Assembly (NCBI GenBank): GCA_041659785.1
Contig: JBAZXO010000003.1
Coordinates: 1,099-65,098 of the forward strand
Length of the DNA stretch: 64,000 nt
Direction of reading: 5' to 3'
Source of the DNA: Minisyncoccota bacterium
GTDB lineage: Bacteria; Patescibacteriota; Minisyncoccia; Phycocordibacterales; UBA9973
This document shows, one piece after another, positions 1 through 64,000 of this stretch; the stretch's first letter is position 1, and every line of letters begins with the position of its first letter. Made by a program: the position numbers and the translations under genes. Under the pieces are notes generated by a model, which saw only the letters and a list, made by a program, of their open reading frames with translations, was not told the origin of the DNA and searched no databases.

Positions 1-191
1 CCCATAGTAGATTTTTGAAATTTGTAATATCATACATGCTTTATGGCGACAAGCTTACAGCATCACAATATAACAATCTGAGTTATTTCAATAAAATAAA
101 TAATGCTGGTATGGCTATCTGTTTATACACTCATCATTGGTTCAAAAAAGACGAATGGAAGCTCTTGGTCTGGAATGATTTAGATTAAATT

Positions 192-464
192 TTAAATTTC
201 AACTATTAAAAGTTTGCTAGGGTGATGATGCCCGTTCACAATCCGAACTTTATTTTTAGATATTTTGTAATGCTCTCTTATAATTTCTAGGATACGGTTA
301 TTCGCCATATTATTCTCTGCTTTTTCTTTTACTGAAATATCAAAATGGTCTGGTTTTTTTGCTTGCCCCGCTGGGCGGGGTGAAAAAATTTCTTTTTTAG
401 CCCCTGCTGTGACCTTCACATAGATATAAAAACTTTTCTGTATTTTATTTATTTTACCTGACAT
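192..464 (-). CDS. DUF167 (YggU-like) small protein
   Basis: 90-aa ORF with a KVTAGAKK...G-rich core typical of the UPF0235/DUF167 family. Overlaps the stop of the upstream protease gene by 16 nt. Contains GC-rich palindrome 366-380. Confidence 0.5.
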   Translation of the reverse strand: MSGKINKIQKSFYIYVKVTAGAKKEIFSPRPAGQAKKPDHFDISVKEKAENNMANNRILEIIREHYKISKNKVRIVNGHHHPSKLLIVEI

Positions 465-1426
465 TTTGTTTTTAACTCTGTAATATCAGCGTTAGTTAGA
501 ACTTCGTTATTACCCTGGTTGAGTTCATACATAATCGCTTTTGGATCTTTCACATGATCCAGACCTAAAGCATGGCCGAGCTCATGGGCGAACACCCGCA
601 CGAGCTTGGCCCTGGAGCTGAATTCATAAATATCTATTTCCCTATTTGATCCATCAGATGAATAAACTCCCTCTTCAAAGGATTCCCCGCGAGATACATT
701 TGTCGTATTATATTTCTCAACAGACAAATTTAACGTCGATACCAGGCGATTGAGTGCGACAACAAATGCATTTATGTCATCTGCCATTTTATTTATATTA
801 TTTTGCATATCTTGCAATGTTTTAGACTGAGACTCCAAAGCTAAGTTCTCCGCCTGAAGCCTGTCATATTCTGCCTGTGGTGCTCCGCCTTGTTCATTCC
901 AATACTTTACATCTGTTTCATAAGCCAGCTTCCTTTGATTAAAAATCTGTATTCGTGAGTTGAAATTATTTTTTGCTGTATCGTATGCCACATTAAGTGT
1001 TTCATATTTTATTTTTAGCATATCGTATGAAGCGCGGTTATCTTTTACCACAATACCAAGATCTGCCAACTTACTAGTAGCTTGTTGTCTGTAGTCATAT
1101 ACTAAATTAATTTTCAAAACACTACTATTCGTATCTGTGGGAGCATAGATAAAAAGATTTTTACCGTAAGGTTTTTCCCAGACAGCTTCTGCATCAATAA
1201 GAGCACTTAAAAAATAGCTTTTTGAAATATTGAATTGTGTGTTAAAAGTTCCGAGATTGTATGATATAGGTTCCGCACAAGGAATTTGTGTTACAAAAAT
1301 TCCTGTAATATTATTTTTTAAATTATCTAAAAGAGGTAAAAATTGCGGACCAAGTGAAGACCGAAATTGATACACAATTACTCCGACAAAAAAGACGACT
1401 ATCAAAAATTTTAAAACCTTTTTCAT
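449..1426 (-). CDS. secreted or membrane-anchored zinc metalloprotease (metzincin/matrixin-like)
   Basis: N-terminal hydrophobic signal/anchor (MKKVLKFLIVVFFVGVIVY). C-terminal HELGHALGLDH motif (HExxHxxGxxH) followed by a Met-turn-like IMY. Central coiled-coil segment. Confidence 0.7.
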   Translation of the reverse strand: MKKVLKFLIVVFFVGVIVYQFRSSLGPQFLPLLDNLKNNITGIFVTQIPCAEPISYNLGTFNTQFNISKSYFLSALIDAEAVWEKPYGKNLFIYAPTDTNSSVLKINLVYDYRQQATSKLADLGIVVKDNRASYDMLKIKYETLNVAYDTAKNNFNSRIQIFNQRKLAYETDVKYWNEQGGAPQAEYDRLQAENLALESQSKTLQDMQNNINKMADDINAFVVALNRLVSTLNLSVEKYNTTNVSRGESFEEGVYSSDGSNREIDIYEFSSRAKLVRVFAHELGHALGLDHVKDPKAIMYELNQGNNEVLTNADITELKTKCQVK

Positions 1427-1455
1427 GTTATATAAATAGTACCATAAATAAAAAT

Positions 1456-1474
1456 GGGAGGCCTGTGGCCTCCC
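1456..1474 (-). terminator. rho-independent terminator candidate for the small-paralog operon
   Basis: Perfect GC hairpin gggaggcc-tgt-ggcctccc. On the minus strand it is followed by ATTTTTATTTAT, directly 3' of the ORF ending at 1492. Confidence 0.5.
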
Positions 1475-1491
1475 GATCGTCTTGTTTGGGA

Positions 1492-1734
1492 TTAAATTAT
1501 CCCCTGCCTTGCAGATGCTCGTAGTTCATCTCTTTCTTTAAGGAAATTTATTGCCGCCTCAACCTCATTGGCACCCCTACCTTCAATTTGGCAAGGTTTT
1601 CCTTCGTATACAGAGAGTGTAAAACAGCATCGGCCTTCTCCGTCACGAGAAAACCCAGACCCGCTTACTTGTATGGCCTCTTTTGCAGGCCCGGACAGAA
1701 AAGGATTAACCCTTACTTTTTCGTCTGGTTCCAT
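1492..1734 (-). CDS. small conserved hypothetical protein, paralog A of tandem triplet
   Basis: 80-aa ORF with AGGAG RBS 7 nt upstream of ATG at 1734. Paralogous to the two upstream ORFs (shared GxG-[S/A]xxE-AAxxA C-terminal core). Confidence 0.5.
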   Translation of the reverse strand: MEPDEKVRVNPFLSGPAKEAIQVSGSGFSRDGEGRCCFTLSVYEGKPCQIEGRGANEVEAAINFLKERDELRASARQGII

Positions 1735-1984
1735 TGGGAACTCCTTTCGTTTGGAAAAAACTTTGCCATCGGACTCTATCCTTCAAGGCATTTTCGGCTG
1801 CTTCGTTCGCAGAGAGACCTTGTCCTCCTGCAAAACAAATTACTTTCCTTCCCTTTATTACTGGGATAAGAAAAAAATCAACAGCACCTATCCCGAGGTA
1901 GATTGCCCCCTCTATTTTCATGGCCTCTTGAGCGGGCCCCTCTGGAAAACGGTTAAAGCTTTCCGTCTTGCTTGGTTCCGGCAT
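1706..1984 (-). CDS. small conserved hypothetical protein, paralog B of tandem triplet
   Basis: Start set at internal MPEPSK (ATG 1984), which has an AAACGAAAGGAGTTCC 5'UTR nearly identical to that of paralog A. The longer ORF-track start at 2014 lacks an RBS. Confidence 0.5.
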   Translation of the reverse strand: MPEPSKTESFNRFPEGPAQEAMKIEGAIYLGIGAVDFFLIPVIKGRKVICFAGGQGLSANEAAENALKDRVRWQSFFQTKGVPNGTRRKSKG

Positions 1985-2112
1985 AAGGAACTCCTTTCGT
2001 TTCAAACTATACAACTATTTAAAATAAAATCAAGAATATCATATTTTTTATAAAACAGATTTAAATAAATACGGCCGAGGCAAGCTTTTGGCTCACCCCG
2101 GCACGTCGTCGA

Positions 2113-2364
2113 TTAGACTCTAGGATCTTGTCCCAGTCTTTCCAGGAAGTCCCTCAGTCTTTCCCTCGACTTACGGGCATCAGCAGCGGCAGATTCTTTC
2201 GAATCACCAATACCGATTAGCGTCGCGAGTAGAGGATTTCTCTTGTAGAGAGGAAGTAAACAGATATGTTTATCCCCCCTTGAGACAAAAACACCTTCTG
2301 TGTCTGAGGCCTCTTCTCGAGACCTTTCTAATGATGGGTCGGGCCCACCTGCTTCTTGGCTCAT
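2113..2364 (-). CDS. small conserved hypothetical protein, paralog C of tandem triplet
   Basis: Start set at MSQEAGGPD (ATG 2364) preceded by GGAAAGGAGCTCC RBS. Shares the LIGIGDSKESAAADA core with paralogs A and B. Confidence 0.45.
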   Translation of the reverse strand: MSQEAGGPDPSLERSREEASDTEGVFVSRGDKHICLLPLYKRNPLLATLIGIGDSKESAAADARKSRERLRDFLERLGQDPRV

Positions 2365-2427
2365 AAGGAGCTCCTTTCCAAAATAGAAGATAGCAAGAAT
2401 TAAAAATAAAATCAAGAAAAAATATTT

Positions 2428-3459
2428 TTATTTCTCGCTCAAGGTATATCTGTCTAAAATTGCTTCAAACATTAGTGGGGCTACGATGGTAGCGTCGGAC
2501 TCTATTACGAACATTGGAGTTTCTTTTGTGAGTTTATCCCAAGTAATTTTTTCATTTGGAGTTGCACCAGAATATGAACCATAAGATGTAGTACTGTCTG
2601 AAATCTGACAGAAATATCCCCAGGGTCGTACGGGCTTCTTTAAGTCATATTTTATAGAAGGCACTACGCATATAGGGAAATCTCCAGAGATACCTCCACC
2701 TATTTGGAAGAATCCAAGCCCAGGGCCACCAGCTGCGAGCCTTGTGTATTCATCATACAAATACATCATGTATTCCACGCCTGTCTTCATTACATTAGGC
2801 TTAATTTCTCCTGCTTTACAGTAGCCAGCGAAAATATTTCCTAATGTAGAATCTTCCCAACCTGGCACAACGATAGGCAAATTCTTTTTCGCTGCTTCAA
2901 GGAGCCAGCAATGTTCAGGATTACCTTCATATTTATCTTTCAATTCATCCGAAAGAAGTATCTGGTAAAAATACTCATGAGGAAAATATCTCTCCCCTTT
3001 TTCTTGCGCTTCACGCCACCTTTTTAAAATAATTGGTTCAACGACACGGAATGCTTCTTCTTCAGGGATAGATGTGTCAGTCACTCTTCTCTCCCCTCTG
3101 TTTAAAATGGCTTCATCATCTTCTTTTGTGAAATATCTATAATCTGGATAATCTTTATAACTATTATGTGCAACTAACCTAAACACAGATTCTTCTAAAT
3201 TTGCTCCGGTGCAAGACACTGCATGTATTTTATTTTCTTTTATCATTGAAGCCAGAGTCACACCCATCTGAGCAGAAGACATCGCTCCACCCATTGCAAG
3301 GAACATCTTCCCTCCATCGTCTAAGTGTTTCTTATATGCCAAAGTGGCATCCTTCATCGCACGAGCATTAAAATTATGGAATAATTTTTGAAATAAACCT
3401 AGAATTGAAATTTCATTTTTCATATAATTATTTAAGTTGTGCCTCAAGACGCTCAACAC
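2428..3459 (-). CDS. deoxyhypusine synthase-like (DHS/homospermidine synthase family) protein
   Basis: 343 aa. Motifs match DHS family: MGGAMSSAQMGVTLA...SCTGANLEE, QIGGGISGDF, ISDSTTSYGSYSGATPNEKITWDKL, and a C-terminal ATIVAPLMF segment. Confidence 0.7.
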   Translation of the reverse strand: MLSVLRHNLNNYMKNEISILGLFQKLFHNFNARAMKDATLAYKKHLDDGGKMFLAMGGAMSSAQMGVTLASMIKENKIHAVSCTGANLEESVFRLVAHNSYKDYPDYRYFTKEDDEAILNRGERRVTDTSIPEEEAFRVVEPIILKRWREAQEKGERYFPHEYFYQILLSDELKDKYEGNPEHCWLLEAAKKNLPIVVPGWEDSTLGNIFAGYCKAGEIKPNVMKTGVEYMMYLYDEYTRLAAGGPGLGFFQIGGGISGDFPICVVPSIKYDLKKPVRPWGYFCQISDSTTSYGSYSGATPNEKITWDKLTKETPMFVIESDATIVAPLMFEAILDRYTLSEK

Positions 3460-3751
3460 GAATTTTTAAATCTTCAACATCTCTTTCTTGTCTAATGTCT
3501 GTGTGTATTAGACTAGCCATAGTTTGTCTGTGTTCTCTAGCTTCTTCTGCATAAATCTGCATTTGTTTAAAGATCAACTCAAAAGCTTTATCATGTCGGA
3601 TCAATCTTTGATCTATTTTATCAAATCTTTCATCCATCTTATCAAATCTTTCATCCATCTTAGAAAAAGACTTGGCAATAGAAGTCATAGCCTTTTCAAA
3701 AATAGGTATAGTTACATATTTTTCAGTTGTTTTTTTAACAATCTTTTTCAT
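3428..3751 (-). CDS. small coiled-coil protein with internal 7-aa tandem repeat (MDERFDK x2)
   Basis: ORF trimmed to MKKIVKK start (ATG at 3751). The longer reading from 3859 would translate the GC-rich hairpin repeats (GEGKERGEGI). 21-nt tandem DNA repeat around 3600-3660. Confidence 0.4.
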   Translation of the reverse strand: MKKIVKKTTEKYVTIPIFEKAMTSIAKSFSKMDERFDKMDERFDKIDQRLIRHDKAFELIFKQMQIYAEEAREHRQTMASLIHTDIRQERDVEDLKIRVERLEAQLK

Positions 3752-3780
3752 AATTCGTATTATATCATAGCAAAAAAATA

Positions 3781-4040
3781 AAGTGCAAATCCCCTCACCC
3801 CTTTCTTTCCCCTCTCCATAATTAAAATTATGGAGAGGGGTTGAGAGAAAATGCAACACAATCCCCTCACCCCTTTCTTTCCCCTCTCCATAATTAAAAT
3901 TATGGAGAGGGGTTGGGGAGAGGAGAATTAATTAAGAACCCTCTCTCCTTTAACCCCCTTACTCCCCCTTGTCAGGGGGAAACCATTTGCCTCCCCTGAT
4001 AAGGGGAGGTCGGGAGGGGTTGGAGAGAGGAGAGGAGAAT
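3781..4040. repeat. cluster of GC-rich hairpin repeats (two copies of a ~60-bp unit plus further palindromes)
   Basis: Unit aatcccctcacccctttctttcccctctccataattaaaattatggagaggggttg occurs twice (about 3781-3836 and 3856-3911). Each carries a 15-bp perfect inverted repeat cccctctccataatt/aattatggagagggg. Further hairpins: cccccttgtcaggggg and cctcccctgataaggggagg. Strongly GC-rich relative to surroundings. Confidence 0.8.
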
Positions 4041-7000
4041 TTAGGGAGTCGTTGGAGAAGGAGCTGGTACGGGATTAGGTGCTGGAGTAGGTACAGGATC
4101 AGGAACTGGGACTGGAGTTGGTGTAGGTACAGGAGCTGGTACTGGATCAACTACTGGTACTGGTGCGGGATCTGGAGTTGGGGTTGGGGCAGGAACAGGT
4201 GCTGGGGTAGGCGTAGGTGTGGGAGTTGGTGTGGGAGTTGGTAAAGAACCTGCGGGGTGTGCAAGCAAGAGCAATGCACGGACATCATCTTTCGTTAGAC
4301 ATTCGCCATCTATACAAATCTTTTCTTTTGCATTAAATACATTTGCAAACACATCCCCTATCCCATTTGTGGCATCTGCGAGCCAAGTGCCGACTTTCGC
4401 ATAAACATTATTAAAGAAGGCTGTTACGAAAGATTCAGTAGCGGGTGAAATAGTTTGTCCCGAACTTAGCTGAAGGGTGCCAGAAACTCCTTCAATATTT
4501 AAATTCATTTCTTGAATTGCTTTGACCGTGGTAGACAATATAGCATTCGTGTCTAATCCATAAGGCTTACCTTCTGCATCGTGGGTGGCAAATTCTGGAG
4601 TAACAGCAGCGACTTCTTCAGAGATGAATCCGAAATGGATTGCATTGCCTAAATTCATATCTCCGTTGAAAATATAAGAAACAGGACGAAGGGCCATGAC
4701 ACTAGGAAGCCCAGATGCAAGATCCGTTATAGTGTTTTTAAACTCTCTCCTCGATGGAGCACAAATTATATTTCCTGAAGCGTCAGCATTCAATCCTCCC
4801 GCCGTCGTACAACCTTTCTGCTGGACAACACCTGTATTGGTTACACTAAATTTACTTACCCCTCCCACCTGTGCATCAATCAAATATTGAACACCAGAAC
4901 CGACAGATGTTTCAGTCCTATTTATAAGCAAATCTATGTTGGCAGCAGTTGAAGTAACCTGGTTGTAAACTGGGGCGATTACAAGAGGAGATGTTGTGCC
5001 AGCTGTGTTGGTAAACGTTGGCAAAAGTTGAAATGGAACTTTACCAGCCGCTCCCGAAAATGTCTCATTTATGACAGATAAAATTCCACCAGTTAAAGGT
5101 GACAGATATGGTATTCTCAATGCACCAAGAGTACTTATAGTTGCTTTACTTACTCCGCCAAACTGAGCATCTAAAATTAAACCTGTTGAACCTGCATTAG
5201 CTTGATTTACAGTAAGAGCTGAATTTGCATCGGCAATATTTCTGGAAATTATAGTGCCAGTTGTAGATGAAAGAATAGTTGAATTATTTCCAGTAGCATT
5301 GTTAGATAATCCTAATGCATAAACTTTATCAGTAAGAGCTACATAATTGGCAGTTACAGCCCCCGTATTATCCACCTTAAATTTACTAACACTCCCCACC
5401 TGTGCATCAATCAAGAGCTGAGCACCAGAGCCGACGGCAGTTTCTACGCGGTTAATGAGCAAGTCTGTATTGGCGGCTGTACTTGCGACTTGATTATATG
5501 GTGCGTAAATTTGTACGATTGCCTGAGTGCCAGATGTGTTAGTTCGAGTAACACCTGACCCAATTCCAAGCAACGAACCTGAAGTAGTTCCGGAAGCGGA
5601 ATAGTTTGAATACAATCCTGAATTTGGCACTGATGATGGAGCTGCTGTAGAAGTGTAATAACTTGTTGTTGATATTATACCTCCAGCAATTATTCCACTA
5701 TTCATTGTCAATACTCCCGTTTTATTTACTGATATTAGATTTGTAGTTCCTGTTGCTCCACCGAGAATTTGAAGGGGTAATGCAGTAGCCGCAGAAGCTG
5801 TGTCAGTAATGGTGTATTTAATACCAACAGGTGCTCCTGTCGTATTCCAAGTCTGAGCAATATTTAATGCTGAGCCTGCAAGTGAACCCGAGCCAGCGAG
5901 AGTGGTGTCTAGGATGTCGAGTTTTGCAGTAGGTGTTGTTTGCCCTATCCCCACGTTGCCACCAATTCGCGTTATGGTTAGTGCGTTGCTATCAACAGAA
6001 GAATTACGAGCTGTAATATTTAAGTTACCCGTTGAACCTGAATAGAAAAAACCAAACCCATTAGCAGCACTGCTCCACGTAGTTGCCAAAGATTGAAATG
6101 ATAACGCTGGGATAATATCACTGTTGCCACTATTTATTTGGGTGGAAGCACCAGAGCTATTAGACAAAATAGACAAGAGACTTTGCGGTGTCGTCGTTCC
6201 TATCCCTACATTCCCCGTACTCCCTACTTGAAGTCCAGTATAAGCAATATTGTAAGCTTGGGAGGTAACAGTTTGAGAAGTGGAAACAGTGAGGCTTGTG
6301 GTTGAACCAAATGCAGTAATTGTTCCTGCACTTGTTCCGTTTGCAAATACGAATTGTGAACCCACCATAGCGGAAGTCCATACAGTACCCACACCTGTTA
6401 TTGTGGTCAGAGATTGTGAGGCTGTGCCTGTGCTGTACTGCGTAGGGGTTACAGAGAGGATACCACTGGGTGCTATCGTGCCAATGCCGACGTTGCCTGT
6501 ACTGTCTATCCTTAGACGATTTACTCCAGCAATTTGTAAATCCAAATTAAGAGGAGTGCTAATAATCGCTCTATCAGTATCCCAAGTTAATACACCTCGA
6601 CTGTTACCAGTTAAAGCTTGTCCCCATTGAAATACTCCGTCGCTACCCATTCCTCCTCTTTCACCAACTTGAAACAATAATGTAGGGTTCGTCGTCCCGA
6701 TACCGACGTTGCCGGTCGTGAGTACAGTTAATTTAGAATCAGATAAATTAATACCCGTACCAATCGAATACGCAGAATTACCTGCACCGCCGTTATAAGC
6801 CGTACCAGTCATCCAATCTGTCGTCCCGTTAGTAGCGTAGTTCGTAAGAGCAAAACGGGCAGTCGAAACACGGTTAAGCTCAACATTAGTGAAGCCTGCG
6901 GCATTCGTATTCTCAAATATCGCAGTTGGAAGCGTATCTGCAGAATTGCGTACGACATGCAAGTTTGCCGTCGGCCCCGTCGTCCCGATACCGACATTTC

Positions 7001-10000
7001 CTCCTCCTTGTTGTAAAACTAAATTTCCATAATTTACTCCTCCTCCAATAATATTATCAATCACTCCATAGGTATCTCCAGTTGCAGCACCATGTCCAAA
7101 TCTAAGAAGTGAACCAGCTGAACCGAATGTAAAAGTACTTGTAGTTGTATAAATTCCATTATTGGGGCTTGTTGGTACTTCTCTTACCTCAAACGCTGCA
7201 TTTGGTGTTGATGTTCCAACTCCTATCTTCCCATTCCCTAAAACTACCATTCTTGTCCCACCAACCAATGTGTATGAAAGTCCTGAAGCAGTTGTAGAAA
7301 ATGCTACAGAAACAGTTAATACTGTATCACTTGAGATTGTTGCAATTGTTCGAACAGTTTCCCCTGATACTGTTATGGTGTCACCCACCTTAAACATATT
7401 TATAAATTTGGTACTTGTACCAGTTAATGTAGTAGTTCCATTTGTAGCAACAGTTCCCACTCCAGCAGTTCCCTGGGCGACAGAGAAATTTGATGAACTA
7501 TTTCCTAAGCCCGTTACAGCAAGAGTCGTGCTAACACTCACATTCCCCGTGTTGGTTGCTAAAGATATATTTCCTGAACCTGCTCCATGTCCTATAAAGA
7601 TACTAGCATTAGGCCCAATATTTAAATCATTACTTGCATCAATGTCTGCCAATCTAAGATTGGCTGTATTTGCCGCATTCCTTACATAAAGACCACTAGT
7701 ATTACTGAGCAGAATATTTCCAGCCACTTCCAATTTCTGCACTGGGGCTGTTACACCTACCCCTAAATTACCACTAATTATCATATTTCCTGCTCCAGGG
7801 TCTGTTGCGACATAACTATTTCCAAGAGATAAACCACCCGTGGTGGTCAATCTCATTTTTTCTGTAGCAACTGCGAGGTTACTAGCTGAAGTATAAAATT
7901 GTTGTGTGTATCCTACCGTTCTAAAATGTAAAGCTCCACTATTGCTAGAATCAAAAGCATTCAAACTTATTGTATTTGCAACAGGTTTAGCACTGTATAA
8001 CGTAGCATCTGTTGCTTCACTTATTTCTAATTTACCCCTAGGCCCCGTTGTGCCAATGCCGACGTTTCCATTGCCTCCAATTGTTATTCCACCTATACCA
8101 TCATAAGCACTAGTTGGAGTTTCTATTCTTATGGCATTCACAGGATTTCCAGAAGTGACTTGTCTTCCTTGTAAAATTAATCCAACACCATTTACAGAAT
8201 TTCCTTGTCCTGCTACCAAATATCCATAAGGTGTGCCTGCACCGTATCTGCCCAAATAATATTTTCCAGATGAATCATCAAGAATTTCCGATGAACCATT
8301 CACACTCAATTTCTGTCCCGGCGTCACTGTTCCGATACCGACGTTGCCAGAAGTTGTCGCCATATTTACACCACCAAGAAAAGCAGAGGAGTTAACTGTG
8401 TCATCTATTAAAATTCTTTTAAGAGCATGTAAACCGTAATCACCTGAAGTAACATAAATACCATTTGCAGCTGAATTTACGCTTAAAGCGTAGTTAACAT
8501 TCCCAGCACCTCCCACACTTAATAAAGAAACCGGTGCCGTTGTCCCAATCCCGACATTCCCATTTGTATCAATCCTCATTTTTTCTGCACTGTTAATAGA
8601 AAATATATATTTTCCTAGAGTAGCAGAGGGTAAATCAAACGCCATTTGTGGAGAAGATGCTCCATATCCAGCAATAATATTTGCGTATTCTGTAGATGCT
8701 GCAAAAAATCCTACTTTAGCTAATGTATTTGCTCCAGTCCCATTGTTTGATAATCTAAGAACTTCAGTAGTTGTCCCTGAAGAAGAACTCACTACATCTA
8801 ATTTAGCAGATGGCCCCGTCGTTCCTATCCCGACACGTCCGTTCGTCGTATCAACATTCAAAACATTGGTCGTCCCATCTGCTTTGTTGATTTGAATTGC
8901 AGTAATGGAATCTACGGAAGGATAAATTTTATTTCCTATTAAAGATGCAATTGTCGGAGTCACTATTGTTGGACTCGTATCCACCACAAACTTTGTTCCT
9001 GTTCCTGTTTGTGAAGCGATAGATGTGGCATTACCGACGGAAGTTATAGGACCAGTTAAGTTTGCATTTGTAGTTGCAGAGTCTGCAAGAACTGCTCGTG
9101 CAACATAAAGATTCGGAACGAGCGTTGTAGAAGTGACAACAAGTGGAGCTGTACCAATAGCTAAAGTAGAAATGAATTGATTATCTGTACGAACAGATCC
9201 ACCGGAAACATCCAACTTCGCTCCTGGCGCCTTCGTCCCGATGCCAATATTTCCTGTTGAAATAGTTGCACCTGTTCCATCAAGTGCCGTACCGTAAATC
9301 AAGTTACCGATGTTAAGCTGATTTGAGGCAGTTGCACTTGCTACGGCTACGTCATTACCGATCGAAATGTTGTTAGAACCTGTGGTGACTTGGTTACGAG
9401 AAGCAGCAAGGGTCGAATTACCGAGAAATACATTGCGAGCACCAGTGGTGACACCATAGCCAGACTGATAACCGACGAAAGTGTTGTAGTCGGAGCCATT
9501 AGCCGCGCTAACTCCAGCAGTAAAGCCAACATATACGCCCCCTTGGTTGGTATATAAAGCTAGACCTTGCGCGGCAGAACGACCAATTGCAGTGACCGAA
9601 GTAGCTGCTGTATTATAAACGAGAGCATCTGTACCAGTGGCAGTACTGCCACTACCTGTAGTGTTGTATTTTAAAGAATCCGCACCAGTCGCAACATTGC
9701 CACCACCAGTAGTATTGTATTGAAGAGACCCTGCACCAGTCGCAGTACTCTGATATCCTGTAGTATTGGTATTTAAACTGTTGTAACCATAAGCGGTATT
9801 TTGAGTAGCGGTCGTGCTATTTTGAAGAGATCCTGAACCACTCGCGGTATTTTGAATACCAGTTGTATTTGAAAAAAGAGCTTGGTAGCCATTTGCAGTA
9901 TTTTGATAACCGATATCGTTTTGACTAAGAGCTAGAGCGCCACTTGCGGTGTTGTAATAACCGGTGGTATTTGCACCAAGAGAGTTCGCGCCACTTGCAG

Positions 10001-11495
10001 TGTTGTAATAACCTGTTGTATTAGGAGCAAGAGCGCTCTCACCTATTGCAGTGTTGGAAGAACCAGTAGTATTGGCATACAGAGCAACTAAACCGTATGC
10101 AGTATTTGAATTACCTACAGTATTAGAATAAAGAGCATTCTTACCACTTGCAGTATTGGAAGAACCTGAAGTGTTTGAATAAAGAGTGTTCTCACCAATA
10201 GCAGTATTGCTTTCACCTGTGGTGTTAGAATAAAGGGATTGATAACCAACTCCAACATTAAATCTACCAGTGGTGTTAGAAAAACCGCTTTGATAACCAA
10301 GGAAAGTATTTTGATATCCCGCATTCACGTTTCCCGCTTGATAACCAAGAGAAGTTCCTAGAGTTGTATTGTCAAAATTAATAAGATTTGCTACTTGAAT
10401 GGTATTGTTCGGTGTTACTGTACCTAATCCTAATCGATGACTCGTCGCATTATAAAATAAATTTGCATTGTCTTCTAAAATACCGCTCGCTCCTTGAAAA
10501 AAGACTGAACCGAGGGTGAGAGCAGGATTCATTGATCCAGTAACACTTCCAGTGATAGTTCCTGTGACATTCAAATTCCCGGTGAGAGTAGAATTACCTG
10601 TAACACTTAGACCTCCTCCCAAGACAGAGGTACCAGTAACGGTTAATTCTCCAATCTTCGCAGTGTTGGTAGTGAAATGATTTGAAGATAATTCAGTCGC
10701 AGAGAACATGCTTCCACCAGCAAAGTTAATAGCTGGATTGGGTTGAATAATACCAACGTTTCCGTAAGTTACAGGAATAGGAGCATAACCTCCACCCCCA
10801 GAAGATCCGCCCGCACTACCTGCAGGGCCAGCTGGACCTTGGGGCCCCACCGGTCCTGCAGGACCGGCGGGGCCTTGGATAGTGACAATTTTTGTCACAA
10901 CTGTTTGTGAAGGTGTAGCAGCAGACGTAGTAGTAGATAAAGTGGTGGGTGCTGGAGTTGGAGTATTTGCTTGAGTAAGAATAACACTAGTAGGAGCATG
11001 TACGGGCGGTACTACCTTACCCACAGACGTCGAAGTTTTATAACCTAAATTTTTTATACTTCCAGATAAGATTGAAGTGTAATTTTCATAAGTAGTATTT
11101 ACATATGTGGAATAATTATTATAAGTATTTGATATATTTTTAGATAAATCTTGTGATACACCTCTAAATATCTTGGATATATCCCCGACTGATTTCGCAA
11201 CATACTTTTTATAATCATTAAAAAATGAAGAAGTATTGTTTAAAATATTTGAAGCAATAACTTGTGCAGAAAGAGAAACTTTTACGGGTTGACGTTTTAT
11301 GACTGTTAAAGTTTTTTTAACTGGTTCCTTGGCTGGAGTAATAAAATTTTTGTATATGGTATTTAAACCAGAAATACTAAGATTATCAAAAGCAAAAATG
11401 GGAGTGGAGAAAGAAAAAATAAAAGCAAATAAAATAGCAAAAACAGCAAAAAACCTCAAAAAGGCTATTTTTCTATTAGGGAGTTTTTTTGCCAT
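4041..11495 (-). CDS. giant surface protein: collagen-like GPA repeat, beta-helix tail-fibre-like repeats, S74-type intramolecular-chaperone domain, C-terminal Pro/Thr-rich tail
   Basis: 2484 aa. N-terminal signal/anchor (FLRFFAVFAILFAFIFSFSTPIFAF). GPAGPAGPVGPQGPAGPAG repeat. Dozens of NTAxGxxAL/YSNTTGxxNTA repeats and GNVGIGTTxPxxKLxV motifs. Near the C-terminus, NIICAPSRREFKNTITDL...LDTNAILSTTVKAIQEMN resembles the phage tail-spike/endosialidase self-cleaving chaperone domain. Ends in a (PT)n / PVPAPTP tail. TAA stop. Confidence 0.8.
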   Translation of the reverse strand: MAKKLPNRKIAFLRFFAVFAILFAFIFSFSTPIFAFDNLSISGLNTIYKNFITPAKEPVKKTLTVIKRQPVKVSLSAQVIASNILNNTSSFFNDYKKYVAKSVGDISKIFRGVSQDLSKNISNTYNNYSTYVNTTYENYTSILSGSIKNLGYKTSTSVGKVVPPVHAPTSVILTQANTPTPAPTTLSTTTSAATPSQTVVTKIVTIQGPAGPAGPVGPQGPAGPAGSAGGSSGGGGYAPIPVTYGNVGIIQPNPAINFAGGSMFSATELSSNHFTTNTAKIGELTVTGTSVLGGGLSVTGNSTLTGNLNVTGTITGSVTGSMNPALTLGSVFFQGASGILEDNANLFYNATSHRLGLGTVTPNNTIQVANLINFDNTTLGTSLGYQAGNVNAGYQNTFLGYQSGFSNTTGRFNVGVGYQSLYSNTTGESNTAIGENTLYSNTSGSSNTASGKNALYSNTVGNSNTAYGLVALYANTTGSSNTAIGESALAPNTTGYYNTASGANSLGANTTGYYNTASGALALSQNDIGYQNTANGYQALFSNTTGIQNTASGSGSLQNSTTATQNTAYGYNSLNTNTTGYQSTATGAGSLQYNTTGGGNVATGADSLKYNTTGSGSTATGTDALVYNTAATSVTAIGRSAAQGLALYTNQGGVYVGFTAGVSAANGSDYNTFVGYQSGYGVTTGARNVFLGNSTLAASRNQVTTGSNNISIGNDVAVASATASNQLNIGNLIYGTALDGTGATISTGNIGIGTKAPGAKLDVSGGSVRTDNQFISTLAIGTAPLVVTSTTLVPNLYVARAVLADSATTNANLTGPITSVGNATSIASQTGTGTKFVVDTSPTIVTPTIASLIGNKIYPSVDSITAIQINKADGTTNVLNVDTTNGRVGIGTTGPSAKLDVVSSSSGTTTEVLRLSNNGTGANTLAKVGFFAASTEYANIIAGYGASSPQMAFDLPSATLGKYIFSINSAEKMRIDTNGNVGIGTTAPVSLLSVGGAGNVNYALSVNSAANGIYVTSGDYGLHALKRILIDDTVNSSAFLGGVNMATTSGNVGIGTVTPGQKLSVNGSSEILDDSSGKYYLGRYGAGTPYGYLVAGQGNSVNGVGLILQGRQVTSGNPVNAIRIETPTSAYDGIGGITIGGNGNVGIGTTGPRGKLEISEATDATLYSAKPVANTISLNAFDSSNSGALHFRTVGYTQQFYTSASNLAVATEKMRLTTTGGLSLGNSYVATDPGAGNMIISGNLGVGVTAPVQKLEVAGNILLSNTSGLYVRNAANTANLRLADIDASNDLNIGPNASIFIGHGAGSGNISLATNTGNVSVSTTLAVTGLGNSSSNFSVAQGTAGVGTVATNGTTTLTGTSTKFINMFKVGDTITVSGETVRTIATISSDTVLTVSVAFSTTASGLSYTLVGGTRMVVLGNGKIGVGTSTPNAAFEVREVPTSPNNGIYTTTSTFTFGSAGSLLRFGHGAATGDTYGVIDNIIGGGVNYGNLVLQQGGGNVGIGTTGPTANLHVVRNSADTLPTAIFENTNAAGFTNVELNRVSTARFALTNYATNGTTDWMTGTAYNGGAGNSAYSIGTGINLSDSKLTVLTTGNVGIGTTNPTLLFQVGERGGMGSDGVFQWGQALTGNSRGVLTWDTDRAIISTPLNLDLQIAGVNRLRIDSTGNVGIGTIAPSGILSVTPTQYSTGTASQSLTTITGVGTVWTSAMVGSQFVFANGTSAGTITAFGSTTSLTVSTSQTVTSQAYNIAYTGLQVGSTGNVGIGTTTPQSLLSILSNSSGASTQINSGNSDIIPALSFQSLATTWSSAANGFGFFYSGSTGNLNITARNSSVDSNALTITRIGGNVGIGQTTPTAKLDILDTTLAGSGSLAGSALNIAQTWNTTGAPVGIKYTITDTASAATALPLQILGGATGTTNLISVNKTGVLTMNSGIIAGGIISTTSYYTSTAAPSSVPNSGLYSNYSASGTTSGSLLGIGSGVTRTNTSGTQAIVQIYAPYNQVASTAANTDLLINRVETAVGSGAQLLIDAQVGSVSKFKVDNTGAVTANYVALTDKVYALGLSNNATGNNSTILSSTTGTIISRNIADANSALTVNQANAGSTGLILDAQFGGVSKATISTLGALRIPYLSPLTGGILSVINETFSGAAGKVPFQLLPTFTNTAGTTSPLVIAPVYNQVTSTAANIDLLINRTETSVGSGVQYLIDAQVGGVSKFSVTNTGVVQQKGCTTAGGLNADASGNIICAPSRREFKNTITDLASGLPSVMALRPVSYIFNGDMNLGNAIHFGFISEEVAAVTPEFATHDAEGKPYGLDTNAILSTTVKAIQEMNLNIEGVSGTLQLSSGQTISPATESFVTAFFNNVYAKVGTWLADATNGIGDVFANVFNAKEKICIDGECLTKDDVRALLLLAHPAGSLPTPTPTPTPTPTPAPVPAPTPTPDPAPVPVVDPVPAPVPTPTPVPVPDPVPTPAPNPVPAPSPTTP

Positions 11496-11541
11496 TTTTA
11501 TATATTTTTTACTTGCCTAAAAATCAAACTAAGGCTTATAA

Positions 11542-11569
11542 ATTATAACAAATAAATCCTTTTTGCAAA
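11542..11569 (-). promoter_or_regulatory. candidate extended -10 promoter for the giant surface-protein gene
   Basis: Minus-strand reading TTGCAA...TGTTATAAT (TGnTATAAT extended -10), about 45 nt upstream of the ATG at 11495. Confidence 0.3.
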
Positions 11570-11622
11570 AGGGAAAAAGAGAGAAAATATTGTGGATAAC
11601 TAGTACCTCTAATTTCTGAAAT

Positions 11623-13302
11623 TTAGAGTTCTTCTTGAGAAGGAGCGATGACTTTCGCCCGCCAGAACTTGGTTCTGAGGGTTTGTATCAAATCTTTCAA
11701 TTCTTCACTCTTAAGAAGATATAAAACTACGATAGCAGCGATAATACCCAAAATTCCAGAAATAAAACCTTGAAGGAATACACCCCAGAATGTGGTTGTG
11801 CCAAAGACTGGAGAAAGAATATTTAAACTCAAGTAAGCGATAAGTCCTAGGAAAAATGAAGCGCCCAAACTTTGAAAAAAAGTTTTGGTAATAAAAGATT
11901 CATCTGGCATAAAATCTTTCTTTACAAAAATCCAATGCAAAACAAAATTTAAAATAGTCCCAATGGAGTACGCAAGTGGAAGCATTAATACAGATGTACC
12001 AGGAATATCATTTACCTTAAGTAGGGACTCTATAAAAAAGCGGAAAAATAATACATTGTCAAAAAGATGAATAAGTACGTAAGACAAAATTATAATTAAA
12101 AAGGAACAAGAAAAATTAACTAAAAGCGGACGCTTGGTATTCCCTGTCGCATAGTATGAGCGAGAAAGCAAAGTAGTCATACCTTGAGCAAGTATTGAAA
12201 GAGAGAAAATTGCAAGAGCTGCTGCGACGAGACGAGTGTTCTCCCAGGAAAAAGTTCCAGAGCCTAGAATCACACGCACAATTTGTGCACGAACTACAAT
12301 AAAAAGAAATATTACTGGGAGAGACCAGAAGACGATAGCTCGTGAAGCCTGCTTTAAATGTTTTTTAAATTCTTCAGTTTTTCCCCCACTGAAAGATTTT
12401 GCTAGTGTTGGAAAGGCTGCCACCGCATAAGATATACCAATAATGTTAAGCGGTACAGACTGAAGATTGTAAGCAAAATTAAATACTGAGATAGATCCAC
12501 TCTTTAAGAAAGAGGCCATCGCAATAATGAAGATAAGAGCAATATTGTTGAAAGCAAGTCCGAGAGTTCTAGGCAGGGACGTGAGCGCTACATTTTTAAT
12601 ATCTTTAAAATTAACATTGAAGGAAAATCTCGGAGTAAAACCACAATCGTGCGAAGCATAAGCCTGTACTCCAAAATGCATCAATGCTCCCAGAGCTACT
12701 CCAATGGCTAAACCATAAATTCCGAAAATTGGATAGAGGAAAATAACACCAATAATAATTCCAATATTATAAAAAATAGGACTTAGAGAGTAAATAAAGA
12801 ATTTGCGGAAAAGCTGAGTAACTGTACCGAAAAGATTTGATAAACCCATAAGTATTGGCGAAAGCAACATGATACGAGAAAGCACAACCACTTTTGCCTG
12901 ATAGAAAGGAGTGAAACCTGGAGCAATATAATTCGCTAAATATGGCATTAAGAAGAAAGCAATAACAGCTACAGTTATCATCAGAGAAAAGAAAACAGTG
13001 AAAACGTCATTTAAATATTTGCGTGCTTCCTCTGTTACCTTTTCCCCATCCATTTTTGCCACAATAAAAGGAATGAGAACAGTAATGGAGGCAAGAGAAG
13101 CAATGCAAATAAAAATAAGATCCGGCACGCGAAAAGCCGCATAATAAGAGTCGAGTGCCGGAGAAGGTCCGATGAAGTGCGCAAAGGAACGATCACGGAA
13201 AAGAGCCAAGATCTGAGAAAGTAAAGTAAGGATGCCCAAAAGAAGTGCCGCCTGATTTATGCTTCCAGACTCTTTAGTAAAAATTTTCAGAATCTTCTCC
13301 AT
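11623..13302 (-). CDS. murJ: lipid II flippase MurJ (MviN family)
   Basis: 559-aa polytopic membrane protein. N-terminus LLGILTLLSQILALFRDRSFAHFIGPSPALDSYYAAFRVPDLIF matches the MurJ signature (R/D pair, AF.IP). Confidence 0.75.
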   Translation of the reverse strand: MEKILKIFTKESGSINQAALLLGILTLLSQILALFRDRSFAHFIGPSPALDSYYAAFRVPDLIFICIASLASITVLIPFIVAKMDGEKVTEEARKYLNDVFTVFFSLMITVAVIAFFLMPYLANYIAPGFTPFYQAKVVVLSRIMLLSPILMGLSNLFGTVTQLFRKFFIYSLSPIFYNIGIIIGVIFLYPIFGIYGLAIGVALGALMHFGVQAYASHDCGFTPRFSFNVNFKDIKNVALTSLPRTLGLAFNNIALIFIIAMASFLKSGSISVFNFAYNLQSVPLNIIGISYAVAAFPTLAKSFSGGKTEEFKKHLKQASRAIVFWSLPVIFLFIVVRAQIVRVILGSGTFSWENTRLVAAALAIFSLSILAQGMTTLLSRSYYATGNTKRPLLVNFSCSFLIIILSYVLIHLFDNVLFFRFFIESLLKVNDIPGTSVLMLPLAYSIGTILNFVLHWIFVKKDFMPDESFITKTFFQSLGASFFLGLIAYLSLNILSPVFGTTTFWGVFLQGFISGILGIIAAIVVLYLLKSEELKDLIQTLRTKFWRAKVIAPSQEEL

Positions 13303-13313
13303 CCTTTATAAGT

Positions 13314-15410
13314 TTATTTCTTCTTAGGAGCTGGAGTAGTAATGACGGGTGCTGGAGCTGAAGTAGAACTACTTAATGAATTAACATATTGTATTAAGTT
13401 CTTGTCTTCGGGTGATAAACTCAATGCCGCCTGTGCATAAGAAAGTGCCATGCTGTTATTGCCTTCGCTCTTTGCTATTTGTGAAAGAGTAACTAGGGCA
13501 TCAAGATAATCTTGTTTAAGAGAAAGAGCGCTATTTGCATAATCTTTTGCTTCTTTAACCTTACCATCCACAAATGAAGCGCCAGCCATAGCAAGCTTTA
13601 AGCCTGGATTTAGTGGATTTAAATTCGAAGCTGCTTGATAAGCGAGCACTGCCTTGGCGTAAGAATCCTTGACTCCAAGTGAACCAACAGCTTGATAAGT
13701 AGAGCCAAGCAATTGGAAATTTAAATAATTTGAGGGATCATATGTAGTTGCTAACTGAGCACTGTTTATAGCCTGATCGAAGCTAGCTTGTAGATCAGCC
13801 TTTTCTGTATCAGATAGAGAAGAGCCCTTTTTAGCTATAGCATTTAACTTAACAAGATAAATTTGTGAATAGGTGCGCAGATATAAATCATTTGAATATA
13901 AAGAAAGCGCTTTGCTAATATAATCTTCAGCGCTCGGAACAGTCGTGGCAGAAAGCGCTTTACCGAAATAAGAGACAGAAACAAAACGCTGTATATATTT
14001 GAATGAAATTGCAGCGGAAAAGATCATCAAAATAATAAGTAAAAGAATGGAGAAGAAACTTTTCCTATGATCGTTCAAGAACGATACGGATATTTCTTTA
14101 CCTGAATTAGAGGAAGCTAAACCAATAAATACTCCAGTAAATGCAAGCGCTAACAGAAAGATCACTGCTCCTGTAAAGTAAAAGAATGAAGCAACAAATA
14201 AATACAGAGACAATACAAAGAATGCCATCATCTCCCAATTTACACCATTTTTTATACTAGAAAATACTGATTTTACTCCAATAAATAAAAACAAAACAAA
14301 AAACACAAGCCAAGCTAAAATACCCAAACCTCCAGTAGTAGCAACTAATGTGGGTAATAATCCAGAACCTGAATCAAAAGAAACATCCCAAAATTGAGTA
14401 TTGTTTATTGACCCTGGTTTAAACATTGACCACGCTTCTCCGAATCTATTTGGTCCGACACCTACTAAAGGATTTTTCATTAAGACTCCTTTGGTGATAG
14501 ACATGGTTGCACTCAAAGAAGGATTTATCTCAGTGTTTGATATTTGTAAACGATTTGGAATGATTCCACCAATGAATTGTCCAGAGATGAAAAACAATAA
14601 AGATATCATTACTACAACAAAAGAAATTACTGGAAAATGTTTTTTCTCACCTACTTCTTGGTTTTCCATATTTTCTCCGTTCTTCTGAAAAGTGATTGAA
14701 GCTTTGTAAACAAATATTATTAGACTAGAAATTCCAAGAAGTATCCAAACTAACTGAAAATTAACAGCAGCGATAAGCAAAACAGAAAGTAGAATTAATA
14801 TCTCTAAAAAAAGTTTTTCTATTTTAGAAATTGGGAAAAATTCAATAACTAAAAGAAACATCAAACCAGCGAAACCAGCGAAAAGACCGAGGGCATTCCA
14901 TGAACCTAATATATTACCTGTTTTCCCTGCTAAAATCCCAAGAGATAAGGCTGTAGGAGCAAACAAATGAATAGTTTGAAAAATTAAGACAAAAGCAGAA
15001 GATAATATGGCTCCAAGTAAAACTATTTTTGCTTGTTTGGTATTTTTAAAGATAACAGAAGACATCAGCATTAAAACAAAACCGGCAAAAATGAAGTAAA
15101 AGGACCCGATATCAAACATTGTTCCGAATAAGGAAACTTGAGAATTCCCAGATAAAAGAGAAGACAAAAGAAAAACCAAAACTATCCCCAATCCAGACAA
15201 GAGGAGTCGTGATTTAGGAAAAACTATTTTACCGTCAGAAAATCTAGCTATTGCCCAAAAGATCACACATGCCGCAAGACCCACGACTAAAAGTAATCCC
15301 TTAGAAGTTTCAATCGGAATGTTGGTAAAAGGCAAACAGAAAAGAGGCAACAACACAACAACTAAAAACAACACCCAAAATGAAAGTCTATCAAATATAT
15401 TTGAAAACAT
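13314..15410 (-). CDS. polytopic membrane protein, O-antigen ligase/Wzy_C-like domain with C-terminal TPR-like repeats
   Basis: At least 10 predicted TM helices. Periplasmic loop with NPLVGVGPNRFGEAW (the G-x-G-x-F of the WaaL/Wzy family). C-terminal about 250 aa of Ala/Leu-rich TPR-like repeats. Confidence 0.45.
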   Translation of the reverse strand: MFSNIFDRLSFWVLFLVVVLLPLFCLPFTNIPIETSKGLLLVVGLAACVIFWAIARFSDGKIVFPKSRLLLSGLGIVLVFLLSSLLSGNSQVSLFGTMFDIGSFYFIFAGFVLMLMSSVIFKNTKQAKIVLLGAILSSAFVLIFQTIHLFAPTALSLGILAGKTGNILGSWNALGLFAGFAGLMFLLVIEFFPISKIEKLFLEILILLSVLLIAAVNFQLVWILLGISSLIIFVYKASITFQKNGENMENQEVGEKKHFPVISFVVVMISLLFFISGQFIGGIIPNRLQISNTEINPSLSATMSITKGVLMKNPLVGVGPNRFGEAWSMFKPGSINNTQFWDVSFDSGSGLLPTLVATTGGLGILAWLVFFVLFLFIGVKSVFSSIKNGVNWEMMAFFVLSLYLFVASFFYFTGAVIFLLALAFTGVFIGLASSNSGKEISVSFLNDHRKSFFSILLLIILMIFSAAISFKYIQRFVSVSYFGKALSATTVPSAEDYISKALSLYSNDLYLRTYSQIYLVKLNAIAKKGSSLSDTEKADLQASFDQAINSAQLATTYDPSNYLNFQLLGSTYQAVGSLGVKDSYAKAVLAYQAASNLNPLNPGLKLAMAGASFVDGKVKEAKDYANSALSLKQDYLDALVTLSQIAKSEGNNSMALSYAQAALSLSPEDKNLIQYVNSLSSSTSAPAPVITTPAPKKK

Positions 15411-15476
15411 AATATTTTTTTAAAATTAATAAGATAACGACTATGTTAATTATATAGAGTTTAGCACAAAAAACAA

Positions 15477-17867
15477 CTAGACAACTATGTTGATAAGTCT
15501 GTTTTTCACATAGATTACCTTTTTCACCGTCTTGCCCAATATGTGCTTCAAAACAGTCTCGTCTGATAATGCTTCCTTTTTTATTTTCTCTTCATCATCA
15601 TCCGCTCTTATCATGATCTCCGTTCTGAATTTGCCGTTTATTTGCACTACTATTTTTATCTCTTCATCTTCCATTAGACTTTTGTCTTCTTTGGGCCAGC
15701 TAGAAAGGTTGATTGATTTCTTTTCTCCTAACATACTCCACAATTCTTCTGTGACGTGTGGCGCAAATGGTGAAAGAATTTGCAAAAACTTTTTATAATC
15801 TTCGAGTTCAATATTTTCTGTCGTGCCAGAGGACAGGCAGGCCTTTTCCATCTCTGTCGCTAATATCATCATTGAAGAAATTGCGGTGTTGAAATACATA
15901 CCTTCAATGTCTTCTGTGACTTTTTTGATTGTTTTATTTAGTAATTTCGAAAGTTTCGGCACAGAAAAATTTGGGCCGTGTCGGAGCCCGCTTGCGGGTA
16001 AAGCGGACGAATTTTTTTGTGTCGAAACTTTTACACCTATTCTCCAAACTTTTTCAATGAATCTTCTTGAGCCAATGATACTTTCTGTAGACCAAGCGAC
16101 AGATTGACTAAATGGTCCCATAAACATCTCATAGACACGCAGAGTGTCAGCCCCGTATATTTTCACCATTTCGTCAGGATTGATAACATTTCCAAGCGAT
16201 TTTGACATCTTTACACCCCCTTCCCCCAAGATCATTCCATGAGAAGTGCGTTTTTTATACGGTTCAGCTGTAGGAACAAGCTTTAAATCAAATAAGAATT
16301 TATGCCAAAAACGTGAATACAAGAGATGGAGAGTAGTGTGCTCGTTACCTCCATTATACCAATTTACCCCGCCCGTGGCTGGGTCGCTTCCAAGCCAATA
16401 TTTTAAATTCTTTTTATTAGCAAATGTTTTTTTATTTTTTGGATCTGTATAACGAAGATAATACCAGCTAGACCCTGCCCAGTTTGGCATCGTATCTGTT
16501 TCCCTCAAGGCCCTCCCTTTACACTTGGGGCATTTTGTATTGACCCATTTTGTAATATTTGCTAAAGGTGACTCACCACTATCTGTGGGTTCATAATTTT
16601 TAACTTTTGGAAGTTCTACGGGTAAATCACGCTCCGGTACTGGAACAATGCCACACTTCTTACAATGTACGACAGGTATCGGCTCTCCCCAATATCGCTG
16701 ACGAGAAAATACCCAATCACGAAGCTTGAATTTTGTAATTTTTTTTCCAAAATCTTCAAAACCTGCTTTTTGATAATTTTCCACAATAGGCAATTTAAAT
16801 TTTTCTGCGAATTCTTTATCTCGTATATCATCAGCCGGCACGGCCATTATTGCTCCTGTGCCATAGTGTGGAAGGACATAGTCAGCTATCCATATTGAAA
16901 TCTCTTCTTTGTTTGCGGGATTAATTGCTTTAATACCCTTAAGCTCTATCCCCGTCTTTACTTTGTCTGTAGAGGTGCGTTCTATGTCTGTTTTGTTTTT
17001 TACTTCTTTAATATATTTCTCAACTTCACTCCAGTTTTTTATTTTATCTTTTAATTCTTTTACCAACTCATGTTCTGGTGCAAGGACTAAATAAGTCGCC
17101 CCGAAAATGGTATCTGGACGTGTTGTAAACACCCGGACACCAGGTGTCCGGGTGGGGATAACTATTTTAAAATCTATTTCAGCACCTTCGCTTCTTCCTA
17201 TCCAGTTTCTCTGAGCTAATTTTATTTGTGGTAAATAGTCTACAGTATCTAAATCCTTATCGAGCCTGTCAGCATATTTTGTAATAGCGAGCATCCATTG
17301 TTCTTTTTCCCTTTTCTCTACAGGAGTTCCACACCTTTCACAAAGGCCACCGACGACTTCTTCATTTGCAAGCCCCGTCTTATCCTTCGGACACCAATTA
17401 ATCGTCATTTTAGCCTTATAAGCTAAGCCTTTTTTCAAAAACTGAAGAAATATCCACTGAGTCCATTTATAATACTTTGGGTCAGTTGTGTTTATTTCTC
17501 GTGACCAGTCAAAAGAAATGCCCAAAGACTTTATTTGTCTTCGAAAATTATCGGTATTTTTTTTAGTTACCACCCTTGGATCCTTGCCTGTTTTTATGGC
17601 AAAGTTTTCTGTCGGTAAACCAAAGGCATCCCAACCAATTGGGTATAAAACATTAAAACCTTGCAATCTTCTTTTCCTAGAAATAATATCCATGCCTACA
17701 TACGAACGAGGGTGTCCGACATGAAGCCCATCTCCTGATGGGTATGGAAATTCTATCAAGCTAAAATATTTAGGTTTTTTCGAAAAATCCTTGGCTTGGT
17801 ATGTTTTATTCTTATCCCAAACATTTTGCCACTTTTTTTCTATTTTTTTATGGTCGTATTCTTTCAT
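15477..17867 (-). CDS. leuS: leucyl-tRNA synthetase
   Basis: 796 aa. HVGH (HIGH-class) motif, PIGWDAFGLPTEN, VFTTRPDTIFGATYLVLAPEH, LHLLYSRFWHKF, KMSKSLGN motif. Contains GC-rich palindromes at 15987-15998, 16364-16385 and 17132-17152. Confidence 0.95.
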   Translation of the reverse strand: MKEYDHKKIEKKWQNVWDKNKTYQAKDFSKKPKYFSLIEFPYPSGDGLHVGHPRSYVGMDIISRKRRLQGFNVLYPIGWDAFGLPTENFAIKTGKDPRVVTKKNTDNFRRQIKSLGISFDWSREINTTDPKYYKWTQWIFLQFLKKGLAYKAKMTINWCPKDKTGLANEEVVGGLCERCGTPVEKREKEQWMLAITKYADRLDKDLDTVDYLPQIKLAQRNWIGRSEGAEIDFKIVIPTRTPGVRVFTTRPDTIFGATYLVLAPEHELVKELKDKIKNWSEVEKYIKEVKNKTDIERTSTDKVKTGIELKGIKAINPANKEEISIWIADYVLPHYGTGAIMAVPADDIRDKEFAEKFKLPIVENYQKAGFEDFGKKITKFKLRDWVFSRQRYWGEPIPVVHCKKCGIVPVPERDLPVELPKVKNYEPTDSGESPLANITKWVNTKCPKCKGRALRETDTMPNWAGSSWYYLRYTDPKNKKTFANKKNLKYWLGSDPATGGVNWYNGGNEHTTLHLLYSRFWHKFLFDLKLVPTAEPYKKRTSHGMILGEGGVKMSKSLGNVINPDEMVKIYGADTLRVYEMFMGPFSQSVAWSTESIIGSRRFIEKVWRIGVKVSTQKNSSALPASGLRHGPNFSVPKLSKLLNKTIKKVTEDIEGMYFNTAISSMMILATEMEKACLSSGTTENIELEDYKKFLQILSPFAPHVTEELWSMLGEKKSINLSSWPKEDKSLMEDEEIKIVVQINGKFRTEIMIRADDDEEKIKKEALSDETVLKHILGKTVKKVIYVKNRLINIVV

Positions 17868-17873
17868 TATCTA

Positions 17874-18476
17874 CTAATTATTTTTAAACTTTTTTACCGC
17901 TACCCAGAATAAAAGACTGAGGGCAATCACTAAAATAATTACTTTAATTAAATCATCTGCAGAACTCCAATATCTCATAGAGGCAATAATAAATGATAAA
18001 ACTCCAGCAAAAGAAAGGGCGATGCTAACTACTAGATTTCCACCGAAAAAGCTTCCTATTGCAACACATATAGCACCCAAGATAACTAAGGTGATAAATA
18101 CATTTCTATCATAAATTTTCTGCGCAGCATCATAGTTGTTTCGACAAGTAAATTGTTGATCACAATATCCTAGCGGCTGAGCAGGTTGTTTTATGTCCAC
18201 GGGTGCTGATTTTACATAATTGTTGTTATTCGTCCACTGTCCACCAGCATCCACGCATGACTTTTGTGTATCTGGAATATTGACCACCTGAGAAGTATTA
18301 GAACAAAATGTTTCATATTTGGGATTTTTATAAATTAAAGAAAGAGCATAGTTAAAGAACAAATTAAGCACAATAACGATACCAATAATAAGAGACCATT
18401 TCAAAACTTTTGATTGTGTTTGCATAATATATATTATATCATGAAATAAAGAGGTAATAAATATACTTTTATGCAT
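17874..18476 (-). CDS. hypothetical membrane protein (N- and C-terminal TM segments, Cys-containing extracytoplasmic middle)
   Basis: 200-aa ORF, hydrophobic helices at both ends. No recognisable family. Confidence 0.35.
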   Translation of the reverse strand: MHKSIFITSLFHDIIYIMQTQSKVLKWSLIIGIVIVLNLFFNYALSLIYKNPKYETFCSNTSQVVNIPDTQKSCVDAGGQWTNNNNYVKSAPVDIKQPAQPLGYCDQQFTCRNNYDAAQKIYDRNVFITLVILGAICVAIGSFFGGNLVVSIALSFAGVLSFIIASMRYWSSADDLIKVIILVIALSLLFWVAVKKFKNN

Positions 18477-18941
18477 AAAAAATTTGAAGAATTCTCAAAA
18501 AAATTAACTTATTGGATTGGCTCACCGCAGTCCATCTTACTTCATACCGTCTTTTTTGGAGGTATTTTTATTTTGAGATTTTTTGGAGTTGCATCTTCTG
18601 AAATATTGCTTATTTTGACTACGATTGTATCATTAGAAGCTATCTACCTCTCCATCTTCATTCAAATGACCGTAAATAAACATGCTGAAGAGCTTGAAGA
18701 AGTTTCCGAAGATATCGACGAGATTCAAAAAGACGTCGATGAGATTCAGGAAGATGTGGAAGGTATTGAAAAAGATGTGGATGAGATTCAAAAAGACGTG
18801 GATGAGATTCAGGAAGATGTGGAAGACATTGAAGAAGTAAAACCGAAACTCATTTTTGAAAAAATAGAAAAAAATCTACAAGATTTAATGGTAGAAATAT
18901 CTGAACTTAAAAAGAAAAGTGAAAATAAGTCTAAAGAGTAG
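18471..18941 (+). CDS. small membrane protein with acidic coiled-coil tail built from a 66-nt tandem DNA repeat
   Basis: Two N-terminal TM helices, then (DEIQKDVDEIQEDVEGIEKDV)x2 encoded by a near-perfect 66-nt direct repeat about 18719-18850. Divergent from the 17874-18476 gene. Confidence 0.45.
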   Translation: MHKKFEEFSKKLTYWIGSPQSILLHTVFFGGIFILRFFGVASSEILLILTTIVSLEAIYLSIFIQMTVNKHAEELEEVSEDIDEIQKDVDEIQEDVEGIEKDVDEIQKDVDEIQEDVEDIEEVKPKLIFEKIEKNLQDLMVEISELKKKSENKSKE

Positions 18942-19881
18942 CCCACACAGCAGTATTAGCAAGAGATACGATACGATTGTTCGATTTTTCTAAGACACAA
19001 AGTTCACCTTGTTCTATATGTCCCTTGAAATCCCCGCCTAGGCGGGCAGGCTTCAGGGCATTATCTAATGCATAGCCCAAAGAAAGAGAGGAGGAGTCCA
19101 CTGCATAAGAGGTTAAAATAACAAAAAGTGGTTTATCGCTCAAAACTTTCTGCACCTGTAAAAGAAGCTTCGGCAACATTTCTTCTAGCTTCCATATCTC
19201 TCCCTTAGGTCCCCTGCCAAACTTCGGCGGGTCCATAATCACACAGTCATATTTATTCCCTCTTTTTTCTTCCCTCTCTAGAAATTTAATAGCATCATCT
19301 TCTATAATACGCATTGGTAAATCTTTTAGGTCACCATTCATTTCTTGGTTTTCTTTAGCCCATTTTAAAGTTTGCTTAGATGCATCCAGATGTGTAACTT
19401 CTGCACCTGCACGAAGAGCAAAAAGGCTTGCGACTCCAGTATATCCAAAAAGATTTAGAAACTTTATAGGTTTCTTTGCATTTTTAATTTTCTCCTCTAT
19501 AAAATCCCAATGGCTCGCTTGTTCAGGAAAAAATCCCAAATGTCTAAAGGGTGTAGGTGAAGCTAAAAACTTTACCCCTTTATAAGACATCTCCCATTTT
19601 TTATCCTTGTCAAACATCGGGTGTTTGACAAAAGTCCAGCCAGCTTTTGCCCCAGTTTTAGAGCTCCAAAATTTACCATCTGCCTTTTTCCACATTTGTT
19701 GAACACTCGGTGTTGAACATTTGGGCCAGACGGCATCTTCGTATGGACGCACGAAAGTATATTTACCAAATTTTTCTAACTTCTCTCCCTCTCCTGTATC
19801 TAGAAGCTGATAGTCATTTTCACCCGCCGACGAGGAGGGCCAATCTTTTGCACAAAAAATGCTTATATCTTTTTTTATCAT
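18931..19881 (-). CDS. class I SAM-dependent rRNA methyltransferase (RlmI/RlmK-like)
   Basis: NLFGYTGVASLFALRAGAEVTHLD (SAM-binding motif I) and IMDPPKFGRG (DPPxF motif IV) typical of RlmI-type 23S rRNA m5C methyltransferases. Contains palindrome cccgcctaggcggg at 19032-19046. Confidence 0.6.
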   Translation of the reverse strand: MIKKDISIFCAKDWPSSSAGENDYQLLDTGEGEKLEKFGKYTFVRPYEDAVWPKCSTPSVQQMWKKADGKFWSSKTGAKAGWTFVKHPMFDKDKKWEMSYKGVKFLASPTPFRHLGFFPEQASHWDFIEEKIKNAKKPIKFLNLFGYTGVASLFALRAGAEVTHLDASKQTLKWAKENQEMNGDLKDLPMRIIEDDAIKFLEREEKRGNKYDCVIMDPPKFGRGPKGEIWKLEEMLPKLLLQVQKVLSDKPLFVILTSYAVDSSSLSLGYALDNALKPARLGGDFKGHIEQGELCVLEKSNNRIVSLANTAVWATL

Positions 19882-20699
19882 ATTAAAAATTCAATTACGT
19901 CGCCATCTTGTACGATATATTCTTTACCCTCAGTTCGGACCCAACCTTTTTCACGGGCTTTAGCGAAACTCCCTGCTTCAATCAACTGATCATATGATAC
20001 CACTTCTGCACGAATAAACTTCTGCTCGAAATCTGTATGTATCGAACGGCCAGCAAAAGGTGCTGTCGCCCCACGCAAAGTGGTCCAAGCCCTGGATTCA
20101 TCTTCGCCTGTCGTAAAAAAAGTAATCAAATTTAATAAATTATATCCGGCCTTAATAAGGTTATCTAAACCTGTACCAAAAATCGGATCAACTTCTAGGT
20201 ATGGCCCAGGGAGCTTAGATATGAAATCTTTTTTTACATTCTCTGCTGCTTCTGAAGTGTTTAAAACATAAAGCGTGGGTTTTTTAATTCCCGCTTGTTC
20301 TAATTCAAAATTTATAACCTCTATATCAAAAAGTGGATCAATATGATCGTGAACATGAATCATATCTTTATCTTCAAAAATTCGCACAACTTCGATAATC
20401 GCATCCACCTCACGTATATGTGAAAGAAATTTATTACCGAGTCCTGCCCCTGTAGATGCGCCCTTTACAAGCCCGGCGATATCTACAAACTCCACCACTG
20501 CTGGAATAGTTTTCTTTGATTTAGATATAGCAGATAATTTAAGAAGTCTATCATCTGGCACAGGTACGATACCGACAGAAGGATCAATAGTACAAAAAGG
20601 ATAATTCTCTGCCGGCACACCCTTCTTAGTAAGAGCATTAAAAAGCGTGGATTTTCCCACGTTTGGCAGACCTACGATTCCGATTGATAGTGAAGACAT
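19878..20699 (-). CDS. ychF: Obg-family ATPase YchF (short form)
   Basis: N-terminus IGIVGLPNVGKSTLFNALT (G1), DIAGLVKGAS (G3), C-terminal TGS-like DGDVIEFLI. 273 aa. Start overlaps the 3' end of the upstream recombinase ORF by about 60 nt. Confidence 0.8.
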   Translation of the reverse strand: MSSLSIGIVGLPNVGKSTLFNALTKKGVPAENYPFCTIDPSVGIVPVPDDRLLKLSAISKSKKTIPAVVEFVDIAGLVKGASTGAGLGNKFLSHIREVDAIIEVVRIFEDKDMIHVHDHIDPLFDIEVINFELEQAGIKKPTLYVLNTSEAAENVKKDFISKLPGPYLEVDPIFGTGLDNLIKAGYNLLNLITFFTTGEDESRAWTTLRGATAPFAGRSIHTDFEQKFIRAEVVSYDQLIEAGSFAKAREKGWVRTEGKEYIVQDGDVIEFLI

Positions 20700-22284
20700 T
20701 GATATTTGATTCTATTGGAATATATCCATAAACTTGTAATTTTTCCCTTGTTCCGACCACCCTATCTATAACTGTTCTGATTATGTCTTTTTTTGAGCTA
20801 AAGTTCAAGTTATTACTTAATGCTTTTGATACTTTTTGAGTGAAGGTTTTTATCTCAGATAATTTCGGTAGTGTTTTTTCTCCAATTTTCTGATTTTCTA
20901 AATCAGCATTAGCTATTTGATTTTCGAATAAAGATATCTTCTCTTTAACAGGAGCAAGATATTCTTTTAATTGTTCAATTGTAATTACACCAGAGCCATA
21001 AGCCTTAGCGTAACGACCTTCCTGGTCTTTAAGTTTAGATATTTCTTTTCTAGTCTCTTCTGTATTTATAACAGAAGTACAATTTCCATTATTTTGATTA
21101 TTGATCCAACGTTCCACTTGCTTGGTTAATAATTCTGGTGAACTCATAAGTTCTGTAGTTTTTTCCCACACTAACGGATCTAATATCTTGGCATTTAGGC
21201 CCTTCTCTTTACAACTAGGCTGTAAAGGAAAACTTTTTATTCTATCAGTGCAACGATAATACAAATGTTTACCACGCTGTGGTCCTTCCCCTGCTCGTCT
21301 TTTACCACAATTGCACCATATTTTACCAGCCAAAAGATACTCATTTTTAGTATTTCTTTCAGACATTTCAAAATTTGATCTTAATATCTGTCCGACTCTA
21401 TTAAATAATTCTTCATCTATAATTTTAGGAGTAGGGATTTTTATCCATTCACTTTCTGGTTTCATTCGTCTACTGGTTTTCTTAATTTTTTTATATCCCT
21501 CTTTCTTCGTTGGATTAACTGGTATCGTAGCGTAAGAAGCTCCATAATGGCCTTCACCTATATATGTCCTATTCCTTAATAACGTACTCAACGTGCTAGT
21601 GTTCCAAACACCTCTTTTACTTTTACGAGGAGGTATGCCTAACTCTTGAAGTCTTCTGACAATACCTCTTAATCTTAATCCATCATTATCTACCCAAGAA
21701 AAAATACTTTTTACAATTTGAGTTTCTCTTTCATTTATTTCATAGTGACCTTGAAGAAAATCGGCATCTCCTCTCTTCCCTTTCTTTACTATAAAATTAT
21801 ATCCGTAAGGAGCTTCACTAACAATGATATGTCCCTCTTTTGCCTTTCGTACTTTACCTAGTCTAAATCGTTCTTTTATTTTCATTCTTTCGTATTCAGT
21901 AAATACTCCTCTCATTTTATACATAATAATATCCTCGTCTGTTTTTGGTTGTGGAATCGTAACGAAAAGAACCTCAATTTCTAATTCTTTTAATTCCTCT
22001 ATCACCACTTCCTGCCATGCACCTCGTCTTGCTAATCTATCTGGATCATAAATTAAAACTGCGTTCCATTTTTTTAGTTTTGCATCCATGCGAAGTTGAT
22101 CTAATGCTGGACGTGCAAGAGAATCACCACTCCAACCATTATCAATATATTGCTTGACTATGATATAGCCATTCTTTTCAGCGAATTGATTAACAGCAGA
22201 AAGTTGCGTTTCAATAGTTCCCTCGTTTTCTTGGTTTGAAGTTGAAACTCTTCCGTATGTTGCGATTAATTTTATTTTTTCCAT
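20638..22284 (-). CDS. large serine recombinase (phage-integrase type)
   Basis: N-terminal resolvase catalytic domain with YGRVSTSNQ (catalytic Ser) and DRLAR. Recombinase domain, Cys-rich zinc ribbon (CNCGKRR...YYRCTDR) and C-terminal coiled coil. 548 aa. Confidence 0.9.
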   Translation of the reverse strand: MEKIKLIATYGRVSTSNQENEGTIETQLSAVNQFAEKNGYIIVKQYIDNGWSGDSLARPALDQLRMDAKLKKWNAVLIYDPDRLARRGAWQEVVIEELKELEIEVLFVTIPQPKTDEDIIMYKMRGVFTEYERMKIKERFRLGKVRKAKEGHIIVSEAPYGYNFIVKKGKRGDADFLQGHYEINERETQIVKSIFSWVDNDGLRLRGIVRRLQELGIPPRKSKRGVWNTSTLSTLLRNRTYIGEGHYGASYATIPVNPTKKEGYKKIKKTSRRMKPESEWIKIPTPKIIDEELFNRVGQILRSNFEMSERNTKNEYLLAGKIWCNCGKRRAGEGPQRGKHLYYRCTDRIKSFPLQPSCKEKGLNAKILDPLVWEKTTELMSSPELLTKQVERWINNQNNGNCTSVINTEETRKEISKLKDQEGRYAKAYGSGVITIEQLKEYLAPVKEKISLFENQIANADLENQKIGEKTLPKLSEIKTFTQKVSKALSNNLNFSSKKDIIRTVIDRVVGTREKLQVYGYIPIESNINVFTINRNRRSAKRGKIHAF

Positions 22285-22289
22285 ATTTT

Positions 22290-22481
22290 TTATTTAATTT
22301 TTATCACTTCTTCAAAAAGCAAATCAAATGCTTTATTAATTTTTTCTTCTGAAGAAACAATATAGTTGTAATCCAAAGAGGGACAACGAAGTGAGTTCTT
22401 ACTGCTACGCAAAAGCTCTCGTTGCCCCTCTTTAGGTTCAAGGTTTTTCTCACTTATTAAGCTTTGACGTAGCTCATTCAT
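22290..22481 (-). CDS. small hypothetical protein immediately upstream of recombinase (possible directionality factor; speculative)
   Basis: 63-aa ORF, 5 nt upstream of the recombinase start, same strand. Confidence 0.3.
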   Translation of the reverse strand: MNELRQSLISEKNLEPKEGQRELLRSSKNSLRCPSLDYNYIVSSEEKINKAFDLLFEEVIKIK

Positions 22482-22627
22482 TATAACATTCTTTGGCTAA
22501 TTTCTAATAATAATTTGACTCCTGACTAATTCTTCGTTCTTTTAGTGTTGGTACGAGTAATTGATTTTGAACCCTTGTAAAATATGGCTTATTTTAGGAC
22601 GGGTTTTACATAGAGGGACCCTGGGAC

Positions 22628-22876
22628 TTATATCGACAATATCTCAAGATCTCTTGCTGTGTATGGAGTATCAAGATTTTTGAATTCTCCTTTAGCAACC
22701 AATTTATTGATTGTTATTTGTCTTCTTTGAAATCTTTGGAAGGGCTTTCTCTTACAGATTCTTTCTCCTGGATACCAAACCACTTCAATCTTGAAGTTAG
22801 GATTTGGGTCGCCTGCACAAATTGGCGCTTCACAATTTAAGTTATGGTTAATTTCTCTCATGTTGTGTTCCCCCAA
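22628..22876 (-). CDS. hypothetical protein
   Basis: 82-aa ORF with a Cys-containing N-terminus. No family recognised. Confidence 0.3.
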   Translation of the reverse strand: MGEHNMREINHNLNCEAPICAGDPNPNFKIEVVWYPGERICKRKPFQRFQRRQITINKLVAKGEFKNLDTPYTARDLEILSI

Positions 22877-22918
22877 AAGGGGGAGTTAGTGGTTAATAAA
22901 TAATTCTTAACGTTTCTT

Positions 22919-23200
22919 CTACTTAACTTTTTTATTATGTTTCAAGAACTCTTCCTCGCTTGCGAAGAAAGTTTTAGTTACAAATGTTAAGTAATCTTTT
23001 GACAACCTAAAAGCAGCTTTCAAGTCTTTTTTATTAAACATGAGACGTTTTACTGCTTTGACGGTGTCTTTTGGTAAGATTAATTTTGATGATAGAGCTA
23101 ACATTAACCCTATTAAAATCTCTTCTTTTGAGAATCCATCTGCACAACCAAAGAGCTTTTCATCCATTTCAATTACTTTTATTTCTATTTCTTTTTTCAT
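22919..23200 (-). CDS. hypothetical protein
   Basis: 93-aa ORF, Lys-rich. No family recognised. Confidence 0.3.
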   Translation of the reverse strand: MKKEIEIKVIEMDEKLFGCADGFSKEEILIGLMLALSSKLILPKDTVKAVKRLMFNKKDLKAAFRLSKDYLTFVTKTFFASEEEFLKHNKKVK

Positions 23201-23369
23201 TGCATAATTTTTAATTATTTATAATCTGATGTTCGACTTTTAATTAACCATCATTAATCAGATAATATGAAAAATAGAAAGCTTAAAAAATCCTTAAAAA
23301 TAAAGGCAGGAAAGAAAAAAGCCCTCTAAAATAGAGAGTCTTACAGGTTATTCACAATTTTAAGTAAAG

Positions 23370-24065
23370 TTAAGCAGATTTAAGCTGTCGTGTTGTTTTG
23401 TTTTTTGTAATTAATTTAATTTGTATGTTCGGTACAATATATCCATCTTCTTCTCTTAAAATTTTCGTTACTTGAAATCCTTTCGTGTAGAGTGGATTTG
23501 TTTGTTGATAATTAAAATAATCATAAAGATTTTTATCAAAAGGCACTTCTTCTTTTTTAGCTAATTTATATATTAATCCCCACCTGTTATTTCTAGAAAG
23601 ATTCATTGGTTCGTCTTTATAATTACCATTTATGTAGATTTTAACTCTACCTCGTTCTGTCTCATCTTTAAGAACTTCAATTTTCTTTATGAAATTTCCA
23701 TTAGTAGCAGTACTACCTTTAACATCTAGTTTATCTTTTAGATATGTTTTTATAAGGTCGTCTGTAAAATCACAAAATACAGCGACATCATTGCTTGAAT
23801 ACGTACGACTATAATCAAAAGAATAACTGGGTTTATAATTTAACATATTATGTTTCCTGTAAAAGTCCTTATCGTTTATTACTTCATCAAGTATGGAAAA
23901 ACACTCAGCTTGATCGCTATCATCTAAGTGAGGTGCTACTTGAAGTTTGTCTAATTCAACCATGGAACAACTGCCTGAGTATGGTAAAGATACCTGCTCT
24001 TTTAAAATAGTTTGAAGAAGCCAGATTAATCTTTCATCATGATTTAGCCCTTGCATGATTAGCAT
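23370..24065 (-). CDS. hypothetical protein
   Basis: 231-aa ORF, island cargo. No family recognised. Confidence 0.4.
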   Translation of the reverse strand: MLIMQGLNHDERLIWLLQTILKEQVSLPYSGSCSMVELDKLQVAPHLDDSDQAECFSILDEVINDKDFYRKHNMLNYKPSYSFDYSRTYSSNDVAVFCDFTDDLIKTYLKDKLDVKGSTATNGNFIKKIEVLKDETERGRVKIYINGNYKDEPMNLSRNNRWGLIYKLAKKEEVPFDKNLYDYFNYQQTNPLYTKGFQVTKILREEDGYIVPNIQIKLITKNKTTRQLKSA

Positions 24066-24173
24066 AGTAAATAATATTATAGCAGATATTTACAGTATTA
24101 TTAATTTCTAGAAAATCCTTCGCCACACAGACAGCTTCAAAAAGAATTGAAAAAGTACTGTATTTGTCTAAGG

Positions 24174-24779
24174 CTATTGAGATTGATATTCTTTTATCAT
24201 TTCTATGGTTTTTTGTGCATCTCTTACTTGATTAAACAATCCCGATTGATTGCAGAGTTTCAAGAAACGTTGAAAGCGCTTGGTCCATTTAGATCTATAT
24301 AGAGGTCGTGGAATGCTTTCTCTCATATCAAGAAGGGCTAATCTCTTGCTTTGCTGGTAGAGCATTCTGCCATGGTCACTTCTGCTATTAATAGTAGTAG
24401 ATTTATAACGAAGACAATGGCATTTAAAACAGGCAAAGAACGTGCTTCCTGGGATGTTCTTGAGATATAAAGCATTGGTTTTATGTCCACAACCACAAGT
24501 TAAATAGGTTCTAGTGCCATAGGTTAATTCTCGTTCGAATAAAAGAATTTTTTGTGGTTCTCCGTTAAAATCAACGACAAGATAGGTGTTCCCATCACAA
24601 CTTTCCTCTGTGGAATAGAAAAGGACTGAGGGCTTACCATTATGTATAAAATTTAGGTATTCTCCCTGCACTACTTCTTTGTTTCTAGCTTTCTGTAGAT
24701 TCTTTCTCAATAGTTTTGTGCTTAACGCAAAACATGATTCTTTTAATATCTTCATTATTAAATGATAACAAAGTACCAA
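24174..24779 (-). CDS. hypothetical protein with Cys4 zinc-ribbon-like motif
   Basis: CGCGH...ACFKCHC cluster. 201 aa. Confidence 0.4.
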   Translation of the reverse strand: MVLCYHLIMKILKESCFALSTKLLRKNLQKARNKEVVQGEYLNFIHNGKPSVLFYSTEESCDGNTYLVVDFNGEPQKILLFERELTYGTRTYLTCGCGHKTNALYLKNIPGSTFFACFKCHCLRYKSTTINSRSDHGRMLYQQSKRLALLDMRESIPRPLYRSKWTKRFQRFLKLCNQSGLFNQVRDAQKTIEMIKEYQSQ

Positions 24780-24809
24780 AAACTATTGAGTTTAGTGAAA
24801 ATATTTTAT

Positions 24810-25757
24810 TTACTGCCAACAAATATCAGATTCCCCTCCTGTCGTTTCTTCTAAGTATTGTTCTACTTCACTAATCCCACCTATGGCATCAATTAAACCT
24901 AATTCTTTAGCTTTGGATCCTAGGACTGTTGAACCATCAGCAATGCTTCTAACTTTCTCTATGGGTATATTACGATTCTTAGATATCGCCTCAACAAAAT
25001 TGCCAAATACGATATTTACATCTCTTAGCATTAGTAGTCTTTCTTCGTTTGTAAGAGGTTTATCTGGGGATCCAGAATCCTTAAATTTACCTGAATTAAT
25101 TTCTTCAAAAATATATCCATCTTTCTTGTTCTTCTCAGCTACACTCACATAAGAGGCTGTTATACCAATAGCTCCTACATTAGAGTTTTTAGATGCGAAT
25201 ATCTTGTCAGCACTACTTATGGCCCAATAAGCGGAAGATGCCCCTACCTCTCTTATAAATGCCACGACAGGCTTCTCACTTCCCTTTATGGCATTAGCGA
25301 CCTCTTCACCTCCTGTCGGTGAACCCCCTCCTGAATCTACCTCAATTACAATTGCCTTTATTTTTTCATCCTCATTTGCTTGTTTAATTGCCCAAATAAT
25401 ATTTTGACTTGCTACTGTATTATAATCAAAAAGAGAGTCATTCTCACTGTGGTTTGGAATGTAAGTTAATAGCGTTCCGTGTAGTTCTATTCCCATGATA
25501 GAGCAATTATCATTTGTTGTGTCGCTAGAATCACTAATAGAAGAATCTGGGGATGAGTTATCTTTAAATGGGCCGACTATAAAAAGAGAATAAAAAAGAA
25601 TAGTAAATACGGTGACGATTAAGATAATTTTAACTATGCTTCCAATTAAATAGCCAAAGATATTAACATCACTCCATTTTCTAAAGCTTAACCATAATTC
25701 ATTTGTTTTGTTAAAAAGTTTTTTCATTTTTAAGTGCTTAGTTAAATAATAACACAT
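24810..25757 (-). CDS. sppA: signal peptide peptidase SppA-like (S49 family, 36K type)
   Basis: N-terminal TM anchor, then GGSPTGGEEVANAI...KPVVAFIREVGASSAYWAISSADKIFASKNSNVGAIGITASY matching S49 catalytic-region motifs. Confidence 0.65.
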   Translation of the reverse strand: MCYYLTKHLKMKKLFNKTNELWLSFRKWSDVNIFGYLIGSIVKIILIVTVFTILFYSLFIVGPFKDNSSPDSSISDSSDTTNDNCSIMGIELHGTLLTYIPNHSENDSLFDYNTVASQNIIWAIKQANEDEKIKAIVIEVDSGGGSPTGGEEVANAIKGSEKPVVAFIREVGASSAYWAISSADKIFASKNSNVGAIGITASYVSVAEKNKKDGYIFEEINSGKFKDSGSPDKPLTNEERLLMLRDVNIVFGNFVEAISKNRNIPIEKVRSIADGSTVLGSKAKELGLIDAIGGISEVEQYLEETTGGESDICWQ

Positions 25758-26177
25758 TTATTTATATCTCTTATAACATTCTTCTCTGTCTGTCTTTGCC
25801 TTAGCACGTATTTGGTCTGCCTCTATTTGTAGCTCTTGAAATGAAGGAGGCTTACAGTATTCTTGGAGTGTCATTTTGCCAGAAGTGATAAGATTATTTA
25901 CATTACTACCATGATCAGAATTAAGACAATCATTTTGTGATTCTGGTGAACTTAAATCTATGGCCAATTCACGATTCCTTTTTATTTCACTTTCAGCATT
26001 ATCGTTGATTTCATCAATACATTGATTCAATGGTTCCTTTGCCAGTTGATCCAACTGAGCCCTTTCTTCTAAAATTGCTTTCTCTTTATTTTCTTGAATA
26101 CTAGAAGAAATTATTTTATATCCGACTAAGGCAAGAAATACAACTCCTATTAAAACAATGATTTTTTTATTGTCCAT
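25758..26177 (-). CDS. membrane-anchored coiled-coil hypothetical protein
   Basis: 139 aa, N-terminal TM helix (IIVLIGVVFLALVGY), charged helical remainder with several Cys. Confidence 0.35.
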   Translation of the reverse strand: MDNKKIIVLIGVVFLALVGYKIISSSIQENKEKAILEERAQLDQLAKEPLNQCIDEINDNAESEIKRNRELAIDLSSPESQNDCLNSDHGSNVNNLITSGKMTLQEYCKPPSFQELQIEADQIRAKAKTDREECYKRYK

Positions 26178-26184
26178 AAAAATA

Positions 26185-26345
26185 AAAACTAGCTGATAAT
26201 AAGCTAGCGTAATGTTCTACTAGAAGCACAGAACACCATGCTAGCTGGACCTTTCGATCCCGTACCCTTTCGGATACGACCCAACGAAGAGTGCTAAACA
26301 TGGTGTTCAGTGACTTCGTTGGGTATTTTCGACCATATCCTAAAG
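26185..26345 (-). ncRNA. candidate structured RNA / 5'UTR element (GNRA-capped hairpins, 11-bp inverted repeat)
   Basis: Minus-strand reading shows CCCAACGAAG...CTTCGTTGGG (10-11 bp stem) and two adjacent GAAA-tetraloop hairpins (CGTATCC-GAAA-GGGTACG and GGATC-GAAA-GGTCC). No ORF. Lies 5' of the 25758-26177 gene in a 630-bp divergent spacer. Confidence 0.25.
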
Positions 26346-26810
26346 AAAATCTCTAAAGGGGTTAGGTCATCTCTATTAAATTGTATAGAAATTATACACC
26401 AAAAAAAGAGTTAAACAAAGAAGACAAAAAGGCTGGGGAAAATTAGAAATTTTTTTAGCCTTTTGAATTCATACATTGGAATTGGTTCGAGACAACCCCT
26501 ATCATGCTCTGTACGAAATACAATTCCAAATAGCCCTTATAAAACAAGATCTCAAAACTCGTTACTCGTACCAACACTTCAAGGTGGTATATTATTACCT
26601 TTTTCAATTTTGGAGTCGCAGACACGTGTCAGTATGTTAACCCCATCAGGCACAACGGACAGGAATTATTAATTGCGACAACACCCCTACCACCCCATCT
26701 AAATATAATTAATAAAATATCAAAACTAAGCTAGTGAAGATAAGGTCGATATTAAATCTTCAGAATACGAGCTAGTCTCTCGTGTAAATTTAATCTATTA
26801 AATTAATAAT

Positions 26811-27137
26811 ATGAAAACATTAAGTATTAACGAAATCTTAGAAGATAATCCATTTACTTCTAATTACCAAGGTTCAACCAAAACAAAAGAAATGTTAGAA
26901 CAACAGATAAAAAAAATTTGGGGTGAACAAGAGGTAAAGAATTATAATCCATATAAAAATGCATTAACTTTTGCATCGTGGATTAAGTTAGGTTACCGTC
27001 CTAAAAAAGGAAGTAAGGCATTAAAAAGTATTACCTTTGTCGAACGCAAAAACGAGAAAGGAGAAGTCATTAGTAAATATCCACGCACGATAAATTTATT
27101 CTATTATAGGTCCGTGGAACCTATAGCTAACAATTAA
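26811..27137 (+). CDS. small protein with possible ArdC-N-like ssDNA-binding region
   Basis: 108 aa. NPYKNALTFASWIKLGYRPKKGSKALKSITF resembles the W.TF.QA..LG..V.KGEK motif of the ArdC N-terminal / DUF1738 family (from memory, weak). Confidence 0.3.
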   Translation: MKTLSINEILEDNPFTSNYQGSTKTKEMLEQQIKKIWGEQEVKNYNPYKNALTFASWIKLGYRPKKGSKALKSITFVERKNEKGEVISKYPRTINLFYYRSVEPIANN

Positions 27138-27141
27138 CATT

Positions 27142-27720
27142 ATGAACACATATAAAAACGAGGTCCCTTCTTACAAAAGAGAAAAAATAAATCCTATTCA
27201 AGAAGAGATAGCAAAGAATGTTGGAACTTATAATCTCACTGCGATTATTGAAGAAGACAAAGAAACAGTTTCAAAGCTTAAAAATATTCCAAATTTAATC
27301 TGCTTCCTTTGCACGTTAAAAATTGGAAATGAAATTATAGGGGTAGGTCGTGGTAGTGCAAACTTAAATCGTATGAACCGTGGAATAGAAAGAGGTGTGA
27401 GGTATAGTTTTGGCAATTCTATAGTTGATGCAGTTGTTAGGGGTATAAAAAATCTCGATGCTCTATATTTTAAAACAACAAATCAACCAGAAACTAAAAT
27501 TCAGAATGAAGTTGATCTTGAGGGTCGTGACAAACAATCATTCTTTAATGATGAGGACATGCCACAAGAAGCCACAGACAAACAGCGAAACTTTTTAACT
27601 AAGTTAGTTGAAAAATGTGATGAAGAAGATAAGGAAGAATATCTGGATGCCTTGGCCTCTCCGTACCTATCAAAATTTCAATGCAGTGAGCTTATCCAAA
27701 AGCTTATGCCAATGAAATAA
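27142..27720 (+). CDS. hypothetical protein
   Basis: 192-aa ORF with acidic C-terminus. No family recognised. Confidence 0.4.
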   Translation: MNTYKNEVPSYKREKINPIQEEIAKNVGTYNLTAIIEEDKETVSKLKNIPNLICFLCTLKIGNEIIGVGRGSANLNRMNRGIERGVRYSFGNSIVDAVVRGIKNLDALYFKTTNQPETKIQNEVDLEGRDKQSFFNDEDMPQEATDKQRNFLTKLVEKCDEEDKEEYLDALASPYLSKFQCSELIQKLMPMK

Positions 27721-27740
27721 TTATTAACTTAATATAAAAA

Positions 27741-27977
27741 ATGATTACAAATACAATATCAGCTTTTGAAGCACCTCGACAAAGGAGTAGCTTCTTTTTA
27801 GAGGATAGCGACGAGCCAGGGATGGCAACAAGCTACCAAAAAAGAACTATCTACCGTCTTCTGTGTGAAAGAATGGAAGATGGTCAAGGTAGAGAAGAAA
27901 ATATAAATCAAATTTCTTATGTTTCAGAAGATGAAGCCAGAAATTGGATTGCCGAATTGGAGAATTCAATTTGGTAG
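27741..27977 (+). CDS. hypothetical protein
   Basis: 78-aa ORF directly followed by a terminator hairpin. Confidence 0.3.
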   Translation: MITNTISAFEAPRQRSSFFLEDSDEPGMATSYQKRTIYRLLCERMEDGQGREENINQISYVSEDEARNWIAELENSIW

Positions 27978-27992
27978 AATATATAAACATTA

Positions 27993-28027
27993 AATGGTGA
28001 GGTCCTTTGGGCTTCACCATTTTTTGT
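27993..28027 (+). terminator. rho-independent terminator between convergent genes, possibly bidirectional
   Basis: aatggtga-ggtcctttgggct-tcaccatt stem-loop followed by TTTTTG. Sits between the + strand 27741-27977 ORF and the - strand gene ending at 28039. Confidence 0.55.
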
Positions 28028-28038
28028 GCTACTTTATA

Positions 28039-29391
28039 TTATTTTTTTATTCTTACTGTCACTAGATATTTAATAGGATCTATCGTTACACCTGGTATCT
28101 TGTTTGCAAATGGATTTGGCATTTTATATATAAATGGTGTTTCAGATAGATAATCAAAGACAATATATAAATGATAATTTGGGTCCTTCCGAGCAATTGT
28201 TATTTCATTCTCAGAGATAAAAAATCTAAAGGCAATAGATGGAATGTTTCTAACAGCTTTAACTTCTATGTGTTTTTCTGACCCGTCAAAATCAAAAGAT
28301 AATACATCATAGCCTAAAGTATCATCCTTGAGAGAAACTTGTTCAACTTTATTTACCATCTTAGAATAATTTTTATTTAACTCCCCTATTTCATGTTTTA
28401 TAACAATTTTTTCAGCGAAATCTCCAGCTGTTCTGTTATTGCTATCTCGGAGTTCAAAATCAATTTTTTGTAGCCTAGGAGATGTTTTTCTTCTTGTTTT
28501 TACACCTAGATCAGCATCTTCATCAATTTCCATTTCAATTATTTGGGGCTTTATGTTTGAGATATCAGGGAGTTTTAATCCTCCAGTTATAGTATTAACT
28601 ATTTCTTCTTGTTCTTCCGTCGTTTTTTTCTCTAAGCTTTCAATAACCCTTAGATAGTTAGGGTTAATGGTATAAATCTGCCATCCATTGTTTGTATTTA
28701 AATAATTAAAATATCCACTATCACTAAAATCTCGTAGAGAAAAACTCTCTAAAATAATCTCAATATCTTTTTTTGATAGATTAGATGTAATTTTTTCACC
28801 TTCCTTTTTAATATAAGAAGAAATTAGGAGCATGTCAAAAAATCTCTTAACATTATCTGAGAAATCATCAATACTTAATTCTTTGCTTTTTTTATCTAAA
28901 ATATCTGCATAAGTAGTTTTGTTTTTAGAATTTCTGTATTCGTGTATTAAATCTACAACAAAAGGGACTTCATTTTTATCATTTATCCAGCACACAAATA
29001 ACTTATATTCATCAAAAGATATATATTCTAAAGAGTGTAAAAGAGTTAATAACACCTCCATCGGAGCAATTTTAATTGACAAATTATCGTTTAATTTTGG
29101 ACAATCTAAATATACTTTCATTATCTGCTCATCTAAAATCTTTTGTTTATAAAGAGAATTTAAAAAAGTTTCTCCAGCGTTTGAAATTTGTAAATTGTCC
29201 CCACCAAGATTAACTATCAATCCAAGATATCTCAAAGTAATACTATTACGTGTCGTAAGTTCGTGAAAATCATTAGTCAAATCATTATAGATTTTATTTA
29301 CGATATCACTTGTATATTCTTTCTGTTTCGCTTTCTTCCAGAAATTCTTGGTTCCTTTATTGTCTAAATATTTTTTATATTCTTCAATCAT
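28039..29391 (-). CDS. DUF3883-domain restriction-endonuclease-like protein (last gene of RM-like operon)
   Basis: C-terminal GYDVLSFDFDGSEKHIEVKA...FFISENEITIARKDPNYHLYIVFD matches the DUF3883 (NO VEIN C-terminal, PD-(D/E)xK-like E-V-K) signature. N-terminal roughly 300 aa unassigned. Overlaps the C5-MTase stop by 4 nt. Confidence 0.6.
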   Translation of the reverse strand: MIEEYKKYLDNKGTKNFWKKAKQKEYTSDIVNKIYNDLTNDFHELTTRNSITLRYLGLIVNLGGDNLQISNAGETFLNSLYKQKILDEQIMKVYLDCPKLNDNLSIKIAPMEVLLTLLHSLEYISFDEYKLFVCWINDKNEVPFVVDLIHEYRNSKNKTTYADILDKKSKELSIDDFSDNVKRFFDMLLISSYIKKEGEKITSNLSKKDIEIILESFSLRDFSDSGYFNYLNTNNGWQIYTINPNYLRVIESLEKKTTEEQEEIVNTITGGLKLPDISNIKPQIIEMEIDEDADLGVKTRRKTSPRLQKIDFELRDSNNRTAGDFAEKIVIKHEIGELNKNYSKMVNKVEQVSLKDDTLGYDVLSFDFDGSEKHIEVKAVRNIPSIAFRFFISENEITIARKDPNYHLYIVFDYLSETPFIYKMPNPFANKIPGVTIDPIKYLVTVRIKK

Positions 29392-30500
29392 AGTTTTAAA
29401 ACTTTGCGAATCTTTAACGCAATAGATTGTGCTAATAATGGAGGTACTGAATTTCCAATTTGTATACCAACTGAACCCCTACTACCATAAAAGACAAAAT
29501 CATCATCAAAAGATTGTATCCGAGCTGCTTCACGGGGTGTTAGCGCTCGATGTTGTAGTGGATGAGTTACACGACCCACAGAAGGAGTATCGAATCTTGT
29601 GGTTATTGTATATGCAGGTTTGTTCCTGTTAATTCTTCCGAATGCCCCACTGTGTATAGATTTTGTTTGTAGTGCTAATGGTAAACTTGACCTTCCTTCA
29701 CCTTCTTTAATGCTTTTAAGTATCTTAATTATTCTAGGGTCATGTTTAGTCGCTTGGTGGTTATATATCTTTTTACTTTTTCCACGTCTTTCTTTTTGAT
29801 ATTGAGTAAGATTTTTATTAAAAGCATACTCAGATTCAAACTGTCCTGAGCCTGCTGATACCTTTGGTAAATCTAAAATCGTTTCTGCCACAGTTACGTA
29901 TGGTCTTTGTTTTTGAGGACCATGTGTCTTGTCTGGAAAAAAATCTTCAGGATCTATACCTATCCTATTACCTATAAACACTGCCCTTCTTCTTAATTGA
30001 GGAACACCATAATCTGCAGCAAGTAAAACATGAACCTTGGTTTCATATCCAATTTCTTTAAACTTTTTTATTATTTCATTTTTTACAGCTCCTCCGTGGA
30101 TATTTAGCATTGCTGCTACATTTTCCATAACAAATATTTTGGGCTTAACGTCTTTTACTACACGAATAAATTCCTTAAAAAGTTCATTGCGTGGATCATT
30201 TAAAAACGCACCATCATTACGTATTCTGCGACCTGCCATACTAAAACCCTGGCAAGGTGGCCCCCCAACAACAACACAAATATCTTTTTCTCCATTTAGT
30301 AATTCTTTTGAATCTACTTTAGTTATGTCTTCAACGATCATTTTTGTTCCAGGATGATTTTTTATGTAGGTATTAGCAATTTCTGCATTATATTCATTCG
30401 CAGACACTACATCAAAACCAGCCTTCTTAAAACCCACAGAAATACCACCCACTCCTGCGAATAAATCTATTATTTTTAGTTTACTTTTCTTGCCAGCCAT
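29388..30500 (-). CDS. DNA (cytosine-5)-methyltransferase
   Basis: Motif I DLFAGVGGISVGF, motif IV GGPPCQGFS, motif VI ENV, motif X QIGNSVPPLLA. 370 aa. TGA stop. Confidence 0.9.
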   Translation of the reverse strand: MAGKKSKLKIIDLFAGVGGISVGFKKAGFDVVSANEYNAEIANTYIKNHPGTKMIVEDITKVDSKELLNGEKDICVVVGGPPCQGFSMAGRRIRNDGAFLNDPRNELFKEFIRVVKDVKPKIFVMENVAAMLNIHGGAVKNEIIKKFKEIGYETKVHVLLAADYGVPQLRRRAVFIGNRIGIDPEDFFPDKTHGPQKQRPYVTVAETILDLPKVSAGSGQFESEYAFNKNLTQYQKERRGKSKKIYNHQATKHDPRIIKILKSIKEGEGRSSLPLALQTKSIHSGAFGRINRNKPAYTITTRFDTPSVGRVTHPLQHRALTPREAARIQSFDDDFVFYGSRGSVGIQIGNSVPPLLAQSIALKIRKVLKL

Positions 30501-32070
30501 ACTCTTGTAATTTATTTTTTTTATAATTAAAGTTGTTTTTTAATAAGTTTTCTATATTTGTAACTTCACCTTCTTTGTTAGTATACAAATTATTTTCCAC
30601 AATGAAAGGTATTAGTTTCTCATATAAAGAATCAGAAGTCAGATAACCATTATTTTTTTCTATCCAAGATTGAACCTTTCTTACAATATTCTTTTCACCA
30701 TCCTCGTTGTTTAACTTCTTTTCCTTAGCTTTTACTTTCGTATCTTTTATAAAATTATAAACAAAATCACCCCTCAATGTATTGTTTCTATTGAGTCCCT
30801 GCGTACCAGAGGCAACAGCCTGTTCTTGATAAACAACGTTTATAAGATGAAAACCAGCACTAGTCACAGCATCCATTACAGCCTTCCAAATATTTAGATT
30901 TCTATTGTGGAAAGTAAATGAGAGATACTTTTCATCCTTTAAAACTCTATATAATTCAGCATAGACCTTTTTCATTCTTGATGAATAATCTTCGTATTTT
31001 TTATTACGATACGGATCATATATAATTTCACTTTCATAATTTACTTTATTTCTAAGCCACCCATTCCAAAACATACTTAACCCTAAATAAGCAATACTAT
31101 CACCGTAGGGTGGATCAGTAAATATATATGAAACAGATTCTGATTTAATATTTTTTAGATTAGTAGCATCAATATTAAAGATTTGAGCATCCTTTGAGTT
31201 AAATATTCCTGCTACTTCTTGTTTGCCTTTTTTGATTTTATGGAATCGATGCTTAAAACTATTAAAAATATTTTTTTCTGTATGAATTTTTGGAGCCCAT
31301 AATTTACTAATAACCCACCCCGACTTGCCATTAACTGATTCGGGATTACCAGGTATCATTTTAGAAACGTTTGGCAACATGGAAGTAAAACATAAAAGTA
31401 TTAGATTTTTAACTTTTTGGTCCTTAATTTCATCTATGTCTTTAATTATTGAACCAAGCACCACTAATGCACGATCTGTAAAAAATTCATTCAGCTTACT
31501 TTTCCCATTTCTCTTAACAAATTTTAAAATTTCGTCTTTCGGATAGAAGATTTTATTTTCCTTATCTAATTTATGGAAAACCTCTGTTGCTTTTTTAAAA
31601 ACTTTCTGGTCATACGAGTCTACATTTTTTATGAACTTACCACAGCTATGGCATAATGCTCTAATTTTCGAGAATTCTTCGTGATCCCAAATTGAATTTT
31701 CAAAGGCTGTAATTCCACCACACTTAGGACATTTAGTATTATATAATTCAATAAACTTTTTATAGTTCTTTTCGTATATATAATCAAATGCTTTTTCAAA
31801 TTCTTCTAAGTTAACGTTATTTATTGTATTTTCAGTAATAAAACAAGCCATAGGATTTAAATCTATTCCTATCGCCTTACGATTATTTTTAATTGATTCA
31901 ATAATAACGACCCCACTTCCCATAAAGGGATCAAGAACCGTTTCCCCTGGCTTTGAAAAATTCAAAATATAGTCACTCACTACATTGTGTGGTTTTCTCC
32001 CCCAATACTTATGCATCATGTAGTGAGTTGGGTGAGTTTTTGCGGTAATGTTTTTATTTATTTTATTCAT
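30481..32070 (-). CDS. amino-DNA methyltransferase (N6-adenine type, DPPY; alpha-like motif order) with zinc-ribbon insert
   Basis: N-terminal FMGSGVVIIE (AdoMet motif I) and later IFTDPPYG (motif IV). CPKCGG...CHSCGK zinc ribbon. Overlaps the C5-MTase start by 20 nt. Confidence 0.8.
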   Translation of the reverse strand: MNKINKNITAKTHPTHYMMHKYWGRKPHNVVSDYILNFSKPGETVLDPFMGSGVVIIESIKNNRKAIGIDLNPMACFITENTINNVNLEEFEKAFDYIYEKNYKKFIELYNTKCPKCGGITAFENSIWDHEEFSKIRALCHSCGKFIKNVDSYDQKVFKKATEVFHKLDKENKIFYPKDEILKFVKRNGKSKLNEFFTDRALVVLGSIIKDIDEIKDQKVKNLILLCFTSMLPNVSKMIPGNPESVNGKSGWVISKLWAPKIHTEKNIFNSFKHRFHKIKKGKQEVAGIFNSKDAQIFNIDATNLKNIKSESVSYIFTDPPYGDSIAYLGLSMFWNGWLRNKVNYESEIIYDPYRNKKYEDYSSRMKKVYAELYRVLKDEKYLSFTFHNRNLNIWKAVMDAVTSAGFHLINVVYQEQAVASGTQGLNRNNTLRGDFVYNFIKDTKVKAKEKKLNNEDGEKNIVRKVQSWIEKNNGYLTSDSLYEKLIPFIVENNLYTNKEGEVTNIENLLKNNFNYKKNKLQEYGWQEK

Positions 32071-32131
32071 ACGAATTAAACGTCATAATATTTGTTATCA
32101 CACAATAGATAAAAAATTGATTCAATATCAA

Positions 32132-34606
32132 TTACCGCCCTTGTTCATGATAACTTAAAATATCCTTATCTGAGTATAACATATTTAAATACAATTCTGG
32201 AGCATTTTCTGTATACATAATGAGTTTTCCTGAATAATAAAGCTCCTTAAACTTTTTCACCCTTTCCCTAACTTCAGTTATATATTCTGGCCTAATTTTT
32301 ATGCCGTTTTTGTCTTTTTCGAGATATTTATTGTAATGAACAATCCCATAAAATCTTGGATCAATATGATTCTTTGTTTCAAGAAGTTTTTGTATCTGAT
32401 GTCTTTCTTCGTCTTCTCTAAATCGTAATATTCTTTCTACAACCTCCTTTGATTCAGTGTGCTCTTTTGTGATTGCTAAAAAAGTATTAAATTCAAATTT
32501 GCTAATAAATGGGTCCGAACCATAATCATCTAGTAATTGTATTAAAACATCATATATAAATAAAAATGGATAGATTTTAAAATCTTTAAAAGAAACACGT
32601 TTTGTTGATTCAATATATTTATTATAAGAACCATAAATTGGATTCCAATATAATATTTTTTCAAGTTGTAAAGTAAGAATGTCTTGATAAATATCCACAT
32701 TTGAGAAATCTTTTGTCTTTTTACAAATTTCTTCAAATGAAATTGTCGGTTTGAGTGGAGATTCAGCTGATATAAAACCACTGATCTTGCTTAACATTAA
32801 AGCACGGAAACCTGCTGTCATATTTTTACCAGGATATTTATCATTAACAATCTTTTGTATTTTTTTTATAAATTCTTTTTCATCTATATTTGGATTATCT
32901 TTGATAATTTTAATCCCCTCAAAGTTAACTTGAAAATACTGATTCTGTTGCCCACGTTTCCAATATAAATTATCTTTTGTCCACTTGTCTAAGTATATTG
33001 AATACTCTCTCCATTCTTTTGCAATTACGTCATTTCTTATATCTTTCGAATATACAACTTCATTGCTTTTGAATATCTCAACAACTTCAGCATCAAAAAT
33101 AACTTCACATCCATTTAAGTCATAGATAAAAAGATCTTTTCCATCTTTATGGATTTTTTTAAGTCCTCTAACCCCATTTTTTATATCAAGTCCTTCAAGA
33201 ATTAAATTTGCAGTACGATAATTCCCTATGAAATCAAGAATCAAAACATTTTCTTTTTTAGGAGCAACACGTAAACCACGACCCATATGTTGAATAAATA
33301 TTGTTTTTGATTCTGTGGGCCTTAAAAATAACAAACAAGAAACATCAGGAATATCGACACCTTCGTTGAACATATCTACAACAAAAGCCACCTGACATTT
33401 ACCATCTCTAAAGTGTTTTATTAATAAAGTTTTATCTTTATCTTCAACTCCTTCAAGCCCTAGGCTACGAGAATGTACGGCAATCGCATTAATACCTGCA
33501 GATTTAAATTTAGTAGCACATCTTTCAGCATGTTCTATGGATGCACAAAAACCTATAGTTTTTCTATCACCAACAACTTCTTTAAATTTTTTTAAAATAG
33601 CTTGATCTCTTTCATCAATCAAAAGATGCTTATTAAGGTCCTTAGTATCATACTTAAATCCATTAAAATATATGTCGGAATAATCAATACTATCTTTAAA
33701 TCAAAAATATTGGAAAGGTACTAAATAACCTTGCTCTATGGCCTGTTCCTGCCCCATCTCAAATACAACATTGTTGTTATAAAATCCTAATATATCTTTT
33801 CGATCCATTCGATCTGGTGTTGCTGTTAATCCTAGAAAAAATTTCGGTTTAAAATAAGAAAATATTAATCCATAGGTAGGTGCAGCAGTATGATGTGTCT
33901 CGTCTATAATTATATAATCGAAATAGTCTGGAGAAAAACTTTCAATATGTTTCTTTTTACCTAATGTTTGTATAGACGCAAATAATATTTTTTTATCTTT
34001 CTCTTTCTGTTTTCCATTATAAAAACCAAGGTCATTTTTTCTACCAGGAAAGACTCGCTCGAATGATTCTTTGGTTTGCTTAAGAATTTCATTAATATGA
34101 ACAACAAAAAGTATTTTCGAGGCTTTAGTGTCTTTTGCATCTAAAGCAGACAATATTGTTTTACCTAAACCTGTTGCAAGTATTACGACAGCCCTATCTG
34201 ATCCGTTTTCCCTTGTTGTATTAAGATTAACAAGTGCCTTTTCTTGAGCTTCGTGTGGTTTAATTTCTTTTCCTCTCTTTAGATAAAGATTAAAAAGTTC
34301 TTCGTCTGCTATAAATTGTCTTCGTAAAAAGTATTTTACTTTTTCTCTATCTTTTGTAATCAAGTCACTACCAATAGTTATTGTTTTAAGTAATAATTGA
34401 TTTGTACTTACTAACTGGCTAGTTCCCTCTTTACTTTCATTGAAATTTATTAAATAACTAGCATAATCTGTTTTTATCTCTAACAGAGCAACATCACCAT
34501 CGGTGATGTTTGTAATGTGTTTTTTAAAATTTGTACTTAAATCATCAAAAAGAATCTCGAGGAGATTTTTTAAATCTATATTTTTAATATCAGAAAGTAA
34601 ATTCAT
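32132..34606 (-). pseudogene. SF2 DEAH-type helicase/restriction-subunit-like gene split by a single in-frame TGA (N-half 33701-34606, C-half 32132-33622)
   Basis: N-half: ILATGLGKT (motif I), IIDETHH (motif II), LGLTATP (motif III). C-half: FNEGVDIPDV (motif V), QHMGRGLR (motif VI). Both halves share one reading frame, separated only by TGA at 33701-33703, then 26 sense codons to a TTG start. Confidence 0.65.
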
Positions 34607-34609
34607 GGA

Positions 34610-36802
34610 TTATTTATTATCCAGGGTCTCACTAGCAAAAATTGCAGTGTGCATATTTTTAGGAGTAAGAATTACTGGCCACCAGAATGGTGAACCCATC
34701 CAGCCTTGTTCTTCTTTGCCATTTACTCTAATTAACATTAATACTGGAATGTCATCTGCTATCCTTTTAGCAATAGTAAGGGCCACTTCTCCAGTACCAG
34801 ATCCAGCATCGTCTGTAAATCTGCCATCTGATTTACAACGAGATAAATTACTATCAGTTCTCACCACAACTCCAACTTTTCCGTTTTGTGAAATACTGAC
34901 CGAGTTTTTTGATAAATGTTCTATACTTGCTTTAAAAGCCTTAACATCCCATTCATACCCATTTTGTTCAGAAATAAAAGTCTTTTTTATTTTATCTAAA
35001 ATAGAAAGGGATTGCTCAACTGGAATTAAAAAATGATCTGATGTTGTTTCAGCTTGTAACCCTAAAATTTCTTTATCTAAATCCTCTATATCTTTTTTTA
35101 TGTTACTTTTATAACCCGTCTGGAAACCAATAGGTAAAAGTCTTTTGTGGGGTTTAAGAGTAGTTATACTAGAAAGCATTATTTTGTTAGGCGAACAAGG
35201 TACAAGTTTATCACTCGTGTCTTTGCGTATAAAATAAATACCATTATTATGTGAACCATTTAGAAAAGCCTCCCTTAATGCATTATCAAATTCATGTATG
35301 CGTTTCATTACTTCATAGATACTACGAGTCGTATATAAACGAGTTACTGCTAAGTCCTCTTTAGATCTAGCACCATACATGCGACAGTGCTGTAAGACAG
35401 TGTCTTGCTGAAATTTTTTAGGATTTCTACCATAGTAAAAACCTATCATGTTTTTAATCGTAATCCCACGATCCAAAATTTGACCTCCTATAAAAATATT
35501 TAGTGGAGTTCTTAATCTAAGCTGTCCCTTGCTGTCCAAGAGCGCTTTTACATCTTTATCTGAATTAACTTTTTCTACTACAAGCATCCCTTTTGTTAAA
35601 ACATCTGATACTTCATGCAAAACAACAGAAAAAATTGGTAACTGCAACCCAGAAAGTTCCACAGATGGTTTTAAATCATTGTATGCTTCCTCAACTAGAA
35701 CATTAAATAATGCTTGGTCCTCTTTTGCAATCCTAACTAGTTCTTCGTTAAGTTTATTCACAACTTCTTCTTGCCAATTATGAGAATTTCTAGATTGTTC
35801 AGTGTGAATTAGAAAACTATAATTTTCTTGTTTTTCTCCTTTATTTTCTTGCTGAATGCGACGTATACTACCACCAACAATAAAATTCATTATTGAATTT
35901 CTAATTGTTCTTGTAGATGGACTTGTAAAAACTTCTTCTATCTTGAAAGATCTACGATCGGCCCTTTTAAGAGTCTTCCTTACTTTCAAAATTTCTAATT
36001 CCTCAATTGGAACCTCTTTGTAAACATGAAATGCTGTCGTTCCCTCTTCCTCGCTTTCAATAAAATAGTAATCACCTCCCACATAATCTTTATGGATAGG
36101 AACTAACACAGTGAAAGCTGGTCGTTTGGGTAAAAAAAGTGATTCTGAATCTTCGCTATCATCCGATTGTAAATATAACGAATATGGTGTTGCTGTGACT
36201 TGTAATAAATCTGATTGTTTAACCGTGTTTCGTATATCGTCTATTTGTTGAGCAATTTTTCCTTGTTCAATTGAACCACTTTCTTTTTCTTTATGAAAGC
36301 TAATGCTTGCAAAATCTGCTTCGTCGTCAATTATGAGAATCTTTTTATTTTTTAAATCAGGATAAGTGGTAGTAAGTGTGCTTAACACATGTCTAAGATT
36401 ATTAGTTTCTTTCTTTGCAACAATAATCAACTTTTGACTTAACTCATATGGCACCATATTTTTAGGGAAAAGCATGATGTCATGTATTTGAACTTTACTA
36501 TCCTCCTCGAATACCTGAAAATCCTCATGTAATCTTTTTAATGTCTGTTCAGTAAGTGGCTTAGTACCTTTTGTAAGTATTATCGTAATATCGTAATCAT
36601 TATCAAATGCCAAAGCCATTACACCCAAAAAAGCACGAGTTTTTCCACTCTGCACCTTACCAAGTAAAATACCAGGCTTTTTCAAGTTTGTGTCAGAATC
36701 AATCAGTTTAACAACAGTTTCTTCTATACAACTTTTTAAAGAGTCATCATCTTTTCGTTTATTGGTTAGAGTATTATAAAAATATCCTTTTTTCATATTC
36801 AT
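34610..36802 (-). CDS. P-loop SF2-like NTPase resembling Z1-domain proteins (first gene of RM-like operon)
   Basis: 730 aa. LLGKVQSGKT Walker A near the N-terminus, LIIDDEADFAS (DEAD-like Walker B), LLQVTATP (motif III), C-terminal LQHCRMYGAR (motif VI-like Q..R..G.R). Z1 assignment is from memory of the GxVQSGKT signature. Confidence 0.5.
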   Translation of the reverse strand: MNMKKGYFYNTLTNKRKDDDSLKSCIEETVVKLIDSDTNLKKPGILLGKVQSGKTRAFLGVMALAFDNDYDITIILTKGTKPLTEQTLKRLHEDFQVFEEDSKVQIHDIMLFPKNMVPYELSQKLIIVAKKETNNLRHVLSTLTTTYPDLKNKKILIIDDEADFASISFHKEKESGSIEQGKIAQQIDDIRNTVKQSDLLQVTATPYSLYLQSDDSEDSESLFLPKRPAFTVLVPIHKDYVGGDYYFIESEEEGTTAFHVYKEVPIEELEILKVRKTLKRADRRSFKIEEVFTSPSTRTIRNSIMNFIVGGSIRRIQQENKGEKQENYSFLIHTEQSRNSHNWQEEVVNKLNEELVRIAKEDQALFNVLVEEAYNDLKPSVELSGLQLPIFSVVLHEVSDVLTKGMLVVEKVNSDKDVKALLDSKGQLRLRTPLNIFIGGQILDRGITIKNMIGFYYGRNPKKFQQDTVLQHCRMYGARSKEDLAVTRLYTTRSIYEVMKRIHEFDNALREAFLNGSHNNGIYFIRKDTSDKLVPCSPNKIMLSSITTLKPHKRLLPIGFQTGYKSNIKKDIEDLDKEILGLQAETTSDHFLIPVEQSLSILDKIKKTFISEQNGYEWDVKAFKASIEHLSKNSVSISQNGKVGVVVRTDSNLSRCKSDGRFTDDAGSGTGEVALTIAKRIADDIPVLMLIRVNGKEEQGWMGSPFWWPVILTPKNMHTAIFASETLDNK

Positions 36803-37718
36803 ATCATAATTAATTAAATCTCAATACTAACTAAGATTTTTATATTTCAAAACACTCTAAAAAGTATAGCACTTTCAGCTTAATTTTTAAAGGGTTTTTA
36901 GGTAAATTTCGAAATAGACATTTAATAGAACTGTAGTAAAACTAATTTGTTTTTATTTATTTTTTATGTTATAATATATTCATACGATTGAAAAAGTTAG
37001 CTGTTAAAAGACAACAAACTTCACCCCCGAGCATAAAGATTTAAGATATAAGGTTAAGTTGAGTTATGTATAAAGATTTAAGATTAAAGATAAAGTTATG
37101 TTATGGAAAACATTAACAAATCTTTGTTTTTGGGGAACTCAAATAAAAAAAACTCCAATAAAACCTTGTATTACGATTGATATCCGAATATGAGGCAAAC
37201 CACTAATGAGAGATTCAGGTGTTGATGAAAGAGAGCTGGGAAAATGGTGTTCGACTTCCACCCAGCCTTGTGATCAGCATCGGAGTCTCACTGATTGATA
37301 TAGGAATAATTAAGTAAAGTAACGACATATCACCGATATTACTTTATGAAGGGGGTTCGCTATTTAAATCACACTGTTAATTGCATATCTATTATTTTTG
37401 AGCAAATTTTATTTAACACCTATACGTATTATAAATATTCTAAGTTACGGTGTTTCGAATAACGAGAAGCTAAAAAACACATCCAAATCTCTATCAAGGG
37501 GTAAGTCGAGCTCGTACCCTAAAGAGTATTTATTTAGCTCGCCTAAACCCATAATCAACCCCACTCTTTAATGGAGGTGGTATTTTAATAGTAAACTCAA
37601 AAGGAATAAATTTATCAGTTATAGAATGTCGTGGTGTGCCTGCTCCATTCCAATTGATAGTGACATAAGAAAACTGTAGCAAATTACAAGCTAAAAATAA
37701 AGAATATATTTAAAAAAT

Positions 37719-38090
37719 TTATTTTGCTTTTAAAATATATTCTTTAACTTTCTCTATCAATTCATTTATAGGATGCTGAGTCTTAACCATATAGTCTACT
37801 GCACCTAGCTGAAGTGCTTCTTTTATTTTACTATCTTCACCTAAATTAGACATAACTATCACTGGTATATTACGTAAATCTTCATCTGCTTTCAACTGTG
37901 ACAATACCTCCATGCCGTTTACTTTAGGTAAAAGAATATCCAAGAGGATAGCATCAGGTCTATTTTTCTTTACTAGAGGCAAGACTACACTACCATCTTT
38001 CGCGAGAATAACTTTGAAATTTTTTTCTTCAAATTTTTCTTGAAGGACACTACTCAATATATCTTCATCTTCAACTATAAGTATTGTCAT
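37719..38090 (-). CDS. single-domain response regulator (CheY-like receiver)
   Basis: ILIVEDE...LLDILLP receiver-domain signature with Asp pocket. 123 aa. Confidence 0.8.
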   Translation of the reverse strand: MTILIVEDEDILSSVLQEKFEEKNFKVILAKDGSVVLPLVKKNRPDAILLDILLPKVNGMEVLSQLKADEDLRNIPVIVMSNLGEDSKIKEALQLGAVDYMVKTQHPINELIEKVKEYILKAK

Positions 38091-38103
38091 AATATTTTAT
38101 AAA

Positions 38104-38502
38104 TTAATTTTTAATATTTAAAATCTCTTTAATCTTTTCAATAATCTCCTCTAGACTCTTTTCTGTCTTCATAAAATAATAAGATGGCTCTAATTTTGTG
38201 ATGTCTCTGTTGCGCTCCTCATCACCAGCAGTAAGATTTGTTAAAATAATCACAGGCACATTTTTCCCCCAATCATCTTTGCGTAATTCTTTCAACATAC
38301 TCATCCCATCCATTTTAGGCATGAGTAAATCAAGTAAAATCAAATTTGGATGTTCACTCAATGCTAAAGTAAAACCATCAATCCCATTATAAGCCTTCAA
38401 TACTTCAAAACCTTCCGCAAGTAATTTTTCTTCCAAGGTATTAACTAAGATCTTTTCATCCTCAACCACTAAAATTAAAACTTTTTTCTTTGCTGTAATC
38501 AT
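38104..38502 (-). CDS. single-domain response regulator (CheY-like receiver)
   Basis: VLILVVEDE...ILLDLLMPKMDG receiver signature. 132 aa. Confidence 0.8.
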   Translation of the reverse strand: MITAKKKVLILVVEDEKILVNTLEEKLLAEGFEVLKAYNGIDGFTLALSEHPNLILLDLLMPKMDGMSMLKELRKDDWGKNVPVIILTNLTAGDEERNRDITKLEPSYYFMKTEKSLEEIIEKIKEILNIKN

Positions 38503-38534
38503 AAATTTATTTATATCTATATTATATAATAATA

Positions 38535-41297
38535 TTATCTTTTCGTCTTTTCTTTAATTATCGTTAAATAAAAAGTCGTACCTGATTTGATGTTCGACTC
38601 ACACCAAAGTTTACCACCACTTGATTCTATAATACTTTTTGCTAGATATAACCCGAGCCCGCTACCTTCAGGCTTAATCTTTGGTGAATTATCTCCACGC
38701 ACAAATTTCCCAAATTTTTTAATCTTTTCTAGGGTAGCACTATCAATAAATCCATCATTGTGTATAGAAATTAAATAATCTTTTTCTCTTTCACTAATTT
38801 TTAAATCTATATCCTTAGAATTCTCCTCGGAATAAACAATTGCATTATGTAATAAGTTTGATAAAGCTTCACTTAAAAAAAGCGGGTCACAATAAATATT
38901 TTTTATTTGTGATGGTATTGTAATTTTAATATTTTTTTTCTTTTTTTCAGTTAAATTTTTTAATGCCAAAACTAATTTATTAAATAGTTCATTTACATTA
39001 ATAATACTTTTATTCATTATTAACTTACCTGATTCAATCTTCGTAACGTTTAATAGATAATTAACTAAATTTATAATTCTTTTATTAGAAATTATTAAAT
39101 TATCTATTTTATCTTTTTGTTGAGGGGTAAAGTTTGAAGCATCCTTTAGGGTTTCTAGAATCCACTTGATTGCCGACAATGGGGTACGCAATTGATGAGA
39201 AGCCATAGAAAGAAAATCGTCCTTTGCCTGCTCAAGCTTCTTTAGAGAACTTATGTCTTGTGTATGGGTAACAAAATAAAGTGGCTTACCCAGAGCATCT
39301 CTTACTAAAGCAGTACTTATACTAACCCAAATAATATGTCCGTTTTTGTGTATATATCTCTTATCAAACTGCGCATAATCAATTTCACCCGACATCATTT
39401 TCTTAATAAATTCTGGACCTTTAGCTTTGTCGTCTATAAAAGTAATATCGCTAAAATTTTCATTTAATAATTCTTTTCTAGAATAACCAGTAATCTTACA
39501 CAAAGCATCATTAACCTCTAACCAACGACCACTAGTAGATACCACAGAAACACCAACAGCAGAATAATTAAAAATATTTCTAAAACGTTCTTCACTCTCA
39601 ATCAATTTATCTTCTGTTTTTTTACGTTCAGTAATATCACTTTGAATAGCTAAAAATCCAATAATTTTTTTATTTTCACCAAAGATTGGACTCATCATAC
39701 TTTCTACCATAATTAAACGTCCATTTTTTGCTTTATTCCAATGTTCATCTTTTACCACTTTTCCAGTAAGCAGATCTTTCCAAAGATTAACATATTCCTG
39801 ATGCTTTCTTAGCCCACTTTTTAAAACACGTGGAGTAACCTTTCCGACAATTTCAGCATAAGTATATCCGTAAGTTTTAGTAAACTCTGAATTAATGTAT
39901 GAAATTACACCATCTGTATTAGTTATATACATTACTTCACCAGAAGTTTGTACTGCTTTTTTAAACTTAGATACATCCTCACGAATACCATAAGTATTAA
40001 TACCAAAAGCAAGATCATCCGCTAACTCTTTCAAAATTTTTACTTCTTCAATGTTAAAAGAGTCTATTTTGTTTGAGTATATAGCGATCATCCCAAATGC
40101 TTTTTTGTTATTTATGAGCGGTAATGCAATACTTGATTGATAACCATATTTTAAAGCATTCTTTCTCCACGGAGTCATTGTTTTGTCTTTTGAAATTAAA
40201 CGCGAGATGTGGAATTTCATTGTTTTAATTGCCATTCCACTTGGTCCATTACCGTGTTTATTGTTTGCCCATGTCAATTTTGCTTTTTTAATATAATCAG
40301 ATCCAATCCCTGCATGAGCTACTGGCCGTATGGTCTTCATTTTATCGTGTTCTGCAAAACCAACCCATGCTAAAGAATAACCTCCAACTTCAACAGCAAT
40401 ACGACATGCTTCATTTAATAGTTCTTTGAGATCATTAAAATGAATTAATACTTGATTAATACTACTGACCATTTTTATTGCACGATTAATTCTTAAGATA
40501 TTTTCTTCTGCCTTTTTATTTTCAGATATGTCTCTTCCAATTGCTTGAAGATATGTATTCCCTTGTAAAACAAGCCTATTAAGAGCTATCTCTGCGTCAA
40601 AAAGACTACCGTCTTTTCTCTTGTGTTGCCAATAAAACCTCTGTGGCTGACCATTCAATGCTTTTTTTATATACATCAATGCTTTATCTTTTGAATATTG
40701 ACCATCTGGCTGTTTAATCGGAGAAAATTGTATCGGAGTATGGTTAACCATATCTGCCTTATCATCACAATTAAACATCTCTACGGCCTTAAGATTACAA
40801 TCCACAAAAGTACTTTTATCCATCAACCAAATAGCGTCATTGGCACTTTCAAAAAGACCATGAAATCTCTCTTCGTTGTCTCTTAAAATATTCTCAAATT
40901 TAACTATGTCAGTTATATCTCTAAAGACTCCCTGAAGATAACTTTTATTTTCAACTTTAATTAATTTGGCATTTACAGAAACTGGAATTCTTTTTTTATT
41001 TTTTGTTAAAATCTCTGTGCGTAAAACTCCTCCTTTTTTTATTTGATTCACAAACCCCATCATTGTCTCTTTCACCTTATCCTTTGGATGAAGTTCTAGA
41101 GCCTTCATGGAAAGAATCTTCTCTCTAGAATACCCTGTAAGCTTTTCAGCTTTCTTGTTGCATTCCACTATTTTTTTTGTTTTTGAGTCAGCAATAAAAA
41201 TAGCATCTGCGACATTTTCAAAAAAGAATTTATGTTGTTCTACTCCATGAGAATTTATCAAACTACTTTTTGAATTTTTTACTTTATTTTTAACCAT
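38535..41297 (-). CDS. multi-PAS/GAF sensor histidine kinase (cytoplasmic)
   Basis: Several PAS-like segments, GAF-like middle, H-box SHQLRTPLSAIKW, C-terminal HATPase (NLLHNAIVYS...GSGLGLYLAKSII). 920 aa. Confidence 0.85.
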   Translation of the reverse strand: MVKNKVKNSKSSLINSHGVEQHKFFFENVADAIFIADSKTKKIVECNKKAEKLTGYSREKILSMKALELHPKDKVKETMMGFVNQIKKGGVLRTEILTKNKKRIPVSVNAKLIKVENKSYLQGVFRDITDIVKFENILRDNEERFHGLFESANDAIWLMDKSTFVDCNLKAVEMFNCDDKADMVNHTPIQFSPIKQPDGQYSKDKALMYIKKALNGQPQRFYWQHKRKDGSLFDAEIALNRLVLQGNTYLQAIGRDISENKKAEENILRINRAIKMVSSINQVLIHFNDLKELLNEACRIAVEVGGYSLAWVGFAEHDKMKTIRPVAHAGIGSDYIKKAKLTWANNKHGNGPSGMAIKTMKFHISRLISKDKTMTPWRKNALKYGYQSSIALPLINNKKAFGMIAIYSNKIDSFNIEEVKILKELADDLAFGINTYGIREDVSKFKKAVQTSGEVMYITNTDGVISYINSEFTKTYGYTYAEIVGKVTPRVLKSGLRKHQEYVNLWKDLLTGKVVKDEHWNKAKNGRLIMVESMMSPIFGENKKIIGFLAIQSDITERKKTEDKLIESEERFRNIFNYSAVGVSVVSTSGRWLEVNDALCKITGYSRKELLNENFSDITFIDDKAKGPEFIKKMMSGEIDYAQFDKRYIHKNGHIIWVSISTALVRDALGKPLYFVTHTQDISSLKKLEQAKDDFLSMASHQLRTPLSAIKWILETLKDASNFTPQQKDKIDNLIISNKRIINLVNYLLNVTKIESGKLIMNKSIINVNELFNKLVLALKNLTEKKKKNIKITIPSQIKNIYCDPLFLSEALSNLLHNAIVYSEENSKDIDLKISEREKDYLISIHNDGFIDSATLEKIKKFGKFVRGDNSPKIKPEGSGLGLYLAKSIIESSGGKLWCESNIKSGTTFYLTIIKEKTKR

Positions 41298-41307
41298 AAA
41301 ACAAACT

Positions 41308-43032
41308 TTATTTATTTATTTCACTTATATTATCAACAACGTAACGACGTGATTTTTCTAAATTTTCTTTCATCTTTTTAAGAGTGTATTCTGTTTCTGC
41401 TATTTCACTCTCACTAAATTTACAGTCAGCCGTGTCTTTAAGTAATTTATCTAGATCATTCCTTAAACCATCAAAAATATTCAAAACATCCCTTTCTGCT
41501 ATAGTTACTCTTTTTTCTAATTTTCTACGCCATTTATAATAAGTAAAATAACCTGCACCAAAAGCGCCCAATAAAATAACAATCAAATAAATAAAAAACC
41601 ACGTTTCACTTATTTCTAAACTACCCAGAACAAATACCGGCCTTTGTTTAACAGTAATACTCTCTGAGGTAGCAGGAAAACTTGAAGCCATATTTTTATC
41701 CCGAGCTGTCGCAAGTAAATTATATTCCCCAGGATTTTGAAATTTATTTATAAGAATATCCCAATTACCATTACTATCTACTGATGTGGTCTGCTCAGCG
41801 ACAATTTGCTTTTGACTATTTTGAACTTGAGCGATAATTTCTACTCCAAGAGAAGCTGTTCCTCCAGCATGAATTCCCTCTTCGTTGGCAACCATGCTAC
41901 GACTTACATAAGTAATCACTGGTGAAACAATTGGTAGAATTTCTAAAGTTTCAGTATCTGAAGTAGAATTTCCAGCTTTATCTACAGCTGAAACATTAAG
42001 CTGATGCTTCCCCGGAAGAAGTGGAAAAAATTGATATTTGGTTAAATTGGTACTGGCAACAATAACTCCATCTAAACGAACAATATAATTATCAATACCG
42101 GATGTTAGGTCACTACTAGCAAAATTAATAGTTGGCTTTGGCTCAGCAGTTTTAAAACCTTCATTAGAAATAATTTTAAAAGGATTAGGTGGTGTAGCGT
42201 CTATGGCTAAACGATAATGTAAAGTAGGACTCCAGCCAATATTATTTTCTAAACGTATATGAAGATACCACACTCCATCAGATAAGGCTGAGAAAATCTT
42301 ATTACCTAGTAATGCTTCAGCACTTGCTAGTGGTGTAAAAATAGGATTTTTATTTATAACCACAGCAGCACTTATAGTATCAGAGCTTATATTCCAGCTA
42401 GCCTTAAAACTAGCTGAGTGATTATTCCATTTTGTAGGATCTGGATAAAATGGAACACTGAGACCCATCTGGGCTGGTAACTCTTTTGCTATTGTTGCTG
42501 CTTTTTTTATCCTCTCTACATTCACCGCTTGAAAATCAGCAGTAGAAGGAATATTTATATCTAAACCCTTAGCGGTAGTGTAAACATTGCTTCCAGTTCC
42601 ATCACTCGCAGTTATTGCACCGTCAGTAATCCCCAATCTACCTACCCCACTACCTTTTACCCTAAAAGCTATATGCATCAGTTTAAGGCTTGCTCCAGTA
42701 AAACCACTTGTAGATCCTCCGACGAAATTTATTGAACCTTTAACATTATCAAAAACTGGTTCTTGTAACCAAAAAGAAAAAACAGAATTAGTGCGATCAA
42801 TATTTGTAACTTCTAACAAGTTGGCGGGGAAAAAAATCGTAGCTTGAGCAGTATTAACATCTTGACCCTCACTATTTATTGAAACTAATACTACTACATC
42901 ATCCTTGGGTGAAGTAATATTTTTTTCTAATGACAAGTCTAAGGTCGCAGCATGAGCTAGTATCGGCAAATAAAACAAGAAGCCTACTATAAAAACAATA
43001 AGACAAAATTTAATTTTAAAATAAAGTTTCAT
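41308..43032 (-). CDS. membrane-anchored surface protein with N-terminal cohesin-like domain, Ig-like domains, C-terminal TM helix and cytoplasmic coiled coil
   Basis: Signal peptide. Residues roughly 30-170 (DLSLEKNITSPKDDVVVLVSINSEGQDVNTAQATIFFPANLLEVT...LKLMHIAFRVKGSGVGRLGITDG) follow the cohesin beta-sandwich pattern. TM WFFIYLIVILLGAFGAGYFTYY near the C-terminus. Confidence 0.5.
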   Translation of the reverse strand: MKLYFKIKFCLIVFIVGFLFYLPILAHAATLDLSLEKNITSPKDDVVVLVSINSEGQDVNTAQATIFFPANLLEVTNIDRTNSVFSFWLQEPVFDNVKGSINFVGGSTSGFTGASLKLMHIAFRVKGSGVGRLGITDGAITASDGTGSNVYTTAKGLDINIPSTADFQAVNVERIKKAATIAKELPAQMGLSVPFYPDPTKWNNHSASFKASWNISSDTISAAVVINKNPIFTPLASAEALLGNKIFSALSDGVWYLHIRLENNIGWSPTLHYRLAIDATPPNPFKIISNEGFKTAEPKPTINFASSDLTSGIDNYIVRLDGVIVASTNLTKYQFFPLLPGKHQLNVSAVDKAGNSTSDTETLEILPIVSPVITYVSRSMVANEEGIHAGGTASLGVEIIAQVQNSQKQIVAEQTTSVDSNGNWDILINKFQNPGEYNLLATARDKNMASSFPATSESITVKQRPVFVLGSLEISETWFFIYLIVILLGAFGAGYFTYYKWRRKLEKRVTIAERDVLNIFDGLRNDLDKLLKDTADCKFSESEIAETEYTLKKMKENLEKSRRYVVDNISEINK

Positions 43033-43068
43033 TTTTTAAATTTAATAAAATTAATTAATAATAAGTGA

Positions 43069-46000
43069 CTAAAACTGACTATTTAAAGCTCCTATAAAGA
43101 TACTCAAATCCGCAGAATCAACTTTACCATCATTATTCATATCGAGACTTTGACGAAGCTTTGTGTCAGTAGAACTATAACGAGCCATAAAAATACCCCA
43201 ATCTTGAATATCAACCTTAGCATCACCATTCAAATCTGCCTTGGGCACAAAAGTATTAATTATAAGAAATCTTTTCTCTAAAGAATAATCTGATGCATTA
43301 CCTTTAGTATCTACTTGACGAACACGCAATGTATGAGTACCTAAATCAAGATGGAAAGTATTGTATGTAATATTATAATTACCATCATTGTCAGCTGTTA
43401 CCATTTGGCCTGTCTTCACACCATCTATCATTAAACCAATTTTATAACCAGGCATTGCCTGACCTGTTATACCCATAAACGTACCTCGAGTCACAGATGA
43501 CTGGATCAAATCAACAGTAGGAGCCATTAAAATAGTTTTAATTAATTTATCATTAACCCCCAAAGTAAAAACTTTTGTTTGAGCAATATTTTGATTTTTA
43601 TCATAAACGACAAGAGCAAAAGAATTAACACCAGACGGTAGCATACCATTATATTTCACATTAAAATTACCACTTGCTCCGCCCGTAGCACTAGCACTAA
43701 CAGGAACCTTTTCACCTTCCCTAATAGCCATTATCTCTATATCAGCATCTGGGAAAGCTCTACCAGAAAAAGAAACCGTCGGAGTAACCGCCCCTGAAAC
43801 TCCACCTCCCCCACCAAGAGATATAACTGGAGGGATAGCTGAAAAGACAACGTCACTAGTAGCAGAAAAATCAAGAGTTGTTGGTGGTACGACATCACTT
43901 AAACTAAGGTCAACTGTTTCAACCACAGAATCAGTAATATTTTTTGTACCTATGCCGTTTACAATATTTACAAGTCCCGCACCTGTAGCACTGCCTGAAG
44001 TGACTAGATTTATATTTCCATTAAAAGTATCGGCTCTATTGTCCAAATCATCGACTGCTTCAATAGTAACTATTGTTGTTTGTCCGACTTGAACATTAAG
44101 AGGATCTAGGATCTTAAACTTTGTGGCAACTATAGGTGCTGTTGCAACTGTAAAGCTATTAGATATTCCAGTTTCTGTTCCTCCTGTACGAGTTGCCGTA
44201 ATTGTAAACAATCCAACATTTGAAATATTTACTGTTCTAGAAGAAAGTACACCTAGAACAAAAGCTGGAGTTGTGCCACCACCAGACGAAAGTGTTCCAC
44301 TTGATGAGATATCAGCTGTTCCAATGAAACCAGTAGCGATATTCCCGAAGGTGTCTTTCGCAGTGATACTTATATCAAATGATGTACCTACAGTTTTTGT
44401 TGAAATATTTCCACCTCCGCTAGCTTCAACAATAAAACTAGAAACTGATGCGGGATTTATATTAATTAGGGATGTGCCATTCGTAATTATTATTCCAGGA
44501 CCAAATACAGGATTATCAGAGGCATATATATTTAAAGATCCTACGAGGGTTCCAGTAAGATATACATTAGTAGAGTTTGATCCTTCTAAAATAGAAATAG
44601 ATGTAATGGATGCACCACCACTTAAAGAATCATAAAAATTAGCTGTACCGACGGGTGCGTCATTGTATAAATGAATGGTATCAACGCCAGAAGTGACATT
44701 GTTGTCATATTGATCTTTTCGACTAATGGAATATGTAATTCTATCACCAGCTACAGCGCTAGAAGCTCCAGTCATAATAAATTTAGCAGTAGGTCCTGGC
44801 GTGAAAGTGATATTTTTTGTAGAAGAAACATCTAACCCACTTCCCGCCGTGTCTTCTAATGCAAGAGAGACGACTTCTGCTTTTGTATCAACAATATTAA
44901 TTGCGCCGATTCCACTTGTGATGGTAACAATTCCACCCGGAGTAAGACCAGGACCAGTAGGAGATGTGTGCAGTGTTACACTACCATTATAAGAAGTATC
45001 AATATTTCCAGCGCCATCTTGCATTTTTACTTCAATGGAGGCATTTACTCCAACTACCGTTGACACTGGATCACTAATAACAAAACGAGTAGCAGAAATG
45101 GGCGCAGCAGAAACAGATATAGTGTCTGTGATGTCAATAATACCTGTATTACCATCAGCAATCGGTGTACCATCAGAAACAGTAACATTAATATTGTAAT
45201 CACCTGTATCGTTTGAGTATAAATAAAAATTATTAGACGAAGATCCATTTGCAATTACAAGAGATGTGATAACAGCCCCATCAATTGCTGAGTCATAAAA
45301 TGCTGTGGTACTGACAAGTCCAAGATTGTGGTAAAGATAAACAGTTAAGTCGCCACTTGTGACAGCATTATTATGAGCATCAAAACGCGAAACTGTGTAC
45401 ATAGCACGACTTCCTACATGCATACTACCAGGATGATTTAATGTAAAATGATTTGTGAGTCCAGGAATGACTGTAAATGTTTGAGCATTTGATGTGCCGC
45501 CGCCTGGCGTGCCGTTTAAAACAGTTATATCAAAAGTTCCAGCGGTAATTAAATCTGTAGCTGGAATTGTGGCAGTTAATTCTGTCGAACTGACATATGA
45601 AGTAACTCGAGCAGATCCGGCAAAGTTTACAACAGAACTTGAGATGAAATTGGTTCCATTAACGGTCATAGTAAATTCTGCGTCACCAGAAATTTTTGAA
45701 GCTGAAGAAAGAGAAGTAGTGGTCGGAACTGGGTTAACGATAGAAAGTGTTTGAATATTCGATGTGCCACCGCCTGGAGTCGAATTAAAGACAGTAACGT
45801 TTATATTCCCAGTAGAGGATAAATCACTAGTTAAAATTGTTACGGTGAGTTGTGTATTATCAATATATGTAGTGGTCCGAGAAGATCCGTTGAAATTTAC
45901 TACAGAACCAGAGACAAAGTTTGTTCCATTAACTGTTAAAATAAGATTACTATCTCCTACATTTTTCGAAGATGGAGAAAGAAAAGTAATTACTGGAACT

Positions 46001-46815
46001 GGGTTTTCATTGACTGCAAAAGAAGCTACAACAGAAATATTAGCAGTGACATTTACATCAGTACGAATAGCAGTCAAAACTCCATCACTCCAAGAAGTGA
46101 AATGATATCCAAGATCAGGTGAAGCAATAACAGCTGTACCCGAAGCACCATAGTTCACTGTTTGTAGTGTGGTGCCGACAATTACACCATTGGCTCCTGC
46201 AGTATATGAGAGGGTAAAAGTAGGAATTGTATAATTTATCGTTATCCTAATATGATCTACAGAAGCTGTTATAGCATTTCCTTGTGTTGTATTTTTATAT
46301 GCTGATAATGCTAATCCAAAATTAGTATTATTTATATCGGATGGTGTCCATGTTTCTCCCCATAAATCAGAAATACTACCATACGTTGTATATGCATCAG
46401 ATGTTCCCCACCAATTTGCATTTGATTTATCAGTTACACTAATTGTGCCACCTTTTATAATTCTTACTCTGTAATCTTTAATTCGTGATGCGCTGGCAGA
46501 TTTTTTTTCTACTTCCACGGTAATACCATTTATAGTTGCTCCTGATGGAATTGCAAAACCAAAATTTGTTGCTTTCAGATAATGACTTATTTGATTATCA
46601 TTAAGACTAGCTGTCGCATTACTATTATTAGAAGAAATAATGTTACCGGGATTTGACCAAGAAATAGTCCCCACAGAAGAATCATCTGTACCAATTACTG
46701 GATTATTTGGTCCGCTTGTAGTCGCTTCAGCTTTTGAAACAAAACCAAAAATAGAAAAAATGGCAAGTAAAACTAATAAGGCAAAAAATATTTTTTTATT
46801 AAAATATAGAGACAT
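43069..46815 (-). CDS. large secreted multi-Ig/IPT-domain protein with Listeria-Bacteroides repeat and C-terminal type-I dockerin
   Basis: Signal peptide. IPT-like PVITFLSPSSKNVGDSNLILTVNGTNF (x2), LSYTAGANGVIV...GYHFTSWSDG (Flg_new-type repeat). C-terminal DLNGDAKVDIQD...DMNNDGKVDSADLSIFIGAL (two Ca-binding dockerin segments). Confidence 0.75.
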   Translation of the reverse strand: MSLYFNKKIFFALLVLLAIFSIFGFVSKAEATTSGPNNPVIGTDDSSVGTISWSNPGNIISSNNSNATASLNDNQISHYLKATNFGFAIPSGATINGITVEVEKKSASASRIKDYRVRIIKGGTISVTDKSNANWWGTSDAYTTYGSISDLWGETWTPSDINNTNFGLALSAYKNTTQGNAITASVDHIRITINYTIPTFTLSYTAGANGVIVGTTLQTVNYGASGTAVIASPDLGYHFTSWSDGVLTAIRTDVNVTANISVVASFAVNENPVPVITFLSPSSKNVGDSNLILTVNGTNFVSGSVVNFNGSSRTTTYIDNTQLTVTILTSDLSSTGNINVTVFNSTPGGGTSNIQTLSIVNPVPTTTSLSSASKISGDAEFTMTVNGTNFISSSVVNFAGSARVTSYVSSTELTATIPATDLITAGTFDITVLNGTPGGGTSNAQTFTVIPGLTNHFTLNHPGSMHVGSRAMYTVSRFDAHNNAVTSGDLTVYLYHNLGLVSTTAFYDSAIDGAVITSLVIANGSSSNNFYLYSNDTGDYNINVTVSDGTPIADGNTGIIDITDTISVSAAPISATRFVISDPVSTVVGVNASIEVKMQDGAGNIDTSYNGSVTLHTSPTGPGLTPGGIVTITSGIGAINIVDTKAEVVSLALEDTAGSGLDVSSTKNITFTPGPTAKFIMTGASSAVAGDRITYSISRKDQYDNNVTSGVDTIHLYNDAPVGTANFYDSLSGGASITSISILEGSNSTNVYLTGTLVGSLNIYASDNPVFGPGIIITNGTSLININPASVSSFIVEASGGGNISTKTVGTSFDISITAKDTFGNIATGFIGTADISSSGTLSSGGGTTPAFVLGVLSSRTVNISNVGLFTITATRTGGTETGISNSFTVATAPIVATKFKILDPLNVQVGQTTIVTIEAVDDLDNRADTFNGNINLVTSGSATGAGLVNIVNGIGTKNITDSVVETVDLSLSDVVPPTTLDFSATSDVVFSAIPPVISLGGGGGVSGAVTPTVSFSGRAFPDADIEIMAIREGEKVPVSASATGGASGNFNVKYNGMLPSGVNSFALVVYDKNQNIAQTKVFTLGVNDKLIKTILMAPTVDLIQSSVTRGTFMGITGQAMPGYKIGLMIDGVKTGQMVTADNDGNYNITYNTFHLDLGTHTLRVRQVDTKGNASDYSLEKRFLIINTFVPKADLNGDAKVDIQDWGIFMARYSSTDTKLRQSLDMNNDGKVDSADLSIFIGALNSQF

Positions 46816-46956
46816 AAAATTTGGGTTTCAATACATAAACCAAAATCTAAAAATGTCATCAATCTCCGGGAGTTTTGTTACTATTTTATTATACCAAAAT
46901 ATATAGAATTACTAGAAAGTTATCCACAGGAAGAGCCCAATAAGAAGATATTTTTA

Positions 46957-47634
46957 TTAATTCGTCTCTTCTCTCACTATTTTCCCATCATCTAGGTGTA
47001 TTATCCTCTGCGCAAATTTACTAAATTCAACTTCATGAGTAACCATTATTATGGTCTGTCCTTCCTCGGCGTGTAATTTTTTAAAAATATCCATAATGAC
47101 ACGCGAAGACTCATTATCTAGATTCGCAGTTGGCTCATCGGCAAAAAGAATCTTGGGTTCATGGGCTATCGCACGAGCGATACTGACCCTCTGTTGTTCT
47201 CCACCAGAGAGTTGTCCAGGTAAATTGTTTAATCTTTTCTCTAAACCAACCAAGGTTAAATGCTCTATCGCTTTTTCATAAGCTATTTTTTCAGGAAAGT
47301 TTTGCATAAGGAGTGGTAGGGCAACATTTTCAAGTGCAGTTAATTCTGGAAGTAATGCATAATCTTGAAATACGTAACCCAATTCCGAAAGACGAAAAGC
47401 AGTTTTTTCTTCTATGGGAAGTGGCGCCATATTTTTTTCATTTATAAAAATCTCTCCACTCGTCGGTTCATCGAGCAAACTCATTTGATAAAGTAAGGTA
47501 CTTTTTCCAGCTCCGGAACGACCCATGATGGCAATGAATTCTCCACTCTTCGCCTTGAAATCTATTCCTTTTAGAACTTCTGTTGTGCTCTCCCCGTCTA
47601 TGAATGATTTTTTTAAATTTTTTATTTCAATCAT
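46957..47634 (-). CDS. ABC transporter ATP-binding protein (MacB/LolD/FtsE-like)
   Basis: Walker A GRSGAGKST, signature LSGGEQQRVSIARA, Walker B ILFADEPT. 225 aa. Confidence 0.85.
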   Translation of the reverse strand: MIEIKNLKKSFIDGESTTEVLKGIDFKAKSGEFIAIMGRSGAGKSTLLYQMSLLDEPTSGEIFINEKNMAPLPIEEKTAFRLSELGYVFQDYALLPELTALENVALPLLMQNFPEKIAYEKAIEHLTLVGLEKRLNNLPGQLSGGEQQRVSIARAIAHEPKILFADEPTANLDNESSRVIMDIFKKLHAEEGQTIIMVTHEVEFSKFAQRIIHLDDGKIVREETN

Positions 47635-47639
47635 AAAAA

Positions 47640-48896
47640 TTAATTTCTACCTAAAATAGAATCTAAGGTGTTTTTACGAACGACCAAACGCGCAGGAACA
47701 AAACCAGCAATAATTGTCGTAATCATTAGTAATCCTATTCGTAACATCGTTCCACTAAACGGAGCCACAAGTATCCCATCACTGAAAGTAAAATCAATCG
47801 GATGCACTCTCATAAAAGGCTGCAGAAATCCATAGAGAACAATAACCCCTATCACTGAACCACAAAATGCATAAAAGAAGGATTGAAGAATATATGAAAT
47901 CTCAATTGCTGATTCGTTAATACCAATACCTTTCAAAATACCAATAAATTTTCTTCTAGTTATCGCATTAATAAAGATAACAATAAAAATTGTGATCGAA
48001 GCTACGACAAGTCCTATAGAAGAGAGCATATTCCCAAGCAAAGCAAATGTATCTATCATGTCTTTAATAAATTTAGGCTGAGCATCAGCATAGGTTTGAA
48101 CTTTTGCAATCTTATCTACTCCATTTTGTTTTAAAATATCTCGTACAACCGTTGGATCGGCACCCTTTTTTAACTTAATAGATATTTCAGCCACATTATA
48201 ATCATTGCGACCAATCATACTTCTAAATTGAGAATCAATCATAAAAACTCTCATATTCAGTTCATCGACTTTCGCTTTTATGATTCCTTTTATGGTGACT
48301 TCACGCACTATACCATTTACACTCATACGAATTTTTGTACCTGGTGCAATATTTTCTAGTGTTGAAAATCCTGGAGAATCAATTGGTAAATATTTTTTAT
48401 CTAAAAATGACCCAATTAAAACTTGGTCATAATCCCCTGGAGCTAAATATTCTCCTTCAACTATAAACTTTGAAATATTAGTTACATTGTTCTCTGCGAC
48501 TGGATCGATGCCGACGATGGATGCTGCTGCAGTATTGGCTTTATCTTTTTCATTTGTGCGTGTTTTATAATTTGCCTCTAGAGTCCCCCTATCTAAATAT
48601 CTCGGAGTAAATGCTTCTACCTCTGGTATTGATTTTATGATGTTAATGACTTCAGGACTATTCTCTATGTATGTTTTGTTATTTAATGAAGAAATAATTA
48701 CGTCACTTGTGTAATTCGTACGCACTGCATCAACTGCTCCTTGAATGAGCCCAACTAAAATTCCACTCACCACCACAAGGTTAAGGAACGTAAAAAACAT
48801 CACGAAGATAATGAGTATCGTAGTCCATGGACTAGATCTTCTTATTTGGCGTTTTGCCAAAAAAAATCCAATACGAATATTTAATGAAGAAAACAT
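47640..48896 (-). CDS. ABC transporter permease (FtsX/MacB-like)
   Basis: N-terminal TM, large periplasmic domain, C-terminal 3-TM bundle. Start chosen at MFSSLN (ATG 48896) to avoid an 86-nt overlap with the adaptor gene. ORF-track start 48983 is the alternative. Confidence 0.65.
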   Translation of the reverse strand: MFSSLNIRIGFFLAKRQIRRSSPWTTILIIFVMFFTFLNLVVVSGILVGLIQGAVDAVRTNYTSDVIISSLNNKTYIENSPEVINIIKSIPEVEAFTPRYLDRGTLEANYKTRTNEKDKANTAAASIVGIDPVAENNVTNISKFIVEGEYLAPGDYDQVLIGSFLDKKYLPIDSPGFSTLENIAPGTKIRMSVNGIVREVTIKGIIKAKVDELNMRVFMIDSQFRSMIGRNDYNVAEISIKLKKGADPTVVRDILKQNGVDKIAKVQTYADAQPKFIKDMIDTFALLGNMLSSIGLVVASITIFIVIFINAITRRKFIGILKGIGINESAIEISYILQSFFYAFCGSVIGVIVLYGFLQPFMRVHPIDFTFSDGILVAPFSGTMLRIGLLMITTIIAGFVPARLVVRKNTLDSILGRN

Positions 48897-48897
48897 A

Positions 48898-50496
48898 TTA
48901 TTTGACGTTGGACGTCTGAGATTCCTGACGTCCAACGTCTGGTTTAAGGATGACCTGATCCCCGTCTGAGAGTCCTGAAACAATTTCAGCTTGACCTAGA
49001 GAAGAAACACTTCCTATTACCACCTCCCTTTCTTCTATATTTTTACCAACTTTTACTTGTACAAATTTTTTACCAGCTTTATCCAAGATAACACCCCCAG
49101 GAACTACTATGACATTAGGTTTATCGAAGGTTATTATTGAAACGTTCGCCGTCATGCCTGATTTTATACGTTCATCTTTTTCATTAAACTGAAGTTTTAC
49201 TTTATAAGTAGAAACTCCGTCTCTTATTGTTTCTGCTGGATCTATCGAAACTACTTTTGCATTAAATAAAACACTACTACCGTATGCATCCAAGGTAACT
49301 TTTGCTTCATTATTTAATTTTATTACAGCAATATTCACTTCAGGGACGAAGCTCTCTATCTGGAAAGTTCCCACGCTCATCATCTGAACCAAGGGAGCAT
49401 TAATGGAAGCAACTTCTCCGACTTTCGCATCTATTTTTGTTATTATTCCGCTAAAAGGCGCAATAATTAATGTCTTTTGCAAACTGGCCCTCGCATTGTC
49501 GACATTTGCTTGCGCGCTTTTCATTTGAGCAATCTGCATATCAATGTCTTCTTTTGTGGCGCCAGCCTGTTCAAGTTTCAAATTATTTTGTTTAGTCGTT
49601 AATTCAGATTGAGCATTTTTATATGAAGTAAAAGCCCCTGATAAATTTGAAACTGAAGTATCTATGGCAAGTCTAGCTGTCGATGTATCAGACTTCCAAG
49701 AACTTGGAATACTGCTACCATTTGAATACGAAGCACTTGGATTATTTGTAATTAAAGAAACCTCTGCCAAGAAATCTTTTAATTTATTCATATTGTTTCC
49801 TACTTCTAAAACATACCTATCTAGATCTGAACTGGAATCTATTTTAGCAATAGACTGTTTCCATAAATTGAGGATATTTCCAATAATAATTCTATCCTGA
49901 TTGACAGAGCCCAGAAGAGAACTATCGCTAACGAATATAACAATAGATGGATTACTTGAAGACGGATTATTGAAAAATTGATCAATCTTATTTTTTATGG
50001 CATCATCTGATTTTGTATATGCATCATTTATTGAATTAATAACACTTTCTCTTGCTTGATTAAAACTAGTCTGTGCACTCAAGACAGAAGATTCAGTAAT
50101 GGCGATTTGTTCACTCCTAGTTCCTAACTGTAAAGACTTCAAATTAAGTTGTTCTTTTTCAAGAATAGCTTCTTTTTGTGCCAGGTCAGCCTGTAAATCT
50201 CCATTTTCAACACTCGACAAAACTGAACCTGCATTTACGGTGTCACCAACTTTAACTCTAACAGAAGACACTCTTCCTCCCTGGGAAAAACCAAGACTAA
50301 CATCACTCGATGCTATGACATGTCCAGAGATAGAAACTTGATTCACAAAATCAGCATGACGGATAGCAACAATTTCTATTGTGTCTTTTTTGTTATTAAA
50401 AACAAAAATTCCACTAATAATTAAAATTGTGATAATAGCATAAATAACGTATTTTTTATCTTTTAAGAAAGACAAAATCTTATTTAAAAAAGTCAT
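48898..50496 (-). CDS. periplasmic adaptor (HlyD/MacA-like membrane fusion protein)
   Basis: N-terminal TM anchor, biotinyl/lipoyl-like hairpin (VKVGDTVNAGSVL), long coiled coil, C-terminal beta-barrel. 532 aa. Confidence 0.7.
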   Translation of the reverse strand: MTFLNKILSFLKDKKYVIYAIITILIISGIFVFNNKKDTIEIVAIRHADFVNQVSISGHVIASSDVSLGFSQGGRVSSVRVKVGDTVNAGSVLSSVENGDLQADLAQKEAILEKEQLNLKSLQLGTRSEQIAITESSVLSAQTSFNQARESVINSINDAYTKSDDAIKNKIDQFFNNPSSSNPSIVIFVSDSSLLGSVNQDRIIIGNILNLWKQSIAKIDSSSDLDRYVLEVGNNMNKLKDFLAEVSLITNNPSASYSNGSSIPSSWKSDTSTARLAIDTSVSNLSGAFTSYKNAQSELTTKQNNLKLEQAGATKEDIDMQIAQMKSAQANVDNARASLQKTLIIAPFSGIITKIDAKVGEVASINAPLVQMMSVGTFQIESFVPEVNIAVIKLNNEAKVTLDAYGSSVLFNAKVVSIDPAETIRDGVSTYKVKLQFNEKDERIKSGMTANVSIITFDKPNVIVVPGGVILDKAGKKFVQVKVGKNIEEREVVIGSVSSLGQAEIVSGLSDGDQVILKPDVGRQESQTSNVK

Positions 50497-50555
50497 ACAA
50501 TATATATTATACTACAAAAAATTTATTCACAAACATAAGAAATCTTTTTAGAGAC

Positions 50556-50936
50556 TTAATTCTCAAAATTAATTTTGAAACCATACATACCCATACCACA
50601 CACACCAGAAAGAGGCTCACCCACTTTCGGTGTACCTAGATCAATTTCTGTCTCTCCATTTTGAGGTAAAATCTTTTGGAAATTAAGGGAATGAATGACT
50701 AGAGATGCTGAACAATCGAAGGTTCCGCTGGTTTGCATTATAAGCTTTGTCGGAATACCTGCTTTCGCTGTAGTAACTTTCGGAGAATAACCACCTCTGG
50801 CATTTACTCTTATGTATTGAACTCCATCTTTTATTTCTACATTCTGTCCATCACTCGAACCTTCCCCACCCATAAAAATAACACCCATAAAAACTACAAG
50901 GCCTAAGGTAACTATTGTTAAAGCTATTTTGTTCAT
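50556..50936 (-). CDS. small secreted beta-rich Cys/Met protein, possible cupredoxin-like metal binder
   Basis: Signal/anchor, then DCSASLVIHSL...GVCGMGMYGF. Location at the end of the copper cluster. Fold assignment speculative. Confidence 0.3.
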   Translation of the reverse strand: MNKIALTIVTLGLVVFMGVIFMGGEGSSDGQNVEIKDGVQYIRVNARGGYSPKVTTAKAGIPTKLIMQTSGTFDCSASLVIHSLNFQKILPQNGETEIDLGTPKVGEPLSGVCGMGMYGFKINFEN

Positions 50937-50957
50937 AAATAAAAAATTAAATCAAAC

Positions 50958-51980
50958 TTAAATACTGAATAATGGATTAATAATACCTACTCCCGCAAGA
51001 CCAGCAAGAAGTGCAAATATACCAAGACCTATTACGACAATACCCGCGGATTTAAAGAAAAGTGGCGCATGTTTCGAATGCGCAAATGATGCTGAACCAA
51101 ATGACACCAATGCAAGCATTGGTAAAGTTCCCAAGGAAAAAGAAAACATAATTAAACATCCAGAAATAAATGATCCACTAGATAATGCAGCTACTTGCAT
51201 TGATTGTGTAAAACCACAAGGCAAGAAAAAAGTGCCCAATCCAATAAGAAGTGGCGCCCAAAAAGCATGTTCTACTTTTCTAAAAAAAGAAAATAAATTA
51301 CTAGGTAATGTAAATGTATTTTTTTTAAATACTCCGACAAGATTAAGTCCGAGTAGAATCATCACGGTAGAAGCGAGCAATCCAAGTATTGCAGAAAACA
51401 TAAAATTTATTCCAATTGCTTTTCCAAGCAACCCAAGAATACCACCGAGCAAAGCAAAACCAAACAATCTTCCAGCATGAAATAAAATGAATGGTTTCTT
51501 CGTTATCCCTTTATCATCTTGTTCTATTTTCGCTGATAAGGATAAAACAAGCCCACCTACTATAGCGAGACAACTAGAAACTGAAGCGATCAGGCCAATA
51601 ATAAAACTCGCTTGTGGTGTTGTCCTACCCCCGATGCCGAGATTGAGAATTCCTGATTTTTGCAACATAAAAAAGAGAGCTAAAAATGCAAGTCCTATGG
51701 GTAAAGCTTTCCAAATTAAATCATCATTTTTAACCTCTGTTATCACTTTCTCCACCGAAAGAGTATATCCATTCCCTTTTATTTTACTCGTAAGAATAGC
51801 AGCCAATTCTTCCGCGCTCTCTTCGCTTTCAGTTTCAATTTCGACAATTTCTTTCTTTAAATCAACATGTGGATTTTTTACAAAATCTTGCCCACCTAAA
51901 ATATCTTCAATCAAGATTTTACATGACGCACAATGAGTTCCAGCAACATGGAATATGTATTTTTTTTGTTTTATTTCCAT
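50958..51980 (-). CDS. HMA-domain (CxxC) fused to polytopic membrane domain, putative metal permease/carrier
   Basis: N-terminal FHVAGTHCASCKILIED (MxCxxC heavy-metal-associated fold), then about 7 TM helices with LPCGFTQSMQ. Confidence 0.5.
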   Translation of the reverse strand: MEIKQKKYIFHVAGTHCASCKILIEDILGGQDFVKNPHVDLKKEIVEIETESEESAEELAAILTSKIKGNGYTLSVEKVITEVKNDDLIWKALPIGLAFLALFFMLQKSGILNLGIGGRTTPQASFIIGLIASVSSCLAIVGGLVLSLSAKIEQDDKGITKKPFILFHAGRLFGFALLGGILGLLGKAIGINFMFSAILGLLASTVMILLGLNLVGVFKKNTFTLPSNLFSFFRKVEHAFWAPLLIGLGTFFLPCGFTQSMQVAALSSGSFISGCLIMFSFSLGTLPMLALVSFGSASFAHSKHAPLFFKSAGIVVIGLGIFALLAGLAGVGIINPLFSI

Positions 51981-52017
51981 TAATTCATACTAGCACAAAT
52001 TTTGTAAATCAGAAATT

Positions 52018-52917
52018 TTATGCCCCGCAACCCACCCCATCCTTCTGTTCTTGTGGTTTTATTTGTGACATTACCTTTTGAATTCCAGAAACACTAGAAT
52101 ATTCAGGTCCTAAAATTTTCTTGGAATCAACTGTATTGAAGTCGACGCCTTGAGATGTCACAAGAGTTTTAATTGCCGCATATTGATCGGGGAACCAGAA
52201 AGTATTTACTTGTAGTGCAACTTTATACATATCTGCCTCAGACACACCCTCTGAAGCCATAAGCTCTAACAATCCAAGCATTGCCATGCCGTGATTGCAA
52301 TCAGGGAAATAAGTAGAATTATTGCAACATGGCCGATAAATGTTTTTTGCCACTCGCTCCACTAAAGCTTGCTGTTCTAATGTAAGAGTTACAAAAGAAT
52401 GCATACTGTAATGATCCATCGCTTTTCCGTTAGATAATGTCCATCCGCCAGTCGAGGCGAAGTTTCCCGCACCACCATATTTGGAATCCATCATCGGACC
52501 ACTTTCAAGAATAGAATTCTTATTTCCTAAACCAAAAGCCCAAAGCATATTTAACACTACTCCGGAGTTTTCAGAATTTATAACAAGGTTTCCATTATCA
52601 CTATCAGTCAATAATTTCTTGTCCGCTTCAGTTAGACCACCTCTCCCCACATATAGATTCTCAAACTTTGTTTGATCTATAACCCCAGCTTTTATCATTT
52701 TAAGACCAGTATCTCCCCATTTTACCGGCAACTCAATATCATTCTGTAGGGAAATTTTATTTTGTGAATTTAATCTCACGGGGTGCCACAAAATTTCTTG
52801 GTTTTTTGATCTTATCGTATAAATAGTAGCTACTAAAATTAAAGCTATTACAATAATAGCACTCACTATTGGAGACAAGTTATTTTCTTTTATTTCATCA
52901 TTTGTTTCGTTTTCCAT
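52018..52917 (-). CDS. membrane-anchored Cys-rich hypothetical protein
   Basis: TM anchor. YRPCCNNSTYFPDCNHGMAMLG motif and C-terminal GVGCGA. Sits inside the copper/redox cluster. Confidence 0.35.
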   Translation of the reverse strand: MENETNDEIKENNLSPIVSAIIVIALILVATIYTIRSKNQEILWHPVRLNSQNKISLQNDIELPVKWGDTGLKMIKAGVIDQTKFENLYVGRGGLTEADKKLLTDSDNGNLVINSENSGVVLNMLWAFGLGNKNSILESGPMMDSKYGGAGNFASTGGWTLSNGKAMDHYSMHSFVTLTLEQQALVERVAKNIYRPCCNNSTYFPDCNHGMAMLGLLELMASEGVSEADMYKVALQVNTFWFPDQYAAIKTLVTSQGVDFNTVDSKKILGPEYSSVSGIQKVMSQIKPQEQKDGVGCGA

Positions 52918-52924
52918 ATTTTTA

Positions 52925-53575
52925 TTATTTTAATTCTCCAATTTTACCGAAGAGCATATCATTTGCTATCGCCATATTAGGATCATCAAATACGTATCGC
53001 ACCACAGCATTTTTATCGAGAACTACATATGTATGCCCAGGCAAAGCTCCTCTGTGCATCGAAGAAACTGTTGTTAACATACTAAGACTCCTAGAAACGT
53101 TCGCACCTGTGTCGAACATAGTTGTGGCTTTCGCAAGCTGTGGCATTTTAGCTATTGCTGTTTGCCAGTCTGTTGCAGAATCAACTACAATTGATATAGC
53201 CTGTATCTGATCGCTGTTGAACCTATTGTCAGCACCGAATGCTGCCATTTGATTCCAACAAGCTGGATAACACATTAAGCCTTCGTTGAAGAACAAGACT
53301 GTATTTTTTCCTTTCAAATCGGCAATTGTAAATACCTTTCCATCTTTATCTGCCAACTGAAAATCTGGCATAGTTTTTCCTATAAGAGAATTTAATGCAT
53401 CACTATTAGCTGCCATCGGCGAACCTCCATGCATATTATCAACGCCAGCAGTATTTAGAGCCTGTTTTTGTTGTATGTTTTCTGGTGAACTTTTGAATAA
53501 GAAATATCCAAATGCTAACACTACAACTGAAACGATAACTATCGTAACCACCAGTGAATTTTTATTTTTGTTCAT
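52925..53575 (-). CDS. thioredoxin-fold (redoxin/AhpC-TSA-like) exported protein
   Basis: Signal/anchor, then KGKNTVLFFNEGLMCYPACWNQ (Cys-x3-Cys in a redoxin-like context). Confidence 0.5.
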   Translation of the reverse strand: MNKNKNSLVVTIVIVSVVVLAFGYFLFKSSPENIQQKQALNTAGVDNMHGGSPMAANSDALNSLIGKTMPDFQLADKDGKVFTIADLKGKNTVLFFNEGLMCYPACWNQMAAFGADNRFNSDQIQAISIVVDSATDWQTAIAKMPQLAKATTMFDTGANVSRSLSMLTTVSSMHRGALPGHTYVVLDKNAVVRYVFDDPNMAIANDMLFGKIGELK

Positions 53576-54431
53576 TTTTTTGTTTGTTAGATTGTTTAAT
53601 AAATAAGTAAGAAATACCGACGACTATCCCGACGAATATAAGTGCCCAAATGTACTCAGGAATCAAAGTAGTAAAACCATTGATTAAACCTAAAAATTTA
53701 GCATTCCATATATTCATTTCTAATTGATAACTTGAATGGCTAAATAACTTATTGCTAAAAGCCAAATAAGTTATATAACTACCCATCAAAAGAAATATTA
53801 ATCCAGAGATTAATTCTGAAATAATAATCCGCCAACTGTAACTACCAATTCTCATTGAGATAGTTTTATTTGCGTTAGTGAATTTATCGGTAAGATTTAC
53901 CTTATCGAGAAACATTGCAATTATAAATAATGGCAATGTCATACCCACCACATAGGCTAAGGTATAAAGCGCGCCCCAGACGATTGTACCGCTTGTGGCG
54001 GATAGCATTAGCACTCCAGCCAACACCGGAGCACAACAAGTCGTGGCTATCGCAGAGAAAATTCCTAGAACATAGATTGACCAAACATTTCTTTTCATTT
54101 CTCCACCACGAACAGAAAAAGGAAGAGAAAATTTCTTACCCAAGAGCATTGTTATGCCAAGTAAGACAAGAAAGATTCCGCCAACTGTAAATATTGTACT
54201 GTGATACTTACTGAATAATTGCGCCAAGAAAGAAGCGCCAAGTCCTATGGGAAGAAATATGGTCAGAATTCCTAGAAAAAATATAAATGTCATAAAGAAA
54301 ATTTTATATTTTTCTCTAAAAATGTTTCCTAGATAAGACGGGAGAAGTACTGTAATACAACACGGGGCAAATAGTGCAGCCACCCCTGCTACGAATGCCG
54401 CTATTAATGATGTTCCTATTAATGTTTCCAT
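53562..54431 (-). CDS. CcdA/DsbD-like transmembrane thiol-disulfide transporter
   Basis: LFAPCCITVLLPSY Cys pair in TM1 and TTCCAPVLAG Cys pair in a later TM, typical of cytochrome-c-biogenesis CcdA family. 289 aa. Confidence 0.55.
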   Translation of the reverse strand: METLIGTSLIAAFVAGVAALFAPCCITVLLPSYLGNIFREKYKIFFMTFIFFLGILTIFLPIGLGASFLAQLFSKYHSTIFTVGGIFLVLLGITMLLGKKFSLPFSVRGGEMKRNVWSIYVLGIFSAIATTCCAPVLAGVLMLSATSGTIVWGALYTLAYVVGMTLPLFIIAMFLDKVNLTDKFTNANKTISMRIGSYSWRIIISELISGLIFLLMGSYITYLAFSNKLFSHSSYQLEMNIWNAKFLGLINGFTTLIPEYIWALIFVGIVVGISYLFIKQSNKQKNEQK

Positions 54432-54559
54432 ATAATTTTTTTGATATATTCCCCACTAGGCGGGGCAAGTTATTAATTTAAGTAAAAAAATAGTAAAAAA
54501 TATCCCTTTGAGGGATATTTAAATAGCACGAAAAAGCGCATGCTTAATACGTGCCAATA

Positions 54560-54952
54560 TTAGAAAGCTGGACTATTCTCTAAGAGAGATAACCACCCAA
54601 TGATTCTATTTTGATAAGAATAGAATTTCTTATTATCAAGATAATATCTCCATTTATAAAAATACTGTTTTTGATTTAAAAAGTTTTCTTTACTGAAAAA
54701 ATATAAAAATATTCCTAACGCAAGAAAAGATAGTAAAAACAATGAAGGAAAAACTACATTTGAAAATTGGTGCCAATCGTTTATATGATCGATGCTATTG
54801 TCGCATACTGAAGAGCCATTTAGAGCATAAGGACAATTTGCCATAGGGGTAGAATTCATGTGGTTAAATTTAAACAAACCAAAAACTCCTATGCCTATGT
54901 ATGCAAGTAAAATAAAAAGACCTATAAATAATTTTGTTTTACGAAAATTCAT
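54560..54952 (-). CDS. hypothetical membrane protein
   Basis: 130 aa, two TM segments. No family recognised. Confidence 0.3.
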   Translation of the reverse strand: MNFRKTKLFIGLFILLAYIGIGVFGLFKFNHMNSTPMANCPYALNGSSVCDNSIDHINDWHQFSNVVFPSLFLLSFLALGIFLYFFSKENFLNQKQYFYKWRYYLDNKKFYSYQNRIIGWLSLLENSPAF

Positions 54953-54954
54953 AT

Positions 54955-55083
54955 TTATTATTTATTGATTTGTTTGAAAAGCCAGATGCCGAGCAAAATC
55001 AAGTCAACCATCACCACCAAGGCGACGATATAACCAAATCCTCCGCCCATCATCCCGCTATATCCATTTCCATAATATCCCAT
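54955..55083 (-). CDS. unannotated 42-codon small ORF: Met/Gly/Tyr-rich N-terminus plus one TM helix
   Basis: MMGYYGNGYSGMMGGGFGYIVALVVMVDLILLGIWLFKQINK, TAA stop 3 nt before the next gene start, immediately downstream of copA. Below the 60-aa ORF-track cutoff. No clear SD. Confidence 0.25.
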
Positions 55084-55122
55084 CATATAATCATTATATC
55101 ATATTATTTATAAATTCGACTT

Positions 55123-57468
55123 TTATAATTTCTTACTTTTAATACGTAATGAATTTCCGACTACCGACACAGAGGACATTGCCATGGCGAACCCTGCAAA
55201 TACCGGTGAAAGCAACCAACCGAATATCGGATAAAACAATCCTGCGGCAAGAGGAATACCAACAACATTATAAAAGAATGCCCAGAAAAGATTCTGCTTT
55301 ATTCCGAGCATTGTTATCCTCGAAAGTTTTATTGCTTTTACAAGCTTTGAAATATCTCCACCGAGAAGCGTAATGCCTGCTGATTCGATAGCCACATCCG
55401 TACCCGTCGCCATGGCAATACCCACATCTGCTTGCGCAAGAGCAGGAGCATCATTTACTCCGTCCCCTGCCATAGCTACAACCTTTCCTTCCGACTGAAG
55501 TTCTTTTATTTTGTTTAGTTTATCTTCCGGCATTGCCTCCGCTACAATTTCATCAATACCAATAAGTTTTGAAATATAGTTTGCTGTATTTTTATTGTCT
55601 CCAGTAAGCATTACAATTTTTATGCCAAGCTTGTGGAGATTTTTCACCGCTTCAATTGCTTCAGGCTTTATAGCGTCAGCTATCATAAATATCCCTAATA
55701 CCGAACTTTTATCTGTGAGAATAACGGGTGTCTTGCCTTCTAATGTTTCTTTCTCTAATAACTCACGATCAAAATTTAATTTTAGATCTTCAACTAATTT
55801 TGTATTACCGGCAAAATATTCTGTACCATTAAATGTTCCTCTTAATCCTTTGCCTTTTATAATTTCAAAATTTGAGATCTCATCGATTTTTATGTTTTTA
55901 CTTGCCCCGCCGTGGCGTGGGTCTTTTGCGTAATTAATTATTGCATGAGCAATAGGATGTTCTGATTTATTTTCCAACATTGTAAGGATTGAAACAATTT
56001 CATTATCCGTTTTATTTGAAAAATTCTTAATTGAAATGAGTTCTGGGCGCCCGTTAGTTAAGGTTCCAGTTTTGTCTACTACGACGACGTTTACTTTATG
56101 CAATTTCTGAAGTGTTGCTGCATCTTTGATTAAAATTCCTTCTTTCGCTCCTTTACCTACACCCACAATAATAGCTGTAGGAGTCGCGAGTCCAAGTGCA
56201 CACGGACAGGCAATAACAAGTATACCTACGAAGGAAACTAAGCCGAAAGAAAGTGCTTGAGAGAAACCTAAATATTGCGTTCCAAGAATAAGCCATAAAC
56301 CAAGCGTAACAATGGCTATGCCTAAAACGATAGGCACAAAAACACTTGATATTTTATCAGCTAATGCCTGTATCGGCGCCTTGCTGCCTTGCGCTTCTTC
56401 TACCATCTTTACTATATGAGCAAGAAGAGTTTCCCCGCCGACTTTTGTCGCCTTAAAAGTAAAAGAACCCGTAGTATTTATCGTCCCAGACACAACATTA
56501 TCACCTTCTTTTTTTTCTACTGGCATCGGCTCGCCTGTCACCATTGATTCATCTACATAAGATACGCCAGATACAACAACGCCATCTACTGGAATTTTGC
56601 CAGCTGGTTTTACTACAATTAAATCTCCATGAACCACTTCTCCTATGGGTATTTCAATCTCTTTCTCATCTCTAATCACAAGAGCTGTCTTTGCTTGTAA
56701 ATTTAAAAGTTTTTCTATTGCATCTCCAGTTTTTAGTTTTGATCGTGTTTCAAGATATTTACCAAGAGTGATAAAAGCGATGACCACGATAGCCACATCA
56801 TAATAACTTTGATTAACATTTAAAAAGGGTTTAAGGCTTTCTTCGAAAGCGCTAAGGATAAAACTATAAAGCATAGCGACAGAAGTACCGAGGCCAATGA
56901 GTGTATCCATGTTGGCTTTTCCATAACGTAAAAATCTGTACAAACCAAGTAAGTATGGTTTCCCCACTACGAACAGAGTATAGGTAGCGAGTATTGGTAA
57001 AAGATGATGGAAAAATTCACTCCAGAAATAAGACATCTCCGTGACAAGGTTAAACCTTGTCAAAATATCCCAAGTCATTACAAAAATACTAATGATGACA
57101 ATAGGAATAAGGGAAAAGAGTTTATTCCTCATTTCTTTTAATTCTGCAAGTTTTTCTTTTTTTGTTTGATTAAGTCCGAGGTGTTCGGCATGTTCACTTT
57201 CACTCATGCCCATTTCGCTCGCAGTCATCTCACCATGATCCATTTTATTATCATCCTGATTTGCAACTATAGTGTAGCCAAGGTGTTCTAATTTCTTATT
57301 AAATTGATCAAGATTCGTTTTACTCTCATCGAAAGAAATTTTTGCATTTTCGGTACCTGGATTAACAGATATATCCTCTACTCCATCAATTTTTTTGACA
57401 GTTCTTTCTATTATACTGGCACATGAAGCACAGTGCATTCCTTTTACATTGTACGTTTCTTTTTTCAT
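55123..57468 (-). CDS. copA: copper-translocating P1B-type ATPase
   Basis: N-terminal [20 protein letters not shown] motif ([12 protein letters not shown]), DKTGTLT phosphorylation site, [10 protein letters not shown] hinge. 781 aa. Confidence 0.9.
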
Positions 57469-57735
57469 TTATTTACTCTTTAATTTATAAATTTTTAAAA
57501 TTTCATTAACTGGCTTACTTTCATCTCCGTGTTTGATTTGATGGATAACGTGCGTGGATAAATGATTTTCCAAAATTAAATCTTCAACTCCAGAGAGAGC
57601 TTTTCTTACTGCACTAGTTTGAGTGATGATATCAATGCAATATTTTTCTTTATCTACCATATCCTCTAGGCCCCTTATTTGCCCTTCAATAATTTTCAAG
57701 CGCCTTAATGCTTTATCTTTTATTCCATGTTTCAT
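57469..57735 (-). CDS. csoR: CsoR/RcnR-family metal-sensing repressor
   Basis: RLKIIEGQIRGLEDMV...YCIDIITQTSAVRKALSGV...HL with conserved Cys/His. Start trimmed to MKHGIK (ATG 57735) because the longer ORF translates the operator palindrome. Confidence 0.7.
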   Translation of the reverse strand: MKHGIKDKALRRLKIIEGQIRGLEDMVDKEKYCIDIITQTSAVRKALSGVEDLILENHLSTHVIHQIKHGDESKPVNEILKIYKLKSK

Positions 57736-57744
57736 TAACCTAGC

Positions 57745-57765
57745 ATATACCCCCTGGGGGTATAT
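57745..57765. promoter_or_regulatory. CsoR-type operator: perfect 21-bp palindrome ATATACCCCC-T-GGGGGTATAT
   Basis: Perfect inverted repeat 10-30 nt upstream of the csoR start. Matches the GC-core ATACCC...GGGTAT architecture of known CsoR operators. Lies in the 52-nt gap between the glmS stop and csoR. Confidence 0.55.
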
Positions 57766-57787
57766 GTCAAGAAGCCACATCTATGTA

Positions 57788-59623
57788 TTATTCCACTGTC
57801 ACGCTCTTAGCTAAATTACGAGGTTTATCTACATCATTCCCCCTCTCTGTCGCTATGTAATACGCTAGAAGTTGCATTGGAACAAAAGCAAGAATTGGAG
57901 TTAACATTTCAAGAGTCTTTGGAATATAAATCACATCATCAGCAATATTTTTTAATTCTTTATTTCCTTCCGTAGTTAATGCAATAACACGTCCTCCACG
58001 AGCTTTAATTTGTTGAATACTACTTTTATTTTTTTCATACATACTATCTATGGGTGCTATAACAAGAGCTGAGAAGTTTTCATCAACAAGAGAGAGAGGT
58101 CCATGTTTAAGCTCAGTCGCATTAATTCCTTCTGCGTGAATATAAGAACATTCCTTAAGTTTTAAAGCTCCTTCCATTGCAGTACCGGCATTATATTTAC
58201 GCCCCAGATAAAAGAAATTTTTACTATTTTTATATTTCTTAGCAAGTTTTTTTATATCACTTTCATTTTTAAGAATTTTTTCAACAAGTGTTGGAAGTTT
58301 TTGTATTTCTTTTATAATTACCTGCCCTTTTGATTTTGAAAGATCCCTCATTCTACCTAAATAAATTGCAAACATAATTTGAAGCAAAACCTGTGAGGTC
58401 GATGCTTTAGTAGAAGCCACAGCCGTTTCTGGTCCTACATGATTATAAATACCAGCATCTACTTCCCGAGCGATACTTGAACCAATAACATTTACAATAC
58501 CAAATGTCATCATATTTTTGCGTTTAGCTTTTTTAACAGCATTTAAAGTGTCAGCTGTTTCTCCAGATTGAGATATAGCTAACAATCCTCCATTTTTGTT
58601 AATCGCTGAAGTACGATAAGTAAATTCTGAGCCATATTCAACTTTAGTTGGAATTCCGGCTAATTCTTCAAAAGCATATTCTCCAATCATCCCAGTAAAA
58701 CGTGCCGTACCCATCGCTGCAATAGTAAGACTCTGGAGATTTTTAAGTTCCTTTTCAAAAACTTCCAATCCACCAAATTTAATATTCCCTTCACTTGCAA
58801 TAAGGTGCCCAGCAATAGTTCTACGCAAGGATTCTGGTTGTTCAAAAATTTCTTTTAGCATAAAATGCTTATACCCACCCTTCTCTATTTCTTCGATTTT
58901 CATTTCAAGCTTTTGAATATAAGGATTTTTGATTTTATTTTGAATTGTTTTAATTACGAGTTTCTTATTTTTAATTATTGCCATTTCCCCATCCTCTAAA
59001 TACACAACTTTGTCTGTATATTCGATAATCGGAGTCGCATCTGAAGCAATAAAAAACTCATCGTTACCAAGTCCAACGACAACAGGACTGCCTACTTTCG
59101 CCACAACAACGGTATCAGGTTCATCTTTTGATAAAACTAAAATTGCATAAGCCCCCACTACTTCGAGAAGTGCTAGACGTACCGCTTCATCAATATTTAC
59201 TTTTGTATTCTTTTTTATATCTTCAATTAAATTTACTAAAACTTCTGTATCTGTATCGCTTTTAAATTTATAACCCTTCTTTATTAAAATTTCTTTTATC
59301 GCGAGATAATTTTCTATGATTCCATTGTGCACGATTACAATTTCTCCCGAGTTTGATAATTGAGGATGAGCATTTCTATCTGATGGAGCACCATGTGTCG
59401 CCCAGCGTGTATGGGCTATGCCAACCGCTCCCAACATATCTCTATTTTTAACAAAATTTTTCAACTCTGCGACTTTCCCTTTTTTCTTATATACAGAAAG
59501 AACACCAGCACCCAAGAGTGCGACTCCAGCAGAATCATAACCGCGATACTCTAAACGCTCTAACCCTTTTATTAGGATTCCATAAGCTTCTCTTTTTCCA
59601 ATATATCCGACAATGCCACACAT
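57788..59623 (-). CDS. glmS: glutamine--fructose-6-phosphate aminotransferase
   Basis: MCGIVGYIG N-terminal nucleophile Cys, two SIS domains, C-terminal ...KSVTVE. 611 aa. Confidence 0.95.
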   Translation of the reverse strand: MCGIVGYIGKREAYGILIKGLERLEYRGYDSAGVALLGAGVLSVYKKKGKVAELKNFVKNRDMLGAVGIAHTRWATHGAPSDRNAHPQLSNSGEIVIVHNGIIENYLAIKEILIKKGYKFKSDTDTEVLVNLIEDIKKNTKVNIDEAVRLALLEVVGAYAILVLSKDEPDTVVVAKVGSPVVVGLGNDEFFIASDATPIIEYTDKVVYLEDGEMAIIKNKKLVIKTIQNKIKNPYIQKLEMKIEEIEKGGYKHFMLKEIFEQPESLRRTIAGHLIASEGNIKFGGLEVFEKELKNLQSLTIAAMGTARFTGMIGEYAFEELAGIPTKVEYGSEFTYRTSAINKNGGLLAISQSGETADTLNAVKKAKRKNMMTFGIVNVIGSSIAREVDAGIYNHVGPETAVASTKASTSQVLLQIMFAIYLGRMRDLSKSKGQVIIKEIQKLPTLVEKILKNESDIKKLAKKYKNSKNFFYLGRKYNAGTAMEGALKLKECSYIHAEGINATELKHGPLSLVDENFSALVIAPIDSMYEKNKSSIQQIKARGGRVIALTTEGNKELKNIADDVIYIPKTLEMLTPILAFVPMQLLAYYIATERGNDVDKPRNLAKSVTVE

Positions 59624-59650
59624 GAGTCCAATATAACAATATTTTTTAGT

Positions 59651-59866
59651 CTAAGCTAATTTTTTGAGTTCCGTCTCGTATTTCTTCATTATTTCCATAG
59701 ACGCAGTCATCTGATCCATTCCTCCTTTTGTCTTTTCTTGAATCTCCAAAGCAATCTTTTGAAAAAGTTCAGGATTTTTCTCCATCATCGTAATAAACAT
59801 ATCTATCTGCGCTTCAGGCACTCCTTGAGTGCGAAGCATTTTTTTAAGTAAAAAGTTTTTAAACAT
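59651..59866 (-). CDS. small hypothetical helical protein
   Basis: 71-aa ORF. No family recognised. Confidence 0.3.
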   Translation of the reverse strand: MFKNFLLKKMLRTQGVPEAQIDMFITMMEKNPELFQKIALEIQEKTKGGMDQMTASMEIMKKYETELKKLA

Positions 59867-59950
59867 CTAATATATGTACTATAAAAGTTACCAAGTTGCA
59901 ATAGCGGTGGTTTGCATTTTGAGCTCTAATGTGTAATAATCACCTTATCT

Positions 59951-60193
59951 ATGAATTTAGTAACCAAATTTCTGCCATACGCGCAGATTATCCTTTCAGT
60001 AATACTAGTAACAGCGGTTCTATTACAGCAGTCGGCTGCTGGCTTAGGAGGTGCTTTAGGTGGAGGAGATACAGAATCTTTTCATCATACTCGTCGAGGC
60101 TTTGAGAAGTTTCTCTTCTATTTATCCATGGTTTGTGGAATTCTTTTTGCTTTATTCGCTTTACTTAGTATAATACTAAAAGCAAATAGCTAG
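59951..60193 (+). CDS. secG: preprotein translocase subunit SecG
   Basis: Two TM helices flanking the Gly-rich AAGLGGALGGGDTESF loop. 80 aa. Confidence 0.65.
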   Translation: MNLVTKFLPYAQIILSVILVTAVLLQQSAAGLGGALGGGDTESFHHTRRGFEKFLFYLSMVCGILFALFALLSIILKANS

Positions 60194-60213
60194 TTTTATT
60201 TTGTTTCATATCT

Positions 60214-61968
60214 ATGCAAAATTTATACAGTCGCATCCGCAATTTTAAATTGCCTAAAAAAGACGAAATTAATTCAATTTTTAGCACTTTCTCAAAAAAA
60301 GAAAGAATTATTTTTATTGTTTTATTATTGACGTTATTAATAAGTACATTATCGATACTTGAAAGTATAAACAAGTCACTAATGGTCAAGATACCACTTC
60401 ATGGTGGCTCTTTATCTGAAGGGATCATCGGTGCCCCTCGTTTCATAAATCCAATTCTAGCAAATTCTCCTGCTGACCTTGACCTTGTTTCTCTTGTTTA
60501 CTCAGGTCTAATGAGGAAAAATCCTGACGGCACACTGTCTCCAGACTTAGCGGAAAAATACGAAATATCTAAAGATGGTTTAACTTATACATTTGTGCTA
60601 AAAGATAAAATATATTTCCAAAATGGAAATCCTGTAACTGTGAACGATATTCTTTTTACAATAAATAAAATAAAAGATCCTATCATAAAAAGTTTAGGAA
60701 AAATAGAATGGGATGGAGTAACTGCAACAAAAGTAAATGATAAAACTATAGAATTTTCTTTGAAAAAACCCTATCCATCATTTTTAGAAAACGCAACACT
60801 TGGAATAATGCCAGCGTCTTTGTGGAATAACTCTGCAATAGAATTAAACAATGCAAACACTTCCCCCATTGGCTCTGGACCTTATATGATAAAAGATGTT
60901 TCCAAGGAATCATCTGGAGTCATAAATTCTTATGATTTAGTATCTTTTAAAAAATTCATATTAGGTGAACCATATATAAAAGATATAAGTTTACATTTTT
61001 ATTCAAATGAGGATGATCTTGTTCGAGCACTAGAAGATGGAGTTGTGGATCAGATAAGTTCCATCACCCCCCTAAATGCAGACATTTTAAAAGAAAGAAA
61101 TTTTCAAATAACGAATTCTGTATTGCCTAGAGTATTCGGACTTTTCTTTAATCAAAACAAAAACCGTCTTTTTACTGATAAAGTCATAACAAAAGCTATC
61201 GATCAAGCCATAGATAAAGACAAGATAGTCCGTGAGGTTCTTTTTGGTTATGGAATAGCTATAGACGAGCCAATACCACCAAACATGATTGCCTATCAAA
61301 AATTAGCAGGAGAAAATACTTCTTCCCGTGAAGACATTTTACAAAATGTACAAAATAATCTAGCTAAAGACGGATGGTCAAGGGGTCCTGATGGGTTCTT
61401 GCAAAAAACCATAATTGGGAAAAATAAAAAGAAAACTGTTACCACATTAGAATTTTCAATATCTACTGGTAATGCAGGCGAACTCGCAAAAACTGCCGAA
61501 ATAATAAAACAAGATTTAGCTAAAGTCGGAATAAAAGTTGATATAAAAACTTTCGAGGTTGGTAATCTAAATCAAAGTGTAATTCGTCCACGTGATTATG
61601 ATGCTTTACTCTTCGGACAAATCATAAACCACGAATCTGACCTTTTTGCTTTTTGGCACTCAACACAAAGAAAAGATCCAGGTCTTAATGTGGCTGTATA
61701 TACCAATGCAAAAGTAGATAAAATTTTAGAAGATGCATCTGTCACCGTCGATGAACAAGCTAGAATTAAAAAATACGCACAATTCGAGGGTGAAATAAAA
61801 AAAGACATGCCTGCAGTTTTTCTTTATAGTCCTAATTTTATATATGTAGTTTCAAAAAACTTAAAAGGTCTCTCGATTGACCATATCTCGTCATCAACAG
61901 ATCGTCTTTCAAACATATATTCATGGTACACCGAAACAGAAAACGTTTGGAAAATATTTTCTAAATAA
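60214..61968 (+). CDS. ABC transporter substrate-binding protein, family 5 (peptide/nickel type), membrane-anchored
   Basis: N-terminal TM anchor, then SBP_bac_5-like architecture (PDGTLSPDLAEKYEISKDG...GPYMIKD...LLFGQ). 584 aa. Confidence 0.7.
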   Translation: MQNLYSRIRNFKLPKKDEINSIFSTFSKKERIIFIVLLLTLLISTLSILESINKSLMVKIPLHGGSLSEGIIGAPRFINPILANSPADLDLVSLVYSGLMRKNPDGTLSPDLAEKYEISKDGLTYTFVLKDKIYFQNGNPVTVNDILFTINKIKDPIIKSLGKIEWDGVTATKVNDKTIEFSLKKPYPSFLENATLGIMPASLWNNSAIELNNANTSPIGSGPYMIKDVSKESSGVINSYDLVSFKKFILGEPYIKDISLHFYSNEDDLVRALEDGVVDQISSITPLNADILKERNFQITNSVLPRVFGLFFNQNKNRLFTDKVITKAIDQAIDKDKIVREVLFGYGIAIDEPIPPNMIAYQKLAGENTSSREDILQNVQNNLAKDGWSRGPDGFLQKTIIGKNKKKTVTTLEFSISTGNAGELAKTAEIIKQDLAKVGIKVDIKTFEVGNLNQSVIRPRDYDALLFGQIINHESDLFAFWHSTQRKDPGLNVAVYTNAKVDKILEDASVTVDEQARIKKYAQFEGEIKKDMPAVFLYSPNFIYVVSKNLKGLSIDHISSSTDRLSNIYSWYTETENVWKIFSK

Positions 61969-62037
61969 ATCGTCTCGAGGGCGATTTGCCGAAGAGACAG
62001 AAAACTAATATTATTAAAACACTAAAATTAAAAAATA

Positions 62038-64000
62038 ATGAAAAAAACAAGACTATCTTTTTCTTCACTCAAGATTGAGGATAAAAAAGAAAACAAAACA
62101 GAACAACACCCAGACGCTCCTCGTCTGGATCCCAGACGAGGAGCGTCTGGAGAACACAAAAAGGAGGGCGGACATAGAACTCCAGATAAAAAAAGAATGA
62201 CCAAAAGCTCTACTTACCAGTACACCCAAAAAAGATTTGGCAAAAGTTCTAATTCTCGACCTTTTGGAGAAAAAAGCCAGTACAAGATTATGAGTAGTAA
62301 AATCCCCCCTCCAGAACCTGGAGTAATTCGTGTTATCCCACTTGGTGGAGTAGAAGAAATAGGCAAAAATATGACCGCAATAGAAATCGACGATGACATT
62401 ATCGTGATAGATGCTGGTATGCATTTTTCTACTGAAGCAACCCCCGGAGTTGATTATATTATTCCAAATACAACATACCTAGAAGAACGAAAAGACAAAA
62501 TTCGTGCACTACTTATTACACACGGACACTTAGACCATATCGGTGGTGTACCCCTAGTACTCTCACGTATTGGAAATCCTCCCGTATATTCTAGAAATTT
62601 GTCTATCTTAATGATGAAGAAGAGACAAGCAGAATTCCCTCACCTGCCAGCAATGAAAGAAAATGTTGTTGAAAAAGATTCTGTTATTATGTGTGGAAAA
62701 ATAAAAATTAGATTCTTTGGTGTTACTCACACTATCCCAGATTCGATGGGTATAATAATAGAAACAGAACATGGATGGATAGTTACTCCAGGAGACTACA
62801 AACTCGACCAAATAGATGGAGTCGTTTCAAAAGAAGAAGAGAAAGAATATTCAATTTTTGACAAAGCAAAAGTCCTTTTAATGATGACAGATTCTACAAA
62901 CATTGAAAATGAAGGATTTTCTCTTTCAGAAACAAAAGTACATCAAGGGCTAGAGAATTTAATAAAAAAGGTAAATGGCCGAATAATTATTGCTGCTTTC
63001 TCTTCTCATATCACCAGATTGGCACACGTTGTTAAAACAGCTGAAGCTTTGGGTAAAAAGATAGCTACAGATGGACGCTCAATGAAAACAAACATCGAAG
63101 TAGCAATCGAAGCAGGCTTCTTCCAACCTAAAAAAGGCACGATTATTCCGCTTGAAGAAGTAAATAATTATCCGCCAAACAAAATTATTATTTTGATGAC
63201 AGGCGCTCAGGGTGAAGAATTTGCAGCATTAAACCGTGCAGCCAATAAATCAAATGCCAAGTTCTCTCTTCAAAAAGGAGACACTGTAATATTATCTGCT
63301 TCTGTTATTCCAGGAAACGAACTCCAGGTTCAGAAAATGAAAGATAGTCTCACAAGGCAAGGTGTACGCATCATAAGTTACCGCACGCCAGGTGAAGATT
63401 TTGTTCACGCAACGGGCCACGGCAATCAAGAAGATATAAAATGGCTTCATAGAAAAACCCATCCGAAATTCTTCATACCAATCCACGGACATCACTCATT
63501 CCTCGTTAAACACAAAGAATTAGCTGTGGAGCTCGGAATGCCAGAAGAAAATGTGATTGTGCCAGACAACGGTTCAATTATTGAAATCTCTGCTGATGGA
63601 CAAAAAATGGTACTACGAAAAGAGAAGGCTCCTAGTGCAGCCATGATGGTAGATGGTGCTTCTATTTCAGATACTCAAGACGTAGTTATCCGAGATAGAG
63701 TCATGCTTGCCCAGGATGGAATGTTTGTCATTATTGCACTTCTTGATCAAAAAACCGGAAAATTAAAAAAATCACCTGACCTTATTTCTCGTGGCTTCGT
63801 TTACTTGAAAGAAAACCAGGAACTCCTTCGCCAAGTAAGAATAATGATTAAAAAATCAATAGAAGATGCAGCTGCTAAGATTCCCATGAGAAATACTGGG
63901 GAAACAAATCCTTCAGACTTTGACCACATCAAGGTAACTTTAGGTGAAAATATCTCAAAATTCTTGTATCAAAAAACTGGTAAGAGGCCTTTGGTTATTC
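62038..64000 (+). CDS. rnj: ribonuclease J (partial, runs off window end)
   Basis: Open frame with no stop to 64000, absent from the ORF track because unterminated. IRVIPLGGVEEIGKNMTAIEIDDDIIVIDAGMHF and LLITHGHLDHIGG (HxHxDH) metallo-beta-lactamase/beta-CASP motifs. Alternative starts at 62194 or 62290. Confidence 0.85.
   Translation, partial: MKKTRLSFSSLKIEDKKENKTEQHPDAPRLDPRRGASGEHKKEGGHRTPDKKRMTKSSTYQYTQKRFGKSSNSRPFGEKSQYKIMSSKIPPPEPGVIRVIPLGGVEEIGKNMTAIEIDDDIIVIDAGMHFSTEATPGVDYIIPNTTYLEERKDKIRALLITHGHLDHIGGVPLVLSRIGNPPVYSRNLSILMMKKRQAEFPHLPAMKENVVEKDSVIMCGKIKIRFFGVTHTIPDSMGIIIETEHGWIVTPGDYKLDQIDGVVSKEEEKEYSIFDKAKVLLMMTDSTNIENEGFSLSETKVHQGLENLIKKVNGRIIIAAFSSHITRLAHVVKTAEALGKKIATDGRSMKTNIEVAIEAGFFQPKKGTIIPLEEVNNYPPNKIIILMTGAQGEEFAALNRAANKSNAKFSLQKGDTVILSASVIPGNELQVQKMKDSLTRQGVRIISYRTPGEDFVHATGHGNQEDIKWLHRKTHPKFFIPIHGHHSFLVKHKELAVELGMPEENVIVPDNGSIIEISADGQKMVLRKEKAPSAAMMVDGASISDTQDVVIRDRVMLAQDGMFVIIALLDQKTGKLKKSPDLISRGFVYLKENQELLRQVRIMIKKSIEDAAAKIPMRNTGETNPSDFDHIKVTLGENISKFLYQKTGKRPLVI

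Follow-up and report, generated by a model that had tools for sequence, protein, structure and literature searches.

A cohesin-dockerin gene pair as a likely display system for a variable fibrillar adhesin in Patescibacteria

What do a cohesin and a dockerin do in a non-cellulolytic bacterium with a small genome, and are the two partners of each other? A large part of bacterial diversity belongs to the Patescibacteria (CPR), whose cultivated members live attached to other cells. To our knowledge, the mechanism by which the host is held is unknown for most Patescibacteria, and their surface proteins mostly carry the annotation 'hypothetical'. Here, we analyzed computationally two adjacent genes and their surroundings in a 64-kb stretch of patescibacterial DNA, hereafter referred to as the window.

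Gene order and conservation of the locus

The first-pass annotation had pointed to positions 41308-46815, and these coordinates are exact: they cover two open reading frames on the minus strand, which are separated by 36 nt (Table 1). The gene order that had been claimed is reversed, since all genes lie on the minus strand and the dockerin gene is transcribed first and the anchor gene second. The Pfam domains show that a PAS/GAF histidine kinase and two receiver-only response regulators are indeed present on the same strand, but these genes, which had been placed upstream, are located downstream of the pair, with the kinase gene starting 10 nt past the anchor gene. All five genes follow each other in the order dockerin gene, anchor gene, two-component genes. 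Consensus scans of the region for promoters and terminators remained at chance level and returned no more sites than shuffled sequence, so that we infer co-transcription from the 10-36 nt gaps and regard the five genes as a putative operon-like cassette. We also considered MacB-type exporter genes upstream as part of the cassette and rejected them, because none are found beside the pair in related loci with annotated flanks.

Table 1. Features of the five-gene cassette in the window.
Feature	Position	Strand	Basis
Candidate operon promoter, extended -10-like TGGTATAAT	46888..46896	-	read from sequence, 73 nt 5' of dockerin gene ATG; weak evidence
Gene 1, secreted fibre protein with terminal dockerin, 1248 aa	43069..46815	-	ORF; NCBI MFA5932253.1 'dockerin type I domain-containing protein'
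Fibre signal peptide, aa 1-31, predicted cleavage ...AEA/TT	46723..46815	-	hydropathy; A-x-A motif from sequence
N-terminal head, aa 32-200	46216..46722	-	lineage-variable; no family match
Fibre stalk, aa 201-1010	43786..46215	-	InlB B-repeat, CoaZ PGGG repeats, Ig-like repeats
Conserved pre-dockerin module, aa 1011-1180	43276..43785	-	holds Big_13/Big_6 Ig-like domain; Big_13 4.1e-9
Type-I-like dockerin, C-terminal, aa 1190-1248	43072..43248	-	PF00404; PDB dockerin matches; two Ca loops
Gene 2, cohesin-tipped type-I membrane anchor, 574 aa	41308..43032	-	ORF; NCBI MFA5932252.1 'hypothetical protein WC793_02645'
Anchor signal peptide, aa 1-28, predicted cleavage AHA/A	42949..43032	-	hydropathy
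Cohesin module, aa 29-161	42550..42948	-	9-10-strand beta-sandwich, no helices
Anchor stalk, three Ig-like beta domains, aa ~200-277, 300-365, 372-470	41623..42435	-	AF2 secondary structure
Anchor TM helix, aa 478-499	41536..41601	-	hydropathy; AF2 helix from aa 476
Anchor cytoplasmic tail, aa 500-574, two helices, conserved	41311..41535	-	AF2 helices 476-536, 541-573
Gene 3, soluble PAS-PAS-GAF-PAS-PAS histidine kinase, 920 aa	38535..41297	-	Pfam PAS, GAF, HisKA, HATPase_c
Gene 4, receiver-only response regulator 'RR1' type, 132 aa	38104..38502	-	PF00072 5.2e-18, without output domain
Gene 5, receiver-only response regulator 'RR2' type, 123 aa	37719..38090	-	PF00072 3.1e-24

For comparison, we searched genome contigs with a profile built from an 8-sequence alignment and compared 122 related loci in addition to the window, all of them from Patescibacteria where named. 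A gene ending in a dockerin lies directly upstream of 117 anchor genes, corresponding to about 90 non-redundant pairs; of the remaining anchors, three have no upstream sequence and two, both short cohesin-only proteins, have no dockerin neighbour. Among the 6370 ORFs of the related loci, 119 match the dockerin query, and 117 of these 119 are the gene directly upstream of the cohesin-anchor gene. The gap between the two ORFs has a median of 15.5 nt (90 non-redundant pairs). The pair is a clade-wide cassette rather than an isolated curiosity, very widespread over the classes of Patescibacteria, and this synteny strengthens the initial reading of the two proteins as anchor and cargo. In the literature on cohesins and dockerins in CPR/Patescibacteria (Parcubacteria, Saccharibacteria, OD1), we found no description of the cassette.

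The dockerin fibre and its cohesin anchor

The two-segment type-I dockerin proposed for the C-terminus of gene 1 was borne out by the Pfam Dockerin_1 profile (PF00404), which matches aa 1193-1245 with 29.1 bits (gathering score 22.9) and covers profile positions 2-57 of 57. As read from the sequence, the protein carries two duplicated EF-hand-like segments, each a 12-residue loop followed by a helix. Both loops, D1194-D1205 (DLNGDAKVDIQD) and D1225-D1236 (DMNNDGKVDSAD), have D or N at positions 1, 3, 5, 9, and 12, so that the spacing of the Ca-coordinating Asp/Asn residues is kept in both segments. In 24 aligned family dockerins, D1 and D12 are invariant in both loops, as is D5 of loop 2, and N3 is nearly invariant. 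The family consensus, DLN.DG.IDI.DWSIF...DLNGDGKVD..DLSIF, retains both loops and the duplicated D-x-S-I-F helix motif, and a profile of these 24 sequences matches solved dockerins (2y3n_B at 1.3e-8, 4fl4_A, CelS 2mte_A, and 1daq_A).

The rest of the fibre protein, which is 100% identical to a database entry from a Candidatus Paceibacterota MAG, has its sole hydrophobic segment at the N-terminus (aa 1-32, hydropathy). A Pfam scan of the head (aa 32-200) gave no match. Of the first 42 related loci that we compared, just one (L006, 3e-73) has this head in common with the window. The stalk consists of an InlB B-repeat (aa 201-269), two CoaZ PGGG repeats (aa ~273-449), and Ig-like repeats of ~110 aa (aa 450-1010); it matches Pfam Flg_new_2 (8.7e-9) and NCBIfam NF058597 (187 bits), and its repeat copy number differs from locus to locus. 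The pre-dockerin module was found in every partner protein compared except that of locus L039, including the shortest ones (420-566 aa). Complete fibre genes in the related loci encode 124-2737 aa (median 1484), and the base of the fibre, i.e., the pre-dockerin module and the dockerin, is conserved while repeat number and head vary. With its signal peptide, distal head, tandem-repeat stalk, and terminal anchor module, the gene 1 protein has the architecture of a fibrillar adhesin, and an adhesive role is predicted for it.

Cohesin and dockerin are the defining modules of the cellulosome, and the pair might be taken for a minimal version of it that tethers a polysaccharide-degrading activity to the cell. 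The same inference was drawn in earlier CPR genome papers, and in candidate phyla, dockerin and 'cellulosome anchoring' genes were interpreted as cellulosomal (SR1 genome, PMC3812714). Pfam and NCBIfam scans of the fibre protein, with the head and pre-dockerin segments also scanned separately, detected no catalytic, glycoside hydrolase, lyase, esterase, or CBM domain. In the anchor, no glycoside hydrolase, lyase, esterase, or CBM domain was detected either. The source is a Candidatus Paceibacterota MAG, so that its description as a non-cellulolytic bacterium with a small genome holds. Moreover, the anchor carries one cohesin and no scaffoldin array, the catalogue of the 64-kb window holds exactly one dockerin protein and one cohesin, and the partners that we compared from related loci consist of these same repeat modules. 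As the scans detected no CAZyme or CBM domain, we rejected the cellulosomal reading, which we consider highly improbable.

Whether the anchor domain is a cohesin required a different approach. The window anchor does not match the Pfam cohesin profile PF00963 at E<=1, and a direct sequence search of the PDB returned no cohesin for it. However, 39 of 77 full-length anchor homologues match PF00963 (best 5.6e-10), and the anchor family profile matches Ruminococcus flavefaciens cohesins with E-values of 0.004-0.009. The cohesin fold is a flattened, nine-stranded beta-sandwich (jelly-roll) of roughly 140 aa. A Foldseek search with the full-length anchor model (AF2, pLDDT 90.8) gave only generic multi-Ig matches (TM <=0.24), and a model of the domain alone was therefore needed; this model shows the nine-stranded flattened beta-sandwich. 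As modelled, the N-terminal fold is specifically that of a cohesin and not of a generic Ig domain. The cohesin-like sandwich noticed initially thus stands as regards its fold and its family, whose members match the HMM, but not as a PF00963 match of the window protein itself, whose cohesin membership rests on transitive homology and fold. Conservation is higher in strands b3/b5/b6/b8 and the b8-b9 loop (0.62-0.91) than in b1/b2/b4/b7/b9 (0.44-0.61), and the conserved 8-3-6-5 sheet is the putative dockerin-binding face.

The anchor belongs to a family of at least 4164 clusters (50% identity) at E<=1e-3, and about half of the top 150 are 540-620 aa long. A28 and A29, which flank the predicted signal peptide cleavage, are nearly invariant across the family. 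The three Ig-like domains of the stalk match Big_13, Y_Y_Y, and Big_6 (Pfam) and, by profile, the SiiE Ig domains (2yn3). The C-terminal membrane anchor and helical cytoplasmic part that had been noted are supported by hydropathy and by a tail of ~75 aa that is helical in the AF2 model, respectively. The motif KWRRKLEKR directly after the TM helix constitutes a positive-inside flank. Together, signal peptide, single C-terminal TM helix, and positive cytoplasmic flank place the cohesin at the membrane-distal N-terminus, above the three Ig-like domains. In most related anchors, phmmer recovers the cytoplasmic tail (1e-7 to 1e-36).

Both domains could be real and the neighbours still not be partners: the dockerin might bind another cohesin, e.g., one of the short cohesin-TM proteins of 236-267 aa, or act only as a Ca-stabilised module, and the anchor cohesin might bind something else. 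In line with this, cohesin proteins without a dockerin neighbour occur in these lineages (L037, L040, P0002), as do proteins with two cohesin-like stretches. Cohesin-dockerin covariation by mutual information (90 pairs) reached a top z of 5.5, no stronger than the 4.5-5.8 of control domain pairs, a level that argues neither for nor against binding. The adjacency in 117 loci and the near-exclusive assignment of dockerin matches to that neighbour speak against it, as do the conserved dockerin helices, the conserved 8-3-6-5 sheet of the cohesin, and the presence of exactly one dockerin and one cohesin in the whole window. We consider it quite unlikely that the two are not partners.

Two-component genes and proposed mechanism

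The kinase encoded by gene 3 has a HisKA (7.3e-14) and HATPase_c (6.9e-17) core with the H-box SHQLRTP, as read from the sequence, and hydropathy revealed no hydrophobic segment. In the regulators of 132 and 123 aa (acceptor motifs LLDLLMP and LLDILLP), no domain other than Response_reg is significant, and they carry no DNA-binding output. With a HisKA and HATPase_c core and receivers without an output domain, these genes encode a two-component system with CheY-like single-domain regulators. RR1 orthologues occur in related loci, and RR2 is the type that most commonly follows the anchor directly in other genomes, with orthologues beside the pair at 1e-36 to 1e-50. A response regulator or histidine kinase gene abuts the pair in 28 of the 29 non-redundant loci with both flanks, and gene order varies. 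The two-component linkage is conserved, not incidental.

We consider it likely that the cassette is a dedicated, non-cellulosomal cohesin-dockerin display of a variable fibrillar adhesin that is functionally tied to the two-component system. After Sec export, the fibre dockerin would bind Ca2+ and dock on the conserved 8-3-6-5 cohesin face, so that the fibre would be held by its C-terminus on a stalk of roughly 10-15 nm that clears the cell wall. The lineage-variable N-terminal head would project outward and bind a partner or host cell or a substrate. The cassette would thereby amount to a fibrillar adhesin in which a dedicated cohesin-dockerin joint takes the place of the wall anchor. The soluble kinase and the two CheY-like regulators would most likely modulate or read out the apparatus by protein-protein contacts, possibly with the conserved cytoplasmic helical tail of the anchor, a link drawn solely from synteny. 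As context, the cultivated saccharibacterium Southlakia epibionticum has an essential envelope protein with a dockerin domain, whose gene lies close to a response regulator and a PAS kinase, one tRNA gene away (PMC10633639, main text and supplementary file 1).

The same joint could also serve a structural role, with the fibre being part of a cell-envelope or S-layer-like coat tethered by the anchor and not an adhesin. Distribution over the classes of Patescibacteria is expected of a housekeeping envelope component, the fibre consists almost entirely of Ig-like repeats, and the dockerin-domain envelope protein of Southlakia is essential (PMC10633639). The best-ranked Foldseek match of the complete anchor model comes from an archaeal S-layer protein, at a TM of 0.16 and hence uninformative. 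However, the more than 20-fold range in fibre length and the lineage-specific head fit ligand-driven diversification better than a lattice, and one gene per anchor with attached signalling genes is atypical of S-layer loci. A coat function is possible in our view, albeit unlikely.

The adhesin display might even act as an integrin-like, trans-envelope adhesion sensor, a proposal we hold to be rather doubtful. Fibre load or ligand would be relayed via the TM helix to the cytoplasmic hairpin, which would engage regulators and kinase (outside-in), or a phosphorylated regulator would act on the tail and control fibre display or clustering (inside-out). If true, Patescibacteria would have in this sensor a clade-wide and possibly essential means of detecting their host and holding on to it.

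These cells probably use the cassette to display a variable adhesin on their surface. The locus provides a concrete, testable model in which two conserved parts, the cohesin stalk as socket and the pre-dockerin module with its dockerin as plug, carry a rapidly diversifying fibre and are linked genetically to one of the few signal transduction systems that these reduced genomes retain. Under this model, CPR genes annotated as 'cellulosome' would no longer point to carbohydrate degradation, and the cohesin or the dockerin offers a conserved handle to pull down, label, or block the fibre in many uncultivated lineages. The cassette may also connect to the essential saccharibacterial dockerin-domain envelope protein from Tn-seq (PMC10633639).

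Comparison with known systems

Among the closest systems is the Ruminococcus flavefaciens cohesin ScaE (2zf9), which pairs with CttA, an adhesin that carries a dockerin (type III). A sortase links ScaE to the wall, and ScaE is part of a cellulosome and also binds ScaB. Here, the cohesin sits on a type-I membrane anchor that has an Ig stalk and whose cytoplasmic tail is conserved, and it belongs to a one-to-one pair that shares an operon-like cassette with two-component genes and occurs in Patescibacteria that are non-cellulolytic. Clostridium thermocellum OlpA and OlpC (3ul4, 4dh2) are anchoring proteins with a single type-I cohesin as well, but SLH repeats fix them to the S-layer or wall, their cargo consists of enzymes, and they lack linked signalling genes. 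Pfam and NCBIfam searches of the proteins studied here found no SLH domain, and attachment is by the TM helix, not by SLH or sortase.

Non-cellulosomal cohesins and dockerins are the subject of a survey (Peer et al., 2009, cited as ref. 42 in PMC10066038). Those of Archaeoglobus fulgidus (cohesin 2xdh) and Clostridium perfringens (NagH/NagJ/NanJ; 2vo8, 2w1n, 2jnk/2ozn) join secreted enzymes or toxins, or their partners are not known. We know of no such module with a membrane-spanning cohesin anchor and cytoplasmic tail, an obligate adjacent partner gene, or a conserved two-component linkage. In its variable N-terminal head, tandem Ig-like stalk of variable copy number, and C-terminal attachment device, the fibre resembles Gram-positive fibrillar adhesins. 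These are linked to peptidoglycan by sortase through a C-terminal LPXTG motif, whereas the attachment proposed here would be non-covalent, from the dockerin to a separate membrane stalk protein.

Locus layout and the dockerin-bearing fibre

The interval 41308-46815, described in the first-pass annotation as two adjoining large genes, is fully occupied by two minus-strand ORFs spaced 36 nt apart, which encode the dockerin protein (fibre) and the membrane anchor. Transcription runs from the dockerin protein through the anchor and a kinase to two receiver-only regulators; the two-component genes, earlier placed upstream of the pair, thus lie downstream, the original order having been reversed. 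The short gaps and an extended -10-like TGGTATAAT, situated 73 nt 5' of the dockerin gene ATG within the 141-nt gap after an ABC ATPase gene, suggest that the five genes form a single transcript. In public databases, both large proteins trace to a single contig of 85,481 bp in a Candidatus Paceibacterota MAG, where they are labelled 'dockerin type I domain-containing protein' (1248 aa) and 'hypothetical protein WC793_02645' (574 aa).

Features of the locus, the anchor protein and the remaining window
Feature	Position	Strand	Details
Dockerin (fibre) gene	43069-46815	-	1248 aa
Anchor gene	41308-43032	-	574 aa
Kinase gene	38535-41297	-	920 aa; 10-nt gap after anchor
First receiver-only regulator	38104-38502	-	32-nt gap after kinase
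Second receiver-only regulator	37719-38090	-	13-nt gap after preceding regulator
Extended -10-like element	46888-46896	-	
MacB-type exporter set	46957-50496	-	HlyD-like adaptor, FtsX permease, ABC ATPase
Gap after last regulator	36803-37718		916 nt
LOOT RNA family match (Rfam RF03000)	26247-26368	-	full model length
2484-aa ORF	4041-11495	-	Peptidase_S74, aa 2250-2302
Anchor signal peptide	aa 1-28		AHA/A
Anchor cohesin	aa 29-161		
Anchor linker	aa ~165-190		lower confidence
Anchor Ig-like domains (three)	aa ~200-277, 300-365, 372-470		
Anchor TM helix	aa 478-499		followed by KWRRKLEKR
Anchor cytoplasmic helical tail	aa 500-574		

The exporter set sits immediately 5' of the dockerin gene and shares its strand. 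Since no such exporter was seen beside the pair in related loci with annotated flanking genes, it is probably unrelated. The gap after the last regulator contains neither an ORF of at least 60 aa nor an Rfam match (E<=1). Elsewhere in the window, the match to the LOOT RNA family scores 68.1 bits against a gathering score of 46.4. The 2484-aa ORF, which has no dockerin and lies in a stretch of raised GC (0.42-0.44 vs about 0.33 elsewhere), has Peptidase_S74, an intramolecular chaperone of the endosialidase/tail-fibre type, as its sole Pfam match.

The fibre ends in the textbook dockerin that had been proposed. Pfam Dockerin_1 matches aa 1193-1245 over its entire 57 positions with 29.1 bits (gathering score 22.9), and the loops DLNGDAKVDIQD (1194-1205) and DMNNDGKVDSAD (1225-1236) carry Asp/Asn at positions 1, 3, 5, 9, and 12. 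The whole 1248-aa protein matches the solved dockerins 5lxv_B and 2jnk_A weakly, and a family profile of 24 dockerins matches 2y3n_B (1.3e-8), 4fl4_A, CelS 2mte_A, and 1daq_A, among others. Ahead of the dockerin, the fibre begins with a signal peptide and a 170-aa head without family match, followed by an InlB B-repeat, a pair of 'choice-of-anchor Z' PGGG repeats (NF058597, 187 bits), Ig-like repeats of ~110 aa each, and a pre-dockerin module containing a Big_13/Big_6 domain. By hydropathy, the signal peptide is its only membrane segment, and domain-family searches revealed no catalytic or carbohydrate-binding domain.

Cohesin domain and topology of the anchor

The N-terminal domain of the anchor is a genuine but divergent cohesin. 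The cohesin-like fold noticed earlier stands, although the window protein itself matches no cohesin HMM, including PF00963, at E<=1 and has no PDB sequence match. With aa 25-175 as query, a full HMMER scan returned 4164 clusters at E<=1e-3, and about half of the best 150 matches measure 540-620 aa, the length class of the window anchor. Among 77 aligned full-length members, 39 match PF00963 (best 5.6e-10) and 73 match Big_13. The AlphaFold2 (AF2) model of the domain, built with 45 homologues (pLDDT 93.9, pTM 0.87), is helix-free and contains nine to ten strands. A generic Ig domain, the alternative reading, is contradicted by these PF00963 matches, by the family profile, which finds R. flavefaciens cohesins as its top PDB matches for this domain, and by Foldseek, in which the top 50 PDB matches were all cohesin modules (TM 0.61-0.78, E 3e-8 to 7e-6). 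Eight family members of 686-901 aa (P0009, P0026, P0036, P0038, P0043, P0047, P0078, and P0141) contain two cohesin-query stretches each; tandem-cohesin variants therefore exist.

The full-length AF2 model (pLDDT 90.8) and hydropathy indicate a type-I membrane protein with the cohesin at its membrane-distal end, and bear out the C-terminal TM anchor claimed earlier. The cytoplasmic tail is itself conserved in related anchors.

The gene pair and its two-component neighbours

Cohesin-alignment scans, whose patterns cover part of the anchor family, yielded 38 loci from one genome per species and 80 from JGI metagenomes; homologues of the dockerin protein added four. ORFs in these loci were called mechanically and searched with the window domains. 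In these 122 loci together with the window, 117 cohesin-anchor genes are immediately preceded on the same strand by a dockerin-ending gene, and upstream sequence is absent for three. Only two cohesin genes have no dockerin neighbour, both encoding short (236-267 aa) cohesin-only proteins. Conversely, 117 of the 119 dockerin matches among 6370 ORFs are the upstream neighbour of an anchor. Removal of near-duplicates left 90 pairs, whose two ORFs are a median 15.5 nt apart. All named sources are Patescibacteria (Paceibacterota, Minisyncoccia, Wolfe-, Staskawicz-, Jorgensen-, Uhr-, Falkow-, Magasanik-, Lloyd-, Nealson-, and Vogelbacteria), including two MAGs labelled Saccharibacteria, and some anchor-family members are already auto-annotated as 'cohesin domain-containing protein'.

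The short proteins without a dockerin neighbour (L037 3149-3859, L040 7869-8672) and the likewise short homologue P0002, which ends in a hydrophobic, TM-like segment, consist of a signal peptide and an anchor-family cohesin domain. They may represent a second, minimal cohesin-anchor class in Azam- and Yanofskybacteria.

Twenty-nine non-redundant loci extend at least 1.5 kb to either side of the pair, and in 28 of them the pair borders directly on a response-regulator or histidine-kinase gene; the remaining one has a regulator ~2 kb upstream. Gene orders (D, dockerin gene; A, anchor; H, kinase; 1/2, regulator types) include D-A-H-1-2 in the window, D-A-2-H-1, H-2-D-A, and D-A-2-2. Because order varies between lineages, the genes have stayed adjacent through rearrangement, and this favours functional coupling over inherited synteny. 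The regulators consist of a receiver only; the kinases differ in their sensor domains, which are PAS/GAF in the window and CHASE or DUF4118 elsewhere. The window kinase has no hydrophobic segment by hydropathy and is predicted to be cytoplasmic. Regulators and anchor tail might engage in post-translational cross-talk; we regard integrin-like signalling through the anchor as improbable. In four loci, proteins of 564-802 aa adjoin the pair (L006 2052-4460, L033 6746-8962, L035 4383-6077, L036 11387-13681), with an N-terminal receiver domain followed by about 450-700 aa without Pfam match. They may supply an output component that the signalling module otherwise lacks.

Fibre variability, proposed surface display and known systems

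The base of the fibre is constant and its tip variable. Dockerins are strongly conserved (consensus DLN.DG.IDI.DWSIFL.RW...DLNGDGKVD..DLSIF.RTL), with the D-x-S-I-F motif duplicated in both helices, and the 170-aa pre-dockerin module is found in every compared partner protein but that of locus L039. The number of ~110-aa repeats depends on the locus, complete fibre genes span 124-2737 aa, one cut short by its contig end encodes more than 3291 aa, and the window head recurs in 1 of 42 loci checked. With strands assigned to sheets from cohesin topology rather than coordinates, the canonical dockerin-binding sheet is more conserved (mean top-residue fraction: b3 0.73, b5 0.70, b6 0.64, b8 0.62, b8-b9 loop 0.91) than the opposite one (b1 0.44, b2 0.53, b4 0.61, b7 0.59, b9 0.44). 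We consider it likely that the two proteins form a cohesin-dockerin display pair, in which the fibre C-terminus would dock Ca-dependently on the stalk-borne cohesin and the variable head would point outward as an adhesin. Covariation between cohesin and dockerin columns did not exceed that of control domain pairs and speaks neither way. Within this model, adhesion to a host or partner is favoured over a purely structural coat.

Our literature search found no published description of this cohesin-dockerin cassette. An early SR1 genome paper assigned genes for dockerin and 'cellulosome anchoring' to carbon degradation (PMC3812714). In a 2023 Tn-seq study of Southlakia epibionticum, the dockerin-domain envelope protein SEML1_0315, encoded one tRNA gene away from the response regulator SEML1_0317 and the PAS kinase SEML1_0318, was essential (PMC10633639). 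A cellulosome failed every specific test, with no multiple cohesins, enzymes, CBMs, SLH or sortase anchoring. The nearest analogues are the single-cohesin surface anchors ScaE of R. flavefaciens, which holds the adhesin CttA, and OlpA/OlpC of C. thermocellum, as well as the non-cellulosomal cohesin-dockerin pairs of Archaeoglobus and C. perfringens and the fibrillar adhesins of Gram-positive bacteria. New here are a cohesin stalk that spans the membrane and has a cytoplasmic tail, a partner gene hard-wired one-to-one, the conserved association with two-component genes, and the occurrence in Patescibacteria.
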